DNA of 64,000 nt from NCBI GenBank assembly GCA_030641525.1, contig DAOWHH010000001.1, forward strand, positions 2,626 through 66,625, written 5' to 3'. This DNA comes from a bacterium. GTDB lineage: Bacteria > Patescibacteriota > Minisyncoccia > Phycocordibacterales > UBA12079. Positions 1-64,000 of the stretch are shown piece after piece; within the stretch, counting starts at the first letter, position 1; every line of letters begins with the position of its first letter. The notes beneath the pieces are model-generated. The model worked only from the letters and a program-made list of their open reading frames with translations. It had not been told where the DNA came from and made no database searches. The translations under genes were made by a program, and so were the position numbers.

Positions 1-12
1 AGACAGAGAAGT

Positions 13-1788
13 TTGGGTGTGTCTAAAATATCAAAGAAAAAAATAAGCTTTTTTACTAAATTACTTATTTTTTCTATAGCATTTTTCTTTATATCTTTTG
101 GAATAGCTTTTTTTGTTTTTTATGGGGGTGTAAATATTATTTCTACAGAGAATGTTGATATTTCTGTGACAGGACCATCTTCTATTGGAGGAGGGGAAGA
201 GTTATCATTTCAAATTACTGTTCAAAATAATAACTCAGTTGACTTAGAATTAGCCGATTTGATTATAAAATATCCAAAAGGAACTCTTTCAGCTATTGAT
301 AAAAATACAGAATTGGTACAAGTTAGAGAAGCATTAGACACTATTTCTTCAGGAAGTAGTATGACTAAGTTATTTAAATCCACCTTATTTGGTGGTGAAG
401 GTGATAAAAAGGAAATTCTTATTACTATTGAATATAGAGCTAAAGGATCAAATGCTATTTTCTTTAAGGAAAGAAAATATGAAGTAATTATAGACTCTTC
501 TCCTGTTGTTTTTAATGTAGATATTCCAAAAGAAGTAATGGTTGGTCAAGAATTTGAACTTTCAATAGATATATCTTCAAATTCTAATAAGATTGTAAAG
601 GATTTCTTATTTGTGGTTGACTATCCTTTTGGTTTTGATTTTAAAAGTTCTGATATAAAACCAAGTTATAGTGATAATGTGTGGGATATTGGTGATATAC
701 AACCTAATTCAACGAGAATTTTGAAAATAAAAGGTGTCATTGAAGGTCAGGATAAAGAAGAAAGAGTTTTTAAATTTTATGGAGGAGCGAAGGATTTAAA
801 AAAGGGAAATGAAATTAAAGCTAAATTAGTTTCGATAGACGAGCCTGTTTTAATTAAAAAAACTCTTATTGGTGTGGAATTAGTTTTGAATGGAGATTAT
901 GCTCTTGAATATACTGCTCCAAGTGGTAAGAGTATTCGGGTAGATATATTATGGTCAAATAATTTAGCAACAAAATTGATTGATGGGAGAGTTGAACTAA
1001 AATTAAATGGAATTGTTTTGGATGAAGAGTCTATTTCTTCCGAGACGGGTTTTTATAGCTCGATTGATAATACGATAACTTGGGATAAATCAGATAATCC
1101 ACAATTGACTGTTTTGAATCCTGGTGATGACGGTAATCTAAGTTTTAGTTTTTCTATTCATCCTTTATCCTTTATATCTAATTCTGGTATAAAAAATCCA
1201 GAAATTGATCTTGATTTAACAGTAATAGCAAATCAATTATCGGATATCAATTCAGTTGAGACAGTAGAAACAACTCTTTCCAAAAAAATTAAAATAAGTA
1301 CAGATTTACTTTTGACAGGGAGGAGTCTTTATTCTATTGGAAGTTTTGAAAATATAGGACCAATACCACCTGAAATAGAAAAGGAAACAAATTATACTAT
1401 TGTATGGACGGTAGTTAATACATCTAATGATATTTCTAATGCGAAGGTAGTAGCATCATTACCTTCTTATGTAAAATGGGCTGGTAATATAAGTCCTCGT
1501 TTAGAAAATATTTCTTTTAACCCTATTGGAGGTGAAATAACTTGGGATGTCGGAGATATAAGAGCTGGTGATGGAGTTTCTACCATAGCTAAAGAGGTTA
1601 GTTTCCAAGTGACTTTAACACCTAGTTTAAGTCAGATAGGAACAGCTCCTATTTTAGTTGATAATATTTCTTTGGAAGGGGTAGATGATTTCACAAATAA
1701 ATTAATTAACTACTCCCTAGGATCAATAAACACTCGTTTTAGTACAGACCCTCTTTATAGCTCAGGAAATGAGAATGTGGTAAGGTAA
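13..1788 (+). CDS. membrane-anchored surface protein with repeated beta-sandwich (CARDB/DUF11-like) modules
   Basis: 591-aa ORF with TTG start. N-terminal TM helix (LLIFSIAFFFISFGIAFFVFYGG), then a long S/T/N/I-rich region with beta-strand-like patterns. Family call is by pattern only. Confidence 0.5.
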   Translation: MGVSKISKKKISFFTKLLIFSIAFFFISFGIAFFVFYGGVNIISTENVDISVTGPSSIGGGEELSFQITVQNNNSVDLELADLIIKYPKGTLSAIDKNTELVQVREALDTISSGSSMTKLFKSTLFGGEGDKKEILITIEYRAKGSNAIFFKERKYEVIIDSSPVVFNVDIPKEVMVGQEFELSIDISSNSNKIVKDFLFVVDYPFGFDFKSSDIKPSYSDNVWDIGDIQPNSTRILKIKGVIEGQDKEERVFKFYGGAKDLKKGNEIKAKLVSIDEPVLIKKTLIGVELVLNGDYALEYTAPSGKSIRVDILWSNNLATKLIDGRVELKLNGIVLDEESISSETGFYSSIDNTITWDKSDNPQLTVLNPGDDGNLSFSFSIHPLSFISNSGIKNPEIDLDLTVIANQLSDINSVETVETTLSKKIKISTDLLLTGRSLYSIGSFENIGPIPPEIEKETNYTIVWTVVNTSNDISNAKVVASLPSYVKWAGNISPRLENISFNPIGGEITWDVGDIRAGDGVSTIAKEVSFQVTLTPSLSQIGTAPILVDNISLEGVDDFTNKLINYSLGSINTRFSTDPLYSSGNENVVR

Positions 1789-1790
1789 TT

Positions 1791-1948
1791 TAAGTAGCAA
1801 GTATTAAGTATCAAGCTAAAATTCACGAAATGAATTTTATCAGTTTGAAAAATTGCGACTAAAACATTCTAAAGAATGTCCGTCCGATCAAAACAAAGTT
1901 TTGATTTAGGAAGTAATTTTCATACTTTATACTTAATACTTACTACTT
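1791..1948. repeat. inverted-repeat-bounded multi-hairpin intergenic element
   Basis: AAGTAGCAAGTATTAAGTAT (1791-1810) is complementary to ATACTTAATACTTACTACTT (1929-1948) at 19 of 20 positions. Three hairpins with A-rich loops lie inside, at 1818-1838, 1864-1879 and 1886-1906. Confidence 0.5.
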
Positions 1949-1962
1949 AATACATAATTATT

Positions 1963-3345
1963 ATGAAAGAAAAAAAACAATTGGATAAAATGGAAAAAAT
2001 AATCTCCCTCTCTAAGAGAAGAGGTTTTGTTTTTCAAGGTTCGGAAATATATGGAGGTATGGGAGGTACTTATAGTTATGGTCCGCTTGGAGTTGAGTTA
2101 AAAAATAATATTAAACAACTTTGGTGGAAGAAATTTGTTCAAGATCGGACAAATATTGTAGGAATAGATGGGCCTATATTACTTCATCCAAAATTATGGG
2201 TAGTTTCAGGACATGCTGAAGGTTTTGGTGATGCTATGGTTGATTGTAAAGAATGTAAAAAAAGATTTAGAGCAGATCATCTCGTTGAAGATGCCATAGG
2301 GAAAGATTTGGAGGGAAAGATTGAAGAAATGACAAAAATAATAAAAGAAGAAAAAATAAAATGTCCTAATTGTGGAAAGGTAAATTGGACTGATGTTAAA
2401 GAATTTAATATGATGTTCAAGACCCAAATGAATGGAGTAGAGGGAGATATTTTTCTACGACCTGAAACAGCAGGGGCAATTTTTATTGAATTTAAAAATG
2501 TAATGGATTCCACAAGACAAAAATTACCTTTTGGAATTGCACAGATTGGTAAAGCCTTTAGAAATGAAATTGTAGCAGGAAATTTTATTTTTAGATTAAG
2601 AGAATTTGAACAGATGGAAATTGAATATTTAATTCGTCCTCAAGAAAATTGGGAACCAATTTTTGATAATTGGTTAAATTTGCAAGAAGAATTTGCTATG
2701 GAATTGGGAGCAAAAAAAGAAGATTTAAGAAGATTAGAGCATCCTAGAGAAAAATTATCTCATTATTCTAAAAAAACTATAGATATTGAATATAAATTTC
2801 CTTTTGGTTTTAAAGAATTATATGGTTTGGCTCATAGAGGAGATTTTGATTTAACTCAACACACTGAATTTTCAAATGAAAAACTTGAATACTTTGATCA
2901 AGAAACTGGAGAGAGATTTATTCCTCATATTATAGAACCTACTTTTGGAGTGGAGAGAAGTCTGTTATTAGCTTTATTGTCTGCTTATACTGAAGAAGAA
3001 GTGGAAGGGGAAATTCGAGTGGTTTTGAAATTCCCAAACAAATTAGCTCCGATTAAAATTGCATTCTTACCACTTTCTAAAAAAGATGAATTAACAGAGC
3101 CAACTAAAAAATTATTTGATAAATTTAAAGAGAAATTTATTTGTCAGTATGATGAAACCCAATCAATTGGAAAAAGATATAGAAGGCAGGACGAAGTAGG
3201 AACACCTTATTGTGTGACTTTTGATTTTGACTCTTTGGGTGATAATTCTGTGACCGTGAGAGACAGAGATACAATGAAACAAGAAAGAGTTAAAATTGAA
3301 GACCTAGAGATATATTTAAATGAGAAATTTCACTCTAATGAGTGA
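1963..3345 (+). CDS. glyQS: glycine--tRNA ligase (dimeric class II type)
   Basis: 460 aa. N-terminal RRGFVFQGSEIYGGMGGTYSYGPLGVELKNNIKQLWWKKFV and class II core motifs (FRNEI, GVERS) are typical of GlyRS. Confidence 0.93.
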   Translation: MKEKKQLDKMEKIISLSKRRGFVFQGSEIYGGMGGTYSYGPLGVELKNNIKQLWWKKFVQDRTNIVGIDGPILLHPKLWVVSGHAEGFGDAMVDCKECKKRFRADHLVEDAIGKDLEGKIEEMTKIIKEEKIKCPNCGKVNWTDVKEFNMMFKTQMNGVEGDIFLRPETAGAIFIEFKNVMDSTRQKLPFGIAQIGKAFRNEIVAGNFIFRLREFEQMEIEYLIRPQENWEPIFDNWLNLQEEFAMELGAKKEDLRRLEHPREKLSHYSKKTIDIEYKFPFGFKELYGLAHRGDFDLTQHTEFSNEKLEYFDQETGERFIPHIIEPTFGVERSLLLALLSAYTEEEVEGEIRVVLKFPNKLAPIKIAFLPLSKKDELTEPTKKLFDKFKEKFICQYDETQSIGKRYRRQDEVGTPYCVTFDFDSLGDNSVTVRDRDTMKQERVKIEDLEIYLNEKFHSNE

Positions 3346-3385
3346 TCTCTTGTTAGGATGAAAAATTGATAAATAGCAAAGAGGT

Positions 3386-3430
3386 AAAAACTACATAAAG
3401 AGAATGACCCTCTTTTTGTGTAGTTTTTAT
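3386..3430 (+). terminator. long-stem intrinsic terminator after glyQS
   Basis: AAAAACTACA/TGTAGTTTTT outer stem and AAAGAG/CTCTTT inner stem around loop AATGACC, followed by a T-rich run. Confidence 0.7.
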
Positions 3431-3472
3431 AATATCTAGGATATTATAAAAATAAATGTATAATTAAAAACA

Positions 3473-4741
3473 ATGAAATTCAAAAAGAAAGTTTTAAAAA
3501 ATGGATTGAGGATTATTACTGTGTCGATGCAGGACAATAAAACAGCCACAGCTCTTGTTTTGGTTGAAGCAGGTTCTAAATATGAAGACAAAACAAATGA
3601 TGGCGTTTCTCATTTTCTTGAACATATGTGTTTCAAAGGAACAAGTAAAAGACCTTGTTCAGGGGATATTTCTCTTGAACTTGATTCGTTAGGAGCTTAT
3701 TCAAATGCTTTCACTTCTCACGAATTTACAGGTTATTATGCCAAAGCTCATTCTAAAAATATTCATAAAATAATAGAGATTATTTCAGATATGTATCTAA
3801 ACCCTATTTTTAATGAAGAAGAAATTAACAAAGAAAGAGGAGTTATAATTGAAGAGATAAATATGTATAAGGACTTACCAATGAAGAGTGTTTATGATAT
3901 TTGCTCAAAGCTTTTGTATGGAGATCAACCTGTTGGTAGACCTATTTTAGGAGATAAAAATTTTATCAAAAAATCAAATAAAAAAGATTTTGTAAATTAT
4001 AGAAAGAAACATTATGTGGCTTCAGCTACTACTATAGTGGTAACAGGTAATATTAACGAAAAAGAAATTATCAAAGATATAGAAGAAAAATTCAAAGATA
4101 TTGATATAAGTAAAAAATATAATAAGATAAAAGTTAAGGAATCTCAAAAGTCTCCTCAAATAATAACTAAAAATAAGAAATCAGATCAAAGTCACTTAAT
4201 TTTAGCTATTAGAGCTTTTGATTTTTTCAAAAAAGAAAGTGCTATTGTATCTATGATAGCGGGAATATTAGGAGCTGGAATGAGTTCAAGATTATTCAGT
4301 AAATTAAGGGATGAGATGGGAGTTTGTTATTATATAAATGCAGATAATGAAACATTTACAGATCACGGTCTTTTGAAAATTTCAGCAGGAGTTGATAATA
4401 AGAGAGTACAGGAAGTTGTAGAGGTGATTTTAAATGAATTGAAAAGATTAAAAACAGAATTAATTTCTGATTCTGAATTAAAAAAAGTTAAAGAATATTT
4501 GATAGGGAATTTGTTCTTAGGATTAGAATCGTCAGATTCTTTTGCTGAATTCTATGGAGTTCAAGAAATATTAAATAGACCAATAATGAATGCTAAAGAA
4601 AAAGCTAAAAGGATAAATGAAATTAGTGCAAAAGATATAAAAAGAGTAGCTAATAAAATATTTAAGAATGAAGGATTAAATTTAGCGATGATAGGTCCTG
4701 TAAAAGACAAAAAACCTCTTAAAAAGATTCTTTCTTTTTAA
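3473..4741 (+). CDS. M16 family (pitrilysin-like) zinc peptidase
   Basis: 422 aa with the inverted zinc motif HFLEHMCFKGT (HxxEH) near the N-terminus. Confidence 0.85.
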   Translation: MKFKKKVLKNGLRIITVSMQDNKTATALVLVEAGSKYEDKTNDGVSHFLEHMCFKGTSKRPCSGDISLELDSLGAYSNAFTSHEFTGYYAKAHSKNIHKIIEIISDMYLNPIFNEEEINKERGVIIEEINMYKDLPMKSVYDICSKLLYGDQPVGRPILGDKNFIKKSNKKDFVNYRKKHYVASATTIVVTGNINEKEIIKDIEEKFKDIDISKKYNKIKVKESQKSPQIITKNKKSDQSHLILAIRAFDFFKKESAIVSMIAGILGAGMSSRLFSKLRDEMGVCYYINADNETFTDHGLLKISAGVDNKRVQEVVEVILNELKRLKTELISDSELKKVKEYLIGNLFLGLESSDSFAEFYGVQEILNRPIMNAKEKAKRINEISAKDIKRVANKIFKNEGLNLAMIGPVKDKKPLKKILSF

Positions 4742-4763
4742 TTTTTATGTTAATATTAAATAT

Positions 4764-5840
4764 ATGAATGGTAATTCTAAAAATATTTTAATAAATATAG
4801 GGTCAGGAACAATAATAAAATCAATTTTATTGGGTTTGTTATTTGTATTTCTATATATTTTTCGTGATTTAGTACTGATTATCTTAACAGCTATAATTTT
4901 AGCGTCTTCCATTGAGCCTCTTACAAAATATTTGATGAAATTCAAGGTTCCTCGAGTTTTGGCAGTTATATTAATTTATCTGACAATTTTTGCTTTTTTT
5001 ATCACAATATTTATTATTTTTATTCCATTAGTTTTAGATGAAATTTTTTCTTTTATGTTGGTGTTACCACATTATCTAAGTATTCTTGAAACATGGAATC
5101 CTATTGCTCATGGAGGATTTTTATCCCAAGCAACTGTGGAAGGTTTGTCTTCTGGTTTTTCTGTTACTGAGATTATATCTGAATTAAAAGGAACCATAGG
5201 GTCTACTTTTAGTAGTTTTTGGCAGACTATCAATAATATATTTGGAGGTATTTTTTCATTTCTTTTAATATTAATTTTTTCTTTTTATTTTGCAGTTCAA
5301 GAATATGGAATTGTTAATTTTCTAAAAATTGTTACTCCTGTAGAACATGAAAAATACATAATTGATTTATGGAGAAGATCTCAGCTTAAGATTGGACTTT
5401 GGATGCAAGGACAACTTCTATTAGCTCTTTTGATTGGAGTGTTTGTGTATTTAGGTTTAATGATTTTAGGAGTTAAATATGCTTTATTGTTAGCTTTATT
5501 GGCTGCTTTTGCAGAACTTATTCCATTATTTGGTCCTATTTTAGCTGCTATCCCTGCGATCTTGATTGCTTTTGCTGGTGGTGGAGTGACGATGGGATTA
5601 ATGGTATTAGGCTTTTTTGTTGTAATTCAACAATTTGAAAATCATTTGATTTACCCTCTAGTTGTTAAAAAGGTGGTGGGAGTACCTCCTTTAATGGTTA
5701 TTATTTCTCTTTTAGTTGGGGTACATTTAGCTGGTTTTTTGGGAGTTATTATTGCAGTTCCTGTAGCTGCTATAATGATGGAGTTTATTAATGATGTAGA
5801 AAGAAATAAAAGAAAACAAATAGAAAAGATTGGAAAATGA
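4764..5840 (+). CDS. AI-2E family (PerM/UPF0118) transporter
   Basis: 358 aa polytopic membrane protein. The C-terminal ELIPLFGPILAAIPAILIAF ... QQFENHLIYPLVV pattern is typical of the family. Confidence 0.8.
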   Translation: MNGNSKNILINIGSGTIIKSILLGLLFVFLYIFRDLVLIILTAIILASSIEPLTKYLMKFKVPRVLAVILIYLTIFAFFITIFIIFIPLVLDEIFSFMLVLPHYLSILETWNPIAHGGFLSQATVEGLSSGFSVTEIISELKGTIGSTFSSFWQTINNIFGGIFSFLLILIFSFYFAVQEYGIVNFLKIVTPVEHEKYIIDLWRRSQLKIGLWMQGQLLLALLIGVFVYLGLMILGVKYALLLALLAAFAELIPLFGPILAAIPAILIAFAGGGVTMGLMVLGFFVVIQQFENHLIYPLVVKKVVGVPPLMVIISLLVGVHLAGFLGVIIAVPVAAIMMEFINDVERNKRKQIEKIGK

Positions 5841-7264
5841 ATAAAAACTTTTATATTACTACTACTTTGCCTTATGTAAACGCAGATCCTCATGTGGGTT
5901 TTGCTTCTGAAATTTTACGAGCAGATTTTTTAGCTCGCTATAAAAGAGAGAGAGATTTTGATGTGTTTTTTAATACAGGAACTGATGAGCATGGAATGAA
6001 GATTCATCATAATGCTATGGAGCAGGGAGTAGATACTCAGGAATATGTAGATAAGTATGCAAAGAGATTTGATGATTTAAAGAAGGTGTTGAACTTGTCT
6101 TATGATAGTTTTATGAGAACAACCGACAAAGATCATATGAAGTCCACCCAAACTTTTTGGAAAAAATGTGAAGATAACGGAGATATTTATAAAAAGATAT
6201 ATAAAGTAAAATATTGTGTTGGTTGTGAATTAGAAAAAACAGATTCAGAATTAGTAGATGGTTGTTGTCCTTTACACCCAGGAAAAGAATTAGAAATAAT
6301 TGAAGAAGAAAATTATTTTTTCCGTTTTTCTAATTATGGAGAGAAACTTTTGAAATTATATGAAGACAATCTTGATTTTATCATTCCTGATTATCGTCAA
6401 AATGAAATTAAAAAATTCGTGGAGAGAGGATTGCAAGATTTCAGTATCTCTCGTCTGAAAGAAAAAATGCCTTGGGGAGTACCTGTTCCTGGGGATGATG
6501 AGCATGTAATGTATGTTTGGTTTGATGCTCTTGTGAACTATATTTCAGCTATTGGCTGGCCTAATGATATGGAGAAATTTGAAAAATGGTGGCCTGTTTT
6601 CCAAGTAGCTGGAAAAGATAATCTTCGTCAGCAATCGGCAATGTGGCAAGCTATGTTGATGTCTGCTGGTCTAGAACCTTCTAAGCAAATACATATTTTT
6701 GGGTTTATTAATTCTGGAGGACAAAAGATGAGTAAAAGTATCGGAAATGTAATCAATCCTTTAGATATTGTGAATGAATATGGTACTGACGCTTTAAGAT
6801 ATTATATTGCTAGGCATATAAATATGTATGAAGATTCTGATATGACTATGGATAAATTCAAAGAAGTTTATAACGCTGATTTAGCCAATGGATTAGGTAA
6901 TTTAGTGAGTCGGATAATGAAGATGGTTGAAAATTATGAAGTGAAATTTGAGCCAGAAGATTTTAAATTGGAAGGGTGTTCAGAATTTATAGAATTAATG
7001 AATGAATTTAAGGTGAATGAATCTATTGATTTAATTTGGCAAAAAATTAAATATTTAGATGAAAAGATTCAAGAAGAAGAACCTTTTAAGGTTGCTAAAG
7101 ATAATTTAGAAAAAGCTCAGAATATGTTGAAGAATTATCTTGTTGTACTTTGGGAAATATCAAATCTATTAATAATTTTTATGCCAGAAACAGCAGAAAA
7201 AATCCAAAATCTAATCAAAGAAAATAAATCTCCAAAAGAACCTTTGTTTCTAAGAAAAAAATAA
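5837..7264 (+). CDS. metG: methionine--tRNA ligase
   Basis: 475 aa. TTTLPYVNADPHVGF (HIGH region), a CxxC...CxxH knuckle and KMSKSIGN. The start overlaps the upstream stop by 4 nt. Confidence 0.95.
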   Translation: MNKNFYITTTLPYVNADPHVGFASEILRADFLARYKRERDFDVFFNTGTDEHGMKIHHNAMEQGVDTQEYVDKYAKRFDDLKKVLNLSYDSFMRTTDKDHMKSTQTFWKKCEDNGDIYKKIYKVKYCVGCELEKTDSELVDGCCPLHPGKELEIIEEENYFFRFSNYGEKLLKLYEDNLDFIIPDYRQNEIKKFVERGLQDFSISRLKEKMPWGVPVPGDDEHVMYVWFDALVNYISAIGWPNDMEKFEKWWPVFQVAGKDNLRQQSAMWQAMLMSAGLEPSKQIHIFGFINSGGQKMSKSIGNVINPLDIVNEYGTDALRYYIARHINMYEDSDMTMDKFKEVYNADLANGLGNLVSRIMKMVENYEVKFEPEDFKLEGCSEFIELMNEFKVNESIDLIWQKIKYLDEKIQEEEPFKVAKDNLEKAQNMLKNYLVVLWEISNLLIIFMPETAEKIQNLIKENKSPKEPLFLRKK

Positions 7265-7270
7265 ATAATT

Positions 7271-7372
7271 CCAAATTTAGCATACTTCTTCCTCAACCTC
7301 TGAAAAAATATTTTCAATGTATTGTAAACACACCTCAAATATTTTTTGACGAAGATGAAAAAGAAAACTTTT
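7271..7372 (+). repeat. copy 1 (degenerate) of an about 110-nt structured intergenic repeat
   Basis: CCAAATTTAGCATACTTCTTCCTCAACCTCTGAAAAAATATTTTCA aligns base for base with the 5' halves of the copies at 40790 and 50719. Confidence 0.7.
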
Positions 7373-7631
7373 AATTATTAGTCATTATTATGTTAAACGA
7401 GAAGAATATAAGACAAAACGAGAACAAAAAATGATTAATGAAGATATAAAGAAAATAAAATTAGCTTATAGAAAAGGACAATATAGAATAAGTGGAGGAT
7501 TGTACTCTGAGTTAGAATATCAAACCTATGCTAGTAAAGAATCTGCTAGAATAGAAGAATAACTTAAAGATCCAAAAAACCTTATAAGTATTGATGAGTT
7601 AATGAAAGTTTGAACTGTTATATAGTAATGG

Positions 7632-7660
7632 TTGACAATAATATTGTATAACGTTAATAT
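7632..7660 (+). promoter_or_regulatory. sigma70-type promoter of the higBA locus
   Basis: TTGACA (7632-7637), 17-nt spacer, TAATAT (7655-7660). The ATG lies 12 nt downstream of the -10 box. Confidence 0.55.
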
Positions 7661-7672
7661 GTATTATAGATT

Positions 7673-7954
7673 ATGATAATTGATTTTAAATCTAAAGAAA
7701 TAAATAAGATTTTTTTAGGTGGGTTTTCTAAAGTATTTTCACGTAATACTTGTCGAGTAATTCAAAGAAAATTATGGATGTTAGATGCCTCTACTAACTT
7801 ACAAGACTTAAGAATACCGCCATCAAATAGGTTAGAAAAATTGAAAGGGAAAAGAGTCGGACAACATAGTATTAGAATAAATAAAAAATGGCGAATTTGT
7901 TTTCGGTGGCAAAATGGAAATGCTTATCAAGTAGAAGTAGTTGATTATCACTAA
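7673..7954 (+). CDS. higB: HigB-like toxin (RelE/ParE superfamily, plasmid maintenance system killer)
   Basis: 93 aa. C-terminal LKGKRVGQHSIRINKKWRICFRWQNGNAYQVEVVDYH is the HigB signature. The toxin gene precedes the antitoxin gene. Confidence 0.85.
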   Translation: MIIDFKSKEINKIFLGGFSKVFSRNTCRVIQRKLWMLDASTNLQDLRIPPSNRLEKLKGKRVGQHSIRINKKWRICFRWQNGNAYQVEVVDYH

Positions 7955-7972
7955 AATCTTAAGTTAAATAAT

Positions 7973-8302
7973 ATGAGTACAAAAAACAAACAAAATAAAA
8001 AAATAAATAATATTCATCCTGGAGAGATTCTTTTGGAAGAATTTTTAAAACCTCTTAGCTTAAGTCAGTATCGTTTAGCTAAAGAAATTAATGTTTCTGC
8101 CTTGAGAATCAATGAAATTGTTCATCAAAAAAGAGCTATTACAGCTGATACAGCATTACGTTTATCTAGATTTTTTGGAAATTCAGCTCAGTTTTGGTTA
8201 AACTTACAAACAAAGTTTGATTTGTTGAATACTGAATTTAAGATTTCTGATCAAATTAGTCATAAAATTTCTCCTTTTAATTTTGTAAATGATAATTTAT
8301 AA
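7973..8302 (+). CDS. higA: HigA antitoxin (XRE-type HTH)
   Basis: 109 aa. IHPGEILLEEFLKPLSLSQYRLAKEINVSALRINEIVHQKRAITADTALRLSRFFGNSAQFWLNLQ is canonical HigA. Confidence 0.85.
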   Translation: MSTKNKQNKKINNIHPGEILLEEFLKPLSLSQYRLAKEINVSALRINEIVHQKRAITADTALRLSRFFGNSAQFWLNLQTKFDLLNTEFKISDQISHKISPFNFVNDNL

Positions 8303-8323
8303 AAACTAGATTTTAAAAATAAT

Positions 8324-8788
8324 ATGGACAAACTAGAAAAATTTATCATAAAAGCTAAAGCCAATGGTTGGGTAGGAACAGAGAAGAGGGGAGAAAAAAT
8401 CAAATCTTCCAGAGAAGGAGCCTTTGATATTATATATAACGAAGGTGATTATCATTACCATGATTCATTTGTGGGTTTTTCTGATTTCTGCGGAATGGAA
8501 CATATAACTTACAAAAAAGAACCTGTTTGGTCTATGGCTTATTATGGTTATCTTTTAGAACCAGATATGTTTTCTGGTGATGAAGCCGTTGATATTTTAA
8601 AAGATGCTCTTGGAGAAATGTATAAGCAAGGAAGATTTTTAGGTGGGGATGTTTTTAAAAAAGGAAAATTCGAATATCGAGATATGAATTTCGGAGGTTA
8701 TAAAAAATTCAATGGAGTAGAGAAGATTTATATGGATGGAAAATTGGTGTATGAATTGATTTATTTCGGAGGTTTGGTTAAAAAATAA
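8324..8788 (+). CDS. DUF5680-like protein
   Basis: 154 aa. The pattern FI.KAK...W.G......S..G.....Y.EGDY.Y.D...GF..F.G.E.......PVW.M.YYG ... KL.YEL.Y.GG matches my memory of a domain usually fused C-terminally to XRE-type HTH regulators. Confidence 0.55.
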   Translation: MDKLEKFIIKAKANGWVGTEKRGEKIKSSREGAFDIIYNEGDYHYHDSFVGFSDFCGMEHITYKKEPVWSMAYYGYLLEPDMFSGDEAVDILKDALGEMYKQGRFLGGDVFKKGKFEYRDMNFGGYKKFNGVEKIYMDGKLVYELIYFGGLVKK

Positions 8789-8793
8789 ATAAT

Positions 8794-9582
8794 ATGTATA
8801 AATACTTTGATACACATGCTCATTTAGATATGTCTCAATTTGATGAGGATAGAGATATTTTGATTAAGAAATTACAGGATGAAAATATTGGAGTAATTAC
8901 AATTGGGGTGGATAAAAAATCATCTCTTGAAGCAATTAAGTTGTCAGAAAAATATGACAATGTTTTTGCTAGTGTTGGTTTTCATCCTATAGATGCAAAA
9001 GAAGAATTTAAGTGGGAGTATTTTTCCGAGATTATTCAAAATCCAAAAATTGTAGCCATAGGGGAGTGTGGTTTAGAATTTTTCAGAATAGAGAAAGATT
9101 CTGAAGAAGAAAAGAAACGACAAATTAAATTATTTGAATCACAAATTGATTTTGCAGTAAAATATGATAAACCTTTAATGATTCATTGCAGAAACGCTCA
9201 CAAGGATGTTTTAGCTATTTTAAAGGTAAAAAAACAAAAATATGGTGACAAATTGAGAGGAATTATCCATTTTTTCTCTGGAAATATACAGGAAGCTCAA
9301 GAATATATAGATTTGGGATTTTCTTTTTCTTTTGGTGGAGTAATTACCTTTACTTCTGATTATGACGAGGTTGTGAAATTTATTCCTATTGATAGGATTT
9401 TATCAGAAACAGACGCTCCTTTTGTGGCCCCAGAGCCATATAGAGGAAAGAGAAATGAGCCGATTTATATAAAAGAGGTGGTTAAAAAGATAGCCGAACT
9501 AAAAGAAGAAGATTTGGCTAAAACTAAAGACATTCTAGTACAAAATGCAGTAAATATGTTTGCATTAGGTGTTAAATTATGA
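8794..9582 (+). CDS. tatD: TatD family metal-dependent hydrolase
   Basis: 262 aa. FDTHAHLD at the N-terminus, then GECGLEF, IHCR and ETDAPF motifs. Confidence 0.9.
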   Translation: MYKYFDTHAHLDMSQFDEDRDILIKKLQDENIGVITIGVDKKSSLEAIKLSEKYDNVFASVGFHPIDAKEEFKWEYFSEIIQNPKIVAIGECGLEFFRIEKDSEEEKKRQIKLFESQIDFAVKYDKPLMIHCRNAHKDVLAILKVKKQKYGDKLRGIIHFFSGNIQEAQEYIDLGFSFSFGGVITFTSDYDEVVKFIPIDRILSETDAPFVAPEPYRGKRNEPIYIKEVVKKIAELKEEDLAKTKDILVQNAVNMFALGVKL

Positions 9583-9595
9583 TAGTCTTTCGTTT

Positions 9596-10135
9596 ATGAA
9601 AAAAGAGGAAAATATATCTAAAAATGATATTTATGAAATTGGCTATCTTTTAGTGTCAAATATTTTAGAAGACGAGATACTTAAAGAAGTAGCTAATCTT
9701 AAATCTATATTAGAAAAACAAAAATCTACTTTTATGTCAGGAGATGAGCCTAAATTAATAAATCTTGCTTATCCTATGTCAAAAATGATTGATGGTGAGA
9801 AACAGATATTTGATAAAGCTTATTTTGCTTGGATTAAATTCAGAATTGATGTTGAGAAACTAGATGTTTTTAAAAAGGAACTTGATAAGTATCAGAATAT
9901 TTTAAGGTATCTTTTAATAAAAACTCTTGAAAAAGATACTATGATGTCAGATTCTAAAAAAAGTGTTTTTGTACAAAAAGATAAAAGTATAACTCAGGAA
10001 GGAAAAGTTATTGAGCCATTAAAGATTGTTGAAAAGGATTCTCATCAAGAAAATGAGGAAGTAAAAATAACAGAAAAAGAAAAAAAGGAGAAAAAGGATT
10101 TAGATGAGACAATTGATAACTTAATAATAAAATAA
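9596..10135 (+). CDS. rpsF: 30S ribosomal protein S6 with a long K/E-rich C-terminal extension
   Basis: First gene of the conserved rpsF-ssb-rpsR order. IYEIGYLL...LINLAYPM resembles the S6 core. The ATG at 9596 is preferred over the GTG at 9569, which overlaps tatD. Confidence 0.7.
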   Translation: MKKEENISKNDIYEIGYLLVSNILEDEILKEVANLKSILEKQKSTFMSGDEPKLINLAYPMSKMIDGEKQIFDKAYFAWIKFRIDVEKLDVFKKELDKYQNILRYLLIKTLEKDTMMSDSKKSVFVQKDKSITQEGKVIEPLKIVEKDSHQENEEVKITEKEKKEKKDLDETIDNLIIK

Positions 10136-10163
10136 AATTATTACTCAATAACTAAATAAATAT

Positions 10164-10604
10164 ATGTATCTAAATAAGGTTATTTTAATAGGAAATTTAA
10201 CACGAGATCCAGAATTAAAGGCTTTGCCGTCTGGTAATCAAGTAGTTAATTTTAGTATAGCTACAAATAGTGTATGGAGAGATAAGGAAGGTAATAAGAA
10301 AGAGGCTGTGGAATTTCATAATATTGTATCTTTTGGTAAACAAGCCGAAAATATAGCTCAATATATGAAAAAAGGAAGTAGTCTTTTAGTTGAAGGTAGA
10401 TTACAAACACAAAGCTGGGAAGCTGATGGTATAAAGAAATATAGAACTGAAATAGTAGCTGATAAGGTGCAATTTGGTCCTAAGAGGGACGGAGGAGCAT
10501 CTAATAATTATGACAATCAGGATAAAGGTGAAAATAATGCTCCAAAACCTGATACAGTTGATTATCCGCAAGAAGAAATTAATCCAGATGATATACCGTT
10601 CTAA
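10164..10604 (+). CDS. ssb: single-stranded DNA-binding protein
   Basis: 146 aa. MYLNKVILIGNLTRDPELK OB-fold start and an acidic C-terminal tip DDIPF. Confidence 0.93.
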   Translation: MYLNKVILIGNLTRDPELKALPSGNQVVNFSIATNSVWRDKEGNKKEAVEFHNIVSFGKQAENIAQYMKKGSSLLVEGRLQTQSWEADGIKKYRTEIVADKVQFGPKRDGGASNNYDNQDKGENNAPKPDTVDYPQEEINPDDIPF

Positions 10605-10714
10605 TTTTCTGAAGGAAATTAAAACGAGTTAAAAGTTCGTAAAGTTGAAAGTTAAAAGTCAAAAATTTTCAAAGCAAATTTTTATACCTAATACTTAATA
10701 TATAATACTTATTC

Positions 10715-10915
10715 ATGAAACAATGCATATTCTCACAAAATAATATAAGTCAGATTGATTATAAAGATTTAGACGCAATCAGGAAATTTATAAATCCTCA
10801 CGGTAGGATTTTATCTAGAAAAAGAACTGCTTTATGTGCTAAACATCAAAGACAATTAGCCACTGCTATAAAAAGAGCAAGATTTTTAGGTCTTTTGCCT
10901 TATACTGAAAAATAA
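10715..10915 (+). CDS. rpsR: 30S ribosomal protein S18
   Basis: 66 aa with IDYKDLDAIRKFINPHGRILSRKRTALCAKHQRQLATAIKRARFLGLLPY. Confidence 0.93.
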   Translation: MKQCIFSQNNISQIDYKDLDAIRKFINPHGRILSRKRTALCAKHQRQLATAIKRARFLGLLPYTEK

Positions 10916-10955
10916 AAACAATTTATAGTTAAAAGTTTATAGTAAAAGAAAAGAG

Positions 10956-10980
10956 CGACCGCAAAGCGGTCGTTTTTTTT
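10956..10980 (+). terminator. intrinsic terminator after rpsR
   Basis: CGACCGC-AAA-GCGGTCG stem-loop followed by T8. Confidence 0.85.
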
Positions 10981-11058
10981 ACTTTTAATTATAATTAGTG
11001 ATTATATCTTTCCTCCAAGTATCTAGATTATTTAAATATAATATGATACATTGTATCA

Positions 11059-11898
11059 ATGGAAGATAATGCATATTTAATTTTTATCGATAAAGTTCCT
11101 AAAATAGGTATTAACACCCTATCTCTGAAAGATGTTGAGGAGAAAATCGCAGAAAATAAAGCAAAAAATCTTTTCTTGATAATTGAATCTTATGGTGGTA
11201 GTCCATTTGATGCAATTGCTATAATGAACATATTACATTTGCGGTTTCCTAAAATTTCAACGATTATTCCATGTTTTGCGAAAAGTGCTGCCACACTTAT
11301 GTCTTTAGGTACTGATGAGATATATATGCAAGAAAAATCAGCGTTAGGACCTCTTGATCTACCTATAGAACACCACAAAGACGGATCAACGATAAGTTCT
11401 TTAGATATTCAAAATACAATAACATCAATGGCTGGATTGGTAGGATCAATTGCAGAGGATAGATTTAAATTATTTACTGAAAACACAACCATATCAAAAA
11501 AGGAAGCAATGAAACTTTCTTTAGATAATGCAACAGATTTTGTAAAGCCTATTATCCAGCAAGTAGATCCATATCATCTTCAAAAGGCTGAACGGGAACT
11601 GAGAATTGGATCATGGTATGCAATGGATATGTTATTAAAGAGAATGATGAAAGGACAGTATATAAAGGCACGAAAGACTGCTAATACTCTAGTAAAATCT
11701 TTCCCTGCTCATGAATATTCTATTTTCCCAGAAGTTGCAGAAAATATGCTCGGTCTTAAAATTAAGAAAATATCTGATTTACAACTTTGGGAAAGTAATT
11801 TAAAAAAGATATATAATAATGTGTGCAAAAAACAGTATCATATTGAATATGGTATAATAAAGAAAAATGTTATTAAAAATACAAAACAAAAAAAATAG
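11059..11898 (+). CDS. SDH-family Clp-fold serine proteinase
   Basis: 279 aa. IIESYGGSPFDAIAIMNILHLRFPKISTIIPCFAKSAATLMSLGTDEIYMQEKSALGPLD matches the ClpP/SppA-fold serine dehydrogenase proteinase pattern. The gene stands alone between two terminators. Confidence 0.65.
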   Translation: MEDNAYLIFIDKVPKIGINTLSLKDVEEKIAENKAKNLFLIIESYGGSPFDAIAIMNILHLRFPKISTIIPCFAKSAATLMSLGTDEIYMQEKSALGPLDLPIEHHKDGSTISSLDIQNTITSMAGLVGSIAEDRFKLFTENTTISKKEAMKLSLDNATDFVKPIIQQVDPYHLQKAERELRIGSWYAMDMLLKRMMKGQYIKARKTANTLVKSFPAHEYSIFPEVAENMLGLKIKKISDLQLWESNLKKIYNNVCKKQYHIEYGIIKKNVIKNTKQKK

Positions 11899-12093
11899 TC
11901 AAACAGATGAATTTAATACTATTGGTGATAGTGGTAAGAAAATCGGTGAAAATTGGATTAGTAAGGCAATAGAAAGGGATGCAGAACGTATAATAGCCAG
12001 TAAAAAGAAATCAAAATCCACAGATAATCCTGTTGAAAAGAAGTGATAAATTAATAAAATAAAGTATAAATTGTGATAAATTTATAGAAAAAA

Positions 12094-12124
12094 TAAAAAA
12101 AGGTCGCTTTGCGACCTTTTTTCT
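12094..12124. terminator. bidirectional intrinsic terminator (protease gene / recA)
   Basis: A-run, AGGTCGC-TTT-GCGACCT, T-run. It lies between convergent genes. Confidence 0.8.
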
Positions 12125-12156
12125 TTTACTTTCAACTTTATGAACTTTAAAAACTT

Positions 12157-13239
12157 TTAACTACCTTTCATCTCTTCTCTAATCTTTTTCAAAATTTCAT
12201 TTGATAATTTTTTATCTTCTTTAAGAAATTTTCGTGAGGCATCATAACCTCTACCTAATTTAGTATCATCGTAACTATAAGAAGATCCTGCTTTGGAAAT
12301 TATTCCATATATTTCTCCCAGGGCAATTAGCTCTCCTTCTTTTGATATTCCTTCGTTATAAATCAAATCAAATTCAGTCATCTTGAATGGGGGAGCAACT
12401 TTATTCTTCACTACCTTTACTCTTACTCGTCCCCCCACAACATCAGTTCCTTTTTTAATTTGAGCTATTCTTCTAATATCTAATCTGACAGAAGTGTAAA
12501 ATTTTAAAGCTCTTCCCCCAGGAGTAGTTTCAGGACTACCAAACATCACACCAATTTTCATTCTTATTTGATTGATAAAAATCACAACAGTATTACTCTT
12601 ACCAACAATAGCTGTTAATTTACGAAGGGCTTGAGACATTAATCTAGCTTGTCTCCCTACATGATGAGCTCCCATATCTCCTTCAATTTCAGCTTTAGGG
12701 GTAAGAGCGGCTACTGAATCAATTACTATGACATCTACTTTTCCAGACCTTACTAAAGATTCGGTTATTTCTAATGATTCTTCTCCCGTGTTTGGTTGAG
12801 AAACTAGTAAATCATTTATATTTACACCTAATTTTTTAGAATAATCTGGATCTAAGGCATGTTCAGCATCAACAAAGGCACAGATTCCATTTCCTTTTTG
12901 AGCTTGAGCAATTACATGTAATGCCAAAGTTGTTTTTCCTGAAGATTCAGGTCCGAATATCTCTATAATTCTACCTCTTGGAAGTCCTCCAATACCAAGA
13001 GCATCATCAAGTCCTATCGATCCTGTTGGTATTGCTTCTATCCCAACTTTAGGAGCATCTCCTAGACGAATAATTGAATCTTCTCCGAATTTAGTTCTTA
13101 TTTGGGATAATGTATTTGTTACATCATCCTCTCTTGTATCTTTTTTGGGTTTTTCAATTTTTTTAACCTCTATCTTTTTTTCACTAGTACCTATTGTTTT
13201 TTTAATAGGAGTTTTCTTATCTGCTTTTTTCTTTGGCAT
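12157..13239 (-). CDS. recA: recombinase RecA
   Basis: 360 aa. [16 protein letters not shown] Walker A and the canonical RecA core, with a K-rich N-terminal extension. Confidence 0.97.
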
Positions 13240-13308
13240 GATATTTCAGTTTTTAGTTTATAGAATGAAATCGCAAAGTGATTTTCTTAACTAAAAACTT
13301 TTAACTTA

Positions 13309-13668
13309 TTAATTATTAATTAATAACACTACTTCTATTTCTTTTTCAATTTTTCTATCATATTTATCTTGAGCTGATACTTTAATCATATTATATCCAG
13401 GAGATAGGATTAATTTTTCTTTTATCTTTCCATCCAAATTTACATATATTTGTTTATCATTTAAACTAATATATGAAATGTTTTTCGTATACCCTGTCAC
13501 ATAAATAATATTATCATATTGACTTGAACCATTTATCGGTGTTGTTAATTCAATAATTGGACCTTGGAGATACGCTTTTGTTTGGTAATAAGAATAATAA
13601 ATAGTAATCAACACAATAATAACAAATAAAAATATTCCAATACTGTTTCTGATTAATTTATTATTCAT
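13309..13668 (-). CDS. small membrane-anchored protein, function unknown
   Basis: 119 aa with an N-terminal TM helix (IGIFLFVIIVLITIYYSYY) and a beta-rich ectodomain. Overlaps the ftsK stop by 8 nt. Confidence 0.5.
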   Translation of the reverse strand: MNNKLIRNSIGIFLFVIIVLITIYYSYYQTKAYLQGPIIELTTPINGSSQYDNIIYVTGYTKNISYISLNDKQIYVNLDGKIKEKLILSPGYNMIKVSAQDKYDRKIEKEIEVVLLINN

Positions 13669-15931
13669 CTTCTTCTTCCTCTTCTTCTACAAAATATCCT
13701 TCTCCTTCATAATCCTTATTTTTCTTGTCTTTTGTAATTTCATCTGATGAGGAAATTTTCTCGTCATATTCTTCATCATTATCTTGGATAAGTATTTCTC
13801 TCGGTTTTGATCCGTCTTTTGGTCCTATAATTCCGTTTTCTTCTAATTCATCTATTATTCTTGCTGCTCTAGCGTAACCTACTTTCAATTTTCTCTGTAA
13901 ATATGAAGTAGAAGCTGATCCTGCTTGTATAATTATTTCTTTAGCTTCTTCATATAAAGGATCTAAATCTTCGTCATTGTCTTCTTCTAATGCTTTAAAT
14001 ATGGGATTTTTATCTCTTTCAGCTGTACTAATATCTATTTCATCAGGAATTTCATCTGCATATGTTTCTCTTAAGAATTTGGTTACATCTTTTATTTCTG
14101 TTTCAGAAATAAAAGCAGATTGAATCCTTGTAGGTTTTGACATTTCTCCTGATAAATAAAGCATATCTCCCGCTCCAAGTAATTTTTCAGCGCCTCCTGA
14201 GTCTAAAATAGTTCTAGAATCTATTTGTGAAGCTACCTGAAGAGCAATTCTTGATGGTACATTTGCTTTAATCAAGCCTGTTATAACATTAACAGAGGGT
14301 CTTTGTGTGGAAAGAACTAAATGAATTCCAACAGCTCTACTCATTTGGGCTAAACGAACAATTGCAGCTTCTAATTCTCTTGGATATGTCTGCATAATAT
14401 CTGCTAATTCGTCTATTACTATGACAATATATGGCATTGCGTCGGGTAATTCATCGTCAACTTCTCCTTTTTTGGACGCTTTTTCATAAGCAGGATTTAC
14501 TATATTTTTATGATAAGACTGTATATCTCTTACTGATACAGATTCTAATATATCATATCTTCTATCCATTTCTTTTAGAGCCCATTTTAGGGATAGGATA
14601 GCTTTTTTTGCTTCTGTGATTACAGGTGTAAGTAAATGAGGAATATTCTTATACTGAGTAAGTTCAACCCTTTTAGGGTCTATCATTATGAATTTAAGAT
14701 TGTCAGGTGTTGCTCTAAATAATAGGGAATTAATTAAAGTATGTATGGTTATTGATTTTCCTGATCCTGTTGCCCCAGCTATCAATATATGAGGAGCTTT
14801 TGCTAGATTAACAAAATGAATATTTCCAGAGATGTCTTTACCAAGTGCAATAGTTAAAAGATTTTCACTATTCTTAAATTCTTTTGAAGAAAATAATGTT
14901 GCTAATCCAACCAATGTTTTTGTTGAGTTAGGGATTTCAATTCCTACAAGAGATTTTCCTGGGATAGGAGCCTCAATTCTGAGAGGATGAGCAGCTAAAG
15001 CTAGTGATAAATCATTTTGCAAACCTACTATTCGAGTTAATTTTATTCCTTCGGCTGGCTTAAGAGCGTAACGAGTGACAGATGGACCAATAGATATTTC
15101 GTCCATTTCTACATTTATACCGAAATTTCTTAAGGTTCTTTTTATAATATTTGAATTTGCTTTTATATCTCCAACTTCTGGTTTTCCCTTGTCTTTTCTT
15201 AAAAGGGAGATAGGGGGTAGTAAATTTCTTTTACCAAAATATTCTAATGCTTTTTTTGATAAAAAACTTCCTGTAAGAGAGATATCTTTTTCAAAATCAT
15301 CCTCCATAGTCTTAATATTTTTTTTCCCCTTATCTGCCTTAGCTTCAGTAGGGGAAGGTTCTTCTTCCTCTTCATATTCGTATTCCTCTTCTTTATATTC
15401 ATCCTCATATTCTTCATCATCTAAATCAGTAGATTTTTTTCTTAAAAGATATTTCCAGAATAATAATTTTTTAAATTGTAATTGAGTATCAAGAATTACT
15501 AACAAGGAGATTAAGAATATAGTAATTAAGAAAATAAGGCTTGCATAATAATCAAAGAACTTAACAAGAGGAATAGAAATAAATTTTCCTGCAATACCTC
15601 CTTTGTCGCTAAAAATTAAATCAACAATTCCTAATCCAGAAATAAAGAGAATTACAGAACCAATTATTTTTATTCCAGCAAAATCAGATTTTATTTCTTT
15701 TAAATTTAAAACTCCTAAAAGAAATAAAATTATAGGTATAAAAAAATAACCCATTCCAAATAATAAACTTAGAATTGAATATATTTTTTGTCCAACCAAA
15801 CCTCCATATCCAGTAGAAGCTAATATGAGGAAAACAGACAAAACAAAAAGAATGATACTTATTATCCCTTGAAATGTTTCTTGTTTTAATTTTCTTGGAC
15901 CTTTTTCTTTTTTATCTTTCTTTCTCTTCAT
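13661..15931 (-). CDS. ftsK: DNA translocase FtsK/SpoIIIE
   Basis: 756 aa. N-terminal TM helices, an acidic E/Y-rich linker, the motor domain with GATGSGKS, and a gamma-domain-like C-terminus (YLQRKLKVGYARAARIIDELE) plus an acidic tail. Confidence 0.95.
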   Translation of the reverse strand: MKRKKDKKEKGPRKLKQETFQGIISIILFVLSVFLILASTGYGGLVGQKIYSILSLLFGMGYFFIPIILFLLGVLNLKEIKSDFAGIKIIGSVILFISGLGIVDLIFSDKGGIAGKFISIPLVKFFDYYASLIFLITIFLISLLVILDTQLQFKKLLFWKYLLRKKSTDLDDEEYEDEYKEEEYEYEEEEEPSPTEAKADKGKKNIKTMEDDFEKDISLTGSFLSKKALEYFGKRNLLPPISLLRKDKGKPEVGDIKANSNIIKRTLRNFGINVEMDEISIGPSVTRYALKPAEGIKLTRIVGLQNDLSLALAAHPLRIEAPIPGKSLVGIEIPNSTKTLVGLATLFSSKEFKNSENLLTIALGKDISGNIHFVNLAKAPHILIAGATGSGKSITIHTLINSLLFRATPDNLKFIMIDPKRVELTQYKNIPHLLTPVITEAKKAILSLKWALKEMDRRYDILESVSVRDIQSYHKNIVNPAYEKASKKGEVDDELPDAMPYIVIVIDELADIMQTYPRELEAAIVRLAQMSRAVGIHLVLSTQRPSVNVITGLIKANVPSRIALQVASQIDSRTILDSGGAEKLLGAGDMLYLSGEMSKPTRIQSAFISETEIKDVTKFLRETYADEIPDEIDISTAERDKNPIFKALEEDNDEDLDPLYEEAKEIIIQAGSASTSYLQRKLKVGYARAARIIDELEENGIIGPKDGSKPREILIQDNDEEYDEKISSSDEITKDKKNKDYEGEGYFVEEEEEEDE

Positions 15932-16127
15932 TATTTTCCTTTATTATATCACGGAGGGTTAAAAGTTCATAAAGTTGAAAGCTGATCTTTACGAAGTCTA
16001 TCTTAGGTATATGAAATAAAATTGCTTTGCAATTTTTCTGGACTTAATTCTTAAATCTTAAATCATTTTTTACAAACTTTTAATTTATGGACTTTTAATT
16101 GTCCTGTGTTCTTATACTGCAATGTAA

Positions 16128-16155
16128 TTGTCTTTTAAAAAAATATGATTATAAT
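16128..16155 (+). promoter_or_regulatory. putative promoter of the wHTH gene
   Basis: TTGTCT (16128-16133), 16-nt spacer, TATAAT (16150-16155). The -10 box sits inside a perfect 14-bp palindrome ATGATTATAATCAT (16145-16158). Confidence 0.45.
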
Positions 16156-16175
16156 CATCAATATAAAATACTTTT

Positions 16176-16203
16176 TATGACCTTTATTAAAATAAAGGTC
16201 ATA
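16176..16203. promoter_or_regulatory. perfect 28-bp palindromic operator-like site
   Basis: TATGACCTTTATT-AA-AATAAAGGTCATA lies between the putative -10 box and the ATG at 16225. The half-site ATAAAGGTCA matches the intragenic TAAAGGACA repeats. Confidence 0.5.
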
Positions 16204-16224
16204 TTAAGGACATAAAAAATAATA

Positions 16225-16962
16225 ATGAATTCTCTTAAAATTATTGAAAAAAAACAAGATAATGATTTATATTTAAGTTTTTTTAGAAAAAAAACTGAAA
16301 GGGTTGTTTCAGCCTTGTATTTAATAACAAATCATTTTTCTGATGACGAAATTCTTAAATGGAAGTTAAGAAAACAAGGGATTCAGCTATTGTCTTATAC
16401 AATGTCTTTGAATAGAATAGGATTGTCTAATAATAATATATTATTTTCAAATATAGAAAATAATATATCAGAAATAATCTCGTATTTAGATATAGCTTTA
16501 ATAATAAAAATAATTTCAGATACAAATATAGAAGTATTTAAAAGAGAATTAAATTTTCTTTTGTCCTTAATAACCAAGAGTTTACAAAATTTAGATGAAA
16601 ATAGCCTACCAAAACTAAATGGAGATTATTTTAAAGTAAAGGACAGTAATCTGAGAAATAAAGAGGTAAAACTTGCTTTAGAATCTATAAAGGACAACTA
16701 CATAGATAAAGGACAGTTTAAAGGACAAACTCCTTTAAACCCTAAAAAGATAGAAACTAATAAAGAAAAGAAATCATCGCGTAGAGATAAAATAATAAAA
16801 TTATTAGATAAAGGACAAGAATTAACTATAAAGGACATTATGAAAGTTTTTGATGATTGTAGTGAAAAAACTATTCAAAGAGAATTACAAGTTATGCTGA
16901 AAGAATCATTATTGAAAAAAGAAGGGGAGAGAAGATGGAGTCGGTATTCGATGAAAATCTAA
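16225..16962 (+). CDS. DNA-binding protein with a C-terminal winged-helix (DeoR/MarR-like) domain
   Basis: 245 aa. The C-terminal RRDKIIKLLDKGQELTIKDIMKVFDDCSEKTIQRELQVMLKESLLKKEGERRWSRY is a wHTH pattern. The N-terminal helical domain is unassigned. Confidence 0.55.
   Translation: MNSLKIIEKKQDNDLYLSFFRKKTERVVSALYLITNHFSDDEILKWKLRKQGIQLLSYTMSLNRIGLSNNNILFSNIENNISEIISYLDIALIIKIISDTNIEVFKRELNFLLSLITKSLQNLDENSLPKLNGDYFKVKDSNLRNKEVKLALESIKDNYIDKGQFKGQTPLNPKKIETNKEKKSSRRDKIIKLLDKGQELTIKDIMKVFDDCSEKTIQRELQVMLKESLLKKEGERRWSRYSMKI
16637..16837 (+). repeat. array of six exact TAAAGGACA direct repeats inside the coding sequence
   Basis: Copies start at 16637, 16688, 16707, 16719, 16809 and 16829. Three lie in codon phase TA-AAG-GAC-A and three in phase T-AAA-GGA-CA. 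Confidence 0.85.
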
Positions 16963-17488
16963 GAAAACTTTGACCTGTTTACTGGTTTACTGGACAGACA
17001 AGTTTATTATTTTAAAATTCACCCAATTCATCCAATTCACCTAATTTCTAAATTCTAATAAAATAAATAATCCAAAAAGTAAAATAATTTTAATTTTTGA
17101 TTTTGGCCTTTTATTAGGTGAACCTGTCCGCCTCAGGAGGATTAGACCTTAGGTGAATTTTGAATTTTATTGCTGTCTTTCAGGTGATATAAATATGTTT
17201 AATACCCCATATTTACATGATGTTAAAGTTGGTATGAGGGCTTGCTTTTTAACCCTTATTATTATAATATAATAGAGCTATATCTTGACGATATTAGACT
17301 TAAAATATATAAGTTATCCACAAATTTTTTTGGAAAGTGTGGACTGTCAGGATATAATTTAATCAAGATTTTCTGTCGGAATTGACGGGGATTGTTTTGA
17401 TAAATATTCTAGTACATTGAAAAATAAATATTCCGCGACAAATAAAAATACACGAATATATTACTTTAAATTTGGTCGTAAATTTAGG

Positions 17489-17497
17489 TGGTATAAT
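17489..17497 (+). promoter_or_regulatory. extended -10 element upstream of the giant surface protein gene
   Basis: TGgTATAAT about 130 nt upstream of the ATG at 17630. No good -35 box. Confidence 0.3.
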
Positions 17498-17629
17498 AAA
17501 AAATAAACAACGAAATTATTAATTCAATTATTAACCGCATAAAATTATTTTTAATTTTGTGCATTACGATTTCTTAAAAATAAAATCATTATTAATCATT
17601 AATTTTTTAAGAAATTTTGAAAATTTATT

Positions 17630-20600
17630 ATGAGTATATTTACACTTAAAAAATCTGCAACAACAAAAGTTGTTTCAGTTTTAGTAGGTTCAGCTATGGC
17701 TCTTACTCTTGTGTTTGGTGGTGCAGTTGCTCCAGCTCAAGCGCAAACAATGGAAGAGCTTACAGCTCAAATAAATAGTTTGCTTTCTACAATTGCAGCA
17801 TTGCAAGCTCAATTATTAAGTATGTCAGGAGGAACAACTCAAGCAACAGGAGTATCTTATAACTTCACAACAAACCTTTCAAAAGGTGATAGTGGGGTAC
17901 AAGTTATGAATCTTCAAAAGGTTCTTAACATGAGTTCAGATACTCAAGCCGCAGTTTCAGGAGTAGGTTCACCTGGAAATGAAACAGAATATTTTGGTTC
18001 ATTAACTAAAGCAGCTGTGATTAAATTCCAGAACAAATACGCTTCTGAAATTTTAGCACCAGTTGGTCTATCAGCAGGAACAGGTTATGTTGGTCCTTCA
18101 ACAAGGGCAAAACTTAACACAATGGGAGGAGCTGTAGTTACAACTCCAGGAACAACTCCAGTAGTTGTGGTTACACCAGCCGGAACAGGATTGACTGTAA
18201 GTGCAGGATATCAACCAGCAGCTACTTTAGCTCCAGAAAAGGCAGCTAGAGTACCTTTCACAAAAGTTGTTCTTACTGCTAGCAATGACGGAGATATTGT
18301 AGTTAATTCTATCTTAATAGAACGAACTGGTTTAGCTCAAGACGGAGCTTTTGCTGGAATTGTTCTATTAGATGAAGACGGAATTCAGATTGGAATTGCT
18401 AAGACTTTGAACTCTTTACATCAAGCAAAAGTGGGAGAAGATTTTACAGTTAAAGCTGGAACTTCAAAAACAATTACAATTGCTGCTAATATGCATACAT
18501 CTTCAATGAGTACATATACAGGGCAAGTTGGATCTTTGACAGTAGTAGGAGTTAATACTTCAGCTGCAGTTAACGGTACTCTTCCAATCGTAGGAACTTC
18601 TCACACAATGAATAGTTCTCTAACAATTGGAACTGCTACAGCAGATAGAGGGATTGATGACCCTAACACTTCAGCAACTAAAGAAGTTGGAGTTTCTGAC
18701 TATACATTTGCTGCTATTAAAGTAACAGCAGGATCAGCAGAAAAAATTAGAGTTCATTCTTTGAGATGGAATCAATCAGGTTCAGTATCATCTTCAGATT
18801 TAGAAAATCTAAAGACTTATGTTGATGGAATAGCTTATGATGTAATTGTTTCCTCAGATGGAAAATATTACACAGCTAGTTTTGGAAGTGGGCTTGTAAT
18901 TGATAAAGGTTTATCAAAACAAATTTCAATTAAAGGTGACATAGTAGGAGGATCAGGAAGAAATATAGTATTTGATATCTACAAAGATACAGATCTATAT
19001 GTGACAGGAGAAACTTACGGATATGGAATTACACCTGCTGAAGGATCTGCAGGATCAGTTTCAACAAGCGGTTCAGCTTTCCTTACAACAACACCTTGGT
19101 ATGACAATGCGCACGTAACAGTATCAGATGGAACTCTTACGGTTGCTAAAGCAACTTCTGTATCAGCACAAAATATTGCTGAAGTTGTTGAAAATCAGAT
19201 TCTTGGTGGATTTGATGTGGAAGTAAAAGGAGAAGCAATTTCTGTAGCAAGTTTGGTATTTAACGGAACTATTTCTGCAGGAGCTGGAGTAGGAACAAGC
19301 ATTGATAATGTTACTTTGGTAGATGAAAATGGTTCAGTGGTAGCTGGTCCGGTGGATGCTGAAGGAGCATCAACAGCTGCAACAGTGACATTTACAGATA
19401 CTGTAACATTCCCAATTGGAATAGGTACTTATACATTGAAAGGTCAATTAGCAAGTACATTTGTTAATGATCAAACAATCGTATTTAATACTGATCCAGA
19501 TGACGATTGGACAACAGTTACAGGACAAACAACTGGTAATTCAATTACTCCCGCACCTACATCAGCTGTAACTTCAAATACAATGACAATGAAGGCAGGA
19601 ACAGTTTCTATTTCTGTATCTGATAATCCAGTAGCTCAAAATGTAGTAGCTGGAGCACAAGGATTTGTTTTTGCTAACTATCAATTTGACGCAACAGCTT
19701 CAGGTGAAGATGTAAGATTTACTTCTTTGATTCTAGAATTAACAGCAGCAACAAGTCCTGAATATTTGACAGGTTGTCAATTATGGGATGGAGATACTGC
19801 TTTGAACACAGGTTCAAACAAAAAGGATGTAGCTTCTACTGATACTTCAGTAGATATTACATTTACACTTGATTCAGGTGGAGTGACTATTCCAAAAGGA
19901 ACTGTTAAAACTTTGGCTTTGACATGTAATGTGTCAGCTTCTGCAACTTCAGAAACATTCCTATGGGATATGACTGATGCTACAGACCAAACAGGAACAG
20001 GTCTTAACTCAGGAACAACTATTACAGTTACTGACACTACAGGAACAGGTCAATTAATGTCTGCTACATCTTATGGAGGATTAACAGTTGCTGAACAAAC
20101 AGGTACATACTTGATTGCTGCAGCTGGTACTACAGATGTAACTCTAGGTTCATTGAAGTTTACAGGAACTAATGAAGAGATTACATTGAAGAAATTATCT
20201 CTTCAATTAACATCAGCTTCATCCTCACCTTCAGATATGACACAAGTGACATTATGGGATGGAACAACACAAGTTGGTACAGCTGTATTCACAAGTACGG
20301 ATTATGCAACATCAACTTTGACAGGAAGCTTTGTAATTCCTAAAGATGGAACTAAAATTATGACTCTTAAAGCTGATTTAGCAGAAATAGGTACATCTAA
20401 GATTGGTACACAAGGAGCCCTATTGAAAGTAAATTATAATGGTGGTGATCTGGATGGTACTCAAGGAGTAGGTGATCAATCAGGTACAACTATTAGCTCA
20501 ACTTCAGCTACATCTTCAACATTTGATGGTGTAAGAGTATTTAAAGCTCATCCTGAATTTGCTAAGATTAGTCTGTCTGATTCATTGACATCAGGTACTA

Positions 20601-21202
20601 CTATTCTTTATAAGTTCAGTGTAACTGCTAATGATGCCGACGGATCAAGTGAAGGAATTGGTCTTTACAAATTCACACTTAATCTAGCAACATCATCAGA
20701 TAATGCTGCAACTGGATCAACTACTGTGACAGCAGCGAAGGTGTATGCTTATTCAGATTCATCTTTCTCTAACACAATTGATTCATCAGCCGACGGTACT
20801 GCTTACACTAATGGACAAATTGTAGACGAAGTATCTAATCTAGCAGGTACAACAACTGGAGCAGATAATGAATTGGTATTAAATTCTCCAATTCAGATTC
20901 CAGCTGGTGAAACTTATTACTTCAAAGTAATTGGTACTACATCAATTGTTTCTGGAACAGGAACAGATGCTAATAATTGGGTTAAAGCTTACATTACTGG
21001 TGACTCAGCTTACCATGTAGGTAGTGCTAACTTGATGGATGCAGCAGCTACAGTAGATGATGAATCAGGTGGAAACGATGCTTTCGTTTGGTCACCTTAT
21101 GCAACAACTACATCAGCTATACTTCATGCTGACTGGACAAATGGATACAAGATATCAGGTTTGCCATCAGATGGTATGGATGCTGAAACTATTAATCAAT
21201 AA
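17630..21202 (+). CDS. giant secreted cell-surface protein: signal peptide, coiled-coil, peptidoglycan-binding domain, repeated beta-sandwich modules (S-layer-like candidate)
   Basis: 1190 aa. Signal peptide ends APAQAQ. The PG_binding_1-like segment is LSKGDSGVQVMNLQKVLN...EYFGSLTKAAVIKFQNKYA. At least six T/S/G/A-rich modules follow, each with the pattern [IV]x[FL]xS[LI]... then [LVW]xD(G/E)xxxxG. Confidence 0.7.
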   Translation: MSIFTLKKSATTKVVSVLVGSAMALTLVFGGAVAPAQAQTMEELTAQINSLLSTIAALQAQLLSMSGGTTQATGVSYNFTTNLSKGDSGVQVMNLQKVLNMSSDTQAAVSGVGSPGNETEYFGSLTKAAVIKFQNKYASEILAPVGLSAGTGYVGPSTRAKLNTMGGAVVTTPGTTPVVVVTPAGTGLTVSAGYQPAATLAPEKAARVPFTKVVLTASNDGDIVVNSILIERTGLAQDGAFAGIVLLDEDGIQIGIAKTLNSLHQAKVGEDFTVKAGTSKTITIAANMHTSSMSTYTGQVGSLTVVGVNTSAAVNGTLPIVGTSHTMNSSLTIGTATADRGIDDPNTSATKEVGVSDYTFAAIKVTAGSAEKIRVHSLRWNQSGSVSSSDLENLKTYVDGIAYDVIVSSDGKYYTASFGSGLVIDKGLSKQISIKGDIVGGSGRNIVFDIYKDTDLYVTGETYGYGITPAEGSAGSVSTSGSAFLTTTPWYDNAHVTVSDGTLTVAKATSVSAQNIAEVVENQILGGFDVEVKGEAISVASLVFNGTISAGAGVGTSIDNVTLVDENGSVVAGPVDAEGASTAATVTFTDTVTFPIGIGTYTLKGQLASTFVNDQTIVFNTDPDDDWTTVTGQTTGNSITPAPTSAVTSNTMTMKAGTVSISVSDNPVAQNVVAGAQGFVFANYQFDATASGEDVRFTSLILELTAATSPEYLTGCQLWDGDTALNTGSNKKDVASTDTSVDITFTLDSGGVTIPKGTVKTLALTCNVSASATSETFLWDMTDATDQTGTGLNSGTTITVTDTTGTGQLMSATSYGGLTVAEQTGTYLIAAAGTTDVTLGSLKFTGTNEEITLKKLSLQLTSASSSPSDMTQVTLWDGTTQVGTAVFTSTDYATSTLTGSFVIPKDGTKIMTLKADLAEIGTSKIGTQGALLKVNYNGGDLDGTQGVGDQSGTTISSTSATSSTFDGVRVFKAHPEFAKISLSDSLTSGTTILYKFSVTANDADGSSEGIGLYKFTLNLATSSDNAATGSTTVTAAKVYAYSDSSFSNTIDSSADGTAYTNGQIVDEVSNLAGTTTGADNELVLNSPIQIPAGETYYFKVIGTTSIVSGTGTDANNWVKAYITGDSAYHVGSANLMDAAATVDDESGGNDAFVWSPYATTTSAILHADWTNGYKISGLPSDGMDAETINQ

Positions 21203-21280
21203 TAGTTAACTGCAAGAGTATTTCATTCTTAAAGTTTGAGAATTAATATTCTAAAATATTAGAGCTTGATGCTCTAGAAC

Positions 21281-21310
21281 AAAAACCTCGCATTAATTTG
21301 CGGGGTTTTT
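21281..21310 (+). terminator. intrinsic terminator after the surface protein gene
   Basis: AAAAACCTCGC-ATTAATTT-GCGGGGTTTTT. Confidence 0.75.
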
Positions 21311-21336
21311 GTATTGTATTGTATTTTGGATTATTA

Positions 21337-21365
21337 ATACTTAGTAGTTGGATTACTAAGTATTT
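21337..21365. repeat. 29-nt hairpin repeat, identical to 44134-44162
   Basis: ATACTTAGTAGTTGGATTACTAAGTATTT. Internally it is the hairpin TACTTAGTA-GTTGGAT-TACTAAGTA. Confidence 0.85.
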
Positions 21366-21397
21366 TTTTGTTGATTTTATTTGTTTTTTTTAATAAA

Positions 21398-22117
21398 ATG
21401 ATTATCACTATGTTAAATAAAAATACTATTATATCTATCGTTTTAGGGGTTTTATTATTATCAATTTTTGTTTTTTATGTTAATAAAGATTTATTCAATA
21501 ATGAAAAAATAGATTCTGTGGCTACAACAACTCTTCAAATAGAGGAAATTGGGATTGATAATATAGAAATATCAAATGAGGGGGGAGAATTAATTAAGAT
21601 TGAAGAAATAATTGATGAAAATGTTGAGATCACCAAAGAAAATATCCTTATACCTGATTTAGATAGAAAAATTGTCTTTCTTGATGATTTTCCTGAAGAT
21701 GCTCAACAAATAATGATTGATAGATTGAATACAATTATTCAAGATATAAAAAATAATCCTGATTCTTATGATGATTGGATGAATTTAGGACTTCAAAGAA
21801 AAATAATAGATGATTATGAGGGGGTTAAATTAGCTTGGGAGTATGCGAAATACCTAAACCCAGATCATTTTCTTGTATGGGGCAATTTAGGCGATCTATA
21901 CGCATATTATTTGAAGGATAACATTAAGGCAGAAGAGAATTATATAGGGGCGATTGAATATGGTTCTCATCAAATTCCATTATATTTCAAAATAGCAGAA
22001 TTTTATAGAGAATTTATGAATAATACTCTCAGAGCTATAGAAATGGTGAAATTAGGTATAGAAATTAATCCAAATTCCCAAGATCTAAAAAACCTTTTAG
22101 AATCTCTTAAGGAATAA
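21398..22117 (+). CDS. membrane-anchored TPR-repeat protein
   Basis: N-terminal TM helix (IISIVLGVLLLSIFVFYV). The C-terminal half has TPR-like W..LG..Y...K....AEENY..AIE patterns. The ATG at 21398 is preferred over the TTG at 21368, which lies next to the hairpin repeat. Confidence 0.65.
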   Translation: MIITMLNKNTIISIVLGVLLLSIFVFYVNKDLFNNEKIDSVATTTLQIEEIGIDNIEISNEGGELIKIEEIIDENVEITKENILIPDLDRKIVFLDDFPEDAQQIMIDRLNTIIQDIKNNPDSYDDWMNLGLQRKIIDDYEGVKLAWEYAKYLNPDHFLVWGNLGDLYAYYLKDNIKAEENYIGAIEYGSHQIPLYFKIAEFYREFMNNTLRAIEMVKLGIEINPNSQDLKNLLESLKE

Positions 22118-22121
22118 AAAT

Positions 22122-22157
22122 AAAAACCTCCGGAGACTGGGTCTCTGGAAGTTTTAT
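22122..22157 (+). terminator. intrinsic terminator
   Basis: AACCTCCGGAGAC-TGG-GTCTCTGGAAGTT (contains G-U pairs) followed by TTTATTATT. Confidence 0.6.
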
Positions 22158-22232
22158 TATTCACAAGTTATCAACATATTTATACACATTTAATGGTTTT
22201 ATGAGATATAATTATTTTAATTATAGATTGAA

Positions 22233-22388
22233 ATGTTAGGAATAAACAAAACATCAATGAGTTTTATATTTGGTTTTATAGGTATAATTCTTATTGGTAT
22301 TATGATTTTGGTTGTGGTGAGTAATGGTGGTATTAATAAAGAGGAATATACTAGTCCAGAGGTTAATATAGCAGATGAGAGTAATTAA
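22233..22388 (+). CDS. small single-pass membrane protein (51 aa), below the ORF-track cutoff
   Basis: MLGINKTSMSFIFGFIGIILIGIMILVVVSNGGINKEEYTSPEVNIADESN. It is followed by the hairpin CTCAA-GAGAT-TTGAG plus a T-run (22423-22447). Confidence 0.35.
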   Translation: MLGINKTSMSFIFGFIGIILIGIMILVVVSNGGINKEEYTSPEVNIADESN

Positions 22389-22495
22389 AAAGGATTAAAT
22401 AAATAATTAAAGAACCCAGAGTTCTCAAGAGATTTGAGGATTTTTTTTGTTTTTATTAGTTATAATTAAGTAATTATAAAAATAAAAATAATATT

Positions 22496-23008
22496 ATGAA
22501 AATAAAATTTAAAAAGAATAAGAAATATTTATTACCAACAATTATCTCAATAGTGTCGTTTTCGGTACTTATTTTTTTAATTGTTCAACAAAATGATAAG
22601 GAAATAGTCTTTGTACCTGAAAATGAGGTGAATTTTCAATCTGTTGATGAATATAACGAGTATTATGATGCTTTAATAATGGCTTATAAGAAGGATAATT
22701 TTGGTGGGGATACTCCTGAAGAAACCATTAATGGTCTTGTGGAAGCATTAAAATTAGGAGATGTTGAATTGGCTAGTAAATATTTTGTAGTAGAAAAGCA
22801 AAAAAGAGTGGCTGAAGAATTAGCTATTGGTAAAGAAAATGGAGTTTTGGGTTTGTTAATAGGTGATTTAACTAAAGAAAACGAAGGTTTTGAAATGTTA
22901 GAAAATGAATATAGATTTAGGACTTTTGATGAAAATAATATAGCTGAATTTAGTTTTGATTTAATTCTCAATGAATATACTAATAAATGGAAAATAGAAA
23001 GTCTTTAA
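22496..23008 (+). CDS. membrane-anchored hypothetical protein
   Basis: 170 aa with an N-terminal TM helix (LLPTIISIVSFSVLIFLIV). Overlaps the next gene by 22 nt, which suggests co-translation. Confidence 0.5.
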   Translation: MKIKFKKNKKYLLPTIISIVSFSVLIFLIVQQNDKEIVFVPENEVNFQSVDEYNEYYDALIMAYKKDNFGGDTPEETINGLVEALKLGDVELASKYFVVEKQKRVAEELAIGKENGVLGLLIGDLTKENEGFEMLENEYRFRTFDENNIAEFSFDLILNEYTNKWKIESL

Positions 23009-26000
23009 AATTTCAATTCATAATATTTTTGATGGGAATAATTTTTATTCCCTTTTTTAATGTTTATGCCTATGACGATAAAACTACTCACCCCGCTCTT
23101 ACTCAGGAAATTATTAAATTATTTGAATATCATTATCCTCAATATGAATTCACAGCTAGTGAAAAAGAATTAATAGAAAAGGGAAGTATTGAAGAGGATT
23201 TCCCAATTTATCGTTCTTTATTTCATTTTTATGATCCAATTTATGAAGAGGGTTTTAATGGTAATTTGTCAGCCAAAAAATGGGCTCAAAATACTCGAAT
23301 TCAAGCACTTTTAGATCCAAAATACACAGTACTTTTGGCTAATATTTTTCAAAAATTATTTGAATCTGGTTCAGATTTCAGTTTTGATAGGGCTATTTAT
23401 GACTATATATATGGAGATAAAGAAAGAGCTTTAATTAATTTAGGTCATATTTTGCATCTGATAGAAGATATGTCAGTACCACCTCATACTAGAAATGATT
23501 CTCATGCTTTGGGTTCACCTTATGAAAATTATGCAAAACAATTTATTAAAGAAAATATAGATATTACTAGTAATTTAATTAAAAATCAGGAGAAAGTGAT
23601 TATTTATGATAATTTAGATGATTATTTTTATAATTTAGCTTTATTTTCTAATAATAATTTTTTTAGTCAGGATACTATTTTGGATGAAAAATATGCTTAC
23701 CCTGTAATTGATTATGAAAAAATAGAAAATATTGGTAGTAGATTGAGTATTTTTGGTTATAATCAAAATAAAAATAAATTATTAGAAATAGAGAGAAAAC
23801 GAGATTATAAAACCGGAGAAATGAAAACTTTATACTCAATAGAAGACGATAATTTATTAATTTTATCCGACTATTGGAAATCTCTTTCAAAACAAGCTAT
23901 TTTGCATGGTGCTGGAGTAATGAAATTATTTTTTGATGCTGTAGAAGAAGAAAAAGAAACTTTAGCCTTATTTAATAAAAATCAAAGTGGTTTTGAAAAA
24001 ACTTTAGCTAATTTGAAGGAAAAAATAATAAATCCTTTATCAAAAATAGCAAATTATGTTAATAAACAAGATATGACTGCAGATATTGTGAATTTAGACG
24101 AAAATATAAAGGTAGAAGATGATTTTGAGGTTGAGGTTTTCCAACATCAACCTCAAAATCATCACATCTCTATTGAAAACTCAGACACTCAAGAATTAAA
24201 AGAACTTGCTTTAATTCTAGAAGAAGCTGAAAAAATGGTGGTTAAATTAGAAAAGGATATTAATATTTTTCTAGAACAAAATATAGAGGAAGTAAAAGAA
24301 GAATTAATTATTGAAAAATTAATTGTTGATAATGTTGATGATAATGAATCAGAAGAGAATATTTCTACAAATACTATTATATATGGTGGAGGTGGGGGAA
24401 GTGGAAATCCTGTTGATAACTCCAATATAGAAGATATAGAGGAAGGGGTAGATGGGGATATTATTGAAATATTAGCTCCTCAAATAACAAGTCCGTCTGA
24501 TTTTTCACAAGCATTTACAGCTACTACTATCAATTTTTCTGGAACAGCATCATCAACCCAAATAATTTCCACTGACTTTTCTAATGCCACAACAACAGTT
24601 GATTCAGATAATACATGGGAATTGACTTTATCTAGTTTTAATCAAGGAACCACTACAATAAATTTTTATGCTGATGATAATCAAGGTAATATTTCTAGTT
24701 CAACACCTATAACCCTGAATATTTTTTTACCCGCTCCAGATATTTCATTAGAAATTATACAATGTGACAATTCAATGACCACGAATTCTTGTTTGATAGC
24801 GACAACCACCCTTGATATTTTATGGTCATCTACGGCATTAAACGAGGATCTAAGTCATTTTAATATCAATAAAAATAACGAGTTTTCCACAACCACAGCC
24901 ACCTCTACTCAAGTGATAGATTTAATTGATGGAGAAATATATACATTTTCTATCTCAGTTATGGGAACCAATGGAAATTCATCAGCTACCTCCACACAAA
25001 CGGTCATTGTTAACACTTTACCAATAATTATTAATGAAATAGCTTGGAGAGGAACAACTGCTTCAACAACAGACGAATGGATAGAACTTTATAATCGCTC
25101 AGATGAGGATATTGATTTAAGTGATTGGATATTATATACAGAAGATTTAGCCCCTTTTCTCACTTTTGATGAAGCTAATGATAAAATAATTGAAGCCAAT
25201 AGTTATTATTTAATTGAAAGGACAGAAGATGACACTACAATTAGCGATATTACTGCTGATTTAGCGACACCTTTTAGTGGTTTGACTGGAAGTTCGGGCT
25301 TAGAAAATTCTGGAGAACATCTGATTTTAGCTTATAAACAAACAAATCAAGCGACTACAACCATTGATGAAGTCCCATTTGGTGATGGATGGCCAACAGG
25401 AGATGCAACTCGCAGTCTTGAAAAATACAATCCCGATTTATTAGGTACGGATGTGGATAATTGGTCTTTATCTGTACCTTATACAGCATCTCAGGATTTA
25501 TTAAATGGCTTAGATGTTAACGGAAATATTATTCTAGGAACACCAAAGGCAAGAAATAGTATAAATTATAAAATCGCTATGGGTGATACCTTAGATACCG
25601 ACAAAACCTTAAATGCCTCTAATTCACCTTATTATATCGGAACTGATGGCTTGACTATTCAGACAGGAAAAACTTTGACTATTGAAGAAGGGGTTATAAT
25701 AAAAACTATAAGAAAATACGGGGATGCTCAATTATTAGTTGATGGTACTATCAATGCTAATGGTTCAGTAGAAGATCCCATTATTTTCACATTTTTTGGA
25801 GATGATGAGGGAGGAGATACAAATGGAGATGGTGTTTGTGTTTCAGGAGTAGCAACAACTACTTGTCCTGGAGAATTTAATAATTATTGGTCCCAAGTGA
25901 TTTTAACTTCTAATAGTGAAAATTCAATATTTAATAATGTGATTTTTAGATACGGAGGTTATCGCTTAGGTACCTATTATCCTGAAGCTATGGTAATACT

Positions 26001-26871
26001 AGAAGATGCAATTGCCGATTTCACAAACACCTCTTTTGAAAATTCTAAAACTAGTGGTTTGGATTTAGTATCTTCTACTTCAACAATTGAAAATTGTGAT
26101 TTTGAAAATAATAAACAAGAGATGGGGTATTATGGACTTCATGCTTTAAATAGTGGTTTAGATATTCAAAATTCTAATTTTGATAATAACCAAATTGGGT
26201 TATATCTTTCTGATTCTGTGGGGGCTAATATCAATTCTAATATTTTTACTAATAATAATGATTATGCTTTGAAGATAAGCGGTTCACCTAATATTCAGAT
26301 AGAAAATAATCAAGGATCTGATAATAATATTAATGCTATTGAAATTTTTGGTTATATTACGAATGAGATAGCAACGACTATTCTTGCTCAAAATCCATTA
26401 CCATATATTATAGATAGACCTTTAGTTTCATCTCCTGATACAGTTTTAGATATTGAAGCAGGAACGGTTTTTAAATTTGATGATGGGGGATATATAAACA
26501 TAGGGGGTCAATTAAATGTAAACGGTTCAGAAGGAAATGAAGTATTATTTACTTCTGTATATGATGACAGTGATGGGGTTGATATTTTTAATGATGGATC
26601 TATGGCGACAAGTTCAATACCAAAAGAAGGAAGTATTAATATTCTTTCAGCTACATCTACTATTCAAAATGCAGAATTTAATTATCTGTATATGGCAACA
26701 AAATATCAAAATACTGGTTCTTTCCAATCCCCGATTGATCTAAAAAATATTATTTTCAAACATAATACTTGGTCTATTCTTGCAGATGAAGAAGATACAC
26801 CTGTAAATAGAGCGGAAAATATAGAATTTATAGGAATTCAATCAATGTCATCTCTCTCAAATTGGCCTTAA
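22987..26871 (+). CDS. large secreted multidomain protein: zinc phospholipase C/P1-nuclease-like N-domain, lamin-tail domain, right-handed beta-helix repeats
   Basis: 1294 aa with a signal peptide. LHLIEDMSVPPH has the same H-x3-D-x5-H spacing as the zinc-PLC motif. The LTD signature is IIINEIAWRGTTASTTDEWIELYNRSDEDIDLSDWILY. C-terminal N/S/I-rich repeats (NSNFDNNQIGLYLSDS..NSNIFTNNNDYALKISGS) are typical of parallel beta-helix proteins. Confidence 0.65.
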   Translation: MENRKSLKFQFIIFLMGIIFIPFFNVYAYDDKTTHPALTQEIIKLFEYHYPQYEFTASEKELIEKGSIEEDFPIYRSLFHFYDPIYEEGFNGNLSAKKWAQNTRIQALLDPKYTVLLANIFQKLFESGSDFSFDRAIYDYIYGDKERALINLGHILHLIEDMSVPPHTRNDSHALGSPYENYAKQFIKENIDITSNLIKNQEKVIIYDNLDDYFYNLALFSNNNFFSQDTILDEKYAYPVIDYEKIENIGSRLSIFGYNQNKNKLLEIERKRDYKTGEMKTLYSIEDDNLLILSDYWKSLSKQAILHGAGVMKLFFDAVEEEKETLALFNKNQSGFEKTLANLKEKIINPLSKIANYVNKQDMTADIVNLDENIKVEDDFEVEVFQHQPQNHHISIENSDTQELKELALILEEAEKMVVKLEKDINIFLEQNIEEVKEELIIEKLIVDNVDDNESEENISTNTIIYGGGGGSGNPVDNSNIEDIEEGVDGDIIEILAPQITSPSDFSQAFTATTINFSGTASSTQIISTDFSNATTTVDSDNTWELTLSSFNQGTTTINFYADDNQGNISSSTPITLNIFLPAPDISLEIIQCDNSMTTNSCLIATTTLDILWSSTALNEDLSHFNINKNNEFSTTTATSTQVIDLIDGEIYTFSISVMGTNGNSSATSTQTVIVNTLPIIINEIAWRGTTASTTDEWIELYNRSDEDIDLSDWILYTEDLAPFLTFDEANDKIIEANSYYLIERTEDDTTISDITADLATPFSGLTGSSGLENSGEHLILAYKQTNQATTTIDEVPFGDGWPTGDATRSLEKYNPDLLGTDVDNWSLSVPYTASQDLLNGLDVNGNIILGTPKARNSINYKIAMGDTLDTDKTLNASNSPYYIGTDGLTIQTGKTLTIEEGVIIKTIRKYGDAQLLVDGTINANGSVEDPIIFTFFGDDEGGDTNGDGVCVSGVATTTCPGEFNNYWSQVILTSNSENSIFNNVIFRYGGYRLGTYYPEAMVILEDAIADFTNTSFENSKTSGLDLVSSTSTIENCDFENNKQEMGYYGLHALNSGLDIQNSNFDNNQIGLYLSDSVGANINSNIFTNNNDYALKISGSPNIQIENNQGSDNNINAIEIFGYITNEIATTILAQNPLPYIIDRPLVSSPDTVLDIEAGTVFKFDDGGYINIGGQLNVNGSEGNEVLFTSVYDDSDGVDIFNDGSMATSSIPKEGSINILSATSTIQNAEFNYLYMATKYQNTGSFQSPIDLKNIIFKHNTWSILADEEDTPVNRAENIEFIGIQSMSSLSNWP

Positions 26872-27038
26872 ATTAGGGTTATATATTCCAAAAACTGGAG
26901 GGTTTTTTGGAAAGAGTTAATAAAATAACAATTAAATTGTCCCTAAAATCTCTTTACAAAAGATACACAAAAGAGTATATTTTCATCAAGAAATGAATGT
27001 TTTAAATTAAATAAACTTCCAATAATAAAGAGGTAAAA

Positions 27039-27311
27039 ATGAAAGATTCCGAATGTTCGCAGTTACTTAATTGTTTAAAAAAAGGGTGTAGCGGAGAAGT
27101 GAATCACTCTTCTCATAACCCAAAAAATTTGCGAGTACAAGTAAAAATGTATGTTAATGTATATCCTTGTTCAAAATGTGATGCTTCTTATCGTATTAAC
27201 GAAGGGGAATTGATTCTTGTTGATGAAAAAGGTTTTGATATCAAAAAAACTCAAACACCTAAGGGGGGACTCTGTCTTGATCCACATATTTTGCACGGTA
27301 CAAATCGTTAA
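27039..27311 (+). CDS. small Cys-rich hypothetical protein
   Basis: 90 aa with cysteines as CSQLLNCLKKGC ... CSKC ... C. Preceded by a strong SD (AAAGAGGT, 27027-27034) that is atypical for this window. The hairpin ATCATCGGA-TATTTAT-TCGGTGAT plus a T-run follows. Confidence 0.4.
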   Translation: MKDSECSQLLNCLKKGCSGEVNHSSHNPKNLRVQVKMYVNVYPCSKCDASYRINEGELILVDEKGFDIKKTQTPKGGLCLDPHILHGTNR

Positions 27312-27416
27312 GTCTCTCAAATCATCGGATATTTATTCGGTGATTTTTTATTTAAATTTCTTTCTTTACAAAATATTTGCAATTTTTATTTTTAATGTTA
27401 AAGTATAATAATCAAA

Positions 27417-27554
27417 GATCAGAGAAAATGGGTTTTAAGGGGAAACTTTTGAATAAATCCTATTTAGGTCGAAACACTAAATATATGCGTGTTTTTCTCT
27501 GAGTCTTGTTTACCATAAGGTAAATGGGATTTTTATTTATTTAAAGATATTATA
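27417..27554 (+). promoter_or_regulatory. putative structured leader of the rplJ-rplL operon
   Basis: GATCAGAGAAAA (27417-27428) pairs with TTTTCTCTGAGTC (27493-27505), enclosing about 65 nt. Its position matches the known L10-leader autoregulatory site. Homology was not tested. Confidence 0.3.
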
Positions 27555-28040
27555 ATGGCAATTATAAAAGAAAAGAAAAAAGGGCTTTTAGATAAAATCA
27601 AAGGAATTTTAGGAGATTCTAAAACAATTGTGTTTGTGAATTTCAAAGGACTGAATGTATTGGATACTACTCAATTACGAAATGATTTGAGAAATGAAGG
27701 TTCACTATATACAGTAACTAAAAAAACTTTACTTAAAAAAAGCCTAGAAGAATCTTCTGTTAAAGGAGAACTTCCTGAATTAGAAGGTGAGTTAGCTATA
27801 GCTTATAGTGAGGATGAAATTGCTCCTGCTAGAGGAGTTTATGAATTCCAGAAGAAACATAAAGATAATATATCAATTTTAGGAGGAATTTTTGAAGGGG
27901 AATATGTAGATAAAGAAAAAATGTTATCCATTGCACAAATTCCTTCACTAAAGGGATTACAAGGTCAATTTGTTAATGTAATAAATTCTCCTATCCAAGG
28001 ATTGGTTATTGCATTGAATGAAATTGCTGGAAGAGATTAA
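27555..28040 (+). CDS. rplJ: 50S ribosomal protein L10
   Basis: 161 aa. Lies just upstream of L7/L12. FVNFKGLNVLDTTQLRNDLR is typical of L10. Confidence 0.9.
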   Translation: MAIIKEKKKGLLDKIKGILGDSKTIVFVNFKGLNVLDTTQLRNDLRNEGSLYTVTKKTLLKKSLEESSVKGELPELEGELAIAYSEDEIAPARGVYEFQKKHKDNISILGGIFEGEYVDKEKMLSIAQIPSLKGLQGQFVNVINSPIQGLVIALNEIAGRD

Positions 28041-28155
28041 GTTATTTGGTAGTCGGATTATCAAGTAAAATTATTGGAATTAAAAATTAGAAAAAAGATT
28101 TAGGAAGTAAATTTTCTCTTAAATCTTAAATCTATTTAAGGTGGATTAAAATATT

Positions 28156-28701
28156 ATGGAAGAAAAAAAAGATGAAGTAGTTGAAGAAGCTACTGAAGTA
28201 AAGGAAGAAACAGTAGAAGCTCCTGTAGAAGAAGCTAAAACTGAAGATCCTAAACCTGAGGTCGGACAAGAAAAAAAGAAAGAAGTAGGAGAGGATACTA
28301 ACCCTGCAGACGGGCAAGATGTAGAAGTTCCTAAAAAATTTAAAACATTGGTAGAAGGAATTGAATCTATGTCTGTGCTTGATTTAAATGAATTAGTTAA
28401 ATTACTTGAAAAGAAATTTGGTGTATCAGCTGCAGCTGTTGCCGTAGCAGGTGGACCAATTGCTAGTGCTGATGACGGAGCAGAAGAAAAAAGTGCTTTT
28501 GATGTAGAACTTACATCTGTTGGAGATCAAAAAATAGCAGTTATTAAAGCTGTTAAAGGTGCTTTAGGATTAGGTCTGAAAGAGGCTAAAGATTTGGTTG
28601 ATGCAGCTCCTACGGTTTTGAAAAAGGATATGAAGAAAGAAGAAGCTGAATCTTTGAAGAAAGATATAGAAGAAGCTGGAGGAAAGGTTGAATTGAAATA
28701 A
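28156..28701 (+). CDS. rplL: 50S ribosomal protein L7/L12 with an about 58-aa acidic N-terminal extension
   Basis: 181 aa. The canonical part starts at [30 protein letters not shown] and ends [27 protein letters not shown]...AGGKVELK. Confidence 0.9.
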
Positions 28702-28702
28702 A

Positions 28703-28743
28703 TATTACCATAATCATTTTTACTAATCCTCACTCGAAATTAT
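28703..28743 (+). repeat. 3' half of the about 90-nt intergenic element (copy A); left arm of a 32-bp perfect inverted repeat
   Basis: AATCATTTTTACTAATCCTCACTCGAAATTAT (28712-28743) is the exact reverse complement of 30027-30058. Confidence 0.9.
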
Positions 28744-28747
28744 CATT

Positions 28748-28776
28748 AAAAAACAGCTATCGGATAGCTGTTTTTT
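28748..28776 (+). terminator. intrinsic terminator after rplL
   Basis: AAAAAACAGCTATC-G-GATAGCTGTTTTTT, embedded in a 47-bp palindrome (28739-28785). Confidence 0.8.
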
Positions 28777-28805
28777 AATGATAATTTTATTATTTATTAA
28801 TCCTC

Positions 28806-28833
28806 TTGACATATTATGTTATCTATATATAAT
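28806..28833 (+). promoter_or_regulatory. consensus sigma70 promoter
   Basis: TTGACA (28806-28811), 16-nt spacer, TATAAT (28828-28833). Confidence 0.6.
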
Positions 28834-28906
28834 TTAAATAATTATATAACGATAATCAAAATAATTTTTAGTTATCTAAATTCAAATAGTTCTTTGGGAG
28901 GAGAAT

Positions 28907-29296
28907 ATGAACAATAATAGGCAGATTACTAAAATACTGGGTATTTTAGTAATAGTGGTAATTGTAATGAGTGGTTGTTCAAGAGGTTTTCCATCTTTTT
29001 CAAAAGATGAAAAAATATGGTTAGGAGCTTGTATGTCCGGTCAAATAGTTGATTTATACACAACAGATCAAGGTCTTAAAAGAGGATTTGGAGAAGCTAA
29101 TCAAGTGACTTTTAGTGAAAAACCAAGCATAGAAGAATTATTTTTTAAAAAATTATTCATATATGCAGGGATGTACTTTGTATCTTGGTTGACAGAAGAT
29201 CCTGACGATGATGAAGATATTTCTATTGTGTGTGCAACATTAGGTTTTGGAGCTGCTGGATATAATCAGCATCTTATCGACACAAATTCACAATAA
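28907..29296 (+). CDS. lipoprotein, function unknown
   Basis: 129 aa. Signal peptide with lipobox VMSGC. Strong SD (GGGAGGAG, 28896-28903) that is atypical for this window. Confidence 0.55.
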   Translation: MNNNRQITKILGILVIVVIVMSGCSRGFPSFSKDEKIWLGACMSGQIVDLYTTDQGLKRGFGEANQVTFSEKPSIEELFFKKLFIYAGMYFVSWLTEDPDDDEDISIVCATLGFGAAGYNQHLIDTNSQ

Positions 29297-29412
29297 CCGT
29301 TCAATAACCCTCTTTTTTGAGGGTTATTTTTATAAAATACTTCTTAGTATTATCAACTATATGAAGTAAATTGTTATTGTAGATATTTTAAATTTTTGAT
29401 AATATTATTTAT

Positions 29413-30030
29413 ATGGAAACTCTAACTAAATTATTTGGGACCTCAGCTAAAGTAAAAATAATGAGATTATTTTTATCTAATGAAGATCAGGTTTTTAATA
29501 ATGCTGATATTTCAAAAAAAACAAAGGTTTCTTTAGCTAATGTTAGAAAGGAATTAAATATTTTGGAAAAAATTAATCTTGTTAAAAGAAAGGTTTTCTA
29601 CAAAGAAATAGAAAAGAAAAAAGCTGGAAAAATAATTATCGAAAAGAAGAAAAATAATGGTTGGGTATTAGATAAGAGTTTTTCTTTATTAAGTCCTCTT
29701 AAAAACTTACTTATTAAAAGTAGTCCTTTGGAGTCCAAGGAAATAATATCTCGACTCAAAAAAGGAGGAAATCTTAAATTGGTGATAATATCAGGAGTAT
29801 TTGTACAAGAAAAGGATAGTAGGGTAGATATTTTAATAGTAGGGGACAATTTGGATAATTCTTATTTAGACAGGGCTATTCATACTATTGAATCTGAAAT
29901 AGGACAGGAATTAATATATTCTGTTCTAGAAACAGCTGATTTTATATACAGATTAGGAGTTTACGATAAATTATTAAGAGATATTTTAGATTTTTCTCAT
30001 AAAAAACTAATTAATAAATTGAATTTATAA
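29413..30030 (+). CDS. winged-helix transcriptional regulator with an uncharacterised C-terminal domain
   Basis: 205 aa. The N-terminal KVKIMRLFLSNEDQVFNNADISKKTKVSLANVRKELNILEKINLVKRK is an ArsR/MarR-like wHTH pattern. Confidence 0.55.
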   Translation: METLTKLFGTSAKVKIMRLFLSNEDQVFNNADISKKTKVSLANVRKELNILEKINLVKRKVFYKEIEKKKAGKIIIEKKKNNGWVLDKSFSLLSPLKNLLIKSSPLESKEIISRLKKGGNLKLVIISGVFVQEKDSRVDILIVGDNLDNSYLDRAIHTIESEIGQELIYSVLETADFIYRLGVYDKLLRDILDFSHKKLINKLNL

Positions 30031-30116
30031 TTTCGAGTGAGGATTAGTAAAAATGATTACGCTAGTATTTATTTTTACTATATCCGAGCGATGGAATTAT
30101 ATGCTTGCTTCATATA
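30027..30116 (-). repeat. full copy B of the about 90-nt intergenic element (inverted orientation)
   Basis: The reverse complement reads TATATGAAGCAAGCATATAATTCCATCGCTCGGATATAGTAAAAAT...ATTTTTACTAATCCTCACTCGAAATTAT. It overlaps the stop codon of the upstream gene. Confidence 0.9.
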
Positions 30117-30337
30117 GTTTATTTGCCTTAAGTGGGGTTAAAATTAGGATAAGTGGTTTATCCACAATTATTGTATTATATATCTCTTATATAATGATAT
30201 TATATGAATATATAGTAATAAAGGTCGTCAAATCATAAAACCAATGTTGTTTTTGGTGGTTAAGTTAAACTATCCGATCAAGTTTTTGGTATATGATAAT
30301 AATTAAAAAATAATTATTAATTATAAATTTAGAAAAT

Positions 30338-31021
30338 ATGATATTACAAACTTGGGGTGAAGTGTTATCACAATCTTTTTTGAATCTTTGGATGGTGATT
30401 GTGAGTTTTGTTCCTAACCTAATTGTGGCAATAGTAATTTTTATTGCTGGTTGGGTAGCTGGAGTTTTGTTTGGAAGAGTAATTGAACGAATCATTCGTT
30501 CACTTGGTGTTGATAAGGTATTACGAAGTGCAGGTGTGGAAAAGACATTTAATAAAGCAGGCTTTCGTTTGGATACAGGAGCTTTCATTGGTGCTTTAAT
30601 TAAATGGTTTATCATAGTTGTTTTCTTAATAGCATCTTTTGATGTTTTGGGACTTGATCAAGTAAATCTATTCTTACAACAAGTTGTTCTGCTATACCTT
30701 CCAAGAGTAATAGTTTCGGCTATAATTCTTTTAGTTGCAGCAGTTATTGCTGAAGTAACAGAAAATCTTGTTAGAGGATCAGCCAAAGCAGCAGGTGTTA
30801 AACAAGCTCGTTTATTAGGAGTTATTTCTCATTGGGCAATCCTAATTTTTGCTGGTTTAATGGCTCTTTATCAAATAGGAGTAGCAGCAACATTTGTACA
30901 AACATTATTTACAGGATTTGTTGTAGCTTTATCTTTGGCGATTGGACTTTCGTTTGGTTTAGGTGGAAAGAATGCAGCAGCGGATGTTATAGATGAATTT
31001 AGAAAAAAAATAGGTAAATAA
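30338..31021 (+). CDS. membrane protein with conserved TM-helix repeats (CmpX/MscS-associated type)
   Basis: 227 aa. LPNLIVAIVIFIAGWVAGVLFGRVIERIIRSLGVDKVL occurs as a repeated TM-helix motif. Confidence 0.55.
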   Translation: MILQTWGEVLSQSFLNLWMVIVSFVPNLIVAIVIFIAGWVAGVLFGRVIERIIRSLGVDKVLRSAGVEKTFNKAGFRLDTGAFIGALIKWFIIVVFLIASFDVLGLDQVNLFLQQVVLLYLPRVIVSAIILLVAAVIAEVTENLVRGSAKAAGVKQARLLGVISHWAILIFAGLMALYQIGVAATFVQTLFTGFVVALSLAIGLSFGLGGKNAAADVIDEFRKKIGK

Positions 31022-31039
31022 TCTAGTAAATTAAGGATG

Positions 31040-31112
31040 AATCACCCAACATCACTTTTGAGGAATAGAAATTTCTATTTCCCAAAAGTGATGTTGGGTG
31101 ATTTTTGGTTTT
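31040..31112 (+). terminator. long-stem terminator
   Basis: AATCACCCAACATCACTTTTG (31040-31060) pairs with CAAAAGTGATGTTGGGTGATT (31083-31103), followed by TTTGGTTTTT. Confidence 0.7.
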
Positions 31113-31147
31113 TATGTATTAATATATTTTTTGAAATCATATAATCA

Positions 31148-31178
31148 TTGACTTAATATTTAATTTTGGTAGTATATA
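31148..31178 (+). promoter_or_regulatory. putative promoter of the S19-led ribosomal operon
   Basis: TTGACT (31148-31153) followed 18-19 nt later by GTATATA. Confidence 0.35.
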
Positions 31179-31221
31179 ACAAGCTCCGATAGCTAAAGGA
31201 GTATTTATTTTTTATATTATT

Positions 31222-31551
31222 ATGACAAGATCACTTAAAAAAGGTCCTTATGTGGACGAAAAACTTTTGAAAAAGATAGAAGGTAAAAAACCAAAAGATG
31301 CTGGTGTTGTTAAGACTTGGGCAAGAGCTAGTCAAATATCTCCAGAAATGGTTGGTTGGACCTTTGGTGTTCACAATGGTAAAAACTTTATTGATGTTTT
31401 TGTAACGGAAGATATGGTAGGGCATCGTTTAGGTGAATTTTCTTCTACAAAGAAATTTATTAAACATGGAGGTAGAATGCAAAAAGAATTGGATCAAAAG
31501 AAAAAAGAAGCTGAAATAACAGCAGCTAAAGCAGCTAAAGCAGCAGCATAA
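31222..31551 (+). CDS. rpsS: 30S ribosomal protein S19 (K/A-rich C-terminal extension)
   Basis: [19 protein letters not shown] and [13 protein letters not shown]. Confidence 0.93.
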
Positions 31552-31562
31552 TATTTTATTAT

Positions 31563-31997
31563 ATGGAAATAAAAGCAAGTATTAAAAATTATAGACAATC
31601 TCCAAGAAAGCTTCGTTTGATTGCTAATTTAATTCGTGGCAAAAAAGTTGATAGGGCGATTTCTGAACTTAATCATTTAAACAAAAAAGCATCAATTATT
31701 GTAAAAAAATTATTAGAATCAGCGTTAGCCAATGCTAAACATAATAATAATTTGAAAAAGGAAGATTTGTTTTTAAAAAAGATAGTGGTTGATAGCGGTC
31801 CATCTTTAAAAAGATTCAGGCCTGGAGCAAGAGGAGTGGCTTATCCTTATAAAAAAAGAACAAGTAATATTTCTGTTGTTTTAGGAGAAGATGTTAAAGA
31901 ACCTGAAAGAATTAAACCATCTGCCTCCACTAAAGGTTATGATGTGACAAAGAAAGATGAGAAAATTAAAACCATTAAAAAAGTAATTAAAAAATAA
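31563..31997 (+). CDS. rplV: 50S ribosomal protein L22
   Basis: YRQSPRKLRLIANLIRGKKVDRAISEL, in the conserved operon position. Confidence 0.9.
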   Translation: MEIKASIKNYRQSPRKLRLIANLIRGKKVDRAISELNHLNKKASIIVKKLLESALANAKHNNNLKKEDLFLKKIVVDSGPSLKRFRPGARGVAYPYKKRTSNISVVLGEDVKEPERIKPSASTKGYDVTKKDEKIKTIKKVIKK

Positions 31998-32000
31998 TTT

Positions 32001-32657
32001 ATGACACATACTGTTCACCCTTATGCACATAGAATAGGAATACTGAGAGATTGGAAATCTCGTTGGTTTGGTTCGCGTAAAAAATATTCTGAATATTTAA
32101 AAGCAGATGTTTTAATTAGAGAATATTTAGAAAAAAAGCTCAGAAAATTTTATATTTCTTCTATTGAAACAGAGAGAAGTGAAAAATTATTTAGAATTAT
32201 TATTAAAACTTCTAGAGCAGGTATGTTAATTGGAAGAAGTGGTGAAGGGGTACAGAAATTAAAGGACGATATAATAGCCTTTATGGATAAAAATAATTTA
32301 ACTAAGTCAAAAGAATTGAAAGTTGATATTGAAGAGATAAGATACCCAGAAACAGATGCCGCTGTGGTAGGAATGATGGTAGCAGAAGCTCTTGAAAAGA
32401 GAATGCCTTTTAGAAGAGTATTAAAAATGACTGTTGAAAAAGTAGCTGCTAACAGAGATGTAAAAGGTGTAAAGATTTCAATATCAGGTCGTTTAGGAGG
32501 AGCTGAAATGGCAAGAAGAGAAGAATTAAAGAAAGGAGGAATTCCACTTCAAACTTTTAGAGCTGATATTGATTTTGCAAAAGAAAAAGCATATATGTCT
32601 TATGGAGTTATAGGTATTAAAGTGTGGATTTATAAAGGAGAGATATTCAAGAAGTAA
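32001..32657 (+). CDS. rpsC: 30S ribosomal protein S3
   Basis: HTVHPYAHRIGILRDWKSRWF and a KH domain. Confidence 0.93.
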   Translation: MTHTVHPYAHRIGILRDWKSRWFGSRKKYSEYLKADVLIREYLEKKLRKFYISSIETERSEKLFRIIIKTSRAGMLIGRSGEGVQKLKDDIIAFMDKNNLTKSKELKVDIEEIRYPETDAAVVGMMVAEALEKRMPFRRVLKMTVEKVAANRDVKGVKISISGRLGGAEMARREELKKGGIPLQTFRADIDFAKEKAYMSYGVIGIKVWIYKGEIFKK

Positions 32658-32680
32658 AAAGTTTGTAAAGTGAAAAAATT

Positions 32681-33112
32681 ATGTTATTTCCCAAAAAAGC
32701 AAAACATAGAAAATGGCAAACAGGCCGAAAAAACCCAAAGAAAGTTGGGGTTGCTTCTCGTGGAAAAACAATAGCTTTTGGGTCTTTTGGTTTGAAATCA
32801 TTAACAGGAGCAAGAATTAAATCTAATCAAATTGAAGCTGCACGAAGAGCAGCTAAAAGGTATTTAGGAAAGGTAGGTACAGTTTATATCAGAATTTTTC
32901 CTGATAGACCTTTTACTTCTAAGCCAGCAGAGGTTAAAATGGGTAAAGGAAAAGGGGCACCGGAGGGGTATTGTGTACCTGTAAAACCTGGGTCAATGTT
33001 ATTTGAAGTGGATGGTGTGGATGAAAAAACAGCTAGAGAAGCTTTGAGAAAAGCTGGAACAAAATTACCTGTTAAGACAAAGATAGTTGATAGGGAAAAA
33101 ATAACTATTTAA
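32681..33112 (+). CDS. rplP: 50S ribosomal protein L16
   Basis: MLFPKKAKHRKWQTGR and the mid-protein AEVKMGKGKGAPEGY. Confidence 0.93.
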   Translation: MLFPKKAKHRKWQTGRKNPKKVGVASRGKTIAFGSFGLKSLTGARIKSNQIEAARRAAKRYLGKVGTVYIRIFPDRPFTSKPAEVKMGKGKGAPEGYCVPVKPGSMLFEVDGVDEKTAREALRKAGTKLPVKTKIVDREKITI

Positions 33113-33116
33113 TATT

Positions 33117-33317
33117 ATGGTGAAAAAAATTGATTTAAAAAAGAAAACAGAAAAAGATTTACATAAATCTTTATTAGAAAAAAGAGCTGAATTAAGAGAA
33201 TTTAGGTTTGCTTTATCTGGTAGTAAAATAAAGAATATTAAGAAAGCTAGAGCCTTAAGGAGAATGATTGCTCGTATATTAACAGAATTAAATTTTAGAG
33301 TAAGAAATACATCATAG
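33117..33317 (+). CDS. rpmC: 50S ribosomal protein L29
   Basis: 66 aa. ELREFRFALSGSKIKNIKKARALRRMIARILT. Confidence 0.88.
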   Translation: MVKKIDLKKKTEKDLHKSLLEKRAELREFRFALSGSKIKNIKKARALRRMIARILTELNFRVRNTS

Positions 33318-33410
33318 AATTATGTGAAGCAAGCATATAATTCCATCGCTCGGACATAGTAAAAATAAATATTTAAAAATAATCATTTTTACTAGTCCTC
33401 ACTCGAAATT
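33318..33410 (+). repeat. copy C of the about 90-nt intergenic element; fills the whole L29-S17 spacer
   Basis: ATGTGAAGCAAGCATATAATTCCATCGCTCGGACATAGTAAAAAT...ATTTTTACTAGTCCTCACTCGAAATT, ending at the rpsQ ATG. Confidence 0.9.
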
Positions 33411-33686
33411 ATGAAATTATTTAAAAACAAAAAAGAAAATCAGAAGATTGATGATAAAAAAGGAAAAACTCTAAAAGGAGAGGTTGTTTCTAATAAAATG
33501 GAAAAAACACTTGTAGTTTTGGTAAAAAGATTTGTTAAACATCCTAAATATGGTAAATATAGAACAATCACAAAAAGATATAAAGCTCATTATGATGAGG
33601 GAGAGTATGAGATTGGAGATAAAGTAGAGATAAAGGAATGTAATCCTATTTCAAAAGATAAAAAATTTAAGATAGTTAAGAGTTAA
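33411..33686 (+). CDS. rpsQ: 30S ribosomal protein S17
   Basis: LKGEVVSNKMEKTLVVLVKRFVKHPKYGKY. Confidence 0.9.
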   Translation: MKLFKNKKENQKIDDKKGKTLKGEVVSNKMEKTLVVLVKRFVKHPKYGKYRTITKRYKAHYDEGEYEIGDKVEIKECNPISKDKKFKIVKS

Positions 33687-33752
33687 AGGTTTTTAGTCTT
33701 TAGTAAAGAAAATTGCAAAGTGATTTTCTATCTATAAACTAATATTAATATT

Positions 33753-34124
33753 ATGATTCAACCACAAACAATAGTTAAAATAACGGACAATTCAGGAGCT
33801 AAGACTGGTAGAGTTTTTAAAGTTTTAGGTTCTTCCAAAAAGAGATATGCTCGAATAGGAGATTTGGTTGTTTTGTCTGTTCAAACAGCTGAACCTAGAA
33901 AACAGGTTAAGAAGAAGGATGTTTTAAGAGCTGTGGTGGTGAGAACTAAACAAAAACAAAGAAGAAAAGATGGATCATATATTAGTTTTGACGATAACGC
34001 AGTTGTTATAGTTGAAAAAGGAAAGAAAGAACCAATAGCAGGAAGAATTTTTGGACCTATTCCTAGAGAAATTGCTGATTTAGGTTATCAAAAAGTTATT
34101 TCTTTAGCTCCTGAGGTTATATAA
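33753..34124 (+). CDS. rplN: 50S ribosomal protein L14
   Basis: MIQPQTIVKITDNSGAK. Confidence 0.95.
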   Translation: MIQPQTIVKITDNSGAKTGRVFKVLGSSKKRYARIGDLVVLSVQTAEPRKQVKKKDVLRAVVVRTKQKQRRKDGSYISFDDNAVVIVEKGKKEPIAGRIFGPIPREIADLGYQKVISLAPEVI

Positions 34125-34131
34125 GAAAATC

Positions 34132-34419
34132 ATGAAAATCAAAAAAAACGACAATGTAAAAATAATTGCGGGGAAAGATAAAGGTAAAACTGGGAAAATT
34201 TTGCGTGCTTTTCCTAAATTAGATAAAGTTTTAGTTGAGGGTATTAATAAGAAGAAAAAGAACCAGAAATCTACACGAAAAGGTCAAAAAGGACAGATTA
34301 TTGAAAAAGAATTTCCAATTCATGTTTCTAATGTGGCTTTGGCAGGTTCTAAAACCAAAAAGATTACTAAGGTTGGAGAAAAGGTAGCGAAAGTCAAGGA
34401 AATTAAAACTACTAAATAA
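34132..34419 (+). CDS. rplX: 50S ribosomal protein L24
   Basis: MKIKKNDNVKIIAGKDKGKTGKI (KOW motif). Confidence 0.9.
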   Translation: MKIKKNDNVKIIAGKDKGKTGKILRAFPKLDKVLVEGINKKKKNQKSTRKGQKGQIIEKEFPIHVSNVALAGSKTKKITKVGEKVAKVKEIKTTK

Positions 34420-34424
34420 ATTAC

Positions 34425-34976
34425 ATGAATATTAAAGAGAAACAAAAGAATACATTTGATGTTTTAAAAACTGATTTTGGTTACAAAAACAAAATGCAAG
34501 CTCCTAAATTAGAAAAGGTTGTTTTGAGTGTGGGAGTTGGTTCTTCATCTGTTGATAAGAAAAGAATTGAATTAATAGAAGATAGATTAACGAAAATAGC
34601 AGGACAAAAACCAGCTCATAGAAAAGCGCGAAAATCTATTGCAGCTTTTAAATTAAGAGAGGGGGAAAAGGTAGGTTATCAAGTGACTTTAAGAGGTGAT
34701 AGGATGTTTGGTTTTTTGGATAAGTTTATAGATATAGCTTTACCTCGAACAAAAGATTTCAGAGGGTTAACTATTAAATCAATTGATGAAATGGGGAATG
34801 CTACTCTAGGAATTAAGGAGCATATTATTTTCCCAGAAACATCGGATGAGGAATTAAGAGATGTATTCGGTATGTCTATATCAATTGTGACATCAGCTAA
34901 TGATAAAAAAGAAGCAGAAGCTTTTTTACGACATCTGGGATTTCCTTTTAAAAAGGAAGAAGAAGCTAAAAAATAA
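34425..34976 (+). CDS. rplE: 50S ribosomal protein L5
   Basis: YKNKMQAPKLEKVVLSVGVG and RGDRMFGFLDKFI. Confidence 0.93.
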   Translation: MNIKEKQKNTFDVLKTDFGYKNKMQAPKLEKVVLSVGVGSSSVDKKRIELIEDRLTKIAGQKPAHRKARKSIAAFKLREGEKVGYQVTLRGDRMFGFLDKFIDIALPRTKDFRGLTIKSIDEMGNATLGIKEHIIFPETSDEELRDVFGMSISIVTSANDKKEAEAFLRHLGFPFKKEEEAKK

Positions 34977-35002
34977 ATTTTAAATAAAGTTAATATAAAT
35001 AG

Positions 35003-35030
35003 AAAACAGCTGTAAAATAGCTGTTTTTTT
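35003..35030 (+). terminator. terminator-like hairpin inside the spc operon (L5-S14 spacer)
   Basis: AAAACAGCT-GTAAAAT-AGCTGTTTTTTT. Same design as the rplL terminator. Confidence 0.55.
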
Positions 35031-35163
35031 ATTTGTATTCTGAGGTTTAATTTTGAAATAAAAAAAAACGAACAAAAATCAACATTTAATTGACTTTAAT
35101 AGGTGTTTTTGATAGGATTAACGAAGTTATCCGCTATAAGGCGGTATTAATTTATAGATAAAA

Positions 35164-35349
35164 ATGGCAAAAAAATCAGTTATAGCAAGAGCAAATAAAG
35201 AACCTAAATTTTCTTCAAGAATAGTGAGAAGATGTTTTAGATGTGGTAGAAAAAGGGGTTATATGCGTCAATTCGATTTATGTAGAATATGTTTTAGAGA
35301 ATTAGCAAATGAAGGAAAAATTCCGGGTATTAAAAAATCATCTTGGTAG
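35164..35349 (+). CDS. rpsZ: 30S ribosomal protein S14, zinc-binding type Z
   Basis: 61 aa. [23 protein letters not shown] contains two CxxC pairs. Confidence 0.92.
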
Positions 35350-35350
35350 A

Positions 35351-35455
35351 TAATTAGTTTATGGCTGATTAGCTGGCTAGCTTCTTAGGAGAAAAATCGC
35401 AGAGCGATTTTTCCTCTAATAAGCTAATTAGCTAGCAAGCTAAAAAGCTAAAATT
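35351..35455. repeat. about 105-nt imperfect palindrome in the S14-S8 spacer
   Basis: The arms are built from TTAGCT words (GATTAGCTGGCTAGCTTCTTAGGAG / CCTCTAATAAGCTAATTAGCTAGC) around the core hairpin GAAAAATCGC-AGA-GCGATTTTTC. Similar arms occur at 56481-56520. Confidence 0.7.
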
Positions 35456-35463
35456 AAATAATT

Positions 35464-35859
35464 ATGTCTAGAGATATAGTATCAGAATTAATAATTGGCA
35501 TTAAAAATGCAGGTATGGCAGGTAATGAAACTGTTCGTTTTCCTTATTCTGAATTAAAAGCTACTATTGCTGATATTTTAAAAAAAGAGGGATATATAGA
35601 TTCTTTTTCAAAAATTGGTAAAACTCCTAAAAGAAAATTGGAAATAGGAATAGCGTATAAAGATAAAAATACTCCTAAAATTAGAGATATTGTAAGAGTT
35701 TCAAAATTATCTAAAAGAATTTATTTTGGTAATAAAGATATCAAGAGAGTTAAGGGTGGTTATGGAAAATTAATCGTATCTACATCCAAAGGAGTTATGA
35801 CGGGAGATAAAGCTAGAAAGGAAGGAATTGGGGGTGAGCCGTTATTTAAAGTTTGGTAA
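35464..35859 (+). CDS. rpsH: 30S ribosomal protein S8
   Basis: DIVSELIIGIKNAGMAGNETVRFPYSELK and GGEPLFKVW. Confidence 0.93.
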   Translation: MSRDIVSELIIGIKNAGMAGNETVRFPYSELKATIADILKKEGYIDSFSKIGKTPKRKLEIGIAYKDKNTPKIRDIVRVSKLSKRIYFGNKDIKRVKGGYGKLIVSTSKGVMTGDKARKEGIGGEPLFKVW

Positions 35860-35948
35860 TATTATATGAAGTAAGCATATAATTACATCGTTCGGGTTAT
35901 ATAAAAATAATATTAAAATAATCTTTTTATAAATCCTCACTTGAAATT
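35860..35948 (+). repeat. copy D (diverged) of the about 90-nt intergenic element; fills the whole S8-L6 spacer
   Basis: TATATGAAGTAAGCATATAATTACATCGTTCGGGTTATATAAAAAT...CTTTTTATAAATCCTCACTTGAAATT, ending at the rplF ATG. Confidence 0.85.
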
Positions 35949-36482
35949 ATGAGTAGAATAGGACAACAACAATTGGAAATTCCAGCAAATACCGAAATTA
36001 ATTTGGTTGATAATTTTGTGGTAGTAAAAGGTCCCTTAGGGGAATTAAAAAGAGAATTAAGACCAGAAATAAAAGTTGAGATAAAAGATTCAATTGTTTC
36101 GGTTAACCCTACAAACAAATCTCCTTTTGCAAAAGCTCTTTGGGGAACTTTTGCATCACATATTTTAAATATGATAAAAGGAGTGAATACTCCTTACGAA
36201 AAGAAATTAATTCTTGAAGGTGTAGGATTTAAATCAGAGATTAAGGGTGATAAGTTGGTTTTAAGTTTAGGATTTTCTCATTTAGTTGAGATAAATATTC
36301 CTAAGGATCTGAAAGTGACAGCTGAAAAGAATAATATTTCAGTATCAGGAATTGATAAAGAATTAGTTGGTCAATTTGCTGCTAAAATAAGAGCCAAGAA
36401 AAAAGCTGAACCATATAAAGGTAAAGGTTTTAGGTATCATGATGAGGTAGTACGCAGAAAGCAAGGTAAGAAGAATGTTTAG
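35949..36482 (+). CDS. rplF: 50S ribosomal protein L6
   Basis: MSRIGQQQLEIPANTEINL and PYKGKGFRY. Confidence 0.93.
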   Translation: MSRIGQQQLEIPANTEINLVDNFVVVKGPLGELKRELRPEIKVEIKDSIVSVNPTNKSPFAKALWGTFASHILNMIKGVNTPYEKKLILEGVGFKSEIKGDKLVLSLGFSHLVEINIPKDLKVTAEKNNISVSGIDKELVGQFAAKIRAKKKAEPYKGKGFRYHDEVVRRKQGKKNV

Positions 36483-36512
36483 ATATAAAGTAGAGGCAAT
36501 AACAAAGTTTTT

Positions 36513-36866
36513 ATGAAAGATAAGAATAAAATCAAAAAGGAAAATAGAGAAAGAAGGCACAAGAGAGTTCGTGCTAAGGTTTTTGGTACATCTAAAAAAC
36601 CTCGTTTATGTGTTTTTAAATCAAACAAATATATTTATGCTCAAATTATTGATGATGAGAAAGGTAAGACATTAACATCTTCTTCAAGTTTAAAAATGAA
36701 AGAGAATGCATTACTTGAAAAGGCGGGTAAAATAGGTGAAGATATCGCCAAAAAAGCAGAAGATTTGAAGATCAAAGAAGTTGTATTTGATAGAGGTGGA
36801 TATATTTTTACCGGTAGAGTAAAAGCTTTAGTTGAAGGAGTTAAAAAAGGTGGTTTAAAATTTTAA
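36513..36866 (+). CDS. rplR: 50S ribosomal protein L18
   Basis: RRHKRVRAKVFGTSKKPRLCVFKSNKYIYAQIIDD. Confidence 0.92.
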   Translation: MKDKNKIKKENRERRHKRVRAKVFGTSKKPRLCVFKSNKYIYAQIIDDEKGKTLTSSSSLKMKENALLEKAGKIGEDIAKKAEDLKIKEVVFDRGGYIFTGRVKALVEGVKKGGLKF

Positions 36867-36875
36867 TATAATAAG

Positions 36876-37616
36876 ATGGTAGAAAAAGAAAATAAAAAAG
36901 AAGATATTAAATCTCAAAATGAGAATGAAAAAAATACACAGAAAGAAGCTGTGAAGGAATTTTCTGAAAGAGAAATTTCGGAGGTTGAGAATACTGAAGT
37001 ATCAAAAGTAGACGAGAAAAAGGGAAGTGAATCTACGATAGACGAGAAAGCTATAGCGAGTGAATCCTCATCTGTTAAGGCTACTGTGGTAAATAAAGTT
37101 ACGGTGGATGAAGGAAAAAAACCTTTTAAGAAAAATTTTAATCCTAGAAAAAGGAGTAGGTTTATTAAACCTAAATCAGAATTTGATCAAAAGATAATTA
37201 AAATAAGAAGAGTTACTCGTGTGATGTCAGGAGGAAGAAGATTTAGTTTTAGTGTGGCTATAGTATTAGGAAATAGAAAAGGAAAGATTGGTGTAGGTAT
37301 TGCTAAGGCTGGTGATACAGCATTAGCGATAGAAAAAGCTGTAAAAAATGCTAAAAAAAATATGGTTCAACTTAAATTAACTAATAATAACTCTATTTCT
37401 TATGAACTTTCAAAAAAATACTGTGCTTCTGTAATTAAGCTTATTCCTACGAAAGAAGGGAAAGGATTGAGCGCTGGTAGTGCTGTTAAAACTATTCTTG
37501 AATTAGCAGGTATTACTGATGTGTCTGGAAAGATTATGACTAGGAGTAAAAATAAATTAAATATTGCTAGAGCAACAGTTGGAGCTTTAGAAGATTTTAA
37601 AATCACTGGTAAATAA
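36876..37616 (+). CDS. rpsE: 30S ribosomal protein S5 with an about 90-100-aa N-terminal low-complexity extension
   Basis: The core KIIKIRRVTRVMSGGRRFSFSVAIVLGNRKGKIGVGIAKA starts near residue 105 of 246. Confidence 0.9.
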   Translation: MVEKENKKEDIKSQNENEKNTQKEAVKEFSEREISEVENTEVSKVDEKKGSESTIDEKAIASESSSVKATVVNKVTVDEGKKPFKKNFNPRKRSRFIKPKSEFDQKIIKIRRVTRVMSGGRRFSFSVAIVLGNRKGKIGVGIAKAGDTALAIEKAVKNAKKNMVQLKLTNNNSISYELSKKYCASVIKLIPTKEGKGLSAGSAVKTILELAGITDVSGKIMTRSKNKLNIARATVGALEDFKITGK

Positions 37617-37622
37617 AACATT

Positions 37623-38054
37623 ATGCAACTTCATCAATTAAAAAGAAAAAATTCAAATAAGAAGAGTGTTTCTGTTGGACGAGGTGGTAAGAGAGGTAAA
37701 ACTTCTGGTAGGGGGCATAAGGGTCAAAATGCTAGGGCAGGAACTAGCAAAAGACCTGAAATGAGGGAAATTATAAAAAAATTACCTAAGAAAAGAGGTT
37801 ATCGTTTTAAGTCTTTCCAAGAAAGACCAGAGATTGTTAATTTATCTTTGATTGAAAATAATTTTTCTAACGGGGAAGAAGTGTCTCCAAAGACTTTATT
37901 ACAAAAATCTTTAATTAGAAAGAAAAGGAATAAAATTCCTGCAATAAAAATTCTTGCAAAAGGGGATATAAGCAAGAAAGTAATAATTTCTGATTGTTTG
38001 TTTTCTCAAACTGTAAAAGATAAGGTAGAAAAAATTGGCGGTAAACTTCAATAA
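37623..38054 (+). CDS. rplO: 50S ribosomal protein L15
   Basis: MQLHQLKR...GRGGKRGKTSGRGHKGQNARAG. It starts 6 nt after the S5 stop, so there is no L30 gene. Confidence 0.92.
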   Translation: MQLHQLKRKNSNKKSVSVGRGGKRGKTSGRGHKGQNARAGTSKRPEMREIIKKLPKKRGYRFKSFQERPEIVNLSLIENNFSNGEEVSPKTLLQKSLIRKKRNKIPAIKILAKGDISKKVIISDCLFSQTVKDKVEKIGGKLQ

Positions 38055-38063
38055 ATTTTTGAT

Positions 38064-39332
38064 ATGAATTTTGCAAGAAAATTTAAATTAATTGTTCAAG
38101 ACAAGAAATTGAGAAATAAAATTCTTTTTGTTTTGTTTGCCTTGATAATTTTTAGAGTGTTTGCCTCTATCCCTATTCCTGGGGTTGATGTTGCTCGTTT
38201 AAATGAATTTTTCTCTAATAATCAATTTTTAGGACTTTTGAATATGTTCTCTGGAGGAGGTTTAGCTAATTTATCTATTGTGATGCTTGGTGTTTCTCCA
38301 TATATTACAGGATCGATTATTATGCAATTACTGACAATGATGATTCCTAAATTGAAGCAAATGTATCACGAGGAAGGGGAAGCGGGAAGGAAAAAATTTA
38401 GTCAATATTCTAGGCTTTTGACAGTTCCTTTGGCATTTGTCCAAGGTTTTGGTTTTTTGAAATTATTACAAAGTCAGGGTGTAGTGAATACATTGGGTGG
38501 TTTTGAATTATTGACCAATATAATCGTGATTGTAGCTGGTTCAATATTACTTATGTGGATTGGGGAATTGATTACAGAATACGGTATAGGAAATGGAGTT
38601 TCTCTTTTGATTTTTGCAGGTATTGTGGCTGGTTTACCAACCGCTATTAGTCAATTATATATTGCTTTTGAACCATCACAAATTCCGATGTATGTAGCTT
38701 TTGTTGGAGTAGCAGTTGCTATTATTTATGCAATAGTAGTTGTAACGGAAGCAGAAAGACCGATTCCTATTCATTACGCAAGACAGGTACGTGGATCTAA
38801 AGTTTATGGAGGAGTTTCTACTTACTTACCTCTAAGAGTAAATCAAGCAGGTGTTATCCCAATTATTTTTGCAATGTCTATCTTATTATTTCCACAAATG
38901 ATTTTAAATTTTTTGGTTAATGTTGACATTAATATGATTAGAACTGTATCTGATTTCATTCTTGGTATATTATCTAATAGTTGGTTTTATGCTGTATCTT
39001 ATTTTATTCTAGTCTTCTTTTTTACATACTTTTATACAGCTATTACTTTTGATCCAGATTCAATTTCAACTAACTTACAAAAGAGTGGAGCTTTTATTCC
39101 AGGAGTTCGTCCAGGTAAATCAACCTCTGAATATTTAGGAAAAGTATTGACTAGAATTACTTTAGTTGGAGCAACCTTTCTTGGAGTAATAGCGGTTTTA
39201 CCTTTGACTATGCAGGCCGTGACAGGTGTGACGGCTTTAGCCATAGGAGGAACAGCACTTTTGATTGTTGTTTCTGTGGTACTTGATTTAGTTAAAAAAG
39301 TCGATGCTCAAATTTCGATGAGAGAATATTAA
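38064..39332 (+). CDS. secY: preprotein translocase subunit SecY
   Basis: 422 aa, 10-TM pattern. GVSPYITGSIIMQLL and GIGNGVSLLIFAGI. Confidence 0.96.
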   Translation: MNFARKFKLIVQDKKLRNKILFVLFALIIFRVFASIPIPGVDVARLNEFFSNNQFLGLLNMFSGGGLANLSIVMLGVSPYITGSIIMQLLTMMIPKLKQMYHEEGEAGRKKFSQYSRLLTVPLAFVQGFGFLKLLQSQGVVNTLGGFELLTNIIVIVAGSILLMWIGELITEYGIGNGVSLLIFAGIVAGLPTAISQLYIAFEPSQIPMYVAFVGVAVAIIYAIVVVTEAERPIPIHYARQVRGSKVYGGVSTYLPLRVNQAGVIPIIFAMSILLFPQMILNFLVNVDINMIRTVSDFILGILSNSWFYAVSYFILVFFFTYFYTAITFDPDSISTNLQKSGAFIPGVRPGKSTSEYLGKVLTRITLVGATFLGVIAVLPLTMQAVTGVTALAIGGTALLIVVSVVLDLVKKVDAQISMREY

Positions 39333-39413
39333 GTCGAAAGTCTATAAAGTTCATAAAGTCGAAAGTCAAAGATTTGCTTCGCAAATTTTTCTTTGTTAAT
39401 TTATAATAATAGT

Positions 39414-40013
39414 ATGGAAAAACAAGCATATATATTCATAGGTCGTTCGGGGTGTGGTAAAGGAACTCAGGTTGATTTATTAATGGACTTTTTAAGAAAA
39501 GACCCGAATAAGAAAATTTTAGAAGTAGAAACAGGAAGTCAATTTCGTGAGTTTATTAATGGTGAAGACTATTCAAATAAAATAGCCAAGGAAATCGGTT
39601 CACAGGGAAAATTACAACCAATGTTTTTGACTGTTTGGATTTGGGCAGCTTCTTTGGTTGAAAATTTAAAAGGAGGTGAGGATCTTATTTTTGACGGTAC
39701 ACCTAGAAAAAAAGATGAAGCAGATGTGTTAGATTCAGTTTTTGGGTTTTATGATTATGAAAAACCAAAAATTATTTATATCAATGTTTCTCGTGAATGG
39801 GCAACCGAAAGATTATTGGCAAGAAAAGAAAAAGAAGGAAGAAAGGACGACGAAATAGAAAAAATAAATATAAGACAAGATTGGTTTGATACAGATGTAA
39901 TGGAGACTATTGATTGGTATAAAGCTAATTCTAATTATAAATTTTTAGATATAAAAGGAGAGCAATCTATTGAAGATGTTCATCAGGAAATTATGAATAA
40001 ATTGGGTGAATAA
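39414..40013 (+). CDS. adk: adenylate kinase-like nucleoside monophosphate kinase
   Basis: P-loop IFIGRSGCGKGTQ, in the secY-adk-map position. The ATG at 39414 is preferred over the TTG at 39393. The sequence is divergent, so substrate is not certain. Confidence 0.7.
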   Translation: MEKQAYIFIGRSGCGKGTQVDLLMDFLRKDPNKKILEVETGSQFREFINGEDYSNKIAKEIGSQGKLQPMFLTVWIWAASLVENLKGGEDLIFDGTPRKKDEADVLDSVFGFYDYEKPKIIYINVSREWATERLLARKEKEGRKDDEIEKINIRQDWFDTDVMETIDWYKANSNYKFLDIKGEQSIEDVHQEIMNKLGE

Positions 40014-40021
40014 TTTTTGTC

Positions 40022-40789
40022 GTGTTACCAAATATCTATACAAAAGAAGAAATAGAGATTTTAAGAGAAGGCGGTAAAAGGCTTAATTTTATTTTGCATG
40101 AGGTAGCAGAACATGTCAGAGAAGATGTAACACCTGATGAATTAAATAAAATTGCTAAAGATTTAATCAAAGAGGGTGGAGATCAAGCTTCTTTTTTGAA
40201 TTACACTGTGGAAGGTCAAAGACCTTATCCATCAGCTTTATGTGTATCTATTAATGATGAGGCAGTTCATGGTTTATCAAAAGATAATTTCAGAAAATTA
40301 CAGGAAGGAGATATTGTGAATATTGATTTGGGTTTAACTCATAAAGGTCTTGTGACGGACAAAACTTTGATGTTAGGGGTGGGTAAATTAAAATCAGAAG
40401 ATATTAACTTAATTGAAACTACCAAATTAGCTTTAGAAGCTGGTATTGAAGAAATTAAAGCTGGTAAAACAACAGGAGATATTGGAAATGCTATCGAAAA
40501 AATTGTTAAAAAAAGAGGTTTTAATGTCGTTAAAGAATTGGGTGGGCATGGAGTTGGTCATAATGTTCATGAAGAACCTTTTGTGCCTAATTACGGAAAA
40601 AAAGGAGATGGAGATATTTTAAAGGAAGGAATGGTCTTGGCCCTTGAGCCAATTGTGACATCAGGAAGTGGTAAAATTTATACAGCTGAAGATGGACATA
40701 CTTACAAATCTGAAGATGGGAAAAATGTAGCCCAATGGGAAGATACAGTGTTGGTGACTAAAAGTGGCTTTGAAATTTTAACAAGATGA
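40022..40789 (+). CDS. map: type I methionine aminopeptidase
   Basis: 255 aa with GTG start. The metal-ligand context D..D..H..E..E is visible (NIDLGL, GHGVGHNVHEEP, LALEP, WEDTVLVT). Confidence 0.93.
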   Translation: MLPNIYTKEEIEILREGGKRLNFILHEVAEHVREDVTPDELNKIAKDLIKEGGDQASFLNYTVEGQRPYPSALCVSINDEAVHGLSKDNFRKLQEGDIVNIDLGLTHKGLVTDKTLMLGVGKLKSEDINLIETTKLALEAGIEEIKAGKTTGDIGNAIEKIVKKRGFNVVKELGGHGVGHNVHEEPFVPNYGKKGDGDILKEGMVLALEPIVTSGSGKIYTAEDGHTYKSEDGKNVAQWEDTVLVTKSGFEILTR

Positions 40790-40913
40790 AAATAAACCCA
40801 AACTTGGCACATTTCTTCGTCAGCTTCGGAAAAATTATTTTCACCTTACCATCAGTAAGGCTCAAAAAATTTTTCCCCGCTTTCTCGAACTGTACTCAAG
40901 TTTGGGTTTATTT
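40790..40913 (+). repeat. copy 2 of the about 110-nt structured intergenic repeat
   Basis: 17-bp perfect terminal inverted repeat AAATAAACCCAAACTTG / CAAGTTTGGGTTTATTT. Conserved core GGAAAAATTATTTTCACC, then hairpin CCTTAC-CATCA-GTAAGG, then CTCAAAAAATTTTTCC. Confidence 0.85.
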
Positions 40914-41022
40914 AAAAAATTTGAGAAAAAGTAGATACATAATAATAAAGCTATTAATTTAAATAATTTTATGTATAATTGAATTCAAAATAATTATTAA
41001 ATAATATAAGATAAATAAAAAG

Positions 41023-41499
41023 ATGGAAAAAGCACGAAAAGAAAGAACTTTAATAATAATGAAACCAGATGCTATTCAAAGAAGTTTATTTGGAGAAATT
41101 TTACAAAGGTTTGAAAGAAAAGGTTTAAAGATTATTGGAGTTAAGATGGCAAAAATTAGTGATGTGTTGGTGGAAGAGCATTATTCTCATTTAATAGATA
41201 AACCTTTTTTTAGTAGTATTAAAAACTATATGCAATCATCCCCTATGGTTTTGCTCGCTTTATCGGGAGTAAATTGTATCTCAGCAGTTCGTTTGATTGT
41301 TGGCCCTACAAAGGGATACGAAGCGGATGCTGGTAGTATTAGAGGGGATTTCTCAATGAGTGGTCAATCAAATTTAGTGCATGCCTCTGACTCAATAGAA
41401 ACAGCTGAAGCAGAAATAAAAAGATTTTTCAAAGAAGATGAATTGTTTGATTATCAGAAAACTGATTATGCATTAATAAATGCTGAAGAACATTTTTAA
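41023..41499 (+). CDS. ndk: nucleoside diphosphate kinase
   Basis: ERTLIIMKPDAIQR and NLVHASDS (active-site His). Confidence 0.93.
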   Translation: MEKARKERTLIIMKPDAIQRSLFGEILQRFERKGLKIIGVKMAKISDVLVEEHYSHLIDKPFFSSIKNYMQSSPMVLLALSGVNCISAVRLIVGPTKGYEADAGSIRGDFSMSGQSNLVHASDSIETAEAEIKRFFKEDELFDYQKTDYALINAEEHF

Positions 41500-41557
41500 T
41501 TAAATTCTTATACCCAAGCACTGATTTACTTTTTGAAAAGTAAGGTATAATAAATGT

Positions 41558-41728
41558 AGAGGATAATTTGATGCAATAACCTAGCTTTTCCAAAAGTAAT
41601 ATGAGAGCAAATGTTTCGGATCACCGTGGTGTTTCGTTCAAGGCACTCACCTAGAAATTTTCTAGGGACATCTGTATCAAGCTATTCTCAATAAAGATAA
41701 TCCGATAATCGGGTTATTTTTATTTTTT
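41558..41728 (+). ncRNA. candidate about 170-nt rod-shaped small RNA (class unknown; 6S-like architecture)
   Basis: TATAAT at 41546-41551. A 17-bp closing helix pairs 41559-41575 with 41673-41689 (16 of 17 including 3 G-U), plus CCTAG/CTAGG. Terminator ATAATCCG-ATAAT-CGGGTTAT plus a T-run at 41697-41728. Confidence 0.35.
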
Positions 41729-41819
41729 ATATTAATCACTTGGAACCCGAGGTTTCAAGTTATGAAGAAGTAATTTAGGAATTTGTTTTGTAAATAATCT
41801 ATATTTTTGGTATATTTAA

Positions 41820-44063
41820 GTGATGATGAGATATGAAAAGATATTGAGAAATATTTTGTTGGGAGCTGTTTTTGTAATTCCTTTCATTCCTTTATTGGTA
41901 CCTTCTTCTTTGTTTTTCCCATATATTGTGGGAAAAAATCTTTTATTTAGAGTTCTGGTTGAAGTGATGTTTGGTATATGGGCTGTATTAGCTATATTTG
42001 ATAAAAAATATCGTCCACGATTTTCTTTTATTTTTACTGGAATTCTTTCTCTAGTAGGAATAATGTTTTTTGCGAATTTATTAGGAATAAACTCTCTAAA
42101 AGGTTTTTGGAGTAATTATGAAAGAATGGAAGGGTGGATTACTTTATTACATCTACTCGGTTATTTCGTTGTTATGACAAGTGTTCTTGATACAAGAAAA
42201 TTATGGAATCGTTTTTTTAATACCTCTCTTGCTGTTAGTGTCTGGGTTGGGTTATATGGTATCTCTCAAATAGCTGGTTGGACAATAGCTCATCAAGGAA
42301 CATCTCGTCTTGATATTAGTTTTGGTAACGCATCTTACTTAGCCATCTATACAATCTTTCATATTTTTCTAGCTCTATTTCTACTTGTCCGCCATAGTTT
42401 TCTTGGCCGCAGTAGCCTTGGTAAAGAAGGATTTATTCGTCACAAGAAATGGAATGATTGGGTTGTTTATACTTATATTGGAGTAATTTTATTAAATATT
42501 TATATTCTTTATCATACAGCTACTAGAGGGGCTATTTTAGGTTTTATAGGATCTATATTATTGATTTCGTTTCTATTAGCTATTTTTGAAAAAGAAAATA
42601 AAAATTTGAGAAAAACAGGGATAGGAATATTAGTTGGAACTTTATTGTTTGTGGGAGGGTTTATAGCTCTAAAAGATGCAAGTTTTATTAGAAATAATAG
42701 TATTTTAAATCGTTTTGCAACTATTTCTTTAGAGGAGAGTACAACAAAATCTCGTTTTATGATTTGGAATATGGCTTGGCAAGGAATTAAAGAGAGACCA
42801 ATTTTAGGCTGGGGTCAAGAATCTTTTAATTATATTTTTAACGAAACCTATGATCCAGGAATGTATGATCAGGAAGAATGGTTTGATAGAACTCATAATG
42901 TTTTTATGGATTGGTTAGTAGTTGGTGGCTTTTTAGGTCTTTTGGCTTATTTATCTCTTTTTGGAACATTGCTTTATTATTTATGGAGGAAAAAACATGA
43001 TAATGGTTTTTCAAATTTTGAGAAAAGTATTTTTACTGGCTTGTTAGCTGGATATTTTGTTCATAATCTTTTTGTTTTTGATAATATCACTAGTTATATT
43101 TTGTTCTTCACTATTTTAGCTTTCATTCATAATCAAATTGATTTTAATAAAGAAGAAAAAGAAAAAAAAGATATATTTTTAGATAATCTTGATGAAGATA
43201 CTAAGCTTAAGACATTTGTTCCAGTTTTGATATTTCTAATGATTTTTTCTCTTTATTTTTTTAATGTAAAAGGGGCTTTAGCTAATAGAAATTTATTATT
43301 AGCTCTTAGTCCTCATCCCGAAATTGGTCTATCGGAAAATCTAAGATATTTTGAAAAAGCATTATCGTATAATTCTTATGCTAATCAAGAAATTAGAGAA
43401 CAATTATTGCAATTTGTGGTAAAAACAAAGGATGTTGGTGCCAATCAAGATACAAAAAATAATTTGTTTGAGTTAGCAAAATTAGAAGCTGAAAAAGAAA
43501 TTGAAAGAGATCCTGAAAATGCTAGAATAGAAGTTCTGATTGGTTCTTTTTTTTCAAATTTTGGAAAAAATGATGAAGCATTGAGACATTTTGAAAGAGC
43601 TTTAACTCTTTCACCCAACAAACAATCTATTCATTTTGGAATGGGTTATATCTATATAACCCAAAAAGAATATCAAAAAGCTTTTGATATTTTCAAAGAA
43701 GCTTATAAATTGGATTCAAGATATGAAAAAGCTAAATCATTATATGCGATATCATCCATTTATGCAGGTAAGAATGATGTAGTAATGTCTTTATATGGAA
43801 CCGATATAATACCAGATCCCAATTTTTTAAGTGCTTATCGTGATACAAGACAATTATCAAAAATGATTCAAGTAGCAGAGGCTATTGTAGAAAATACCCC
43901 TAATAATCCTCAGTCTCATATTTCTTTATCCGCAGCATATTTTGAAAATGGCCAAAAATCTAAGTCAATTGAAGAGATAAGAAAAGCTATAGAATTAGAT
44001 CCAAATTTTAAAGCTCAAGGGGAATTATTTATTAATAGAATTCAGTCTGGGCAAAAACCTTAA
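41820..44063 (+). CDS. O-antigen ligase/polymerase-like polytopic membrane protein fused to C-terminal TPR repeats
   Basis: 747 aa. About 12 TM helices with a Wzy_C-like loop (YHTATRGAILGF) and C-terminal TPR patterns. Start is ambiguous (GTG 41820, ATG 41823 or 41826). Confidence 0.65.
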   Translation: MMMRYEKILRNILLGAVFVIPFIPLLVPSSLFFPYIVGKNLLFRVLVEVMFGIWAVLAIFDKKYRPRFSFIFTGILSLVGIMFFANLLGINSLKGFWSNYERMEGWITLLHLLGYFVVMTSVLDTRKLWNRFFNTSLAVSVWVGLYGISQIAGWTIAHQGTSRLDISFGNASYLAIYTIFHIFLALFLLVRHSFLGRSSLGKEGFIRHKKWNDWVVYTYIGVILLNIYILYHTATRGAILGFIGSILLISFLLAIFEKENKNLRKTGIGILVGTLLFVGGFIALKDASFIRNNSILNRFATISLEESTTKSRFMIWNMAWQGIKERPILGWGQESFNYIFNETYDPGMYDQEEWFDRTHNVFMDWLVVGGFLGLLAYLSLFGTLLYYLWRKKHDNGFSNFEKSIFTGLLAGYFVHNLFVFDNITSYILFFTILAFIHNQIDFNKEEKEKKDIFLDNLDEDTKLKTFVPVLIFLMIFSLYFFNVKGALANRNLLLALSPHPEIGLSENLRYFEKALSYNSYANQEIREQLLQFVVKTKDVGANQDTKNNLFELAKLEAEKEIERDPENARIEVLIGSFFSNFGKNDEALRHFERALTLSPNKQSIHFGMGYIYITQKEYQKAFDIFKEAYKLDSRYEKAKSLYAISSIYAGKNDVVMSLYGTDIIPDPNFLSAYRDTRQLSKMIQVAEAIVENTPNNPQSHISLSAAYFENGQKSKSIEEIRKAIELDPNFKAQGELFINRIQSGQKP

Positions 44064-44070
44064 AACAAAA

Positions 44071-44160
44071 TACTTAGTAATCCAACTACTAAGTTTTTAA
44101 GGTATAAACAGTCAATATATTAAGTATACCACCATACTTAGTAGTTGGATTACTAAGTAT
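44071..44160. repeat. 24-bp perfect inverted repeat separated by about 40 nt
   Basis: TACTTAGTAATCCAACTACTAAGT (44071-44094) is complementary to ACTTAGTAGTTGGATTACTAAGTA (44136-44159). The right arm is identical to 21337-21365. Confidence 0.9.
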
Positions 44161-44171
44161 TTATAATATGT

Positions 44172-45191
44172 ATGAAAATACAGGATAATATTTTGTTAGC
44201 TCCCTATACTACTTTTAAAATTGGCGGAGAAGCTAGGTATTTTGCTATTATAAAAAATATTGAAGATTTGAAAGATGGAGTGAATTTTGCTTTGCAAAAT
44301 TCACTCCCTTTCTTTATTCTTGGAGGTGGTTCTAATATATTGGTTTCGGATGATGGTTTCGATGGTTTGGTTTTAAAAATGGAAATTAAAAGTATAGATT
44401 TTAGGTACTTAGAAGTTAAGCTTCCAAATGAAGGAGGTGTTGAGGTGGTGGCGGGAGCTGGAGAGAATTGGGACGATTTAGTGGTTTCTACAGTAGAAAA
44501 AGGGTTAATTGGAATGGAAAACTTATCTTTAATTCCTGGAACAGTAGGAGCCTCTGTGGTTCAGAATATTGGAGCTTTTGGGGTTGAGGTAGAAAGTCTT
44601 GTTTCTTGGGTAGAAGTTTTTGATATAGAAACACAAAAAATAAAAAAATTAAATAATCAAGAATGTAATTTTGATTATAGGACAAGTTTATTTAAAAAAA
44701 GTAAAAATTTAATTGTACTTAGAGTAGCCTTCCAATTTAAGAAAGATGCAAAATTAAATTTTGATTATATAGGGATAGAAGAATTATTATCTAAAGATAA
44801 AATTACGGTTCAGGATGTAAGAGATGTGATTATAAAAATAAGAAAAGAAAGATATCCTAATATTAAAGATATAGGAACGGCTGGTTGTTTTTTTCAGAAC
44901 CCAATTATTACTCAAGATGAATTTAAAGAATTACAAAAAATTTTTCCAGACACTCCGCATTATGATATATCTGAAAAGGTTAAGATTCCGATTGCTTGGT
45001 TCATTGATAAATTTGGTTGGAAAGGATACAGGAAAGGGAATGTTGGGGTACATAAAGATCATGCTTTAATTTTGATAAATTATGCCAATGCCAGTTGTGA
45101 AGAAGTACAAAATTTAACCAATGAAATATCTAAAGAAATTTTAGAAAAAACTAAATTAAAAATTGAACCAGAGGTTGTTTTTTTGAAATAA
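44172..45191 (+). CDS. murB: UDP-N-acetylenolpyruvoylglucosamine reductase
   Basis: LAPYTTFKIGGEARYF and LGGGSNILVSD. Confidence 0.92.
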   Translation: MKIQDNILLAPYTTFKIGGEARYFAIIKNIEDLKDGVNFALQNSLPFFILGGGSNILVSDDGFDGLVLKMEIKSIDFRYLEVKLPNEGGVEVVAGAGENWDDLVVSTVEKGLIGMENLSLIPGTVGASVVQNIGAFGVEVESLVSWVEVFDIETQKIKKLNNQECNFDYRTSLFKKSKNLIVLRVAFQFKKDAKLNFDYIGIEELLSKDKITVQDVRDVIIKIRKERYPNIKDIGTAGCFFQNPIITQDEFKELQKIFPDTPHYDISEKVKIPIAWFIDKFGWKGYRKGNVGVHKDHALILINYANASCEEVQNLTNEISKEILEKTKLKIEPEVVFLK

Positions 45192-45196
45192 TTTTA

Positions 45197-45487
45197 TTAA
45201 CTCCTTTTTTCCGTTTCTGAATAAATATCTTTTCTGTGTCTAATTCCTAAGATAATACATTCCGTTTTATTTTTTATCTTAAAAATAATTCTATAATCTC
45301 CAACTCTTATTTTTTTATAATAATGCAAAGGACTTCTTAGTGGTTTACCAAATAATTCTGGACTGGTAGATATCTTTTGCTCTATTGTTTTCTGAATTCT
45401 TAATTTAATATTTTTGGGTAATTTAGGAATATCTTCAGAAATAACTTCTTCTTTCAATAAAATTTTGTATTTCTTTTTTAATTCCAT
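45197..45487 (-). CDS. relE: RelE/ParE family toxin
   Basis: 96 aa. FGKPLRSPLHYYKKIRVGDYRIIFKIKNKTECIILGIRHRKDIY. Overlaps the antitoxin gene by 10 nt. Confidence 0.85.
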   Translation of the reverse strand: MELKKKYKILLKEEVISEDIPKLPKNIKLRIQKTIEQKISTSPELFGKPLRSPLHYYKKIRVGDYRIIFKIKNKTECIILGIRHRKDIYSETEKRS

Positions 45488-45705
45488 TTTACTTTTTCAA
45501 AGAGTATTTCTTTACTAGTTTTTTTATCACGTTTTTTAGCTAATTTATTTAATAAATAATCTTCTTCAATATCTAAAGCTAATTCTAATAAACTAGTAGC
45601 TTTGGTTGCCATTGGAATTTTGTCTCTTTTGGATATTTCGTATAAGAAATTCTCCATGTCTTTGGGTAAGGTAATATTTAATCTTTTTTTTGTTATAGTT
45701 TTCAT
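45478..45705 (-). CDS. ribbon-helix-helix (CopG/RelB-like) antitoxin
   Basis: 75 aa. The N-terminal KRLNITLPKDMENFLYEISKR is an RHH pattern. Lies upstream of the toxin gene and overlaps it. Confidence 0.75.
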   Translation of the reverse strand: MKTITKKRLNITLPKDMENFLYEISKRDKIPMATKATSLLELALDIEEDYLLNKLAKKRDKKTSKEILFEKVKWN

Positions 45706-45850
45706 ATCAATAATAGTATCAAATTTGTATCACCTTTGCAACAAGGTTTAAAATAGAATGTACACAAAAAGAACAACCGTCCTTTTTGTGTACATTTTTG
45801 TTTTTAATTTAATTGTTTATTTAGGCCTTATTTTATGCTAAAATACCCTT

Positions 45851-48370
45851 ATGTTTGGTAAATTAAAAAAAATAATTGGCGATCAGAACTCTAAGGAAAT
45901 TAAGAAATTACAACCCACAATCTCGAAAATTAATGTCTTAGAGGAGAGTTTTTCTAAATTGTCTGATACTGAATTAAAAACTAAAACTGAAGAATTTAAA
46001 GCGAGTTTAAAGAGTGGTAAAAGTTTAGATGATATCTTGCCCGAAGCTTTTGCTGTGGTTCGTGAAGCTTCTAAAAGAACTTTAGACCAAAGGCATTATG
46101 ATACTCAATTAATGGGAGGGGTGGTTTTGCACCAGGGGAATATTTCTGAAATGAGAACAGGAGAGGGAAAAACCCTTGTGGCTACTCTACCTGTGTACTT
46201 AAATGCTTTAACAGGTAAAGGAGTTCATATTATTACTGTAAATGATTATCTTTCTCGTAGAGATGCTGTGTGGATGGGACAAGTTTACGCTTTTCTTGGT
46301 TTAAATATTGGAATTATAAATCATCAAACTTCTTTTTTATATGATCCTGCTCATATTTCTACATCAGAGGGAAAAGAAGACGATAAAGAAAGAGATGAAT
46401 CAGGTTCATTTAAGGTAGTTTATGAATTTTTAAAACCTTGTACAAGGCAGGAAGCTTATAAAGCAGATATTACTTATGGAACAAATAGTGAATTTGGTTT
46501 TGATTATCTGAGAGATAATATTGAACATAGTAAAGAAAATTTAAGACAAAGGGATTTTAATTATGTAATTGTTGATGAGATTGACTCTATTTTAATTGAT
46601 GAAGCTAGAACACCTTTAATTATTTCCATTCCTGATATCGAATCAGGTGGTTTATATGCTAAATTTACTCAGATTGCGAATACTTTTATTAAAGGAGAAG
46701 ATTTTGAGGTGGATGAAAAGAAAAAAGCAATTTCTTTAAAAGATAGCGGAATTGAAAAAGCAGAAAAAGCTTTGGGTGTAAGTAATATTTATACTGAAAA
46801 AGGAATTAAATATGTTCATCATCTTGAAACAGCAGTAAGGGCAAAATTTCTTTTTACTTTAAATAAAGATTATGTAGTTAAGGATGGTACGGTTGTTATT
46901 GTAGATGGATTTACTGGGAGAATGCAACCAGGGAGAAGATGGTCTGAAGGTTTGCATCAAGCCATTGAATCCAAAGAGGGTTTGAAGATTCAAAAAGAAT
47001 CTAGAACTTTTGCTTCAATAACCTATCAAAATTACTTTAGAATGTATCAGAAATTAAGTGGAATGACAGGAACAGCTAATACATCAGCAGAAGAATTCAG
47101 AAAGGTTTATGGTTTGAATGTTATAGTTTTGCCAACTAATAAACCTATTCAAAGAAAAGATGAAAATGATTTGATTTTTCAAACTAAAAACGGAAAATTT
47201 AAAGCTATAGCAAAAAAGGTAAAAGAATTAAATGAAAAAGGTCAGCCTGTTTTGATAGGGACTGTTTCAATTGAAAATAATGAGCTCTTATCAGCATATT
47301 TAAATAAAGAAGGAGTGAGTCATGAAATATTGAATGCCAAAAACCATGAAAGAGAAGGTGAGATTATTTCAGAAGCTGGAGGAAAAGGAAAAGTGACAGT
47401 AGCAACCAATATGGCTGGTAGAGGAGTGGATATTAAATTAGGCGGATTACCTTTTAGTAAAGAGGAATATAAAAAAGTGATTGAATTAGGAGGTCTGTTT
47501 GTCTTGGGTACGGAGCGACATGAGGCAAGAAGAATAGATAATCAACTTCGTGGTCGTTCTGGGCGACAGGGAGATCCAGGGCAAACGCAATTTTTTGTAT
47601 CAATGGAAGATTCTTTAATGAGGGTTTTTGCTTCTGATGCAGTTAAAAATATGATGGGGAGATTGGGTATTCCTGAAGACCAACCAATTGAAAATAAGAT
47701 GGTTTCTAAATCATTAGAATCAGCTCAAAATAAAATTGAAGGCTTTCATTTTGATTCTCGTAAACATATTTTACAATATGATGATGTTTTAAATCATCAG
47801 AGAAAAATCGTTTATTCTCGTCGTAGAGATGTTTTGTTAGGAGATAGGGAAGTTATATCAGGAAGATTTGAAAAGATTTTGGAGACTACTGATGATAATA
47901 CGAAGAATATAATAATTCAAAAAAGAAGAATGATTGGAGATGATGATTTTCTTGATATTGTGCGTAGGACCATTTTACAGACAATTGATATGTATTGGGT
48001 AGATCATCTAGAAATGATGGACTATCTTCGTTCTAGTGTAAATTTGAGGGCTTATGGACAAAGAGATCCTTTAGTGGAGTATAAAAAAGAAGGGTTAAAA
48101 TTATTTCAAGAAATGCAGGAATCAATTAATGAGCATATTTTGAAGTTAATTCCTAGTCTTGATACAGAGACATTTTTGAAAAATAAGGAAAATATAGAGG
48201 CACAAAATATTCAAAAACAAGCAGAATTAATCACAAACAATACTTCCTCAAAATCACTCAGTGCTCCAAGGTCCAAGTCAGAGAAAGTGGGTAGAAATGA
48301 TCCTTGCCCATGCGGAGCGACTAAAGAAGATGGTAGTCCGATTAAATATAAACATTGCTGTGGAAAATAA
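45851..48370 (+). CDS. secA: preprotein translocase ATPase SecA
   Basis: 839 aa. MRTGEGKTLVATLP, DEIDSILIDEARTPLIIS, and the C-terminal zinc motif CPCG...HCCGK. Confidence 0.97.
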   Translation: MFGKLKKIIGDQNSKEIKKLQPTISKINVLEESFSKLSDTELKTKTEEFKASLKSGKSLDDILPEAFAVVREASKRTLDQRHYDTQLMGGVVLHQGNISEMRTGEGKTLVATLPVYLNALTGKGVHIITVNDYLSRRDAVWMGQVYAFLGLNIGIINHQTSFLYDPAHISTSEGKEDDKERDESGSFKVVYEFLKPCTRQEAYKADITYGTNSEFGFDYLRDNIEHSKENLRQRDFNYVIVDEIDSILIDEARTPLIISIPDIESGGLYAKFTQIANTFIKGEDFEVDEKKKAISLKDSGIEKAEKALGVSNIYTEKGIKYVHHLETAVRAKFLFTLNKDYVVKDGTVVIVDGFTGRMQPGRRWSEGLHQAIESKEGLKIQKESRTFASITYQNYFRMYQKLSGMTGTANTSAEEFRKVYGLNVIVLPTNKPIQRKDENDLIFQTKNGKFKAIAKKVKELNEKGQPVLIGTVSIENNELLSAYLNKEGVSHEILNAKNHEREGEIISEAGGKGKVTVATNMAGRGVDIKLGGLPFSKEEYKKVIELGGLFVLGTERHEARRIDNQLRGRSGRQGDPGQTQFFVSMEDSLMRVFASDAVKNMMGRLGIPEDQPIENKMVSKSLESAQNKIEGFHFDSRKHILQYDDVLNHQRKIVYSRRRDVLLGDREVISGRFEKILETTDDNTKNIIIQKRRMIGDDDFLDIVRRTILQTIDMYWVDHLEMMDYLRSSVNLRAYGQRDPLVEYKKEGLKLFQEMQESINEHILKLIPSLDTETFLKNKENIEAQNIQKQAELITNNTSSKSLSAPRSKSEKVGRNDPCPCGATKEDGSPIKYKHCCGK

Positions 48371-49301
48371 TATAAAAAATACATATTTTATTACTGGTGT
48401 GGCTGGATTTATTGGTTCGCATATTGCGGAAGAGCTTTTAAAGAATAATAATAATCTTATTATTGGTATAGATAATTTTTATAGTGGCAAAAAAGAAAAT
48501 CTAAAAATGTTAAAATGTGATAGATTTAAATTTTATGAAGGAGATATAAGAGATTTTGAACTTCTAAAAAAAATTATATTTACCCACAAAGTGCAATATG
48601 TTTTTCATGAAGCTGCGATTGCAAGTGTACAAAAATCTGTAGAAGATCCATTACTTACAAATGAAGTAAATGTAAAAGGAACTTTAAATATTTTGGAAGC
48701 TAGTAAGCAAAATAATGTTAAAAGAATTGTGTATTCAAGTAGTTGTGTTGTATTTGGCGATGAAATAACTCTTCCTAAAAATGAAAACTCAATAATAGCT
48801 CCAATTAGCCCATATGGATATGAAAAGCTGATGAGTGAGCAATATATGGATTTATATAATAATTTATATGGGTTAGAAACAATTAATTTGAGATATTTTA
48901 ATGTCTACGGTTCAAGACAAGATTACAGTAGTGAATATGGTGGAGTTATATCCATATTTGAAGATAAATTTCAAAAAGGTACAAGCCCAACCATCTTTGG
49001 AGATGGAAAGCAATATAGAGATTATATATATGTTAAAGATATAGCAAGAATAAATATAAAAGCTATGCACCAAAAAAGTAAGGGTATGATTAGACTTATT
49101 TGTTGTGGAACAGGTGTGAAAACAAGTGTAAATAAATTATTTGATATATTTAAAAATAAACATAATAAAGATTTACAAGCAAATTATGTTAAAGCTAGAG
49201 AAGGTGAAGTTAAAGATTCAGTCTGTAATAATAGTAGATTGATTAAATTAGTGAAGAGTGAAAAAGTTACAAAACTTGAAGATGGGATTTTAGATCTATG
49301 A
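48360..49301 (+). CDS. NAD-dependent sugar epimerase (GalE/WbpP-like)
   Basis: YFITGVAGFIGSH Rossmann motif and catalytic YGYEK. The GTG at 48360 (11-nt overlap with secA) is preferred over upstream in-frame starts. Confidence 0.8.
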   Translation: MENNIKNTYFITGVAGFIGSHIAEELLKNNNNLIIGIDNFYSGKKENLKMLKCDRFKFYEGDIRDFELLKKIIFTHKVQYVFHEAAIASVQKSVEDPLLTNEVNVKGTLNILEASKQNNVKRIVYSSSCVVFGDEITLPKNENSIIAPISPYGYEKLMSEQYMDLYNNLYGLETINLRYFNVYGSRQDYSSEYGGVISIFEDKFQKGTSPTIFGDGKQYRDYIYVKDIARINIKAMHQKSKGMIRLICCGTGVKTSVNKLFDIFKNKHNKDLQANYVKAREGEVKDSVCNNSRLIKLVKSEKVTKLEDGILDL

Positions 49302-49668
49302 AAAAGATTGAGAAATTAAAAAACGGGGGAGTTTTATATAAAAGTCACAGAACTGAACCATATTTTACTTTTATTAAAAATGGGATTAAAACTATTGAAG
49401 GAAGAATAAAAAAAGGCTTATACCAAGAATTAAAAATAGGAGATGAAATTATAATTTTTAATAACAAAGAATCGGATAGTGTTCATATAAAAGTAAAAAA
49501 CGTAAGAAATTATATTTCTTTTGAAAATTTATTAATCAATGAAGGTATAAAAAAGTTTTACCAGATATAGACTCAATAGAAGAGGGAATTAATATATATA
49601 AAAAGTTTTATACCGAAGAGCAAGAAACAGAATTTAGAATAATAGCAATTGAAATCGAATTAATTTAA
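49298..49668 (+). pseudogene. ASCH (PUA-like) domain gene interrupted by a frameshift in an A6 run
   Basis: Frame 1 (49298-49570) encodes EPYFTFIKNGIKTIEGRIKKG...VKNVRNY. The -1 frame continues from 49555 as VLPDIDSIEEGINIYKKFYTEEQETEFRIIAIEIELI, ending at 49668. The junction is the A-run at 49549-49554. Confidence 0.7.
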
Positions 49669-49720
49669 CTTTTAAACCAGTATAGTATTATACATACTAC
49701 TATAATAGAAATAATTAAAT

Positions 49721-49750
49721 AAAAAAACTCCTTTTAGATGGAGTTTTTTT
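49721..49750. terminator. bidirectional intrinsic terminator
   Basis: A7-CTCC-TTTTAGAT-GGAG-T7, between convergent genes. Confidence 0.75.
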
Positions 49751-49778
49751 ATTGATAAAGTAAAAACTATTTTATAAC

Positions 49779-50705
49779 TTACTTATTAAAATATTGTTGA
49801 AAAATAGGCATTATTTGTTTTTTTCGAGAGACTACATTATCTACAAATAATACTCCGTTTTGATCCTCGGTATTAAATAATTTTATAAATAATTTACTAT
49901 CTTCTTCATCAGCACAAAGTGTATAACCCTCTTCTTCTAAAATATCAATTATCATGAAGTAAATTCCTTGTAGATTATCTTTTTCTTTGATCTCTTTCAG
50001 TTTTTTTACAATTTCATCCTTTCTTTTCAAACCAAATTCTTTGTCGGTTGTTTCCATTACTCCGATTCCAAATTTTTGTCCTTCTGCAAAATCAAAAACC
50101 TTATAATCTAATTTTATTAATTCTTCAGTATCGATGTTCCCTAGATCTGATTTAGCATTAAACATTTCTAGTGAGAATTTTTCTAAATCTTCAATCTGAG
50201 CAATTTTATTTAGTTTTTCAGTTAATTCTTTATCTTGATCTGTTGTAGTAGGGGAACGGAAATGAAGGGTATCTGAAATTATTCCTGCTAAAAGTAAGGA
50301 AGCATTTTGAGGTGAAATTTCTCGTCCTGATTTAAAATATTTTTTAGCAATAATTGAACAGGATGATCCAAGTGGTTCAATATGAATTCTGATAGGTTTG
50401 TCTGTTTCTAATTTTACTTTGTGATGATCAATAATTTCAACGATATCTAAATCATTGATATTATTAATACTTTGAGTTTCTTCATTATGATCAAGTAAAA
50501 TAATTTCTGAATTTTTGGGGATTTCGTGAATATGTTCTGGTTCTTTTACATTGAATTTTTTGAAGACAAATTTTGTTTCATTATTTAAATGACCTAAAGC
50601 ATAGGCTTTAGCTTCAATATTTTTTTGTTTTAGATAGTCTTCATAAACTAGGGCTGAACAGATTGTGTCTGTGTCGGGACTTATGTGTCCAATAATATAC
50701 TTCAT
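49779..50705 (-). CDS. ppaC: family II (Mn-dependent, DHH/DHHA2) inorganic pyrophosphatase
   Basis: MKYIIGHISPDTDTICSALVYEDYL, LLDHNE, IIDHHK and the FRSPTTT pattern. The true start is taken as the ATG at 50705, because the 59-codon upstream extension in the ORF track runs through a repeat element. Confidence 0.88.
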   Translation of the reverse strand: MKYIIGHISPDTDTICSALVYEDYLKQKNIEAKAYALGHLNNETKFVFKKFNVKEPEHIHEIPKNSEIILLDHNEETQSINNINDLDIVEIIDHHKVKLETDKPIRIHIEPLGSSCSIIAKKYFKSGREISPQNASLLLAGIISDTLHFRSPTTTDQDKELTEKLNKIAQIEDLEKFSLEMFNAKSDLGNIDTEELIKLDYKVFDFAEGQKFGIGVMETTDKEFGLKRKDEIVKKLKEIKEKDNLQGIYFMIIDILEEEGYTLCADEEDSKLFIKLFNTEDQNGVLFVDNVVSRKKQIMPIFQQYFNK

Positions 50706-50718
50706 AGTTTTATAACTT

Positions 50719-50827
50719 CCAAAATCGGCATATTTCTTTATCAATTTCAGGAAAATTATTTTCACCGTATGCTCGATACGGCTCAAAAAATTTTCCTGAA
50801 ATTGATAAAGAAATATACTCAATTTTG
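50719..50827 (+). repeat. copy 3 of the about 110-nt structured intergenic repeat
   Basis: 27-bp perfect stem (50729-50756 with 50790-50816) around the conserved core GGAAAATTATTTTCACC, then hairpin CCGTAT-GCTCG-ATACGG, then CTCAAAAAATTTTCC. Confidence 0.9.
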
Positions 50828-50925
50828 AAAATTCTAAATGATTAGTCTTTAATTTTTGATAACTATCTAAAAAATATAGCAAATTTAGAGAAAATTAGAA
50901 AGGTTAAAATAAAATATCTAAATTT

Positions 50926-50965
50926 TTCAAAAAAGAGGCCCGACTACTTGTAGTAGTCGGGCCTC
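50926..50965 (-). terminator. intrinsic terminator of the infC-rpmI-rplT operon
   Basis: 13-bp GC-rich stem GAGGCCCGACTAC / GTAGTCGGGCCTC with a T-run on the minus strand. Confidence 0.85.
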
Positions 50966-50979
50966 GAAAATTTGATATT

Positions 50980-51324
50980 TTATTTCACTGAATTTACGAT
51001 TCTTTCGAATGTTTCTGGATTTTCTTGGGCTATTTCTGAAAGTACTTTTCTATTTAGACCGATTTTTTTCTTTGTAAGTAAATCAATGAATCTACTATAT
51101 GATAAACCATATTCTCTGACAATTCCATTAATTCGAATTGTCCATAATCTACGAAAATCACCTTTTTTCTTTCTTCTGTGTCTGAAAGCATGCATAGCTG
51201 CATGAATTATACCCATTTTAGCTTGTCGTTCTTTCGTTGAAAGACCATAACGACGACCTTTCGCTAATTTTAAAACCTTTTTTCTTCTTTTTAAAGAAGT
51301 TGTTCCTCTTTTAACTCGTGACAT
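50980..51324 (-). CDS. rplT: 50S ribosomal protein L20
   Basis: MSRVKRGTTSLKRRKKVLKLAKG. Confidence 0.95.
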   Translation of the reverse strand: MSRVKRGTTSLKRRKKVLKLAKGRRYGLSTKERQAKMGIIHAAMHAFRHRRKKKGDFRRLWTIRINGIVREYGLSYSRFIDLLTKKKIGLNRKVLSEIAQENPETFERIVNSVK

Positions 51325-51334
51325 AATATTAAAT

Positions 51335-51526
51335 TTATTTACCTGTTCGTGGTAAGAATTGTCTTTTTACTTTATTTGATAATGAAATAACAGAACTTCT
51401 TTTCTTTTTCATAGAAGCACTTCCACTTTCTTTTGCATTAAAATGACATTGACCAGGTTTTCTGGCTATAATTTTTCCTTTTTTGGTCACCTTTAATCTT
51501 TTTGTAAATGATTTATTTGTTTTCAT
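51335..51526 (-). CDS. rpmI: 50S ribosomal protein L35
   Basis: 63 aa. MKTNKSFTKRLKVTKKGKIIARKPGQCH. Confidence 0.9.
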   Translation of the reverse strand: MKTNKSFTKRLKVTKKGKIIARKPGQCHFNAKESGSASMKKKRSSVISLSNKVKRQFLPRTGK

Positions 51527-51555
51527 AATCTTAACGATTAAATTATATGTTAGCC

Positions 51556-52068
51556 TTATTTTTTTCTTTCTAAAATAACAGTTAGTCCTTTAGGACTTTT
51601 TTTAGGTCCATCAGCTACTTTATATTCAACAGATACTAATCGTAAAACTCTTTCTAATCTTTCTTTAAGGAAATTAAAATCCATATATTTGGTTCTTCCT
51701 ATTAAAAATAGATCTAATTTTATTCGATTACCTTCTTGTAGCCATTCGGATATCCTTTTTGCCTTTAAATTTAAGTCGTGTTCCCCCGTACCTATTTTAA
51801 CCTGAACAACCTTTGTTTTGGTTTTAACTTCTTTGACTCTGGCTGCATTTAATCTCTTTTTCTGGTCATATTGGAATTTACCGTAATCCATTATTCTTGC
51901 TAAGGGAGGTTTAGAAGTTGAAGATATTTCAATTAGATCCAAATTCAATTCTTTAGCTTTAGCTAAAGCCTCAGAAGTTGGCATAACTCCAAGGTTTTTT
52001 CCTTCACCATCCAAAACACGAAGTTCAGAAGCCTTTATTTGATTGTTAATCTTTACAAATTTATTCAA
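51556..52068 (-). CDS. infC: translation initiation factor IF-3 (TTG start)
   Basis: INNQIKASELRVLDGEGKNLGVM, in infC-rpmI-rplT order. The start codon is TTG. Confidence 0.92.
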   Translation of the reverse strand: MNKFVKINNQIKASELRVLDGEGKNLGVMPTSEALAKAKELNLDLIEISSTSKPPLARIMDYGKFQYDQKKRLNAARVKEVKTKTKVVQVKIGTGEHDLNLKAKRISEWLQEGNRIKLDLFLIGRTKYMDFNFLKERLERVLRLVSVEYKVADGPKKSPKGLTVILERKK

Positions 52069-52164
52069 ATTAAATATTTAATACGACTTAATAAGTGAAC
52101 AGACTCCTAATATATAACATAATTATCTTTTAAAATCAATGTTTTTTGTTATAATATTCTTCTA

Positions 52165-52791
52165 ATGGACAATTTAGAATTAAAAATATTTCGGACAGGA
52201 GATTTGGATGTAAATGCCTATGTTGTTTTTAATAAGGGAAATAAGGATTGTTTTTTGGTTGATTGTCCCAAACCTATAAATGAATATTTAGATTTTATTA
52301 AGGAAAATAAACTTAATTTGAAATTTATTATCATTACCCATGGTCATTACGATCATATTGAGGGATTAAATGATTTATTAAAGGAATTTCCAGTTTTTTT
52401 CTATATTCACAAAGAAGATAGAAATATGTTGGTTAATCCTATGGAAAATGGATCTTTGATAATGTCTAAACCAGTTGTTATTAACCAAGAGCCAAAATAT
52501 TTAGAAGATAAACAGATAATTAATTTTGGAGAAAATAAATTGGAAGTAATTCATACTCCTGGGCATAGTTGTGGTGGTATTTCAATTAAAATAAAAAATT
52601 GGTTATTTAGTGGGGACACTCTTTTTTATCATACGGTGGGACGAACTGATTTACCATTTTCTAATAAAGAACAATTAAAAGATTCTATTAAACAAAAGTT
52701 TTTTTCTTTAGATAAGCAAATTAGAGTTTTTCCAGGTCATGGGCGGGAAACGACCATTGGAGAGGAAATGACAGAAAATCCTTTTATTTGA
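52165..52791 (+). CDS. MBL-fold metallo-hydrolase (glyoxalase II-like)
   Basis: IITHGHYDHIEG motif. 208 aa. Confidence 0.85.
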   Translation: MDNLELKIFRTGDLDVNAYVVFNKGNKDCFLVDCPKPINEYLDFIKENKLNLKFIIITHGHYDHIEGLNDLLKEFPVFFYIHKEDRNMLVNPMENGSLIMSKPVVINQEPKYLEDKQIINFGENKLEVIHTPGHSCGGISIKIKNWLFSGDTLFYHTVGRTDLPFSNKEQLKDSIKQKFFSLDKQIRVFPGHGRETTIGEEMTENPFI

Positions 52792-52836
52792 CTCTGTGTT
52801 ATAATTACAATTATTAATATAACTTAAATAATTATT

Positions 52837-53616
52837 ATGAATATTTTAAATTTTGTGTTTTCTCATCCGACAACATTAATTCCAATTTTAATTGTTTTAG
52901 CTGTTTTGGTTTTACGACAAGTTAATCAATACGAAAAAGGGGTTATGTTTACTCTAGGAAAATTTACTGGTATTAAAGAAGCAGGTTGGAGGATTGTTAT
53001 TCCAATTTTTCAATCAATGAGAAAAATTGATATTAGAACAAAAGCGGTTGATGTACCTGATCAGGAGGCGATTACTAAAGATAATATTCCAGTAAGAATT
53101 AATGCTGTGGTTTATTATAAAATAGTGGATGCGGCTAAAACAGTTTTGGAAGTTGAAGATTATTATTATGCAACTTCTCAAGTGGCTCAAACTACAATGA
53201 GAAATGCAGTGGGAGAAAGAACTTTAGATGAATTATTACAAAAACGAGCAGAAATTGCTGAACAAATAAAAACGAGAGTAGATGGATTAACTGATCCTTG
53301 GGGAATTGATGTTGAGTCTGTTGAATTAAAGGATGTAATTATTCCTGAAGATTTAAAACGAACAATTTCAAAAGAAGCAGAAGCTGAAAGAGAAAAAAGA
53401 GCTGTGATTATTAAAGCCCAAGGAGATAAGGAGGCTTCTGATAATTTAGCTGCTGCAGCTAAGACTTTAAGTGCTACTCCTGGAGCAATGCATTTAAGAA
53501 CTTTACAAGCCGTAAATGATTTGAGTTCCGATCAATCTAATACCACTGTATGGATGTTACCTGTAGAAGTTTTGGAAGCAATTAAAGGAATTTCAGAAAA
53601 CTTAAATAAGAAATAA
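52837..53616 (+). CDS. SPFH/band-7 (stomatin-like) membrane protein
   Basis: N-terminal TM helix, the QYEKGVMFTLGKF start of the SPFH domain, and an AEAEREKRA coiled region. Confidence 0.88.
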   Translation: MNILNFVFSHPTTLIPILIVLAVLVLRQVNQYEKGVMFTLGKFTGIKEAGWRIVIPIFQSMRKIDIRTKAVDVPDQEAITKDNIPVRINAVVYYKIVDAAKTVLEVEDYYYATSQVAQTTMRNAVGERTLDELLQKRAEIAEQIKTRVDGLTDPWGIDVESVELKDVIIPEDLKRTISKEAEAEREKRAVIIKAQGDKEASDNLAAAAKTLSATPGAMHLRTLQAVNDLSSDQSNTTVWMLPVEVLEAIKGISENLNKK

Positions 53617-53667
53617 TTTTGGTTAAAATTATTTTAAATTATAAATTATAAATTTTAGATTTTAAAT

Positions 53668-53706
53668 TAAAGACGGGCGAGGTAAAGTCTCGCCCGTCTT
53701 TCTTTT
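53668..53706 (+). terminator. intrinsic terminator
   Basis: AGACGGGCGAG-GTAAAGT-CTCGCCCGTCT followed by a T-rich run. Confidence 0.88.
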
Positions 53707-53734
53707 AAATTACAAACTATACAATTATTAATTC

Positions 53735-54589
53735 ATGCTTAATTCAAAAACAGCAATAAAGAGAATTTTATTAGGATTTTTTCTGATTACCACTATTTTT
53801 GTTTGGTACGGAGTTTTGGCAGAAGAACGTAATGGCCTGATGACTGTTGCGTTTTTGGATATAGGGCAGGGTGATGCTATTTTTATTGAAACTCCTAGCG
53901 GAAAACAGGTTTTAATTGATGCTGGACCGAATAAAAAAGTTTTACGAGAATTATCAAAACAAATGCAGTTTTATGATAGAAGTATTGATATTTTAATTGA
54001 AAGTCATCCAGATTTAGATCATATTGGAGGATTTCCGGCTGTTTTAAAATCTTACGAAGTAGATTTTGTTTTTAGTTCGGGAGTAAATTGTGAGAAAACT
54101 ATTTGCGAAGAGTTTGAAAAAGAAATTTTAGCAGAGGGTATTGAAGAACAGATTTTAACTAGAGGAAATATTTTAGATTTAGGAGACGGAATTTATTTAG
54201 AAGTTTTATTTCCAGATAGAGATGCTTTTGGTTTTGAAACTAATATGGCTTCTTTAGTTTTAAAATTAATTTATGGAGAAACATCTTTTCTTTTAACAGG
54301 GGATTCTCCAAAATCAATTGAAGAATATCTAATTTCTTTAGATGCAGATAATTTAGATGTAGACATTTTAAAATTAGGACATCATGGTTCCCATACATCT
54401 ACTTCTGAAGCATTTATTGGTTTTACTAATCCAGAAAAAGCGATTATTTCTGTGGGAAAAAATAATCGTTACAAACACCCTCACCCAGATGTTTTAGATA
54501 TTTTAAATAAATTTGGAGTTGAAGTTTTAAGAACAGATCAAGAGGGGACTATTATTATAAAAAGTAATGGAGAAGATTTAATCTTTTAA
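53735..54589 (+). CDS. ComEC/Rec2-related MBL-fold domain protein
   Basis: N-terminal TM helix, FLDIGQGDAIFIETPSGKQVLIDAG and LKLGHHGS. Confidence 0.8.
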   Translation: MLNSKTAIKRILLGFFLITTIFVWYGVLAEERNGLMTVAFLDIGQGDAIFIETPSGKQVLIDAGPNKKVLRELSKQMQFYDRSIDILIESHPDLDHIGGFPAVLKSYEVDFVFSSGVNCEKTICEEFEKEILAEGIEEQILTRGNILDLGDGIYLEVLFPDRDAFGFETNMASLVLKLIYGETSFLLTGDSPKSIEEYLISLDADNLDVDILKLGHHGSHTSTSEAFIGFTNPEKAIISVGKNNRYKHPHPDVLDILNKFGVEVLRTDQEGTIIIKSNGEDLIF

Positions 54590-54603
54590 AAAAACCTTAT
54601 ATT

Positions 54604-54846
54604 TTATATAAGGTTTGCTTTTTTTAATGTTTTATAGGCTCCGTTTTTGTTGATTGTTTTAATGGCTTTTGTGGATAATTCTAGAGTTATTGTTTTATCC
54701 AATTCTGGAACATATATTTTCTTTTTCTGGAGATTTGGTTTTCGTCTTACCTTTCCAGTAGGATTAAATTCGGTAGCACGAACACGGTTGCTGTATCTTC
54801 CAGCCATTTTTGTTCCTTTATTCGTAATAGGACATATTTTTGACAT
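54604..54846 (-). CDS. rpmB: 50S ribosomal protein L28
   Basis: MSKICPITNKGTKMAGRYSNRVRATEFNPTGKVRRKPNLQ. Confidence 0.9.
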   Translation of the reverse strand: MSKICPITNKGTKMAGRYSNRVRATEFNPTGKVRRKPNLQKKKIYVPELDKTITLELSTKAIKTINKNGAYKTLKKANLI

Positions 54847-54917
54847 ATCTTTTATTATTTATTACGAGTTTATGTTATCATAAAGAACATAATTTGCAAC
54901 ATTATATAATTTTATTT

Positions 54918-55538
54918 ATGGAAATTAATTTTTTATTTACAATTATAATATTATTGGCATCAGTAATAATTCATGAAGTAGCTCATGGTTATTCTGCTTA
55001 TATGTTGGGTGATCCTACGGCAAAACATGCAGGAAGATTAACTCTGAATCCCTTAGCGCACATAGATTTAATGGGTTCTATCATAGTTCCTTTATTAGCT
55101 TTTATGAGTGCTGGTTTTATGTTTGGTTGGGCTAAACCAGTGCCTTATAATCCATATAATTTAAGTAATCAAAAATGGGGTAGTGCCATTGTAGCTGTGG
55201 CTGGTCCTGCATCAAATATTCTAGTGGCTATTATTTTTGGTCTATTAATTCGCTTTAGTATTTTTTCTGGAATTGGTAATACTATATTTTTAGAGGCGGC
55301 TCAAATGGTTGTTTTACTTAACCTTGTATTAGCTGTATTTAATTTAGTTCCTATACCACCTCTAGATGGTTCTAAAATCTTATTTACTCTTTTGCCATAT
55401 CGTTATATAGAATTTAGGCAAATAATGGAAAGATATTCAATATTATTGATAATATTTTTTATTTTCTTTTTGTGGAAATTGATACTTCCTATAGTATTTT
55501 TTCTATACTGGGTTATTACTGGTTTGTCTTTTTTCTAG
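54918..55538 (+). CDS. site-2 protease family (M50) zinc metalloprotease
   Basis: IIHEVAHGYSAYMLGD (HExxH) and NLVPIPPLDGSK. The ATG at 54918 is preferred over 54840, which overlaps rpmB. Confidence 0.85.
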   Translation: MEINFLFTIIILLASVIIHEVAHGYSAYMLGDPTAKHAGRLTLNPLAHIDLMGSIIVPLLAFMSAGFMFGWAKPVPYNPYNLSNQKWGSAIVAVAGPASNILVAIIFGLLIRFSIFSGIGNTIFLEAAQMVVLLNLVLAVFNLVPIPPLDGSKILFTLLPYRYIEFRQIMERYSILLIIFFIFFLWKLILPIVFFLYWVITGLSFF

Positions 55539-55596
55539 ATAATGTTGCTTTTTTATGGTAAATATAGTAAATTAAGGCAATTGAATAAGTATAAAT

Positions 55597-56007
55597 ATGA
55601 CAACAATAAACCAATTATTAAAGAAAAAAAGAAAAAGAATTATTCAAAAACCCAAAGCTATTGCTTTGAGGAAGGGTTTTAATTCTTTAAAAAATAAACC
55701 TACTTCTTATAATTCTCCTTTTAAAAGGGGTGTTTGTGTTAAGGTGACAACTAAGAACCCAAAGAAACCAAACTCTGCTGTACGAAAGATTGCTAGAGTT
55801 AGATTAACAAATGGTAGGGAAGAAACAGCATATATTCCTGGAATGGGACATAATCTTCAAGAGCATTCAGTTGTACTTTTAAGAGGTGGAAAAGTAAAAG
55901 ATATTGGTGTTAGATATACAGTTGTGCGTGGAAAATTAGATGCTGAAGGAGTAGCTAATAAAAAACAAAGTAGAAGTCGTTATGGAACTAAGAAGGAAAA
56001 GAAATAA
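55597..56007 (+). CDS. rpsL: 30S ribosomal protein S12
   Basis: [13 protein letters not shown]...[18 protein letters not shown]. Confidence 0.95.
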
Positions 56008-56012
56008 ATATT

Positions 56013-56480
56013 ATGAGAGGAAAATTAAAAGCAAAAAAAGAATTAAGTCCTGATAGAATTTATAACTCTACTAAAGTAAGTAAGTTTATAAATTACATAA
56101 TGTTGGATGGAAAAAAAGATGTTGCGAGAAAAATCGTGTATGATGCTTTTGACTTAATAAAGGAAAAAGATAAAAAAGATCCTTTAGAAGTTTTTGAAGG
56201 CGCTCTTAAAAATACAGGACCAACAATGGAGGTTCGTTCTAGAAGGGTTGGTGGAGCATCTTATCAAATCCCACGAGAAGTCAGAGCTGAAAGAAGATTA
56301 GCTTTATCTATGAGATGGATTCTAGGAGTAGCAAAATCAGGAAAAGGAACTCCAATGTATAAAAGATTAGCTGAAGAATTGATTTTAGCAAGTAAGAATG
56401 AAGGAGAATCAGTAAAGAAAAGAGAAAATGTTCATAAAATGGCAGATGCCAATAAAGCTTTTGCACATTTTTCTTGGTAA
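56013..56480 (+). CDS. rpsG: 30S ribosomal protein S7
   Basis: [18 protein letters not shown] and [10 protein letters not shown]. Confidence 0.95.
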
Positions 56481-56521
56481 TTCATTAGCTTATAGGATTT
56501 AGCTTTCTAGCTTGTTAGAGA

Positions 56522-56550
56522 GAGAACGAGCCGGAGGCTCGTTCTTTTTT
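56522..56550 (+). terminator. intrinsic terminator directly after rpsG
   Basis: GAACGAGCC-GGA-GGCTCGTTC followed by T6. Confidence 0.85.
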
Positions 56551-56567
56551 CTAATAACCTAAATTAT

Positions 56568-57566
56568 ATGTTTGTAGATGAATTAAGAATATATGCGAAA
56601 GCGGGAAAAGGTGGTAATGGGGTTGTGCGCTGGTTGCATTATAAAGGGAAGGAGTTTTCTGGTCCTTCTGGAGGAAATGGCGGTAACGGTGCTAGTGTTT
56701 TTGTGCGTGCTACACGGGATTTAAATATTCTCCAAAATTATCTTCGTAAAAGTAAATTTTATGCTGAAGACGGAGAGGAAGGAATGAAAAATTCTAAATT
56801 TGGAAAAAATGGAGATGATTTATTTATAGATATACCTATTGGTTCAGTTGTCACTAATTTAGCCACAAAGAAAGAAATTCAATTATTAAAAGAAAGTGAG
56901 ACGTATAAAATATTACAAGGAGGTAGAGGAGGTTTAGGAAATGAACATTTTAAAAGTTCACGAAATACTACTCCTTTAGAATGGACTCCTGGAACAAAAG
57001 GAGAAGGAGGAGATTTTTTTATAGAAATAGAAATAATCGCAGATGCTGGTTTTGTTGGTTTTGCTAATATAGGAAAATCAACTTTATTAAATGAATTAAC
57101 TCATGCTCGTGCCAAGGTAAAAAATTATCCCTTTACCACTCTTGATCCTAATTTAGGAGATTTTTATGGTTTTATTTTAGCGGATATTCCTGGATTGATA
57201 GAAGGAGCTGCTCAAGGAAAAGGTCTGGGTCACAAATTTTTGAGACATATAAAAAGAACGAATTTATTAATTCATTGTATTTCACTAGAATCGGAGAATT
57301 CTCCAGAAGAAATGGTGACAAAATATAAAAATATTAGAAAAGAATTAGAGCAATATGATAAAGAACTCACTGAGAAGACAGAAATAATTGTTTTAACAAA
57401 ATCAGATTTATTGGATAGTGCTAATCCTGACAAAGATCTTAAAAAAATAATTAAAGCTTTAGAAAAATTAAATTCTGAAATAATTGTCACATCTGCTTAT
57501 GATGATGATTCTATAAAGAAGTTTTCTGACTTTTTAATCAAAAAATTAGAAAAAGAGAATATTTAA
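56568..57566 (+). CDS. obg: GTPase Obg/CgtA
   Basis: MFVDELRIYAKAGKGGNGVVRW, G1 GFANIGKST and G3 DIPGLIEGA. Confidence 0.95.
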   Translation: MFVDELRIYAKAGKGGNGVVRWLHYKGKEFSGPSGGNGGNGASVFVRATRDLNILQNYLRKSKFYAEDGEEGMKNSKFGKNGDDLFIDIPIGSVVTNLATKKEIQLLKESETYKILQGGRGGLGNEHFKSSRNTTPLEWTPGTKGEGGDFFIEIEIIADAGFVGFANIGKSTLLNELTHARAKVKNYPFTTLDPNLGDFYGFILADIPGLIEGAAQGKGLGHKFLRHIKRTNLLIHCISLESENSPEEMVTKYKNIRKELEQYDKELTEKTEIIVLTKSDLLDSANPDKDLKKIIKALEKLNSEIIVTSAYDDDSIKKFSDFLIKKLEKENI

Positions 57567-57590
57567 TAAAAAAATAGGATCTTATAGATC

Positions 57591-57875
57591 CTATGTGTTA
57601 TTTGTGGTTTTGTTATGATTTTTTATCTCCTCAAGACTATAAAGCCCTGAAGTCCATAGGCACCCCTGAATAAATCCGAGCCATCTAAAAGTTTTTTCTA
57701 CTCTACCTTGTTCTAGAAATTTAAGCATTTTATCAGTCATTCCATAACAATGATATAAAATACCGTTATTAGAATCAATTATCTTTTCGTGAGGATAATC
57801 GGTTTTTTCTATACCCAATTTTTCAAAACGAGTTTGATATATTTCAATCACTTCTTTTATCTTTTGAGGTGTCAT
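57591..57875 (-). CDS. small hypothetical protein
   Basis: 94 aa. Strong SD (GGAGG, 57884-57888 on the minus strand, 8 nt from the ATG) that is atypical for this window. Contains RWLGFIQGCLW. Family not recognised. Confidence 0.5.
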   Translation of the reverse strand: MTPQKIKEVIEIYQTRFEKLGIEKTDYPHEKIIDSNNGILYHCYGMTDKMLKFLEQGRVEKTFRWLGFIQGCLWTSGLYSLEEIKNHNKTTNNT

Positions 57876-57987
57876 ATAATATACCTCCTTTTTATTAAGT
57901 TAAGAAATAGTATTCTGATTTGAAAATTCTGTTTATAGAATAGATTAATATATATTAATAGTCAATCTTAATGAAAATACAAATTTT

Positions 57988-58017
57988 TTGTACATAAGTG
58001 TCTATTTTTGATATAAT
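57988..58017 (+). promoter_or_regulatory. promoter of gatB with an extended -10 box
   Basis: TTGTAC (57988-57993), 18-nt spacer, TGaTATAAT (58009-58017). The ATG at 58027 is only 9 nt after the -10 box, so the mRNA would be nearly leaderless. Confidence 0.55.
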
Positions 58018-58026
58018 CGCATCTAT

Positions 58027-59442
58027 ATGGAGAATAATTATAAAACTACAATAGGTTTGGAAATACATGCTGAATTGAAAACAAAATCTAAAATGTTTTG
58101 TAATTCTAAAAATGATACAAATGAAACGAGACCAAATGTAAATATTTGTCCTGTTTGTATGGCTCACCCTGGAACTTTACCTGTAATAAACAAAGAAGCT
58201 GTTAAAAGTGTTTTGAAAGTAGGTTTAGCTCTTAATGGTAAATTAGCTGATTTTACTGAATTTGATCGTAAAAATTATTTTTATCCTGATATTCCTAAAG
58301 GTTATCAAATTAGTCAATATAAATATCCACTTGTTTCCGGTGGGGTTTTGAACGATATAGAAATTACAAGAGTACATTTAGAAGAAGATACTGCTAAATC
58401 ATCTCACAAGGGAGATTATTCTTTAGTTGATTATAATAGAGCTGGAGTTCCTTTGATGGAATTAGTGACAGAGCCAGTAATAAAAACTGCTAAACAAGCT
58501 GGAGATTTTGCTCGGGAATTGAGATTACTTTTGCGTTATTTAGCTGTTTCTGGAGCTAATATGGAAAAAGGAGAAATGAGAGTAGAGGCTAATATTTCTG
58601 TAAGTAATAATAATAAATTAGGTACAAAAGTTGAGATTAAAAATCTTAATTCTTTTAAAGTGGTAGAGAAGGCTATTGATTATGAATCAAAACGACAGAT
58701 GAAGGAATTGGAAAAGGGAAATAATATTTTGCAGGAAACAAGAGGATGGGATGATAATAAACAAGTGACTTTTTCTCAAAGAATAAAAGAAGGATCAGAA
58801 GATTATCGTTATTTTCCCGATCCTGATTTACCAAAATTAAAGATAAGTGAAATTTCCGAATTTCAGGAAAATGAATTAAAAAAGGAAATTCCTGAGTTAC
58901 CTTGGGAAAAAAGGGAAAGATATTCTAGAGATTTTGGTATTAAAGAAGAAGATATTGAAATGTATGTTTCTAATGATTTGTATGGTCAGTTTTTTGAAAA
59001 AGTTGTTGAAAATTTTGAAGGAAATAAAAATTTAATTAAGGTTGCATCAAATTATTTAAGCTCTGATTTAGCTGGTTTAAAAAAGAATAGTGATATTAAA
59101 GATTTAGGGCAACTTTCTTCAGATAATTTTTCTTCACTTATTCAAATGCTAGGAGAAGATAAAGTATCTTCTCGTGGGGCAAAAGATATTTTAAAAGTTG
59201 TATTCGAGGAAGGAGGAAATCCTATAGATATAGCTAATGAAAAGAATTTACTTCAACAAAGTGATGAAAGTGAATTACAAAAAATTATTGATCAAGTAAT
59301 AGAAGAAAATCCATCTGTGGTTGAAGAATTTAAGGCTGGTAAAGAAGCTTCTTTAAAATATTTGATAGGACAAGGAATGAAAATAAGTCGTGGTTCGGCT
59401 AATCCAGAAAAAATTAAAGAACTTTTTATAAAAAGTTTATAG
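58027..59442 (+). CDS. gatB: Asp/Glu-tRNA amidotransferase subunit B
   Basis: YKTTIGLEIHAELKTKSKMFC and RVEANISV motifs. 471 aa. Confidence 0.95.
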   Translation: MENNYKTTIGLEIHAELKTKSKMFCNSKNDTNETRPNVNICPVCMAHPGTLPVINKEAVKSVLKVGLALNGKLADFTEFDRKNYFYPDIPKGYQISQYKYPLVSGGVLNDIEITRVHLEEDTAKSSHKGDYSLVDYNRAGVPLMELVTEPVIKTAKQAGDFARELRLLLRYLAVSGANMEKGEMRVEANISVSNNNKLGTKVEIKNLNSFKVVEKAIDYESKRQMKELEKGNNILQETRGWDDNKQVTFSQRIKEGSEDYRYFPDPDLPKLKISEISEFQENELKKEIPELPWEKRERYSRDFGIKEEDIEMYVSNDLYGQFFEKVVENFEGNKNLIKVASNYLSSDLAGLKKNSDIKDLGQLSSDNFSSLIQMLGEDKVSSRGAKDILKVVFEEGGNPIDIANEKNLLQQSDESELQKIIDQVIEENPSVVEEFKAGKEASLKYLIGQGMKISRGSANPEKIKELFIKSL

Positions 59443-59512
59443 AGTATTTATTATTCACTTATTTTTTATAATAAGTTTTATAATCGCAATTTTTAATTGT
59501 ATAATTAACAAA

Positions 59513-60163
59513 ATGATAGAAAAGTTATTAAATTTTACTTCGTTTTTCGCAAAAACATTAATTTTGTGTTTGTTTGTTTTTATTTTTATTTTTTATGGCT
59601 TTGCTTTATTTGAACCGTCTAGAGTTATGGCTGTGACTGATGAAGTGGTAGTTTCTCAAACAGTGACATCTGGTATTACAATTAGCTCTCCTGACGATAT
59701 TACCTTAACAGCTTTAAGTTTAACTCAAAATTCTGCAGTTGGAAGTACTACATGGACAGTTATTACTAACAACCAAGCTGGATATACTCTTTCTGTGAAA
59801 GCGTCGTCATCCCCAGCTTTGGTTGATAGTACAACCAGTGAATCATTTACTGATTATACTTCAAGTGGTAAAGAAGCTTGGTCAGTCTCTGATGCTTATG
59901 AATTTGGATGGTCAGCTTTTGGTGATGATGTAACAGGTCATGGAACTGATACAAATTGTGTTGCAACAACAGATGTTCCTAGTTCCACTTTACTTTGGGA
60001 GGGTTTTAATGGAACAGCAGATATTCAGATGGGGAGTAGTACTAGTGAAACAATTCAGGCTGGAACAGATACAACACTTTGTGTAGCTACAGAACAAGAT
60101 ACTGTATTTGCACCATCAGGTACCTATGCCGCTACCCTCACAGCTACGGCTGTCGTTCAATAA
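59513..60163 (+). CDS. secreted beta-rich surface protein, WxL-like domain (paralog of 61338..62117)
   Basis: 216 aa with an N-terminal hydrophobic signal. Shares these blocks with the paralog: LSLTQNSAVGSTTWTV, ATSESF, FGWSAFGDDVTG, LLWEGFN, GTDTTLCVATEQDTVFAPSGTY. Confidence 0.55.
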   Translation: MIEKLLNFTSFFAKTLILCLFVFIFIFYGFALFEPSRVMAVTDEVVVSQTVTSGITISSPDDITLTALSLTQNSAVGSTTWTVITNNQAGYTLSVKASSSPALVDSTTSESFTDYTSSGKEAWSVSDAYEFGWSAFGDDVTGHGTDTNCVATTDVPSSTLLWEGFNGTADIQMGSSTSETIQAGTDTTLCVATEQDTVFAPSGTYAATLTATAVVQ

Positions 60164-60173
60164 ATCTTATTTT

Positions 60174-61334
60174 ATGACTTTTTTTTCAAAAACTGAAAAT
60201 AAAAAAATACTTTTTTTAATGATTCTACTAGGATGTTTTTTGCCTCTTTGTTTTTCAAGTGCTTATGAAATTAGAGATACTGATACTGAGGTAAGAGATG
60301 ATTTTGTACTTGAACCTGCAAAATTGGAAGCATTTCTTGATCCTGGGGCTTTTGATACTAAGATAATTAGTATTTTAAATAGAACTGATAAAACTTTGGA
60401 CTTTAAAATAGAGCTAGAAGATTTTTCAGGTTCTATGGATCCTAATAGAACAGTTATTTTATCGGGTGATGAAAGAGGTCCATATTCCCTTAAAGATTAT
60501 TTACATCCAGAAGTTGATTCTTTTACACTTAAGTCTGGTCAAAAAATAAATTTTACAGTAGATATTGATATTCCTTTGGATGCAGAACCAGGGGGTTTAT
60601 ATGGTTCGGTTTTAGTTTTGAGTGAGTCTAATGATTTTGAACAAGGAGGTAATACTACAATTGTTTCTCGTTTAGGAGCATTATTTTTTATAAATGTAAA
60701 TGGTGAAGTTACTAGAAGTGGTAAATTGACCTCTTTCAAAAAAATCGATTCTCCAGAAAAAGGAACGACTTTTGAATTATTATTTGTTAATGATGGTAGT
60801 ACTCATTTAAATTTGTCCGGACATATACAAATTTTTAACTCTTTAGGAACTCAGATAGATGAGATAGAAATTCCTACATATTTTGCTATGCCAAATTCGG
60901 TTCGTTTTAGAGAATTACATTGGAATGTCAGTAAATTATTTGGTAGATATAAGGCTGTTGTTGTTGTAGATCGTGGCTATGGAGGTTTAACAGACGAATT
61001 ATCTTTAATTTTTTGGGCTATTTCTGTTAAATTGGTAGCAATTATTCTAGGAGTATTAATTTTGATTATTCTTCTTATTATTTGGTTAAGTAAGACCTTT
61101 GATTTTACGATTACGAGGGAACCCCCCTCCACTGAGGTTTCCGCTGATGCTAATGCTATGGCGGACAAGATGGCAGTCAATAAAAAAAGTGTAGATGATA
61201 ATCAATCGCAAATACAGTCTCAACCAATAATACAGTCTCAATCTCCACCACAAACTCAAATACCAAACGAAACTTCAATATCTGAAATACAAATACCTGG
61301 TTCTGATAATCAAGGATTAAATGATTTAAAATAA
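60174..61334 (+). CDS. surface-complex protein resembling the DUF916/DUF3324 (CscA-like) type; C-terminal TM anchor and Q/P-rich tail
   Basis: Signal peptide (LFLMILLGCFLPLCFSSA), two beta-sandwich-like halves, TM helix (VKLVAIILGVLILIILLIIWL), then an about 85-aa Q/S/P-rich tail. The ATG at 60174 is preferred over 60108. Confidence 0.5.
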   Translation: MTFFSKTENKKILFLMILLGCFLPLCFSSAYEIRDTDTEVRDDFVLEPAKLEAFLDPGAFDTKIISILNRTDKTLDFKIELEDFSGSMDPNRTVILSGDERGPYSLKDYLHPEVDSFTLKSGQKINFTVDIDIPLDAEPGGLYGSVLVLSESNDFEQGGNTTIVSRLGALFFINVNGEVTRSGKLTSFKKIDSPEKGTTFELLFVNDGSTHLNLSGHIQIFNSLGTQIDEIEIPTYFAMPNSVRFRELHWNVSKLFGRYKAVVVVDRGYGGLTDELSLIFWAISVKLVAIILGVLILIILLIIWLSKTFDFTITREPPSTEVSADANAMADKMAVNKKSVDDNQSQIQSQPIIQSQSPPQTQIPNETSISEIQIPGSDNQGLNDLK

Positions 61335-61337
61335 ATT

Positions 61338-62117
61338 GTGTCTATTAATAATAAAAAAAAGAAAATCGGAGTTATTATTTTGTTTTTGTCGATGTCAATA
61401 ACAACTTCAGCTTATTTTAGTTCATCTGGTAATTATAGATTACAAAGTGACTCTCTTAATATGGGTGGAATACTTTCTACATCCACGAATTATTATCTAG
61501 AAGATACTCTTGGTGAAGTAGCAACTGGTATATCTACTAGTACTGTATACGATATGAATGCTGGTTATCAACAAATGCAAAGATCTGTTATTTCTGTTAG
61601 TGCTGCCTCAGATATAAATATGCCTGAATTAAGTCTAACCCAAAATACAGGAGTGGGTAGTACTACATGGACAATTACTACTGATAGCCCAGCAGGTTAT
61701 TCTGCTGATGTTTATACTATTATTGATGCAGCTTGTCCTGATCGTGATGGACAGGGAGCGATTGATTCTTTATGTGACTCAGCAACAAGTGAATCGTTTG
61801 CGGATATTTCAATATCAAAGCATTTATGGAGTGTTGTTAATGAATACTCTTTTGGTTGGTCTGCTCATGGAGATGATGTTTCAGGTTTTGGACCCGATAA
61901 TACTTGTCTGAATGCTGTTGGTGTTAGTGTTCCTAGTGGTGGTTTATTATGGCAAGGTTTTAATGCTAGCACACTTTACCAAATTGCTAGCTCTACACAA
62001 AGAACTGGTCCTAATGGTACAGATACAACTCTTTGTTTAGCTATTGAGCAAGATACTGTTCTTGCCCCATCGGGTGACTATACTGCTAATATAGTAATAA
62101 CAGCTGTGTCTTTGTAA
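61338..62117 (+). CDS. secreted beta-rich surface protein, WxL-like domain (paralog of 59513..60163)
   Basis: 259 aa with GTG start and a signal peptide. The N-terminal motif NYRLQSDSLNMGG...NYYLEDTLGE precedes the shared blocks. Confidence 0.55.
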   Translation: MSINNKKKKIGVIILFLSMSITTSAYFSSSGNYRLQSDSLNMGGILSTSTNYYLEDTLGEVATGISTSTVYDMNAGYQQMQRSVISVSAASDINMPELSLTQNTGVGSTTWTITTDSPAGYSADVYTIIDAACPDRDGQGAIDSLCDSATSESFADISISKHLWSVVNEYSFGWSAHGDDVSGFGPDNTCLNAVGVSVPSGGLLWQGFNASTLYQIASSTQRTGPNGTDTTLCLAIEQDTVLAPSGDYTANIVITAVSL

Positions 62118-62146
62118 TTAAAAGAAATAGTATATAATCATTAATA

Positions 62147-62953
62147 ATGAGTATTAAAAATATAATATTAGGAATTTTTATATTAATACCTACTTTTTGT
62201 CTAGGTGCTGATGAGTTAATTATAGAACAGGAGGTTTATAATATTTGTAATCAAAATAGACTTTGTGAAATAGATTTAGGAGAAACAGTTCTTACTTGTC
62301 CTACGGATTGTTTTGCAGGAGGAGGTCATCCTGAGTTGATAGACCAAGTATTAGGAGGGTCTATTACAATAAGTGATATCAAAATCTCAATAATAGCAGA
62401 TATCATAACCATATCTTGGGTTACTGATAAACCATCATCTTCTGTTTTGGTTTTAGGGGATGAAATAGGTAATATTGAAGAATTTTATTTAGATGAACTT
62501 TATTCTATAGATCATAGTATTAGTTTGGAAGACTTAAATCTTAAAAAAGAATATTTTTTTAAAATTTTGTCTGAAGGAGTCTATGGTGATAATAATTATG
62601 ATAAAGCCAAACTTTTTGTTATAAAAGGATATGGTTCGGAAGAGACAAAAGAAGATATAGAAATAAAAACTGAAGCATTTGATTTGGTTGAAGAAAAATT
62701 TATAAGTTCTACAAAAATAGATGTTTTTCCTAGTGATTTTAAATATCCTATGTTAGTGTCAAAAGAAATTAGTGATACTTATTACCAAAATATTTGTAAT
62801 ATTCTCTCTAAATATTGGTTGGCCTTTAAAAATAATATTATTGTCATTTATATTTATGAATATAAATGGTTGCTTGTAATTCTGCTCGGAATTATATTTT
62901 TATTATTTTTAATTTTTAAGAAAAAAGATAATAAAAAAGAAGAAAATAAATAA
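62147..62953 (+). CDS. secreted Cys-motif / FN3-like protein with a C-terminal TM anchor
   Basis: 268 aa with a signal peptide. Cys motif CNQNRLCEIDLGETVLTCPTDC, an FN3-like ITISWVTDKPSSSVLVLG segment, and a C-terminal WLLVILLGIIFLLFLIF-KKKDNKKEENK. Confidence 0.5.
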   Translation: MSIKNIILGIFILIPTFCLGADELIIEQEVYNICNQNRLCEIDLGETVLTCPTDCFAGGGHPELIDQVLGGSITISDIKISIIADIITISWVTDKPSSSVLVLGDEIGNIEEFYLDELYSIDHSISLEDLNLKKEYFFKILSEGVYGDNNYDKAKLFVIKGYGSEETKEDIEIKTEAFDLVEEKFISSTKIDVFPSDFKYPMLVSKEISDTYYQNICNILSKYWLAFKNNIIVIYIYEYKWLLVILLGIIFLLFLIFKKKDNKKEENK

Positions 62954-62989
62954 GTTTTGTTTTAGGTGTATTTTTTTGGTATAAATTAC

Positions 62990-62995
62990 TATAAT
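62990..62995 (+). promoter_or_regulatory. -10 box (TATAAT) 7 nt upstream of the tRNA-Gln 5' end
   Basis: TATAAT at 62990-62995. The -35 region is weak. Confidence 0.35.
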
Positions 62996-63002
62996 TTTTT
63001 AT

Positions 63003-63073
63003 TGCCAGATCGTCTAATGGTAGGACACATCTCTCTGGAGGATGTTATCTAGGTTCGAATCCTAGTCTGGCAA
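63003..63073 (+). tRNA. tRNA-Gln (anticodon CUG)
   Basis: Manual cloverleaf. Acceptor TGCCAGA/TCTGGCA. D arm GTCT/GGAC. Anticodon stem CATCT/GGATG with loop CT-CTG-GA. T arm CTAGG-TTCGAAT-CCTAG. Discriminator A. CCA is not encoded. Confidence 0.9.
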
Positions 63074-63080
63074 CTAGCGA

Positions 63081-63111
63081 AATTTTTGATATATGAAATA
63101 TATCAAAAATT
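63081..63111. other. perfect 14-bp AT-rich hairpin after the tRNA
   Basis: AATTTTTGATATAT-GAA-ATATATCAAAAATT. Confidence 0.6.
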
Positions 63112-63124
63112 ATACTCGATTGTT

Positions 63125-63145
63125 TGTCCAGACTAGGACTCGAAC
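63125..63145 (-). pseudogene. 21-nt tRNA 3'-end fragment (T-loop plus acceptor), inverted relative to tRNA-Gln
   Basis: The minus strand reads GTTCGAGTCCTAGTCTGGACA against tRNA-Gln GTTCGAATCCTAGTCTGGCAA (18 of 21). There is no upstream cloverleaf. Confidence 0.6.
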
Positions 63146-63149
63146 TGAG

Positions 63150-63304
63150 GCTACTCTCGTGGGATCAGGAAAAACTACGATTGCTGAATTATTGTAGTAT
63201 ATAAAGAATTTGCAGAAATAAAAGACAAGATAGGTGTGGAAAATTTTATATATACAACAGGATTGACACCAAAACAGACTTTTGAGAAGTTCTTTAGTTG
63301 TTAA
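63150..63304 (+). pseudogene. remnant of a P-loop NTPase/kinase gene
   Basis: The Walker A fragment LVGSGKTTIAELL ends in TAG at 63195-63197. A second frame (63200-63304) reads YKEFAEIKDKIGVENFIYTTGLTPKQTFEKFFSC. There is no start codon and most of the gene is missing. Confidence 0.5.
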
Positions 63305-63335
63305 TTAAGAAAATTCATTTAAAAACCCTAAAAAC

Positions 63336-63375
63336 AAAAAATTGGAAGTTCAACTTCCAATTTTTTATTTTTTAA
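63336..63375 (+). terminator. intrinsic terminator
   Basis: AAAAAATTGGAAGT-TCA-ACTTCCAATTTTTT followed by a T-run. Confidence 0.8.
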
Positions 63376-63506
63376 AATGTTTAAAGCGAGTTTTTAAAAA
63401 ACCCTCTTTACATTTTTTTCTTTTATTTTATGAATGATTTTCCACAGCCCTAAATCTAAAATTTTAAGGTAAAATTATAATGTTTTCAGTTAATTTTTAA
63501 AAAAAA

Positions 63507-64000
63507 ATGAAAAAAACCACAAAAAAAGCAGTAAAGAAGATAGATTTTGTCAAAAAAGTACAAAAAAGAGATGGTTCAATAGTTGATTTTGATTTAAATA
63601 AAATAATAAATGCAGTCTACAAAGCTATGTTGGCATCGGGAGAAGGTTCAGACAAAGAAGCTGAATTAGTTGCTAATAAAGTGTATTTAGATTTAATAAA
63701 AATATCGAAAAGATTCAAAAATTTCTTACCAAATATTGAAGGGATTCAAGATTCTATAGAAAAAGAGCTTATTTTGAATGATTATATTAAAACTGCTAAA
63801 GCATATATTCTTTATAGAGAACAAAGAACTAAATTGAGAGGACAAGGTATTAAAGTTCCTGAAAAAGTCCGTAAATTAGCTAAAGAAAGTAAAGATTATT
63901 TTAAAAATCCATTAGCTGAATTTGTTTATTACCGTTCTTATTCTAAATGGATAGATGATGAAGGAAGAAGAGAGACATTTATTGAGACTGTTGATAGGTA
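63507..64000 (+). CDS. ribonucleotide reductase, N-terminal ATP-cone and start of the catalytic domain (partial, runs off the window); class II-like
   Basis: Not in the ORF track because it has no stop in the window. The ATP-cone is VQKRDGSIVDFDLNKIINAVYKAMLASGEG...AKAYILYREQR, followed by FVYYRSYSKWIDDEGRRETFIETVDR. Confidence 0.75.
   Translation, partial: MKKTTKKAVKKIDFVKKVQKRDGSIVDFDLNKIINAVYKAMLASGEGSDKEAELVANKVYLDLIKISKRFKNFLPNIEGIQDSIEKELILNDYIKTAKAYILYREQRTKLRGQGIKVPEKVRKLAKESKDYFKNPLAEFVYYRSYSKWIDDEGRRETFIETVDR

Follow-up and report, generated by a model that had tools for sequence, protein, structure and literature searches.

The two inverted arms that follow rplL in the window (the whole 64,000-nucleotide stretch of DNA that was analysed) are very probably independent insertions of a small interspersed element, R1, and the DNA between them very probably does not form a unit. 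The initial annotation had read the locus as a two-gene cassette mobilised or captured between the arms, an invertible segment, or an insertion hot spot; its repeat family and its hot spot are retained here, and its mobilised cassette and invertible segment are not.

The 32-mer AATCATTTTTACTAATCCTCACTCGAAATTAT occurs at 28712-28743 on the forward strand and, as the exact reverse complement without a mismatch, at 30027-30058, so the perfect 32-bp inverted repeat originally described is real; a third match at 33381-33412 on the forward strand has one mismatch, and matches were found in none of 100 dinucleotide-preserving shuffles. The homology said to continue outward does so, reaching 48 nt at 94% identity (28696-28743 with 30027-30074), except that 28696-28701 (AAATAA) is not repeat: it is the last codon and stop of rplL, present also in relatives that lack the repeat. 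The left arm consists of the 3′ 42-48 nt of R1, its 5′ end missing, and retains only what is left of the loop, the 3′ arm of hairpin 2 and the tail ending in TCCTCACTCGAAATTAT; the covariance model gives it 41.6 bits with the true match limited to model positions ~55-95, and nhmmer aligns it to positions 39-96. One possibility is that it was truncated by a deletion at the AAATAA microhomology. The outward ends of the arms are not equivalent, that of the left arm being a truncation point versus a full element on the right. The terminal TTAT of the right-hand copy supplies the TAA stop of the wHTH gene on the forward strand, which lies at 30028-30030 and hence inside the right arm, as first reported. 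The arms are no more similar to each other than to the R1 copy between rpmC and rpsQ (one mismatch in 32). Their identity over 32 nt reflects the near-invariance of that segment of R1 and is no sign of a paired origin.

Table 1. Coordinates of R1 copies and of the features between the inverted arms, numbered from the first base of the window.
Feature	Coordinates	Strand	Basis
Left arm, a 5′-truncated R1 copy	28702..28743	+	covariance model, nhmmer
rplL intrinsic terminator hairpin	28739..28785	+	25-nt arms 100%; terminator scan
Sigma-70-type promoter TTGACA-16-TATAAT, for the lipoprotein gene	28806..28833	+	12/12 match
Shine-Dalgarno sequence GGGAGGAG, upstream of the ATG at 28907	28895..28902	+	sequence reading
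Small lipoprotein gene, 129 aa, signal peptide and lipobox ...VMSGC	28907..29296	+	
Terminator-like hairpin AATAACCCTC-TTTTTT-GAGGGTTATT, then a T run, 3′ of the lipoprotein gene	29303..29335	+	read by eye from the sequence
wHTH protein gene, 205 aa	29413..30030	+	
Right arm, part of a complete inverted R1 copy directly 3′ of the wHTH gene	30027..30115	-	103.8 bits, E 5e-19
Complete R1 copy filling the rpmC (L29)-rpsQ (S17) spacer; last AT + G = rpsQ start codon	33322..33412	+	
Complete R1 copy filling the rpsH (S8)-rplF (L6) spacer; last AT + G = rplF start codon	35864..35950	+	

The arms belong, as had been proposed, to a family of repeats of about 90 nt in the ribosomal operon, where the window holds two full copies (Table 1); one of these fills the rpsH-rplF spacer, which is 10-12 nt long in relatives. 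The covariance model detected no additional, diverged copies in the window. Beyond the window, R1 is present at 22 loci in at least 10 other Patescibacteria MAGs (GTDB species representatives) and at 35 loci in metagenomes; viral contigs yielded no copy. The 594-kb contig FLOH01000029.1 has at least 5 copies. Where copies stand in tandem, they repeat with a period of exactly 87 nt. Copies are 85-91% identical where orthologous proteins are 47-54% identical, sometimes upstream of the same gene. R1 copies lie at the ends of two contigs, L064 and L066. No autonomous partner with R1 ends was present among the 66 loci fetched, and the sole enlarged copy, considered as an autonomous element (L037), proved to be a case of a nested, unrelated MITE.

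The 87-nt unit runs from ATATGAAGCRAGCATATAATTnCnnCGYTCGG through a 14-bp hairpin with a variable loop to TCCTCACTYGAAATT and a terminal AT. Compensatory changes affect 8 of the 14 pairs of this second hairpin, 99% of its cells are paired as against 39-58% when the partners are slid, and on the sense strand it has nine G-T versus two A-C cells. The TATAAT in the first hairpin is invariant. An imperfect subterminal inverted match, AAGCGAGCAT with AAGTGAGGAT (AAGYGAGSAT, 8/10), is offset from the ends. A gathering scan of the window with Rfam returned tRNA only, a relaxed scan of 27000-36500 gave no match on any R1 copy, and a literature search found no description of such an element. Three candidate features were rejected: an opposite-strand orf (30053-30238, 61 aa, GAGGA upstream; no Pfam match), because other copies have ACG in place of its ATG or a stop after it; a conserved peptide encoded by the 5′ short orf, because residues vary freely across the variable nCnnC segment and ATG-TGA is read in some copies; and pairing of the linker (CGYTCGG) with the tail (CACTYGA), because the C/T changes there show no covariation and are incapable of pairing.

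A filled site is longer than its empty counterpart by exactly 87 nt, the difference falling at an AT dinucleotide. At the wHTH start, the empty site of relative L026 reads AAATTACT followed by ATGG, versus AAATTGTT, 87 nt and ATGG in the filled site of L023; filled and empty sites can be compared also at the S8-L6 and L29-S17 spacers. The 3′ end of R1 is always GAAATTAT and its 5′ flank is biased to (A)ATT before the AT, and the presence of AT on both sides fits a 2-bp duplication, a crossover dinucleotide or no duplication. In 32 of 51 distinct 3′ junctions (63%), the sequence is ATTAT/G, in which the last AT of R1 and the next G form a start codon; all 32 open orfs with recognisable N-termini and a median length of 177 aa. 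The ATs of start codons make up ~5% of the available non-coding AT sites (binomial p 4e-29 for the abutment). The spacers upstream of the abutting copies range from 4 to 586 nt, R1 has the orientation of the downstream gene in 44 of 50 cases (88%, p 2e-8), and the downstream genes are functionally unrelated. Some copies are situated at 3′ ends, reversed, or decayed to fragments, both arms included. A -10-like hexamer stands 4-12 nt upstream at 7 of 25 insertions versus 16 of 47 ordinary genes, so a targeting of leaderless genes by R1 is not supported.

Comparison between relatives shows R1 to be mobile on evolutionary time, as judged from its presence or absence at compared sites: its sites differ from one relative to another, with 87-nt differences between filled and empty sites. 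R1 would be a non-autonomous element moved in trans by a putative recombinase or transposase, probably with a preference for (A)ATT/AT/R targets, and would persist chiefly at sites where a start codon is restored by its 3′ end, whereby it would become the 5′ leader of the gene. The left arm is a dead forward copy, truncated at its 5′ end, between the rplL stop codon and its terminator; the right arm represents the 3′ third of a complete copy that lies in reverse orientation immediately behind the stop codon of the wHTH gene. More speculatively, the TATAAT may act as a -10 box, with a full promoter formed in tandem arrays, and the covarying hairpin may act in the sense-strand RNA. Tandem junctions read TTGAAA-16-TATAAT (11/12 match); single copies possess no -35 box, no TG extension and no promoter-scan call, and the case that they might function as promoters is weak.

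It may tentatively be proposed, at well under even confidence, that R1 is a mobile expression module, a unit of about 87 nt that inserts into the AT of ATG, regenerates the start codon and replaces the native upstream region. Just as tentatively, the leader that it carries would comprise a -10 box, an RNA hairpin maintained by covariation and an invariant tail devoid of a Shine-Dalgarno sequence, and tandem units would provide a full promoter. A doubtful alternative, compatible with a mobile origin and thus overlapping the best explanation, is that R1 is primarily a cis-regulatory module of the host (a promoter and/or a structured 5′ leader) under purifying selection and not a selfish mobile element; it is likewise doubtful that such a module would have spread by recombination or duplication, its position at start codons reflecting function. 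The abutment on ATG, the co-orientation, the compensatory changes and sense-strand G-U excess of the hairpin, the invariant TATAAT with its 11/12 promoters at tandem junctions, and an 85-91% identity maintained across species whose orthologous proteins are ~50% identical are all in its favour, as is a genome lacking Shine-Dalgarno sequences. However, the downstream genes share no function, copies exist also at 3′ ends, reversed or decayed, the exact 87-nt differences and tandem arrays resemble transposition, and there is no Rfam family.

Several known systems resemble R1 in part. The Correia elements of Neisseria, the ERIC/IRU elements of enterobacteria and the RUP/BOX elements of pneumococci are ~90-150-nt, non-coding, multicopy, intergenic, hairpin-forming sequences, variably present among relatives yet conserved across species; they enter transcripts and some contain promoter elements. 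R1 is likewise a short, non-coding, multicopy repeat with presence/absence polymorphism at orthologous sites, as in MITE-type repeats, but it has no clear terminal inverted repeats and no known cognate transposase, and it differs further in its strong orientation bias, its exact head-to-tail arrays and the 63% of copies that end exactly at a start-codon AT. MIRUs are units of 40-100 bp in tandem arrays inside operons, co-oriented with their neighbours and touching the stop and start codons of these, features that R1 shares; in contrast to the small orfs of MIRUs, which read through and overlap both neighbours, the short orf of R1 (from ATGAAG to a stop in hairpin 2) is unconserved and stops before the downstream ATG, and R1 has a covarying hairpin and belongs to a different host phylum. 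The PATEs of IS200/IS605 and the REP/RAYT system have poor terminal inverted repeats, subterminal hairpins, orientation-specific insertion by a short fixed sequence and an element end resembling the target, which favours tandem insertion. R1 is similar in its subterminal hairpins, its lack of a good terminal inverted repeat and its oriented insertion beside a short fixed sequence, but the window orfs of at least 110 aa include no Y1 (HUH) transposase or RAYT, the spacing from hairpin to end differs from that of IS608-type ends, and the terminal AT may be a 2-bp duplication, which those families do not make. The attC sites of integrons are, like R1, imperfect palindromes at gene boundaries and mark variable genes in arrays; R1, however, is 5′ of genes and abuts the ATG of core housekeeping genes, its consensus has no RYYYAAC...GTTRRRY core sites, and no integrase is present among the window orfs of at least 110 aa.

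All of the features initially placed between the arms are present: the rplL terminator, the promoter, the lipoprotein gene with its Shine-Dalgarno sequence, and the wHTH gene. Three overlapping terminator calls (0.3 expected) represent one and the same rplL hairpin, whose stem base shares the final 5 nt of the truncated R1 copy, and the promoter is the sole 12/12 match in the promoter scan. The near-absence of strong Shine-Dalgarno sequences elsewhere was borne out, an SD-like motif being missing from 50 of 61 genes; GGGAGGAG is an outlier within an essentially SD-less genome. A word-indexed search returned no homologues of the lipoprotein, and an exhaustive HMMER search returned only remote small lipoproteins, placing it as a distant member of a family whose lipoproteins are 108-137 aa long and weakly similar to DUF5658. 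Its gene was not found in L019, L023, L025 or L026, and no compositional anomaly was detected in its block. The wHTH protein has more than 1100 homologues.

Five related genomes (L019, L023/L024, L025/L028, L026 and L045) share the gene order rplJ-rplL-(0-2 unrelated small genes)-wHTH-MscS-like-rpsS, and in none of them do repeats flank the wHTH gene on both sides. The wHTH gene is a core, syntenic gene of Patescibacteria and an ancestral neighbour of rplL in this lineage, not cargo, and the proposed two-gene cassette is not supported. The remark that rpoBC follow rplL is true generally, but the order conserved here is rplL-wHTH-MscS-like-rpsS. Depending on the relative, zero, one or two small genes, none related to the lipoprotein gene of the window, occupy the spacer between rplL and the wHTH gene, and the intergenic sites taken by R1 copies around rplJ, rplL, the wHTH gene and rpsS differ from genome to genome: between rplJ and rplL in L019, adjoining the wHTH ATG in L023, and in L045 as a truncated relic at the wHTH ATG with a full copy at the rpsS ATG. 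The variable spacer genes and shifting R1 sites lend support to the suggestion of an insertion hot spot. The lipoprotein gene is the sole lineage-specific gene between the arms; with its own promoter, Shine-Dalgarno sequence and terminator, it was acquired separately in this lineage, in a slot whose occupants vary. Near-identical contigs from three independent assemblies, reached through members of the wHTH protein cluster, are collinear with the window, and two of them (L064 and L065) extend across the right arm, oriented as in the window.

The segment 29352-29369 matches, inverted and at 16 of 18 positions, the far end of the right-hand R1 copy together with its flank, a hint of a local history beyond two simple insertions. 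It is unlikely that the lipoprotein block (28744-29351) was inserted at the junction of two formerly direct R1 copies, and equally unlikely that the left arm is the 3′ end of the first of these and ATATGAAGTAA (29359-29369) the 5′ relic of the second. The block is bounded on the left by GAAATTAT and on the right by AACT followed by ATATGAAG, which agrees at 12 of 12 positions with the start of the inverted copy, and its bounds mimic a tandem junction split by an insert; however, the right-hand match covers only 13-16 nt and would arise by chance with an estimated probability of about 0.01-0.04, no match is reported there by the covariance model or by nhmmer, the ends of the block are unlike R1 ends, and a homologous block was not found elsewhere.

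An inversion of 28744-30026 by recombination between the 32-48-nt arms, switching expression of the lipoprotein and wHTH genes, is very improbable. The repeats are long enough for occasional RecA-dependent exchange, recA is within the window (12157-13239, reverse strand), as is a gene for FtsK, and the segment contains a strong promoter. Against this, no site-specific invertase was found among the window orfs of at least 110 aa, the present orientation is the conserved ancestral order, the window is collinear with the two independent assemblies spanning the right arm, the arms are ordinary copies of a family known from many unrelated sites, and a flip would give the promoter no obvious new gene. 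The observation that the window contains no recombinase stands insofar as transposase, invertase and integrase Pfam domains are absent from its orfs of at least 110 aa, and Pfam scans of its 38 non-ribosomal orfs revealed no serine or tyrosine recombinase.

That two inverted R1 copies mobilise, or captured, the lipoprotein and wHTH genes as a composite unit is scarcely credible, and is largely refuted by synteny. Perfect 32-nt inverted termini do enclose two genes, and relatives without the lipoprotein gene exist, but in five relatives the wHTH gene has the same position and orientation and no repeats bracket it, the left arm is half an element, its 5′ end missing, and the outer ends are unequal, the bracketed segment takes in the terminator of rplL itself, a transposase domain is absent from the window orfs of at least 110 aa, and the pair of genes was not found at the other loci searched. 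Composite transposons are bounded by two elements that are complete and equivalent, and they usually encode a transposase; here the left arm is a 42-48-nt fragment, and the window orfs of at least 110 aa show no such domain. The idea that the 32-mer is a terminator module of a generic kind, reused at the ends of many genes, can be dismissed, refuted by position and sequence: it does occur at many unrelated sites and the left arm adjoins a terminator, but most copies are immediately upstream of start codons and not after stops, and hairpin 2, with an A+T-rich stem followed by TCCTCAC and no T run, was never called as an intrinsic terminator.

The analysis removes a false lead, there being very probably no mobile or invertible two-gene cassette after rplL. 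R1, the source of the arms, seems not to have been described before; it is conserved across species of the poorly understood Patescibacteria, where it adjoins the start codons of unrelated core genes with single-base precision in genomes nearly without Shine-Dalgarno sequences; it breaks assemblies and can be mistaken for transposon ends. If R1 acts as a leader or promoter, it would offer a handle on the start of transcription and translation in Patescibacteria and would show a selfish repeat tolerated or exploited inside ribosomal-protein operons. If it is indeed an expression module, R1 would be a portable 5′ UTR or promoter that rewires expression across SD-less Patescibacteria, ribosomal-protein operons included.

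The two arms of the perfect 32-nt inverted repeat around the lipoprotein and wHTH genes (28712-28743, the exact reverse complement of 30027-30058) are separate, independent copies of a dispersed repeat, here designated R1, that is mobile on the evolutionary time scale. The inverted repeat is real: no match to the 32-mer was reproduced in 100 dinucleotide-preserving shuffles, and a third copy with one mismatch is present at 33381-33412. The weaker outward homology claimed in the initial annotation does extend the inverted repeat to 48 nt with 94% identity (28696-28743 versus 30027-30074), but the six bases at its outer left end, AAATAA (28696-28701), belong to rplL itself as its last codon and stop codon, and relatives without the repeat have them too. 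Repeat search and alignment confirmed that the arms belong to a ~90-nt family with four members in the window, and a covariance model with filters off found no further copies there. Compared with the left arm, the right-hand copy has 3 differences in 48 positions and the rpmC-rpsQ copy has 1 in 32 (the perfect stretch); apart from their shared family, the arms are therefore not specially related. All of the features previously listed between the arms were found, and a strong Shine-Dalgarno (SD) sequence is indeed rare elsewhere, no SD-like motif being found for 50 of the 61 window genes. Upstream of the wHTH promoter, a sequence at 29352-29369 (ATCAACTATATGAAGTAA) matches the 5′ end and flank of the inverted R1 copy (30105-30122) at 16 of 18 positions in inverted orientation, and could be what remains of a third copy; if so, the insertion of the lipoprotein block may have taken place at a once-tandem R1 junction.

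Features at and around the inverted arms, and extents of the near-identical contigs (window positions)
Feature	Position	Strand	Remark
R1 copy, 3′ 42 nt only	28702-28743	+	between rplL stop and rplL terminator
rplL terminator hairpin	28739-28785		
Promoter TTGACA-16-TATAAT	28806-28833		sole 12/12 promoter match in region
SD GGGAGGAG			upstream of lipoprotein-gene ATG at 28907
wHTH stop codon	30028-30030		within right arm
R1 copy, complete	30027-30115	-	begins within wHTH stop codon
R1 copy	33322-33412	+	fills rpmC-rpsQ spacer exactly
R1 copy	35864-35950	+	fills rpsH-rplF spacer exactly
Contig L064	29088-33349		ends inside rpmC-rpsQ R1 copy
Contig L065	29184-31060		
Contig L066	28714-30052		exactly arm to arm

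Three explanations of the arrangement had been offered, of which an insertion hot spot is supported in part: R1 sites vary among related Patescibacteria, and the rplL-wHTH spacer contains no gene in loci L019 and L023, one gene (95 aa) in L026 and two (97 and 82 aa) in L025, the latter three being related to each other and unrelated to the lipoprotein gene of the window. A mobile two-gene cassette is not supported. The wHTH gene has more than 1100 homologues across Patescibacteria, and in each of the five relatives it lies in the interval from rplL to the MscS-like gene and is never flanked by repeats on both sides; it is a core gene and not cargo. The arms enclose an ancestral core gene and, in a slot whose content varies, one lineage-specific gene. 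The latter, the lipoprotein orf, is a genuine gene with a signal peptide, a lipobox and remote homologues among lipoproteins of 108-137 aa with weak similarity to DUF5658; it lacks close relatives, and none of the fetched loci contains a DNA homologue of it. The gene has a perfect promoter and a strong SD, both unusual in this genome, but an ordinary base composition. An invertible segment is not supported either: three independent assemblies are collinear with the window at 99.9% identity, and two of them, L064 and L065, span the entire right-hand R1 copy in the reference orientation. In agreement with the initial annotation's statement that the window has no recombinase gene, Pfam scans of 38 non-ribosomal window orfs detected neither a transposase nor an invertase or integrase; the window does encode RecA and FtsK.

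The R1 unit consists of ATATGAAGCRAGCATATAATTnCnnCGYTCGG, hairpin 2, TCCTCACTYGAAATT and a final AT. Hairpin 2 has 14 pairs, eight of them with compensatory double changes (for example ATATAAAAAC/GTTTTTATA, ATGTAAAAAT/ATTTTTACA, ATGTAGAAAT/ATTTCTACA and ATAGTAAAAAT/ATTTTTACTA); 99% of its cells are paired, versus 39-58% with the partners slid, and a loop of 2 to ~25 nt gives units of 73 to ~100 nt. The excess of G-T (9) over A-C (2) cells lends mild weight to a sense-strand structure, and it may be speculated that hairpin 2 works in RNA, for example as a 5′ stabiliser. The 3′ arm of hairpin 1 (CATATAAT) is near-invariant and its 5′ arm and flank vary without compensation, suggesting constraint on sequence and not on pairing. 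Equally speculative are a role of the invariant TATAAT as a −10 box and the pairing, predicted by RNAalifold, of UAUAAUU in hairpin 1 with AAUUAUG at the start codon, columns that are invariant, so that covariation neither supports nor opposes it. R1 matches no Rfam family, even at relaxed thresholds, and no description of an R1-like element was found in the literature; the family is a variant of the small interspersed repeats known from other bacteria. One short-loop form occurs as a tandem array with a 73-nt period (L054 12165-12360).

R1 was found at 22 loci in ten species-representative MAGs of Patescibacteria/Paceibacterota (by a 27-nt degenerate pattern from its 3′ part) and at 35 loci in metagenomes (by a pattern from its 5′ part), and on no viral contigs. 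At 51 distinct 3′ junctions, the base following GAAATTAT is G in 32, A in 15, T in two and C in two. Every one of the 32 ATG junctions opens an orf, with a median length of 177 aa versus 10 aa for random ATGs, and the N-termini are recognisable as those of proteins with unrelated functions, which from these N-termini we take to include S17, L6, S19, wHTH, triose-phosphate isomerase, GatC, RsmI, MurG and LigA; the ribosomal and wHTH identities are also backed by Pfam and synteny. Start codons account for only ~5% of non-coding or start-codon AT dinucleotides by a rough gene call. The enrichment is extreme (p 4e-29), and because the spacers upstream of ATG-abutting copies span 4 to 586 nt, it is not merely due to a shortage of other sites. 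R1 is oriented toward the downstream gene in 44 of 50 copies (p 2e-8). Head-to-tail arrays of two or three units with an exact 87-nt period are present in at least six loci, and their internal junctions all read TTGAAA-16-TATAAT (an 11/12 match); single copies have no −35 element and were not called by the promoter scan.

The evolutionary mobility of R1 is evident around rplJ-rplL-wHTH-MscS-like-rpsS, where L019, L023/24, L025/28, L026/27 and L045 are syntenic with the window. R1 is located between rplJ and rplL in L019, abuts the wHTH ATG in L023, and in L045 is present twice, as a truncated relic at the wHTH ATG and as a full-length copy adjoining the ATG of rpsS; L025 and L026 have none in this region. 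The wHTH start aligns cleanly between an empty site (AAATTACT followed by ATGG in L026) and a filled one (AAATTGTT, 87 nt and ATGG in L023), so that the insertion can be read equally as 85 nt with duplication of AT or as 87 nt with none. Likewise, the S8-L6 spacer is 10-12 nt ending in AAAATTATG in L023 and L026, and is occupied by R1 in the window. At 44 sites, the sequence flanking R1 on its 5′ side favours (A)ATT (T at −1 in 36 and at −2 in 27, A at −3 in 28); therefore the target resembles the 3′ end of R1 itself, which could explain tandem insertion. R1 copies are 85-91% identical at orthologous genes with proteins 47-54% identical (DNA 65-66% over the first 300 nt), which implies that R1 inserted repeatedly at the same site, that copies were converted by one another or that purifying selection acted. 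An autonomous partner did not turn up in the fetched loci; the one enlarged copy (L037 10727-11072) has an unrelated inverted-repeat MITE of ~190 nt nested in hairpin 2. R1 would be a non-autonomous element moved in trans that probably prefers AATT-AT-R targets and may survive chiefly where the start codon is rebuilt and it can serve as a 5′ leader.

In this lineage the ribosomal gene order is rearranged to rplJ-rplL, wHTH, MscS-like, rpsS (window 27555-39332; L023, L025, L026): rpoBC do not follow rplL, S10-L3-L4-L23-L2 do not precede S19, and the relatives share the order. Within the ribosomal cluster of relatives, a DNA methylase-HNH-HTH module is inserted between rplE and rpsN (L026 13593-15478), and a gene for a 1012-aa protein with TSP1 repeats separates the MscS-like gene from rpsS (L025 10232-13270). 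Directly upstream of rplJ, 27401-27544 matches the Rfam ribosomal protein L10 leader below threshold (25.9 bits versus gathering 44, E 0.58) and is plausibly a divergent real leader. A conserved non-coding region upstream of the MscS-like gene (30150-30337), not in Rfam, has a perfect DnaA box (TTATCCACA, 30158-30166; also in L023, L025 and L026, and TTATCCCCA in L019), followed by a palindrome (TATATAATGATATTATATA) and ~100 nt for which a conserved fold is predicted (26 pairs, three with compensatory changes). After the MscS-like gene is a 64-nt near-perfect palindrome (31040-31103; 32-nt arms, 94%, no loop) with only chance miRNA-like matches in Rfam. A second repeat family of ~76 nt (7271-7346, 40798-40873, 50717-50829) includes a palindrome with 54-nt arms (50717-50829), in place of which the orthologous site in locus L006 has an R1 copy. 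An AAAGTT-rich 24-mer (GTTAAAAGTTCGTAAAGTTGAAAG; 10628-10651, 15958-15981, 32654-32677, 39342-39365; inverted at 12122-12177) recurs in intergenic spacers including rpsC-rplP and secY-adk, and L025 has similar AAAGT repeats after wHTH. A 29-nt palindromic repeat (ATACTTAGTAGTTGGATTACTAAGTAT) has three copies (21337-21365, 44070-44098, 44134-44162), two of which, in inverted orientation and separated by 41 nt, lie upstream of murB. SD sequences are all but absent from the genome, and a −10-like hexamer ends 4-12 nt before the ATG of 16 of 47 genes, which suggests that leaders are absent or very short in many mRNAs.

R1 fragments assemblies, contigs from the same population ending within its copies (L064 and L066), as is expected because assemblers break at repeats. 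What sets R1 apart is its precise docking at start codons in SD-less genomes.

Follow-up and report, generated by a model that had tools for sequence, protein, structure and literature searches.

A family of hairpin-forming, apparently mobile repeats of Patescibacteria joined to start codons in a ribosomal protein operon

Copies of the repeat among ribosomal protein genes

The window, i.e. the whole 64-kb stretch of DNA that was analysed, stems from a Patescibacteria genome with 30% G+C. The genes neighbouring the repeat were identified with Pfam as those for L10, L7/L12, S19, L22, S3, L16, L29, S17, L14, L24, L5, S14, S8, L6, L18 and S5. An earlier note had described four copies (A-D) of a repeat of about 90 nt in this region. 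All four were recovered at or near the positions given there, with the end of copy B corrected to about 30119-30121 and copy A being detectable from about 28687. An nhmmer profile that was built from 3 copies and run on the 64-kb window gave no match below E=0.3 beyond A-D, and a covariance model run on the same window with filters off found B, C and D alone (E-values of 5e-16 to 9e-14, next best 0.08). Read 5' to 3', the element consists of a hairpin P1, a linker, a second hairpin P2 and a tail. The features are as follows:

28687..28743, + strand: copy A, a 3' half copy with the P2 loop, the P2 3' arm and the tail (nhmmer E=2e-10)
30027..30121, - strand: copy B, a full, inverted copy with 94% identity to copy C (nhmmer E=6e-27; covariance model 87.5 bits)
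33318..33412, + strand: copy C, a full element that fills the L29-S17 spacer (nhmmer E=2e-25; covariance model 81 bits; flanking genes identified by Pfam)
33318..33342, + strand: P1 of copy C, AATTATGTG / loop AAGCAAG / CATATAATT, present in the minimum-free-energy fold, with a -10-like TATAAT at 33336-33341
33343-33351, + strand: linker of copy C, CCATCGCTC
33352..33398, + strand: P2 of copy C, GGAC...GTCC, a long stem with one bulged base
33399-33412, + strand: tail of copy C, TCACTCGAAATTAT
35860..35950, + strand: copy D, a diverged full element that fills the S8-L6 spacer (nhmmer E=1e-19; covariance model 77 bits)
35878-35883 and 35894-35936, + strand: TATAAT and P2, respectively, of copy D
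33117-33317, 33411-33686, 35464-35859 and 35949-36482: flanking genes for L29, S17, S8 and L6, respectively (Pfam)

Copy C abuts the TAG stop codon of L29, and copy D abuts the TAA stop codon of S8. Both copies end in ...GAAATTAT followed by a G, and the ATG that is formed in this way is the start of a gene: the AT of the S17 start codon (33411-33413) represents the final two bases of copy C, and the AT of the L6 start codon (35949-35951) is the last AT of copy D. Since the N-terminus of L6 (MSRIGQQQ) matches that of its relatives (MSRIGKQQ), this ATG is the authentic start codon, and the N-terminus of S19 likewise matches its relatives. The view that the two copies fill their entire spacers and end in genuine start codons was thus borne out by the Pfam-identified genes and the N-terminus of L6. 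The inverted copy B supplies, with its terminal ATAATT, the TAA stop codon (30028-30030) of an ORF for 205 amino acids (29413-30030). The + strand of this copy forms the stronger hairpin (-29.6 kcal/mol), so that the mRNA strand carries a strong hairpin at this position. Copy A is wedged between the stop codon of L7/L12 (28699-28701) and an intrinsic terminator (28749-28777). In the NCBI assembly of this organism a contig break falls within copy C, as can be explained by the fact that assemblers break at repeats.

Spread, gene context and structure of the repeat family

The search of related genomes and metagenomes that the earlier note had proposed yielded many further copies. A search of species-representative genomes with a 21-mer of the element, 19 positions of which were fixed, gave 19 loci from 11 Patescibacteria metagenome-assembled genomes plus one enterobacterial chance match. 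The latter, in Kosakonia, lies in the promoter region of lapA, lacks P2 and the tail, is diverged in E. coli, and was not considered to be a copy. A split pattern returned 59 metagenome stretches, the metagenomes being those of lakes, groundwater and sediments. No fewer than 15 of the stretches derive from the single 594-kb contig FLOH01000029.1; the L6 protein of this contig and that of the window share 84% identity. Altogether, 93 copies were collected, 76 of them unique, and part of the apparent sequence conservation among these copies is accounted for by the search patterns themselves. There are 4 copies in the 64-kb window and at least 15 matching stretches on the 594-kb contig. Units are 75-95 nt long, the inserted unit measuring about 87 nt, or 73 nt in short forms. 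At several loci, two or three units form head-to-tail arrays with a period of 87 nt (long forms) or 73 nt (short forms), in which adjoining units have the hexamer AATTAT in common.

Several known categories were considered for this family. No match to Rfam was obtained for the window at the gathering threshold, or for positions 28600-36100 at E<=10, which agrees with the previous impression that the element is not a known ribosomal leader. Ribozymes (hammerhead, twister, pistol and hatchet), which were considered on account of the tandem arrays, can be set aside as there was no Rfam match at E<=10 and no CUGAUGA...GAAA core upon inspection. In-frame stop codons preclude translation through the 87-nt unit. 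A coding or in-frame insertion, such as the RPE of Rickettsia, was ruled out by these stops and by a mini-ORF, ATGAAG..., of 2, 4, 11 or 14 codons; this variable codon count also speaks against a conserved peptide. A phage or plasmid origin was dismissed because viral contigs, a phage collection and a plasmid collection contained no match. No account of such repeats emerged from a literature search on repeats or MITEs of Patescibacteria or Parcubacteria. The repeat represents a previously undescribed family of hairpin-forming, apparently mobile small DNA elements that occur in many Patescibacteria.

The gene context was assessed for 71 independent copies, array-internal ones being left out. 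The 3' end of 28 of these 71 copies is the ATG of a real ORF, and 32 copies have the start of a same-strand ORF (at least 80 amino acids) no more than 50 nt from the 3' end, as compared to 3 copies in which a divergent ORF starts at most 50 nt away from the 5' end. About ten copies, C and D among them, fill the entire spacer between two co-directional genes. The remaining 43 copies are not fused to a gene start, but at least 11 of them lie within 50 nt of an ORF start. The genes that follow the copies are unrelated and encode S19, S17, L6, L20, HU, RpoC, RecA, LigA, GatC, a hibernation factor (HPF), the RNR beta subunit, RNase III, rubrerythrin, PEP synthase, an antitoxin and membrane proteins. 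With such a variety of genes, and with orthologous sites being empty (see below), a regulator specific for ribosomal proteins was rejected. In most cases the element lies shortly upstream of a gene, and it often contributes the AT of the ATG; it is probably a genome parasite or passenger, and possibly a co-opted gene leader. A coupling of its orientation to the replication strand was not supported by the local GC skew, which is positive for 14 and negative for 11 of the copies that are not fused to an ATG. The orientation tracks the downstream gene instead, which speaks against a strict replication-strand rule as in IS200/IS605.

In the family, the P1 hairpin has the form AATTATATG / loop / CATATAATT and contains the TATAAT. 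It is followed by the conserved linker TTCCATCGYTC, by P2 and by the conserved tail TCRCTYGAAATTAT(G). P1 covaries at the loop-adjacent pair (ATGC/GCAT, ATGG/CCAT, ATGA/TCAT and ATAC/GTAT), and a linker-tail pair, Y34-R93, covaries as well (UA 17, CG 17, CA 7). The earlier note had reported a stem of 10 bp. Its pairing proved to be real, but the stem is longer and runs from GGA to TCC with one bulged base that is conserved. The sequence of P2 is wholly different among subfamilies while its pairing is kept, as exemplified by the arms TGTGAAAAT/ATTTTCACA, GTAGAAAT/ATTTCTAC, ATAAAAAC/GTTTTTAT, GTGGAAGC/GCTTCCGC and CATGAGC/GCTCACG. In a MAFFT alignment of 43 variants, all 7 scored pairs of P2 showed changes on both sides and 97% of the cells were paired, as opposed to 41-51% in a control in which the 3' partner was slid by 1-3 columns. 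The observed P2 covariation was not reached in any of 500 shuffles. Also the two compensatory changes previously noticed between copies C and D, from G-C to A-T (alignment columns 44/82) and from A-T to T-A (columns 43/85), were found again. Selection on a folded single strand, as the earlier note had argued, is therefore well supported by the covariation of the hairpins, with the caveat that the correction of quasi-palindromes by template switching could mimic compensatory changes. The predicted fold of the sense RNA comprises P1 and P2 and leaves the tail largely free. For the region from -6 to the AUG, the predicted mean unpaired probability is 0.44 upon read-through, 0.35 without the 5' arm of P1, and 0.66 for an RNA that starts at G33.

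Empty sites and possible explanations for the repeat

The L29-S17 spacer contains no copy in five relatives, where it is 5-48 nt long (loci L010, L082, L083 and L085, and L021 as judged by nhmmer only). The same is true for S8-L6 in the four relatives that are readable at this junction (L082-L085), which have 10 nt or other repeats there. L083, from the same metagenome and with an L6 that is 83% identical, has the sequence TAA-ATAAAAAATT-ATG between S8 and L6, a spacer of 10 nt, and also 10 nt between L29 and S17. The L29-S17 spacer of L010 is TAA-TTACT-ATG, with merely 5 nt. In the operons of L082-L085 the covariance model finds no copy anywhere, and in L021 nhmmer reveals no second copy in the fetched stretch, which spans the operon from the gene for the 205-aa protein to that for L14. 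The start of S19 is occupied in L010 and empty in the window, and its flanks can be aligned (TTTTTTTGAATTAT[87 nt]GACAAGG when occupied versus TTTTTTATATTATTATGACAAG when empty). The promoter and leader hairpin upstream of S19 are the same in both, with or without the element. The repeat thus shows presence/absence polymorphism at orthologous sites, which is a criterion for MITEs. As regards the target-site duplication of such elements, the comparison of occupied and empty sites revealed an 87-nt insertion after TTAT with microhomology only. The inserted unit is ATGAAGC...GAAATTAT, located directly 3' of the TTAT of the target. Its 3' end always reads AATTAT, while the 5' flank varies (GTTTAT, TATTAT, CTTTAT, AAATAT and others), and a true target duplication is therefore not present.

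The relatives' sites without a copy point to C and D as lineage-specific insertions of the 87-nt unit after TTAT. According to the earlier note, its proposal would suffer if no further copies and no covariation existed, or if the same spacers of close relatives were devoid of the element and transcript ends were unaffected by its presence. Further copies and covariation do exist, whereas the spacers of the relatives lack the element, and a function tied to S17 or L6 is weakened by the latter finding. Other palindromic repeats occur in these operons as well. Palindromic repeats of three other kinds occupy the S8-L6 junction of L082, L084 and L085, and two further palindromic families are found in the S14-S8, S17-L14 and SecY-Adk spacers of the window. 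The presence of such other hairpin repeats suggests that colonisation of the spacers is a clade-wide trait rather than a property of S17 or L6.

We consider it probable that the element is a dispersed, non-coding palindromic family of the Patescibacteria (Paceibacterota/'Pacebacteria'), and that it represents a non-autonomous mobile element, similar to a MITE or REP/REPIN, that is adapted to gene starts. The MITE-like insertion, which was one of the alternatives in the earlier note, is the one favoured by the occurrence of the family before unrelated genes and by the spacers of relatives that lack a copy. The translation-initiation module and the protein-binding site that the note also listed are conceivable roles. 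Mobility as such is something that we infer. In this scenario, a small non-autonomous palindrome would insert 3' of TTAT. Upon landing in the native start context (A/T)TTATG, at (A/T)TTAT|G, the 3' end of the element would rebuild the start codon together with an A/U-rich and mostly unpaired initiation region. Many genes of the window have (A/T)TTATG before their coding sequence. Insertions at start codons would survive purifying selection even in the 4-10-nt spacers of ribosomal protein operons, and elsewhere they would be lost; surviving sense copies would pile up at gene starts because their 3' ends rebuild the start codon. Arrays would arise since each inserted unit recreates a target. Copies C and D would be transcribed inside a polycistronic mRNA from the canonical promoters upstream of S19 and S14, and would fold there into P1 and P2 with the AUG region largely free. 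Their effect on expression would probably be modest, being either near-neutral or mildly modulatory, for example as an mRNA-stabilising or processing hairpin. Such a mode of insertion would explain why copies are fused to start codons and mostly in sense orientation, why the genes served are so varied, why orthologous sites are empty, and how the arrays and the assembly break arose. A leader function of the element is putative. The conservation of linker and tail across many genomes and habitats exceeds what is expected of a neutral passenger.

A source of mobility was sought in the fetched loci. A regular-expression search of their 1205 ORFs for the KYR and HxHxx motifs of Y1/HUH enzymes gave no match, and the fetched loci contain no multicopy ORF family. 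Neither the IS200/IS605 TnpA nor another multicopy transposase was found near the copies in these loci, and no transposase or recombinase accompanies the element in the about 0.6 Mb of fetched loci or among the scanned ORFs of the window.

The position of the TATAAT raises the question of transcription from the element. Clear promoters of the type TTGAC(A/T)-16/17-TAnnAT, two of them with TG, are located at 28806 (after the terminator that follows copy A), 31148 (before S19) and 35090 (before S14). Terminators lie at 28749 and 35001 (35001-35029), and the promoter at 35090 follows the latter. A promoter scan did not flag copies C and D, which have no -35 box. The simplest reading is that the S19 and S14 promoters drive their transcription within the operon mRNA. 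In agreement with the earlier note we infer such transcription from its fit with the promoters at 31148 and 35090, the terminator at 35001-35029 and the lack of -35 boxes in C and D. It is rather unlikely, in our view, that the element serves as a portable expression cassette, a mobile promoter plus leader in which the TATAAT would act as the -10 box with a start about 7 nt downstream, at the G of CATCG. In such a cassette, a 5'-terminal stem-loop (G33-C94, Y34-R93 and P2) would shield the RNA from 5'-dependent decay, and the tail UYGAAAUUAUG would provide a single-stranded, SD-independent, A/U-rich initiation region. Indeed, TATAAT (or TATATT/GATAAT) is kept in copies without the 5' arm of P1 (L024, L033, L049, L052, L054, L065 and L072), the predicted +1 is the exact beginning of the covarying helix, and the tail of an array unit forms TTGAAA-N16-TATAAT with the next unit. 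Moreover, the predicted accessibility of the AUG is higher for an RNA from G33 (0.66) than upon read-through (0.44), typical well-expressed genes are found downstream (HU, rpoC, recA, ribosomal proteins, HPF and RNR), and the element falls under the operational definition of 'putative mobile promoters' (PMC3488235). However, the solitary copies, C and D included, lack a -35 box or a TG extension: a -35 match of at least 5/6 was present in 8 of 65 copies (12%), barely above the background of 5.5%, whereas the evident promoters of this genome do have TTGAC(A/T) at 16-17 nt. In addition, S19 is preceded by a conserved promoter and leader of its own whether or not the element is there, the orthologous genes of relatives work without it, and the covariation of P1 is left unexplained by a promoter model. 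The retained TATAAT and the helix at the predicted +1 suggest that some copies may still have a promoter or leader role. We regard it as very unlikely that the element is a cis-regulatory RNA switch or operator, in which CAUAUAAUU would have two alternative partners: the 5' arm AAUUAUAUG, giving P1 with the AUG free, and the tail AAAUUAU(G), giving P0 with the AUG sequestered. P0 would close the whole element, and a ribosome, a protein or temperature would make the choice. The RNAalifold consensus does pair TATAATT with AAATTAT(G/A), enclosing P2, removal of the 5' arm of P1 lowers the predicted AUG accessibility from 0.44 to 0.35, and linker and tail are nearly invariant. Yet P0 never varies, so that covariation speaks neither for nor against it, and it is a weak A/U-only pairing that arises easily by chance at 30% G+C. 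The differences in accessibility are small, and many copies (43 of 71) have no fused gene start, even if an ORF begins within 50 nt of at least 11 of these. In the window, copy B stands in inverted orientation behind a stop codon, and copy A consists of the 3' half alone. Furthermore, the orthologous sites of relatives are empty, and the ATG of other window genes is not preceded by a shared GAAAUU motif. In a variant of the switch, the tail would pair with a non-canonical 16S 3' tail. The 16S 3' ends of two element-bearing genomes, GGATTATTTCAAATTG and GGATCAATTCCAATTGG, lack CCUCC, while that of FLOH01000029.1 (locus L029), the closest long contig, was not located, probably because of insertions. 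The former of the two, from L007 (tail AUUAUUUCAA), shows complementarity to the invariant tail UUGAAAUUAU at 9 of 10 positions. This complementarity may be due to chance in A/T-rich sequence, and the duplex would overlap the AUG. We see a small chance, well short of even, that these features add up to a mobile leader docking at start codons and suited to Patescibacteria without a canonical anti-SD sequence. Such a leader would insert at TTAT|G and bring along a hairpin as an insulator, a landing site rich in A/U and a restored AUG, and its tail UUGAAAUUAU may pair with the 16S tail AUUAUUUCAA of L007. Together with the other palindromic families, it would recast coupled ribosomal protein operons as separately initiated cistrons.

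The two strands of the element differ in their predicted folding. In each of 62 unique copies, the reverse strand (the complement of the downstream gene) has the better fold, with a mean RNA folding energy of -21.9 kcal/mol as compared to -14.3 kcal/mol for the sense strand and a median difference of 7.5 kcal/mol; with DNA parameters, it folds better in 60 of the 62 copies. P2 contains 32 G-U pairs on the reverse strand versus 8 on the sense strand, an invariant 2x2 internal loop (UC/UC in sense) becomes a tandem G-A motif, and the A-C/C-A mismatches of the sense strand at pairs 30-96 and 34-93 (21 cells) become wobble pairs. A strand-folding bias of this size was not seen in other palindromic repeat families of these genomes, and it is predicted neither by a purely selfish-DNA model nor by a purely sense-mRNA model. 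The reverse strand may be the recognised form, as single-stranded DNA or RNA, or the family may have been selected for a sense mRNA that is open around the AUG. It seems highly improbable that the reverse strand is the functional one in the sense that its near-perfect hairpin was selected either as folded single-stranded DNA for a strand-specific recombinase or HUH enzyme, or as an RNA 3' hairpin behind a gene (copy B). The copies at gene starts would then be a by-product of the target site, and attC bottom strands, IS200/IS605 ends and REP-RAYT would serve as models. Besides the folding bias, the conserved bulged base of P2, the insertion 3' of TTAT without duplication, and the location of copy B directly on a stop codon are consistent with this idea. 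However, neither a HUH/Y1 nor an integrase gene was found nearby in the fetched loci or the scanned window ORFs, and the position of the hairpin relative to the element ends differs from the IS200/IS605 geometry. The orientation follows the downstream gene rather than GC skew (14 positive and 11 negative non-fused copies), a convergent gene ends within 50 nt in only about 5 of the 71 copies, and the asymmetry is equally explicable by selection for an open sense AUG.

To our knowledge, the Patescibacteria (candidate phyla radiation) have tiny and compact genomes in which non-coding DNA, promoters and translation start are almost uncharted. The present findings indicate that reduced genomes, too, carry apparently active small repeats, and that such repeats can split the most conserved bacterial operon without killing it; this would be tolerated because start codons are restored by the repeats. 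In practice, the family also gives rise to assembly breaks in metagenome-assembled genomes. If the element supplies promoter or initiation signals, it would offer a direct handle on expression where the 16S rRNA lacks CCUCC.

Likeness to known systems

The element lacks the GTAG head of REP/RAYT, with no RAYT found among the 1205 ORFs that were searched, lacks the target duplication of classical MITEs, and does not belong to the ribosomal protein leaders or any Rfam family. Like the leaders of ribosomal protein operons (the S8/spc and L4/S10 operators), it is a structured RNA located directly before a cistron of an operon. Unlike these leaders, it has no Rfam match at E<=10, serves unrelated genes, is absent from the orthologous spacers of relatives, and shows no evident rRNA mimicry of the S8 or L4 binding site. 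The attC sites of integrons, which measure 57-141 nt, are imperfectly palindromic: their ends are conserved, the centre varies in sequence but stays paired, and some bases are extrahelical. They are active as one folded strand and are located directly between ORFs. The element resembles them as an imperfect palindrome with conserved ends, a variable but paired centre, an extrahelical base and a position between ORFs. However, it has no R''/R' boxes (RYYYAAC/GTTRRRY), cassette array or intI, and it is dispersed at housekeeping genes.

REP/BIME and REPIN sequences are mobilised by RAYT transposases (Y1/HUH). They are imperfect palindromes outside genes, tens of nucleotides in length, in which bulges are conserved, stems covary and the two strands are asymmetric; they reside between operon genes and cause no target duplication. 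The imperfect palindrome, the conserved bulge, the strand asymmetry, the covarying stem and the lack of a target duplication are all shared by the present element. It differs from REPs in that its consensus has no GTAG head and in that it has the conserved flanks CATCGYTC and TCRCTYGA. Moreover, no RAYT gene was found among the 1205 ORFs, and the copy number looks modest. REPs are not known for the strong bias to sense orientation before genes or for the fusion to start codons that the element shows.

The Correia elements (CREE) of Neisseria are small, non-coding, multicopy sequences with imperfect inverted termini that form a hairpin over the whole element when transcribed. They occur at gene boundaries and within operons, differ among related genomes, and may contain promoter-like boxes. 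Like these and other MITEs, the element is short, non-coding, dispersed, multicopy, hairpin-forming, gene-adjoining and polymorphic, and has a promoter-like box. There is no sequence similarity to Correia elements, however, and neither a TA nor another clear target duplication. The termini of the element are only about 75% inverse-complementary, with differences that are conserved: ATATAATTCCATCGYTCGGA and TCCTCRCTYGAAATTATAT share 7 A/T pairs plus scattered pairs, and the asymmetry of the arms is conserved. In further contrast to Correia elements, the element has no known parent insertion sequence, its 3' end is fused in register to start codons, and head-to-tail arrays share AATTAT.

Putative mobile promoters were described by Matus-Garcia et al. 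(2012) as upstream sequences of 50-100 nt with at least 80% identity that precede non-homologous genes, some of them across genera, and they form a purely computational category (PMC3488235). The element comes within this operational definition (PMC3488235), its promoter activity being putative, with a conserved -10 and a -35 in arrays only. The family is unusual in being fused to start codons in register, in combining wide conservation with covariation, and in the asymmetry of its two strands.

Spacers of the ribosomal-protein operon

Spacer sizes in the S19-to-SecY cluster were found to differ greatly among close relatives when the loci L082, L084 and L085 were compared with L083. In L083 these spacers measure 5-25 nt, while at most junctions of L082 and L085 they measure 100-330 nt. 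Repeat insertions are breaking up the ribosomal-protein operon in certain lineages and not in others. In L082, several of the enlarged spacers (S3-L16, S17-L14, L24-L5 and S8-L6), each of about 100-155 nt, are filled by family 2, a palindromic repeat distinct from the hairpin repeat referred to here as the element. Family 2 consists of a terminator-like hairpin, AAAAATTTGC-TTCG-GCAAATTTTT, placed between the arms GAAAGTYNATAAAGT and ACTTTWAACTTT, and copies or remnants of it lie at five places in the window.

Family 2 repeats or remnants in the window
10610-10656
12091-12177
32658-32680, S3-L16 spacer
33687-33752, S17-L14 spacer
39333-39392, SecY-Adk spacer

A further palindromic repeat, family 3, was observed to make up the whole S14-S8 spacer of the window (35350-35463), with its 3' limit at the S8 ATG. 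Its arms, TTAGCT... and ...AGCTAA, enclose the hairpin AAAAATCGC-AGA-GCGATTTTT, and the predicted fold has a free energy of -43 kcal/mol. Relatives of this repeat are present in ribosomal-protein spacers of L082 and L084.

At the start of the cluster, the S19 leader is conserved in two genomes (window 31148-31221; L010 2467-2560, minus strand), and it is kept alike in both, with or without the element. A TG-extended promoter, TTGACT-16-TAGTAT, is followed by the hairpin CTCCGATA...GGAG and then by a U-run just 5' of the ATG. This leader could be an attenuator or an autoregulatory leader.

Composite forms and further repeats

At five loci matching the element search (L029, L031, L053, L058 and L061), four of which come from the metagenome contig FLOH01000029.1, the 73-nt short form of the element lies inside a larger composite repeat of about 170 nt. 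The composite starts at its 5' side with TTATAAACGACGTAGAGCGAG... and ends at its 3' side with ATTATAAGACGAAGTGCTTCTAT; inside it lies a second hairpin, GTAATCTAAAA/TTTTAGATTAC, similar to a copy of the element that is inverted and diverged. The reverse complement of ATTATAAGACGAAGTGCTTCTAT also replaces the first strand of the 5' hairpin P1 in L033, L052, L054, L065 and L072.

Other repeats and motifs
Window 7271-7346, 40798-40873 and 50717-50829: repeat of about 76 nt, CCAAAnTTGGCAyATTTCTT...
Window 31040-31103: 32-nt inverted repeat, immediately 3' of the mechanosensitive-channel gene
Window 53637-53733; L007 2787-2830; also L020, L022 and L025, downstream of the element: motif AAATTTTAGATTTTAAATTA

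The 76-nt repeat is palindromic at 50717-50829, and one of its copies lies shortly 3' of the map gene. The arms of the inverted repeat, AATCACCCAACATCACTTTTGAGGAATAGAAA and its complement, are 94% complementary and have no spacer; in Rfam it matched only miRNA models, weakly and at chance level. The recurrent motif AAATTTTAGATTTTAAATTA, often located immediately 3' of the element and 5' of a G+C-rich hairpin, may be another modular repeat.

In the enterobacterium Kosakonia, the promoter region upstream of lapA (L009 6883-6903) agrees at 33 of 35 bases with GGTTGCATATAATTYCATCGCTCGGA, from the 5' portion of the variant in L012. It was rejected as a copy of the element, since it has neither hairpin nor tail, and we judge the match to be a chance or convergent likeness to a -10 region.

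Neighbouring genes and rRNA genes

In L048 and L076, a 1208-aa PEP-synthase-like ORF lies 22 nt downstream of the element and appears to carry a mid-protein intein-like insertion with a homing-endonuclease-type segment.

In two Patescibacteria that carry the element, the 16S rRNA ends at its 3' side with GGAUUAUUUCAAAUUG and GGAUCAAUUCCAAUUGG, respectively, and lacks the anti-Shine-Dalgarno sequence CCUCC, which is consistent with the window genes having no upstream Shine-Dalgarno motifs.

16S rRNA 3' ends lacking CCUCC
L007 2296-2350
L012 2868-2920

A group I intron adjoins the 16S rRNA gene in L029 (9351-9618 and 10527-12188, minus strand), and the 16S 3' end of this locus was not found by a search with the usual motif GTCGTAACAAGG. 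Together, these observations suggest that the L029 rRNA genes carry insertions, as have been reported for rRNA genes of candidate-phyla-radiation bacteria.

Follow-up and report, generated by a model that had tools for sequence, protein, structure and literature searches.

The window, by which we mean the whole 64 kb stretch of DNA that was analysed, contains exactly three copies of a palindromic element, at 40790-40913, 50714-50834 and 7265-7347, and their absolute orientation is identical. Copy 1 lies directly behind metG, copy 2 directly behind map at the map-ndk junction and copy 3 directly upstream of ppaC. The gene names proposed in an earlier, sequence-only reading of this DNA are right: the products are MetRS, Map, NDK, a DHH/DHHA2 pyrophosphatase (ppaC-like), L20 and IF3. 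The features referred to below are the following.

40790-40913, minus strand (the better-folding or 'model' strand): copy 2, a complete imperfect palindrome of about 115 nt (covariance model 117.2 bits, E = 5e-30)
40829-40875, plus strand: conserved core of copy 2, with exact motif matches at 40829-40845 and 40859-40873
40787-40789, plus strand: TGA stop codon of map, flush against the hairpin foot of copy 2 (ORF 40022-40789; Pfam Peptidase_M24)
50714-50834, minus strand: copy 3, complete, in the minority 'reverse' configuration (covariance model 82 bits on the minus strand versus 48.6 on the plus strand)
50703-50705, minus strand: true start codon of ppaC (the alignment of the orthologue in locus L039 begins at residue 1)
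7265-7347, minus strand: copy 1, truncated and decaying (repeat finder 7271-7346 at 70%; covariance model 47.7 bits, E = 2e-10)
7262-7264, plus strand: TAA stop codon of metG, 0 nt from the covariance-model match of copy 1

The repeat finder, a three-way alignment and the covariance model agree on three similar stretches at the places where the sequence-only reading had located them. The top family of the repeat finder consists of 40798-40873 (the reference), 50719-50794 (79%) and 7271-7346 (70%), and the three-way alignment of the window copies has a mean column identity of 73%. The covariance model used for scoring the window was built solely from copies in other genomes together with copy 2. 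It returns 117 bits for 40793-40911 (E = 5e-30), 82 bits for 50714-50834 (E = 4e-20) and 48 bits for 7265-7379 (E = 2e-10). With the filters switched off, nothing further in the whole 64 kb scores above 25 bits, and the weaker matches are generic hairpins. Compared with dinucleotide shuffles, the folding z-scores of copies 2 and 3 range from -9 to -15.

Copy 2 has the 17 bp perfect terminal inverted repeat that had been described for it (40790-40806 / 40897-40913). Its core consists of an inner A/T stem, GAAAAATTATTTT / AAAAAATTTTT, a mismatch loop that reads TC/CTC on the plus strand (GA/GAG on the minus strand) and the apical hairpin CCTTAC-CATCA-GTAAGG at 40844-40860. The core columns of this copy are invariant or near-invariant in alignments of 23 and of 69 copies. 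The covariation noted earlier in the apical hairpin, CCTTAC/GTAAGG versus CCGTAT/ATACGG, is borne out. The core, earlier taken to be unpaired, consists for the most part of an inner stem that is both conserved and paired, interrupted by small mismatch loops that are conserved too. The map mRNA, which has the plus-strand sequence, carries the weaker complementary version of the element.

In copy 3 the model strand is the ppaC strand, and the ATG of ppaC follows 9 nt after the end of the element. The 5' arm (model strand) is perfectly complementary to the 3' arm, so that the outer GA loops are erased, and the family sequence is kept in the 3' arm. The repeat finder also recovers this copy as an inverted repeat with 54 nt arms. 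The perfect stem attributed to it is present and has 28 bp rather than 27 bp. In our interpretation, this arm is what template-switch 'quasipalindrome correction' would produce. The start of ppaC chosen by the ORF finder, at 50882, is a false extension of 59 codons across copy 3, as had been claimed, and the element causes false ORF extensions in the orthologues in loci L039 and L164 as well. Copy 1 has lost the distal outer arm; its apical region, its inner stem and the half that faces the metG stop codon are preserved. Described earlier as degenerate, it is a truncated, decaying copy in which the family similarity stops at about 7347 and not at 7372. A HigB/HTH toxin-antitoxin pair follows it (Pfam matches of 7673-8299).

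Searches by pattern and by covariance model added about 70 copies from MAGs of Patescibacteria (CPR bacteria) and from metagenome contigs. An exact-pattern scan of one genome per species gave about 22 true members, all of them in Patescibacteria MAGs: three Campbellbacteria, Buchananbacteria, Paceibacterota ("Pacebacteria"), unclassified Patescibacteria and one contig binned as Saccharibacteria. The covariance model R1, made from a 23-sequence alignment, identified 41 copies in the loci of these members and, in contigs from metagenomes, about 30 others; the E-values of family copies go down to 1e-33. In the viral contigs of IMG/VR the pattern scan gave four chance matches, and there was no covariance-model match. 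The three stretches belong to a real repeat family with conserved blocks and covarying stems, as the sequence-only reading held, and are not generic AT-rich terminators.

No Rfam family matches at gathering thresholds: in a scan of the window against Rfam 15 the sole gathering-level match is a tRNA. Scans of copies 2 and 3 with relaxed E-values returned only long hairpins of the plant and animal miRNA type, at 47 bits or less against thresholds of 74-140. A search of the published literature did not turn up a description of this palindrome family, and the ∼115 nt hairpin repeat of Patescibacteria is previously undescribed.

The element is an imperfect palindrome of about 115 nt. RNAalifold folds the 23-sequence alignment into a hairpin of 42 pairs, 30 of which carry compensatory changes, and in the model alignment of 69 copies double (compensatory) changes are seen in 38 of the 42 pairs. 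Over these 69 copies and 42 pairs, 92.8% of the cells are paired, versus 68% for shuffles and about 44% for slid partners. The only unpaired stretches are loops of 2-3 nt and an apical loop of 3-5 nt. Read on the better-folding strand (the minus strand of the window), the consensus starts with a variable outer stem of about 20 bp that contains a conserved U·G wobble and a small bulge. This is followed by C[GA]G·G, a covarying helix of 3 bp and then [GA]. Next come an A/U inner stem of 9-12 bp, a further [GA] closed by an invariant G·U, and finally the apical hairpin of 6-8 bp (CCGUAy/rUACGG). The 3' side has UGA, GAA and AC-R-AAG facing the 5' loops. Both sides of the internal loops are rich in purines on the model strand, where the loops could be drawn as tandem sheared G·A pairs; on the opposite strand they become C/U-rich mismatches. 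Conservation of the loops across distant lineages, despite their erasure in copy 3, speaks for selection acting on them.

Of 70 copies, 68 fold better on the model strand (mean of -45.2 versus -32.5 kcal/mol, a gain of about 13 kcal/mol). The sequence-only reading had described the element on the plus strand; for all three copies in the window the minus strand is the one that folds best. This strand carries the G·U wobbles and the loops that could be drawn as tandem G·A pairs; the minus and plus strands give -57.1 versus -42.3 kcal/mol for copy 2, and -63.2 versus -47.2 and -30.7 versus -12.4 kcal/mol for the remaining two copies. Within the helices, G·U and A·C occur in a ratio of 242:37 (136:35 when the two conserved wobble positions are left out). 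Of the two classes suggested earlier, a structured RNA or a MITE, the first is doubtful for the plus strand because the selection for pairing falls on the opposite strand, which in most members of the family is antisense to the gene beside it.

The periods of tandem copies (119-127 nt) are not multiples of three, and the frame that follows the stop codon is no more open than the others (median of 14 codons versus 10 and 14). The element is therefore not coding, and both coding and stop-codon readthrough are ruled out by these two observations. An internal σ70 promoter reading out of the element was also considered: the conserved GAC(A/G)AAG gives a decent -35/-10 combination by eye only in locus L164. 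A promoter scan gave nothing convincing, and by eye no -35/-10 pair is seen in the window or in L039.

The position of the element relative to genes is highly regular. The 71 copies form 59 arrays, and one specific end of the element lies against an ORF boundary, usually the stop codon of a housekeeping gene and often in an operon. In 42 of the 59 arrays the stop codon of an ORF of at least 80 codons is found 0-7 nt (mostly 0-4 nt) from this end, and in some arrays the last codons of the abutting gene fall within the outer stem. A stop-abutting ORF at the other end is seen in only two of the 59. The genes upstream are housekeeping genes, among them xerD-like, mreB, gatC, secA, gyrB, rplL, ssb, dut, lysS, dnaA, dnaN, uvrA, groEL, gap, atpG, atpD and ftsA. 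The start of the next gene often follows within 13-130 nt (for example in gatC-gatA, dnaA-dnaN and atpG-atpD), and many copies therefore lie within operons. Stop-codon abutment, the orientation rule and the wide distribution in Patescibacteria were absent from the three-copy view of the sequence-only reading. There is a weak depletion of TGA among the stop codons beside the element (1 of 42 versus 66 of 460, p = 0.03).

The abutting gene is located on the strand opposite to the model strand, so that its mRNA carries the weaker version with pyrimidine loops (for metG and map, the plus strand of the window). For the adjacent gene the folded strand serves as the template, and under none of the standard models would the template strand be expected to be single-stranded. 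Relative to the gene, about 85% of the arrays point the same way. The reversed arrays (about 8 of 60) have an intact sequence and place the same physical end 3-26 nt ahead of a start codon. Copy 3 has this arrangement, directly upstream of ppaC and with the model strand as the gene strand, and shares it with L164 (Map 77% identical) and L039 (PpaC 70% identical). The presumed replication strand was rejected as the determinant of orientation: in L039, L014, L011 and L023 the whole locus lies on the model strand, and the relative orientation within the element-ppaC unit is unchanged while the locus context flips.

The family is present in many copies that have been gained and lost between relatives and that form subfamilies and mosaic arrays, with a hairpin maintained by compensatory changes and with asymmetric loops. 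No copy follows map in six syntenic relatives with Map proteins that are 69-82% identical, and in some of the relatives lacking the element the spacer downstream of map is only 4-65 nt long. In three of these relatives (loci L163, L165 and L166) no copy is found within 20 kb. One Campbellbacteria genome contains at least three subfamilies, with copies at different loci that are 88-94% identical, the 'variable' stems included. The same genome has tandem arrays in which 2-3 units, joined by linkers of 6-7 nt, are drawn from these subfamilies in an order that varies. Orthologous sites at atpG, ssb, dnaA, dnaN, gap and upstream of ppaC are kept across species, and the proteins flanking the occupied dnaA, dnaN, gap, atpG and ssb sites are 65-90% identical between the species concerned. 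Downstream of atpG the element is 90% identical, the end of the CDS 83% and the rest of the spacer 51%. This long retention at orthologous sites and the strict abutment to stop codons are no less compatible with a dedicated function than with selfish spread.

Target-site duplications at the copy boundaries, which had been suggested as a point to look for, were not found. Direct repeats at the hairpin boundaries measure 0-1 nt in 67 of 72 copies, and the ends of the element are fuzzy. In 3 of 36 cases a TA is mirrored on the side opposite the stop codon; a TA..TA duplication would be self-complementary. Among near-identical strains there is no exact pair of empty and filled sites that would define the ends; at copy 2, contigs with an identical Map protein share the same 233 nt spacer. 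No transposase, RAYT or recombinase lies beside any copy, and no parent autonomous IS with the same ends was noticed in an unsystematic look through about 1 Mb of loci. The element resembles a MITE in being a small palindrome of about 115 nt with terminal inverted repeats and some 70 copies, but the classical label, and with it the second of the two classes suggested earlier, fails on target-site duplication (0-1 nt).

Genes for candidate mobilizing enzymes do occur in these lineages. In L171 and L172 the map-ndk junction, which is the site of copy 2 in the window, holds a Y1_Tnp gene, for which NCBIfam gives 'REP-associated tyrosine transposase' as the best match (46.7 and 48.1 bits, respectively). 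Scores for REP_Tyr_transpos across L171, L172 and L013 are 39-48 bits, all under the 80-bit cut-off. In L171 and L172 this gene has a genome-specific palindrome of 25-29 nt on both sides, and the map stop codon directly adjoins one of these palindrome copies. The Campbellbacteria contig L013 encodes a homologue that is flanked by palindromes of its own, at a distance of 3 kb from two copies of the element. Hairpin-specific HUH enzymes and REP-like repeats are thus present in these lineages, and gene-end junctions are their habitat. The palindromes that flank the RAYT-like genes in L171, L172 and L013 are of a different sequence family from the element described here, which makes these enzymes a candidate class of mobilizer and not a demonstrated partner.

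REP units are 20-40 nt long with a 5' GTAG, and a REPIN is an inverted doublet of REPs. The present family shares with REP/BIME/REPIN systems its interspersed extragenic palindromes at gene ends, kept as hairpins and without target duplication. Like REP/BIME it has genome-specific subfamilies and mosaic tandem clusters, and as in REP/RAYT systems Y1_Tnp genes with short flanking palindromes occur in the same lineages. It differs from REP/REPIN in being one hairpin of about 115 nt with three conserved internal loops, from REPINs in that the copies in arrays are direct and not inverted, with their 6-7 nt linkers, and from REP/RAYT in that no RAYT gene was found flanked by the element.

ERIC or IRU sequences are 127 bp intergenic imperfect palindromes of enterobacteria that have terminal inverted repeats with TA termini and a target-site duplication, and their effect on the mRNA upstream depends on orientation, by way of an RNase E site that is exposed in a ribosome-dependent manner (PMC2229807, including Table 1). 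The similar size, the long imperfect hairpin and the location in transcribed intergenic regions close to stop codons are common to ERIC and the present element. Unlike in ERIC, about 85% of the arrays have one orientation, several Patescibacteria lineages are involved and no target-site duplication is detected; no sequence is shared either. The Correia/NEMIS elements of Neisseria are small co-transcribed palindromes with RNA hairpins that have been proposed as RNase III substrates modulating mRNA levels (PMC2229807). Their 24 bp terminal inverted repeats, TA duplication, IHF site and promoter elements are not seen here. By analogy, an RNase III-type effect would be the most plausible RNA-level consequence of a stem of about 50 bp.

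Four other explanations were weighed. The element may be a dedicated cis-acting RNA and not a mobile repeat, with a stop-abutting structure that couples translation termination to the fate of the mRNA. A ribosome at the stop codon would melt the basal 12-15 bp or so and thereby expose a site for cleavage, termination or protein binding, and the CU-rich loops (anti-SD-like CCUC) would be the functional surface of the sense RNA. The 42 of 59 arrays that lie 0-7 nt from a stop codon and the single orientation of about 85% of arrays are what such an RNA would show, as is the conservation of orthologous sites, which behind atpG goes beyond that of the flanking CDS. The asymmetric loops have been conserved over distant lineages even though quasipalindrome correction can erase them, and canonical terminators are present separately, 14-40 nt from the stops. 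However, the selection on pairing (G·U over A·C, G·A loops) acts on the antisense strand and not on the mRNA strand, and about 8 of 60 arrays are reversed with an intact sequence. Close relatives do without the element at the same gene ends and have no replacement, and near-identical copies of a subfamily occur at unrelated loci and in tandem mosaics. We consider a dedicated cis-acting RNA possible but doubtful. We are more sceptical about a single-stranded recombination or transposition site of the attC kind, in which the mismatches of a bottom-strand hairpin would be read by a structure-specific recombinase that thereby fixes the orientation. The attC sites (for example the VCRs of about 120 bp) are imperfect palindromes 3' of an ORF with a fixed orientation, an antisense strand that folds better and conserved unpaired positions. 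The present element is similar in its size of about 115 nt, its place directly 3' of ORFs, its orientation fixed to the gene, its conserved non-complementary positions and the lack of a target duplication that could be found; its bottom strand is also the better folder, a likeness in folding property only (68 of 70 copies). The R''/R' core sites (RYYYAAC/GTTRRRY) are absent from the alignments, where the element ends read, for example, AAAAAAC...GTTTTTT or TTCCAAAAT...ATTTTGGAA. In addition, the centre is conserved and the base variable, which is the opposite of attC, the neighbours are dispersed housekeeping genes and not cassette arrays, no ORF lies between tandem copies and no integrase is found near any copy in the flanks examined. 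Taken together, an attC-like site is improbable.

It is very unlikely that the copies are ordinary, possibly bidirectional, intrinsic terminators that look alike through AT-rich composition or convergence. They are hairpins at gene ends with an A/T-rich basal stem, many are flanked by A-runs and T-runs, and a terminator scan selects the 3' end of copy 2. The enrichment of such runs at the element ends is only modest: at least six A in eight positions are found at the stop-side end in 33 of 72 copies versus 29% of control gene ends, and at least six T in eight at the far (sense-side) end in 17 of 72 versus a background of 11%. An A-run at the stop-side end corresponds to a U-tract in RNA of the antisense strand. 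Covariance-model E-values down to 1e-33, the conserved blocks and the genome-specific subfamilies with 88-94% identity represent homology that largely refutes the plain-terminator reading. Furthermore, many copies lie within operons 13-40 nt before the next start codon, most lack a good U-tract and the genome has separate short GC-rich terminators, for example the one at 50935-50965 on the minus strand behind rplT. The final alternative, TIGR stem-loops or box C/D-like guide-RNA units bound by a Nop-domain (Tas) or L7Ae-type protein, is suggested by the host range. TIGR stem-loop arrays have been described in CPR bacteria, and their units contain two unpaired spacers of 8-12 nt flanked by box C/D and lie beside a tas gene (PMC12045711). 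As in those arrays, one genome has hairpins in tandem whose palindromic stems vary and which share short conserved motifs, here of the G·A type. Nearly every position of the present element is nevertheless paired, leaving no unpaired dual spacers, and its 'variable' segments are complementary to one another. Most copies are solitary and abut the stop codons of housekeeping genes, no tas gene is adjacent and no Nop-domain Pfam match is present among the called genes of the syntenic loci or of the flanks of the window copies. We regard this assignment as extremely unlikely.

On balance, we favour with moderate confidence a new family of interspersed non-coding palindromes, similar in kind to REP/BIME/REPIN, ERIC and Correia elements, that is spread as hairpins and co-transcribed at gene ends. 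Copies would be spread or homogenized at the DNA level through their hairpins and without target duplication, perhaps by a structure-specific enzyme, of the HUH/RAYT type or another, or by gene conversion. The strand that folds as the substrate would be the one antisense to the neighbouring gene; this would account for the presence there of G·T/G·U wobbles and of purine (G·A) loops, as well as for the lack of a target-site duplication. Once inserted, the element is probably co-transcribed as a 3'-UTR or intercistronic hairpin with a foot that contains or touches the stop codon. By analogy with ERIC and RNase E and with Correia elements and RNase III, this hairpin would most likely serve as a signal for mRNA 3'-end formation, processing, stability or partial termination. 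Selection may favour the orientation that provides the mRNA with the weaker hairpin.

A bolder proposal, which we put forward only tentatively and think unlikely, is that the element is more than selfish DNA, namely a device for 'gene-end punctuation' across Patescibacteria, a strand-specific structured nucleic acid with conserved G·A-rich internal loops onto which a protein would dock. It might then be a DNA hairpin in the template strand that functions as a recombination or nicking site of a new, hairpin-specific class, or an RNA that couples translation termination at the stop codon to formation of the mRNA 3' end in bacteria whose regulatory machinery is minimal.

The abutment to stop codons combined with an antisense strand that is the better folder is not predicted by standard models of REPs, MITEs or terminators, and in annotation the element can pass for a terminator. 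The covariance model and the alignment could seed an entry in Rfam or in a repeat library. A bulk survey reported Campbellbacteria as the phylum with the highest density of inverted repeats and did not name the cause (bioRxiv 10.1101/2024.09.29.615628); the palindrome family is a concrete contributor to this density. Patescibacteria have small, streamlined genomes, yet they keep, and some of them amplify, a palindrome of about 115 nt at the ends of core genes, among them dnaA, dnaN, gyrB, atp, secA, groEL, map and metG.

In Campbellbacteria DOLZORAL124_30_42 (loci L003, L025, L033, L034, L036, L038 and L040), the gene-end palindrome forms at least three subfamilies that differ in their inner and outer stems while sharing the same loops. 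Identity within each subfamily is 88–94%, and tandem arrays mix the subfamilies in changing order (A-B-C, A-C, B-A, C-B and others). A GC-rich perfect palindrome of 20 nt, CCTGCCTGCCGGCAGGCAGG, is nested within the copy after dnaA at L035:4897-5035, where it is inserted next to the apical hairpin. The map stop codon, which is abutted by copy 2, is TGA in the window (40787-40789) compared with TAA at the homologous codon in all six relatives read (L163–L166, L171 and L172). Family-wide, TGA is under-represented among stops adjoining the gene-end palindrome: it accounts for 1 of 42 such stops, against 14% of control stops (p = 0.03).

Two of these relatives carry a distinct palindrome of ∼98 nt.
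L166:11513-11610, after ndk
L171:12395-12491, after ndk
Its termini (GTCCCAAAATTTTG...CCAAAATTTTGGGAC) are similar to the outer stem of the gene-end palindrome, its core is different and the covariance model of the gene-end palindrome gives it only 25–29 bits. It may represent a sister family.

Several other repeats are present in the window.
28696-28743, 30027-30119, 33318-33422 and 35861-35950, two-module repeat (ATAATTTCGAGTGAGGATTAGTAAAAATGATTA / TCCGAGCGATGGAATTATATGCTTGCTTCATAT), both orientations
21337-21365, 44070-44098 and 44134-44162, 27–29-nt hairpin ATACTTAGTAGTTGGATTACTAAGTAT
The two-module repeat, found between ribosomal-protein genes, belongs to a family other than the gene-end palindrome and is presumably the one that the sequence-only reading had listed first; a related copy is found in the genome of a relative (L166:12049-12146). 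Downstream of the ORF ending at 44063, two of the three hairpin copies are arranged as an inverted pair. The ribosomal-protein region also contains an intergenic 64-nt near-perfect palindrome (31040-31103) with 32-nt arms that are 94% complementary and no spacer. Paralogous genes lie in tandem at 59513-62953, with direct repeats of 121 and 74 nt (59668/61583 and 60061/62015; 70–81% identity).

Canonical terminators, each a short GC-rich stem followed by a T-run, occur separately, 14–40 nt downstream of the stop codon.
50935-50965, minus strand
53637-53733, 28741-28779, 34994-35032 and 12091-12141
The genome therefore does not rely on the long palindromes for termination.

RAYT-like (Y1_Tnp) genes with the HUH motif PNHYHLIL were found in two relatives and in a Campbellbacteria contig.
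L172:6357-7153
L171:10767-11525
L013:3987-4768 (Campbellbacteria)
Each is flanked by a genome-specific palindrome of 25–29 nt (CTAGGAGGTTSAACCTCCTAG, ATGGAGAGGTCSGACCTCTCCAT or ATGTGCTAAGCTnAGCTTAGCACAT), which is a classical REP–RAYT layout, here in Patescibacteria. In L171 and L172 the unit occupies the map/ndk junction, the same junction that holds copy 2 in the window, and one of the flanking palindromes abuts the map stop codon.

Toxin–antitoxin insertions share gene-end junctions with the repeats.
Window 7673-8302, HigB-like + HTH pair, after metG and copy 1
L163:10967-11530, RelB/YafQ-like pair, after map
L164:10834-11366, RelB/YafQ-like pair, after map
Mobile DNA in general appears to use these gene-end junctions as landing sites.
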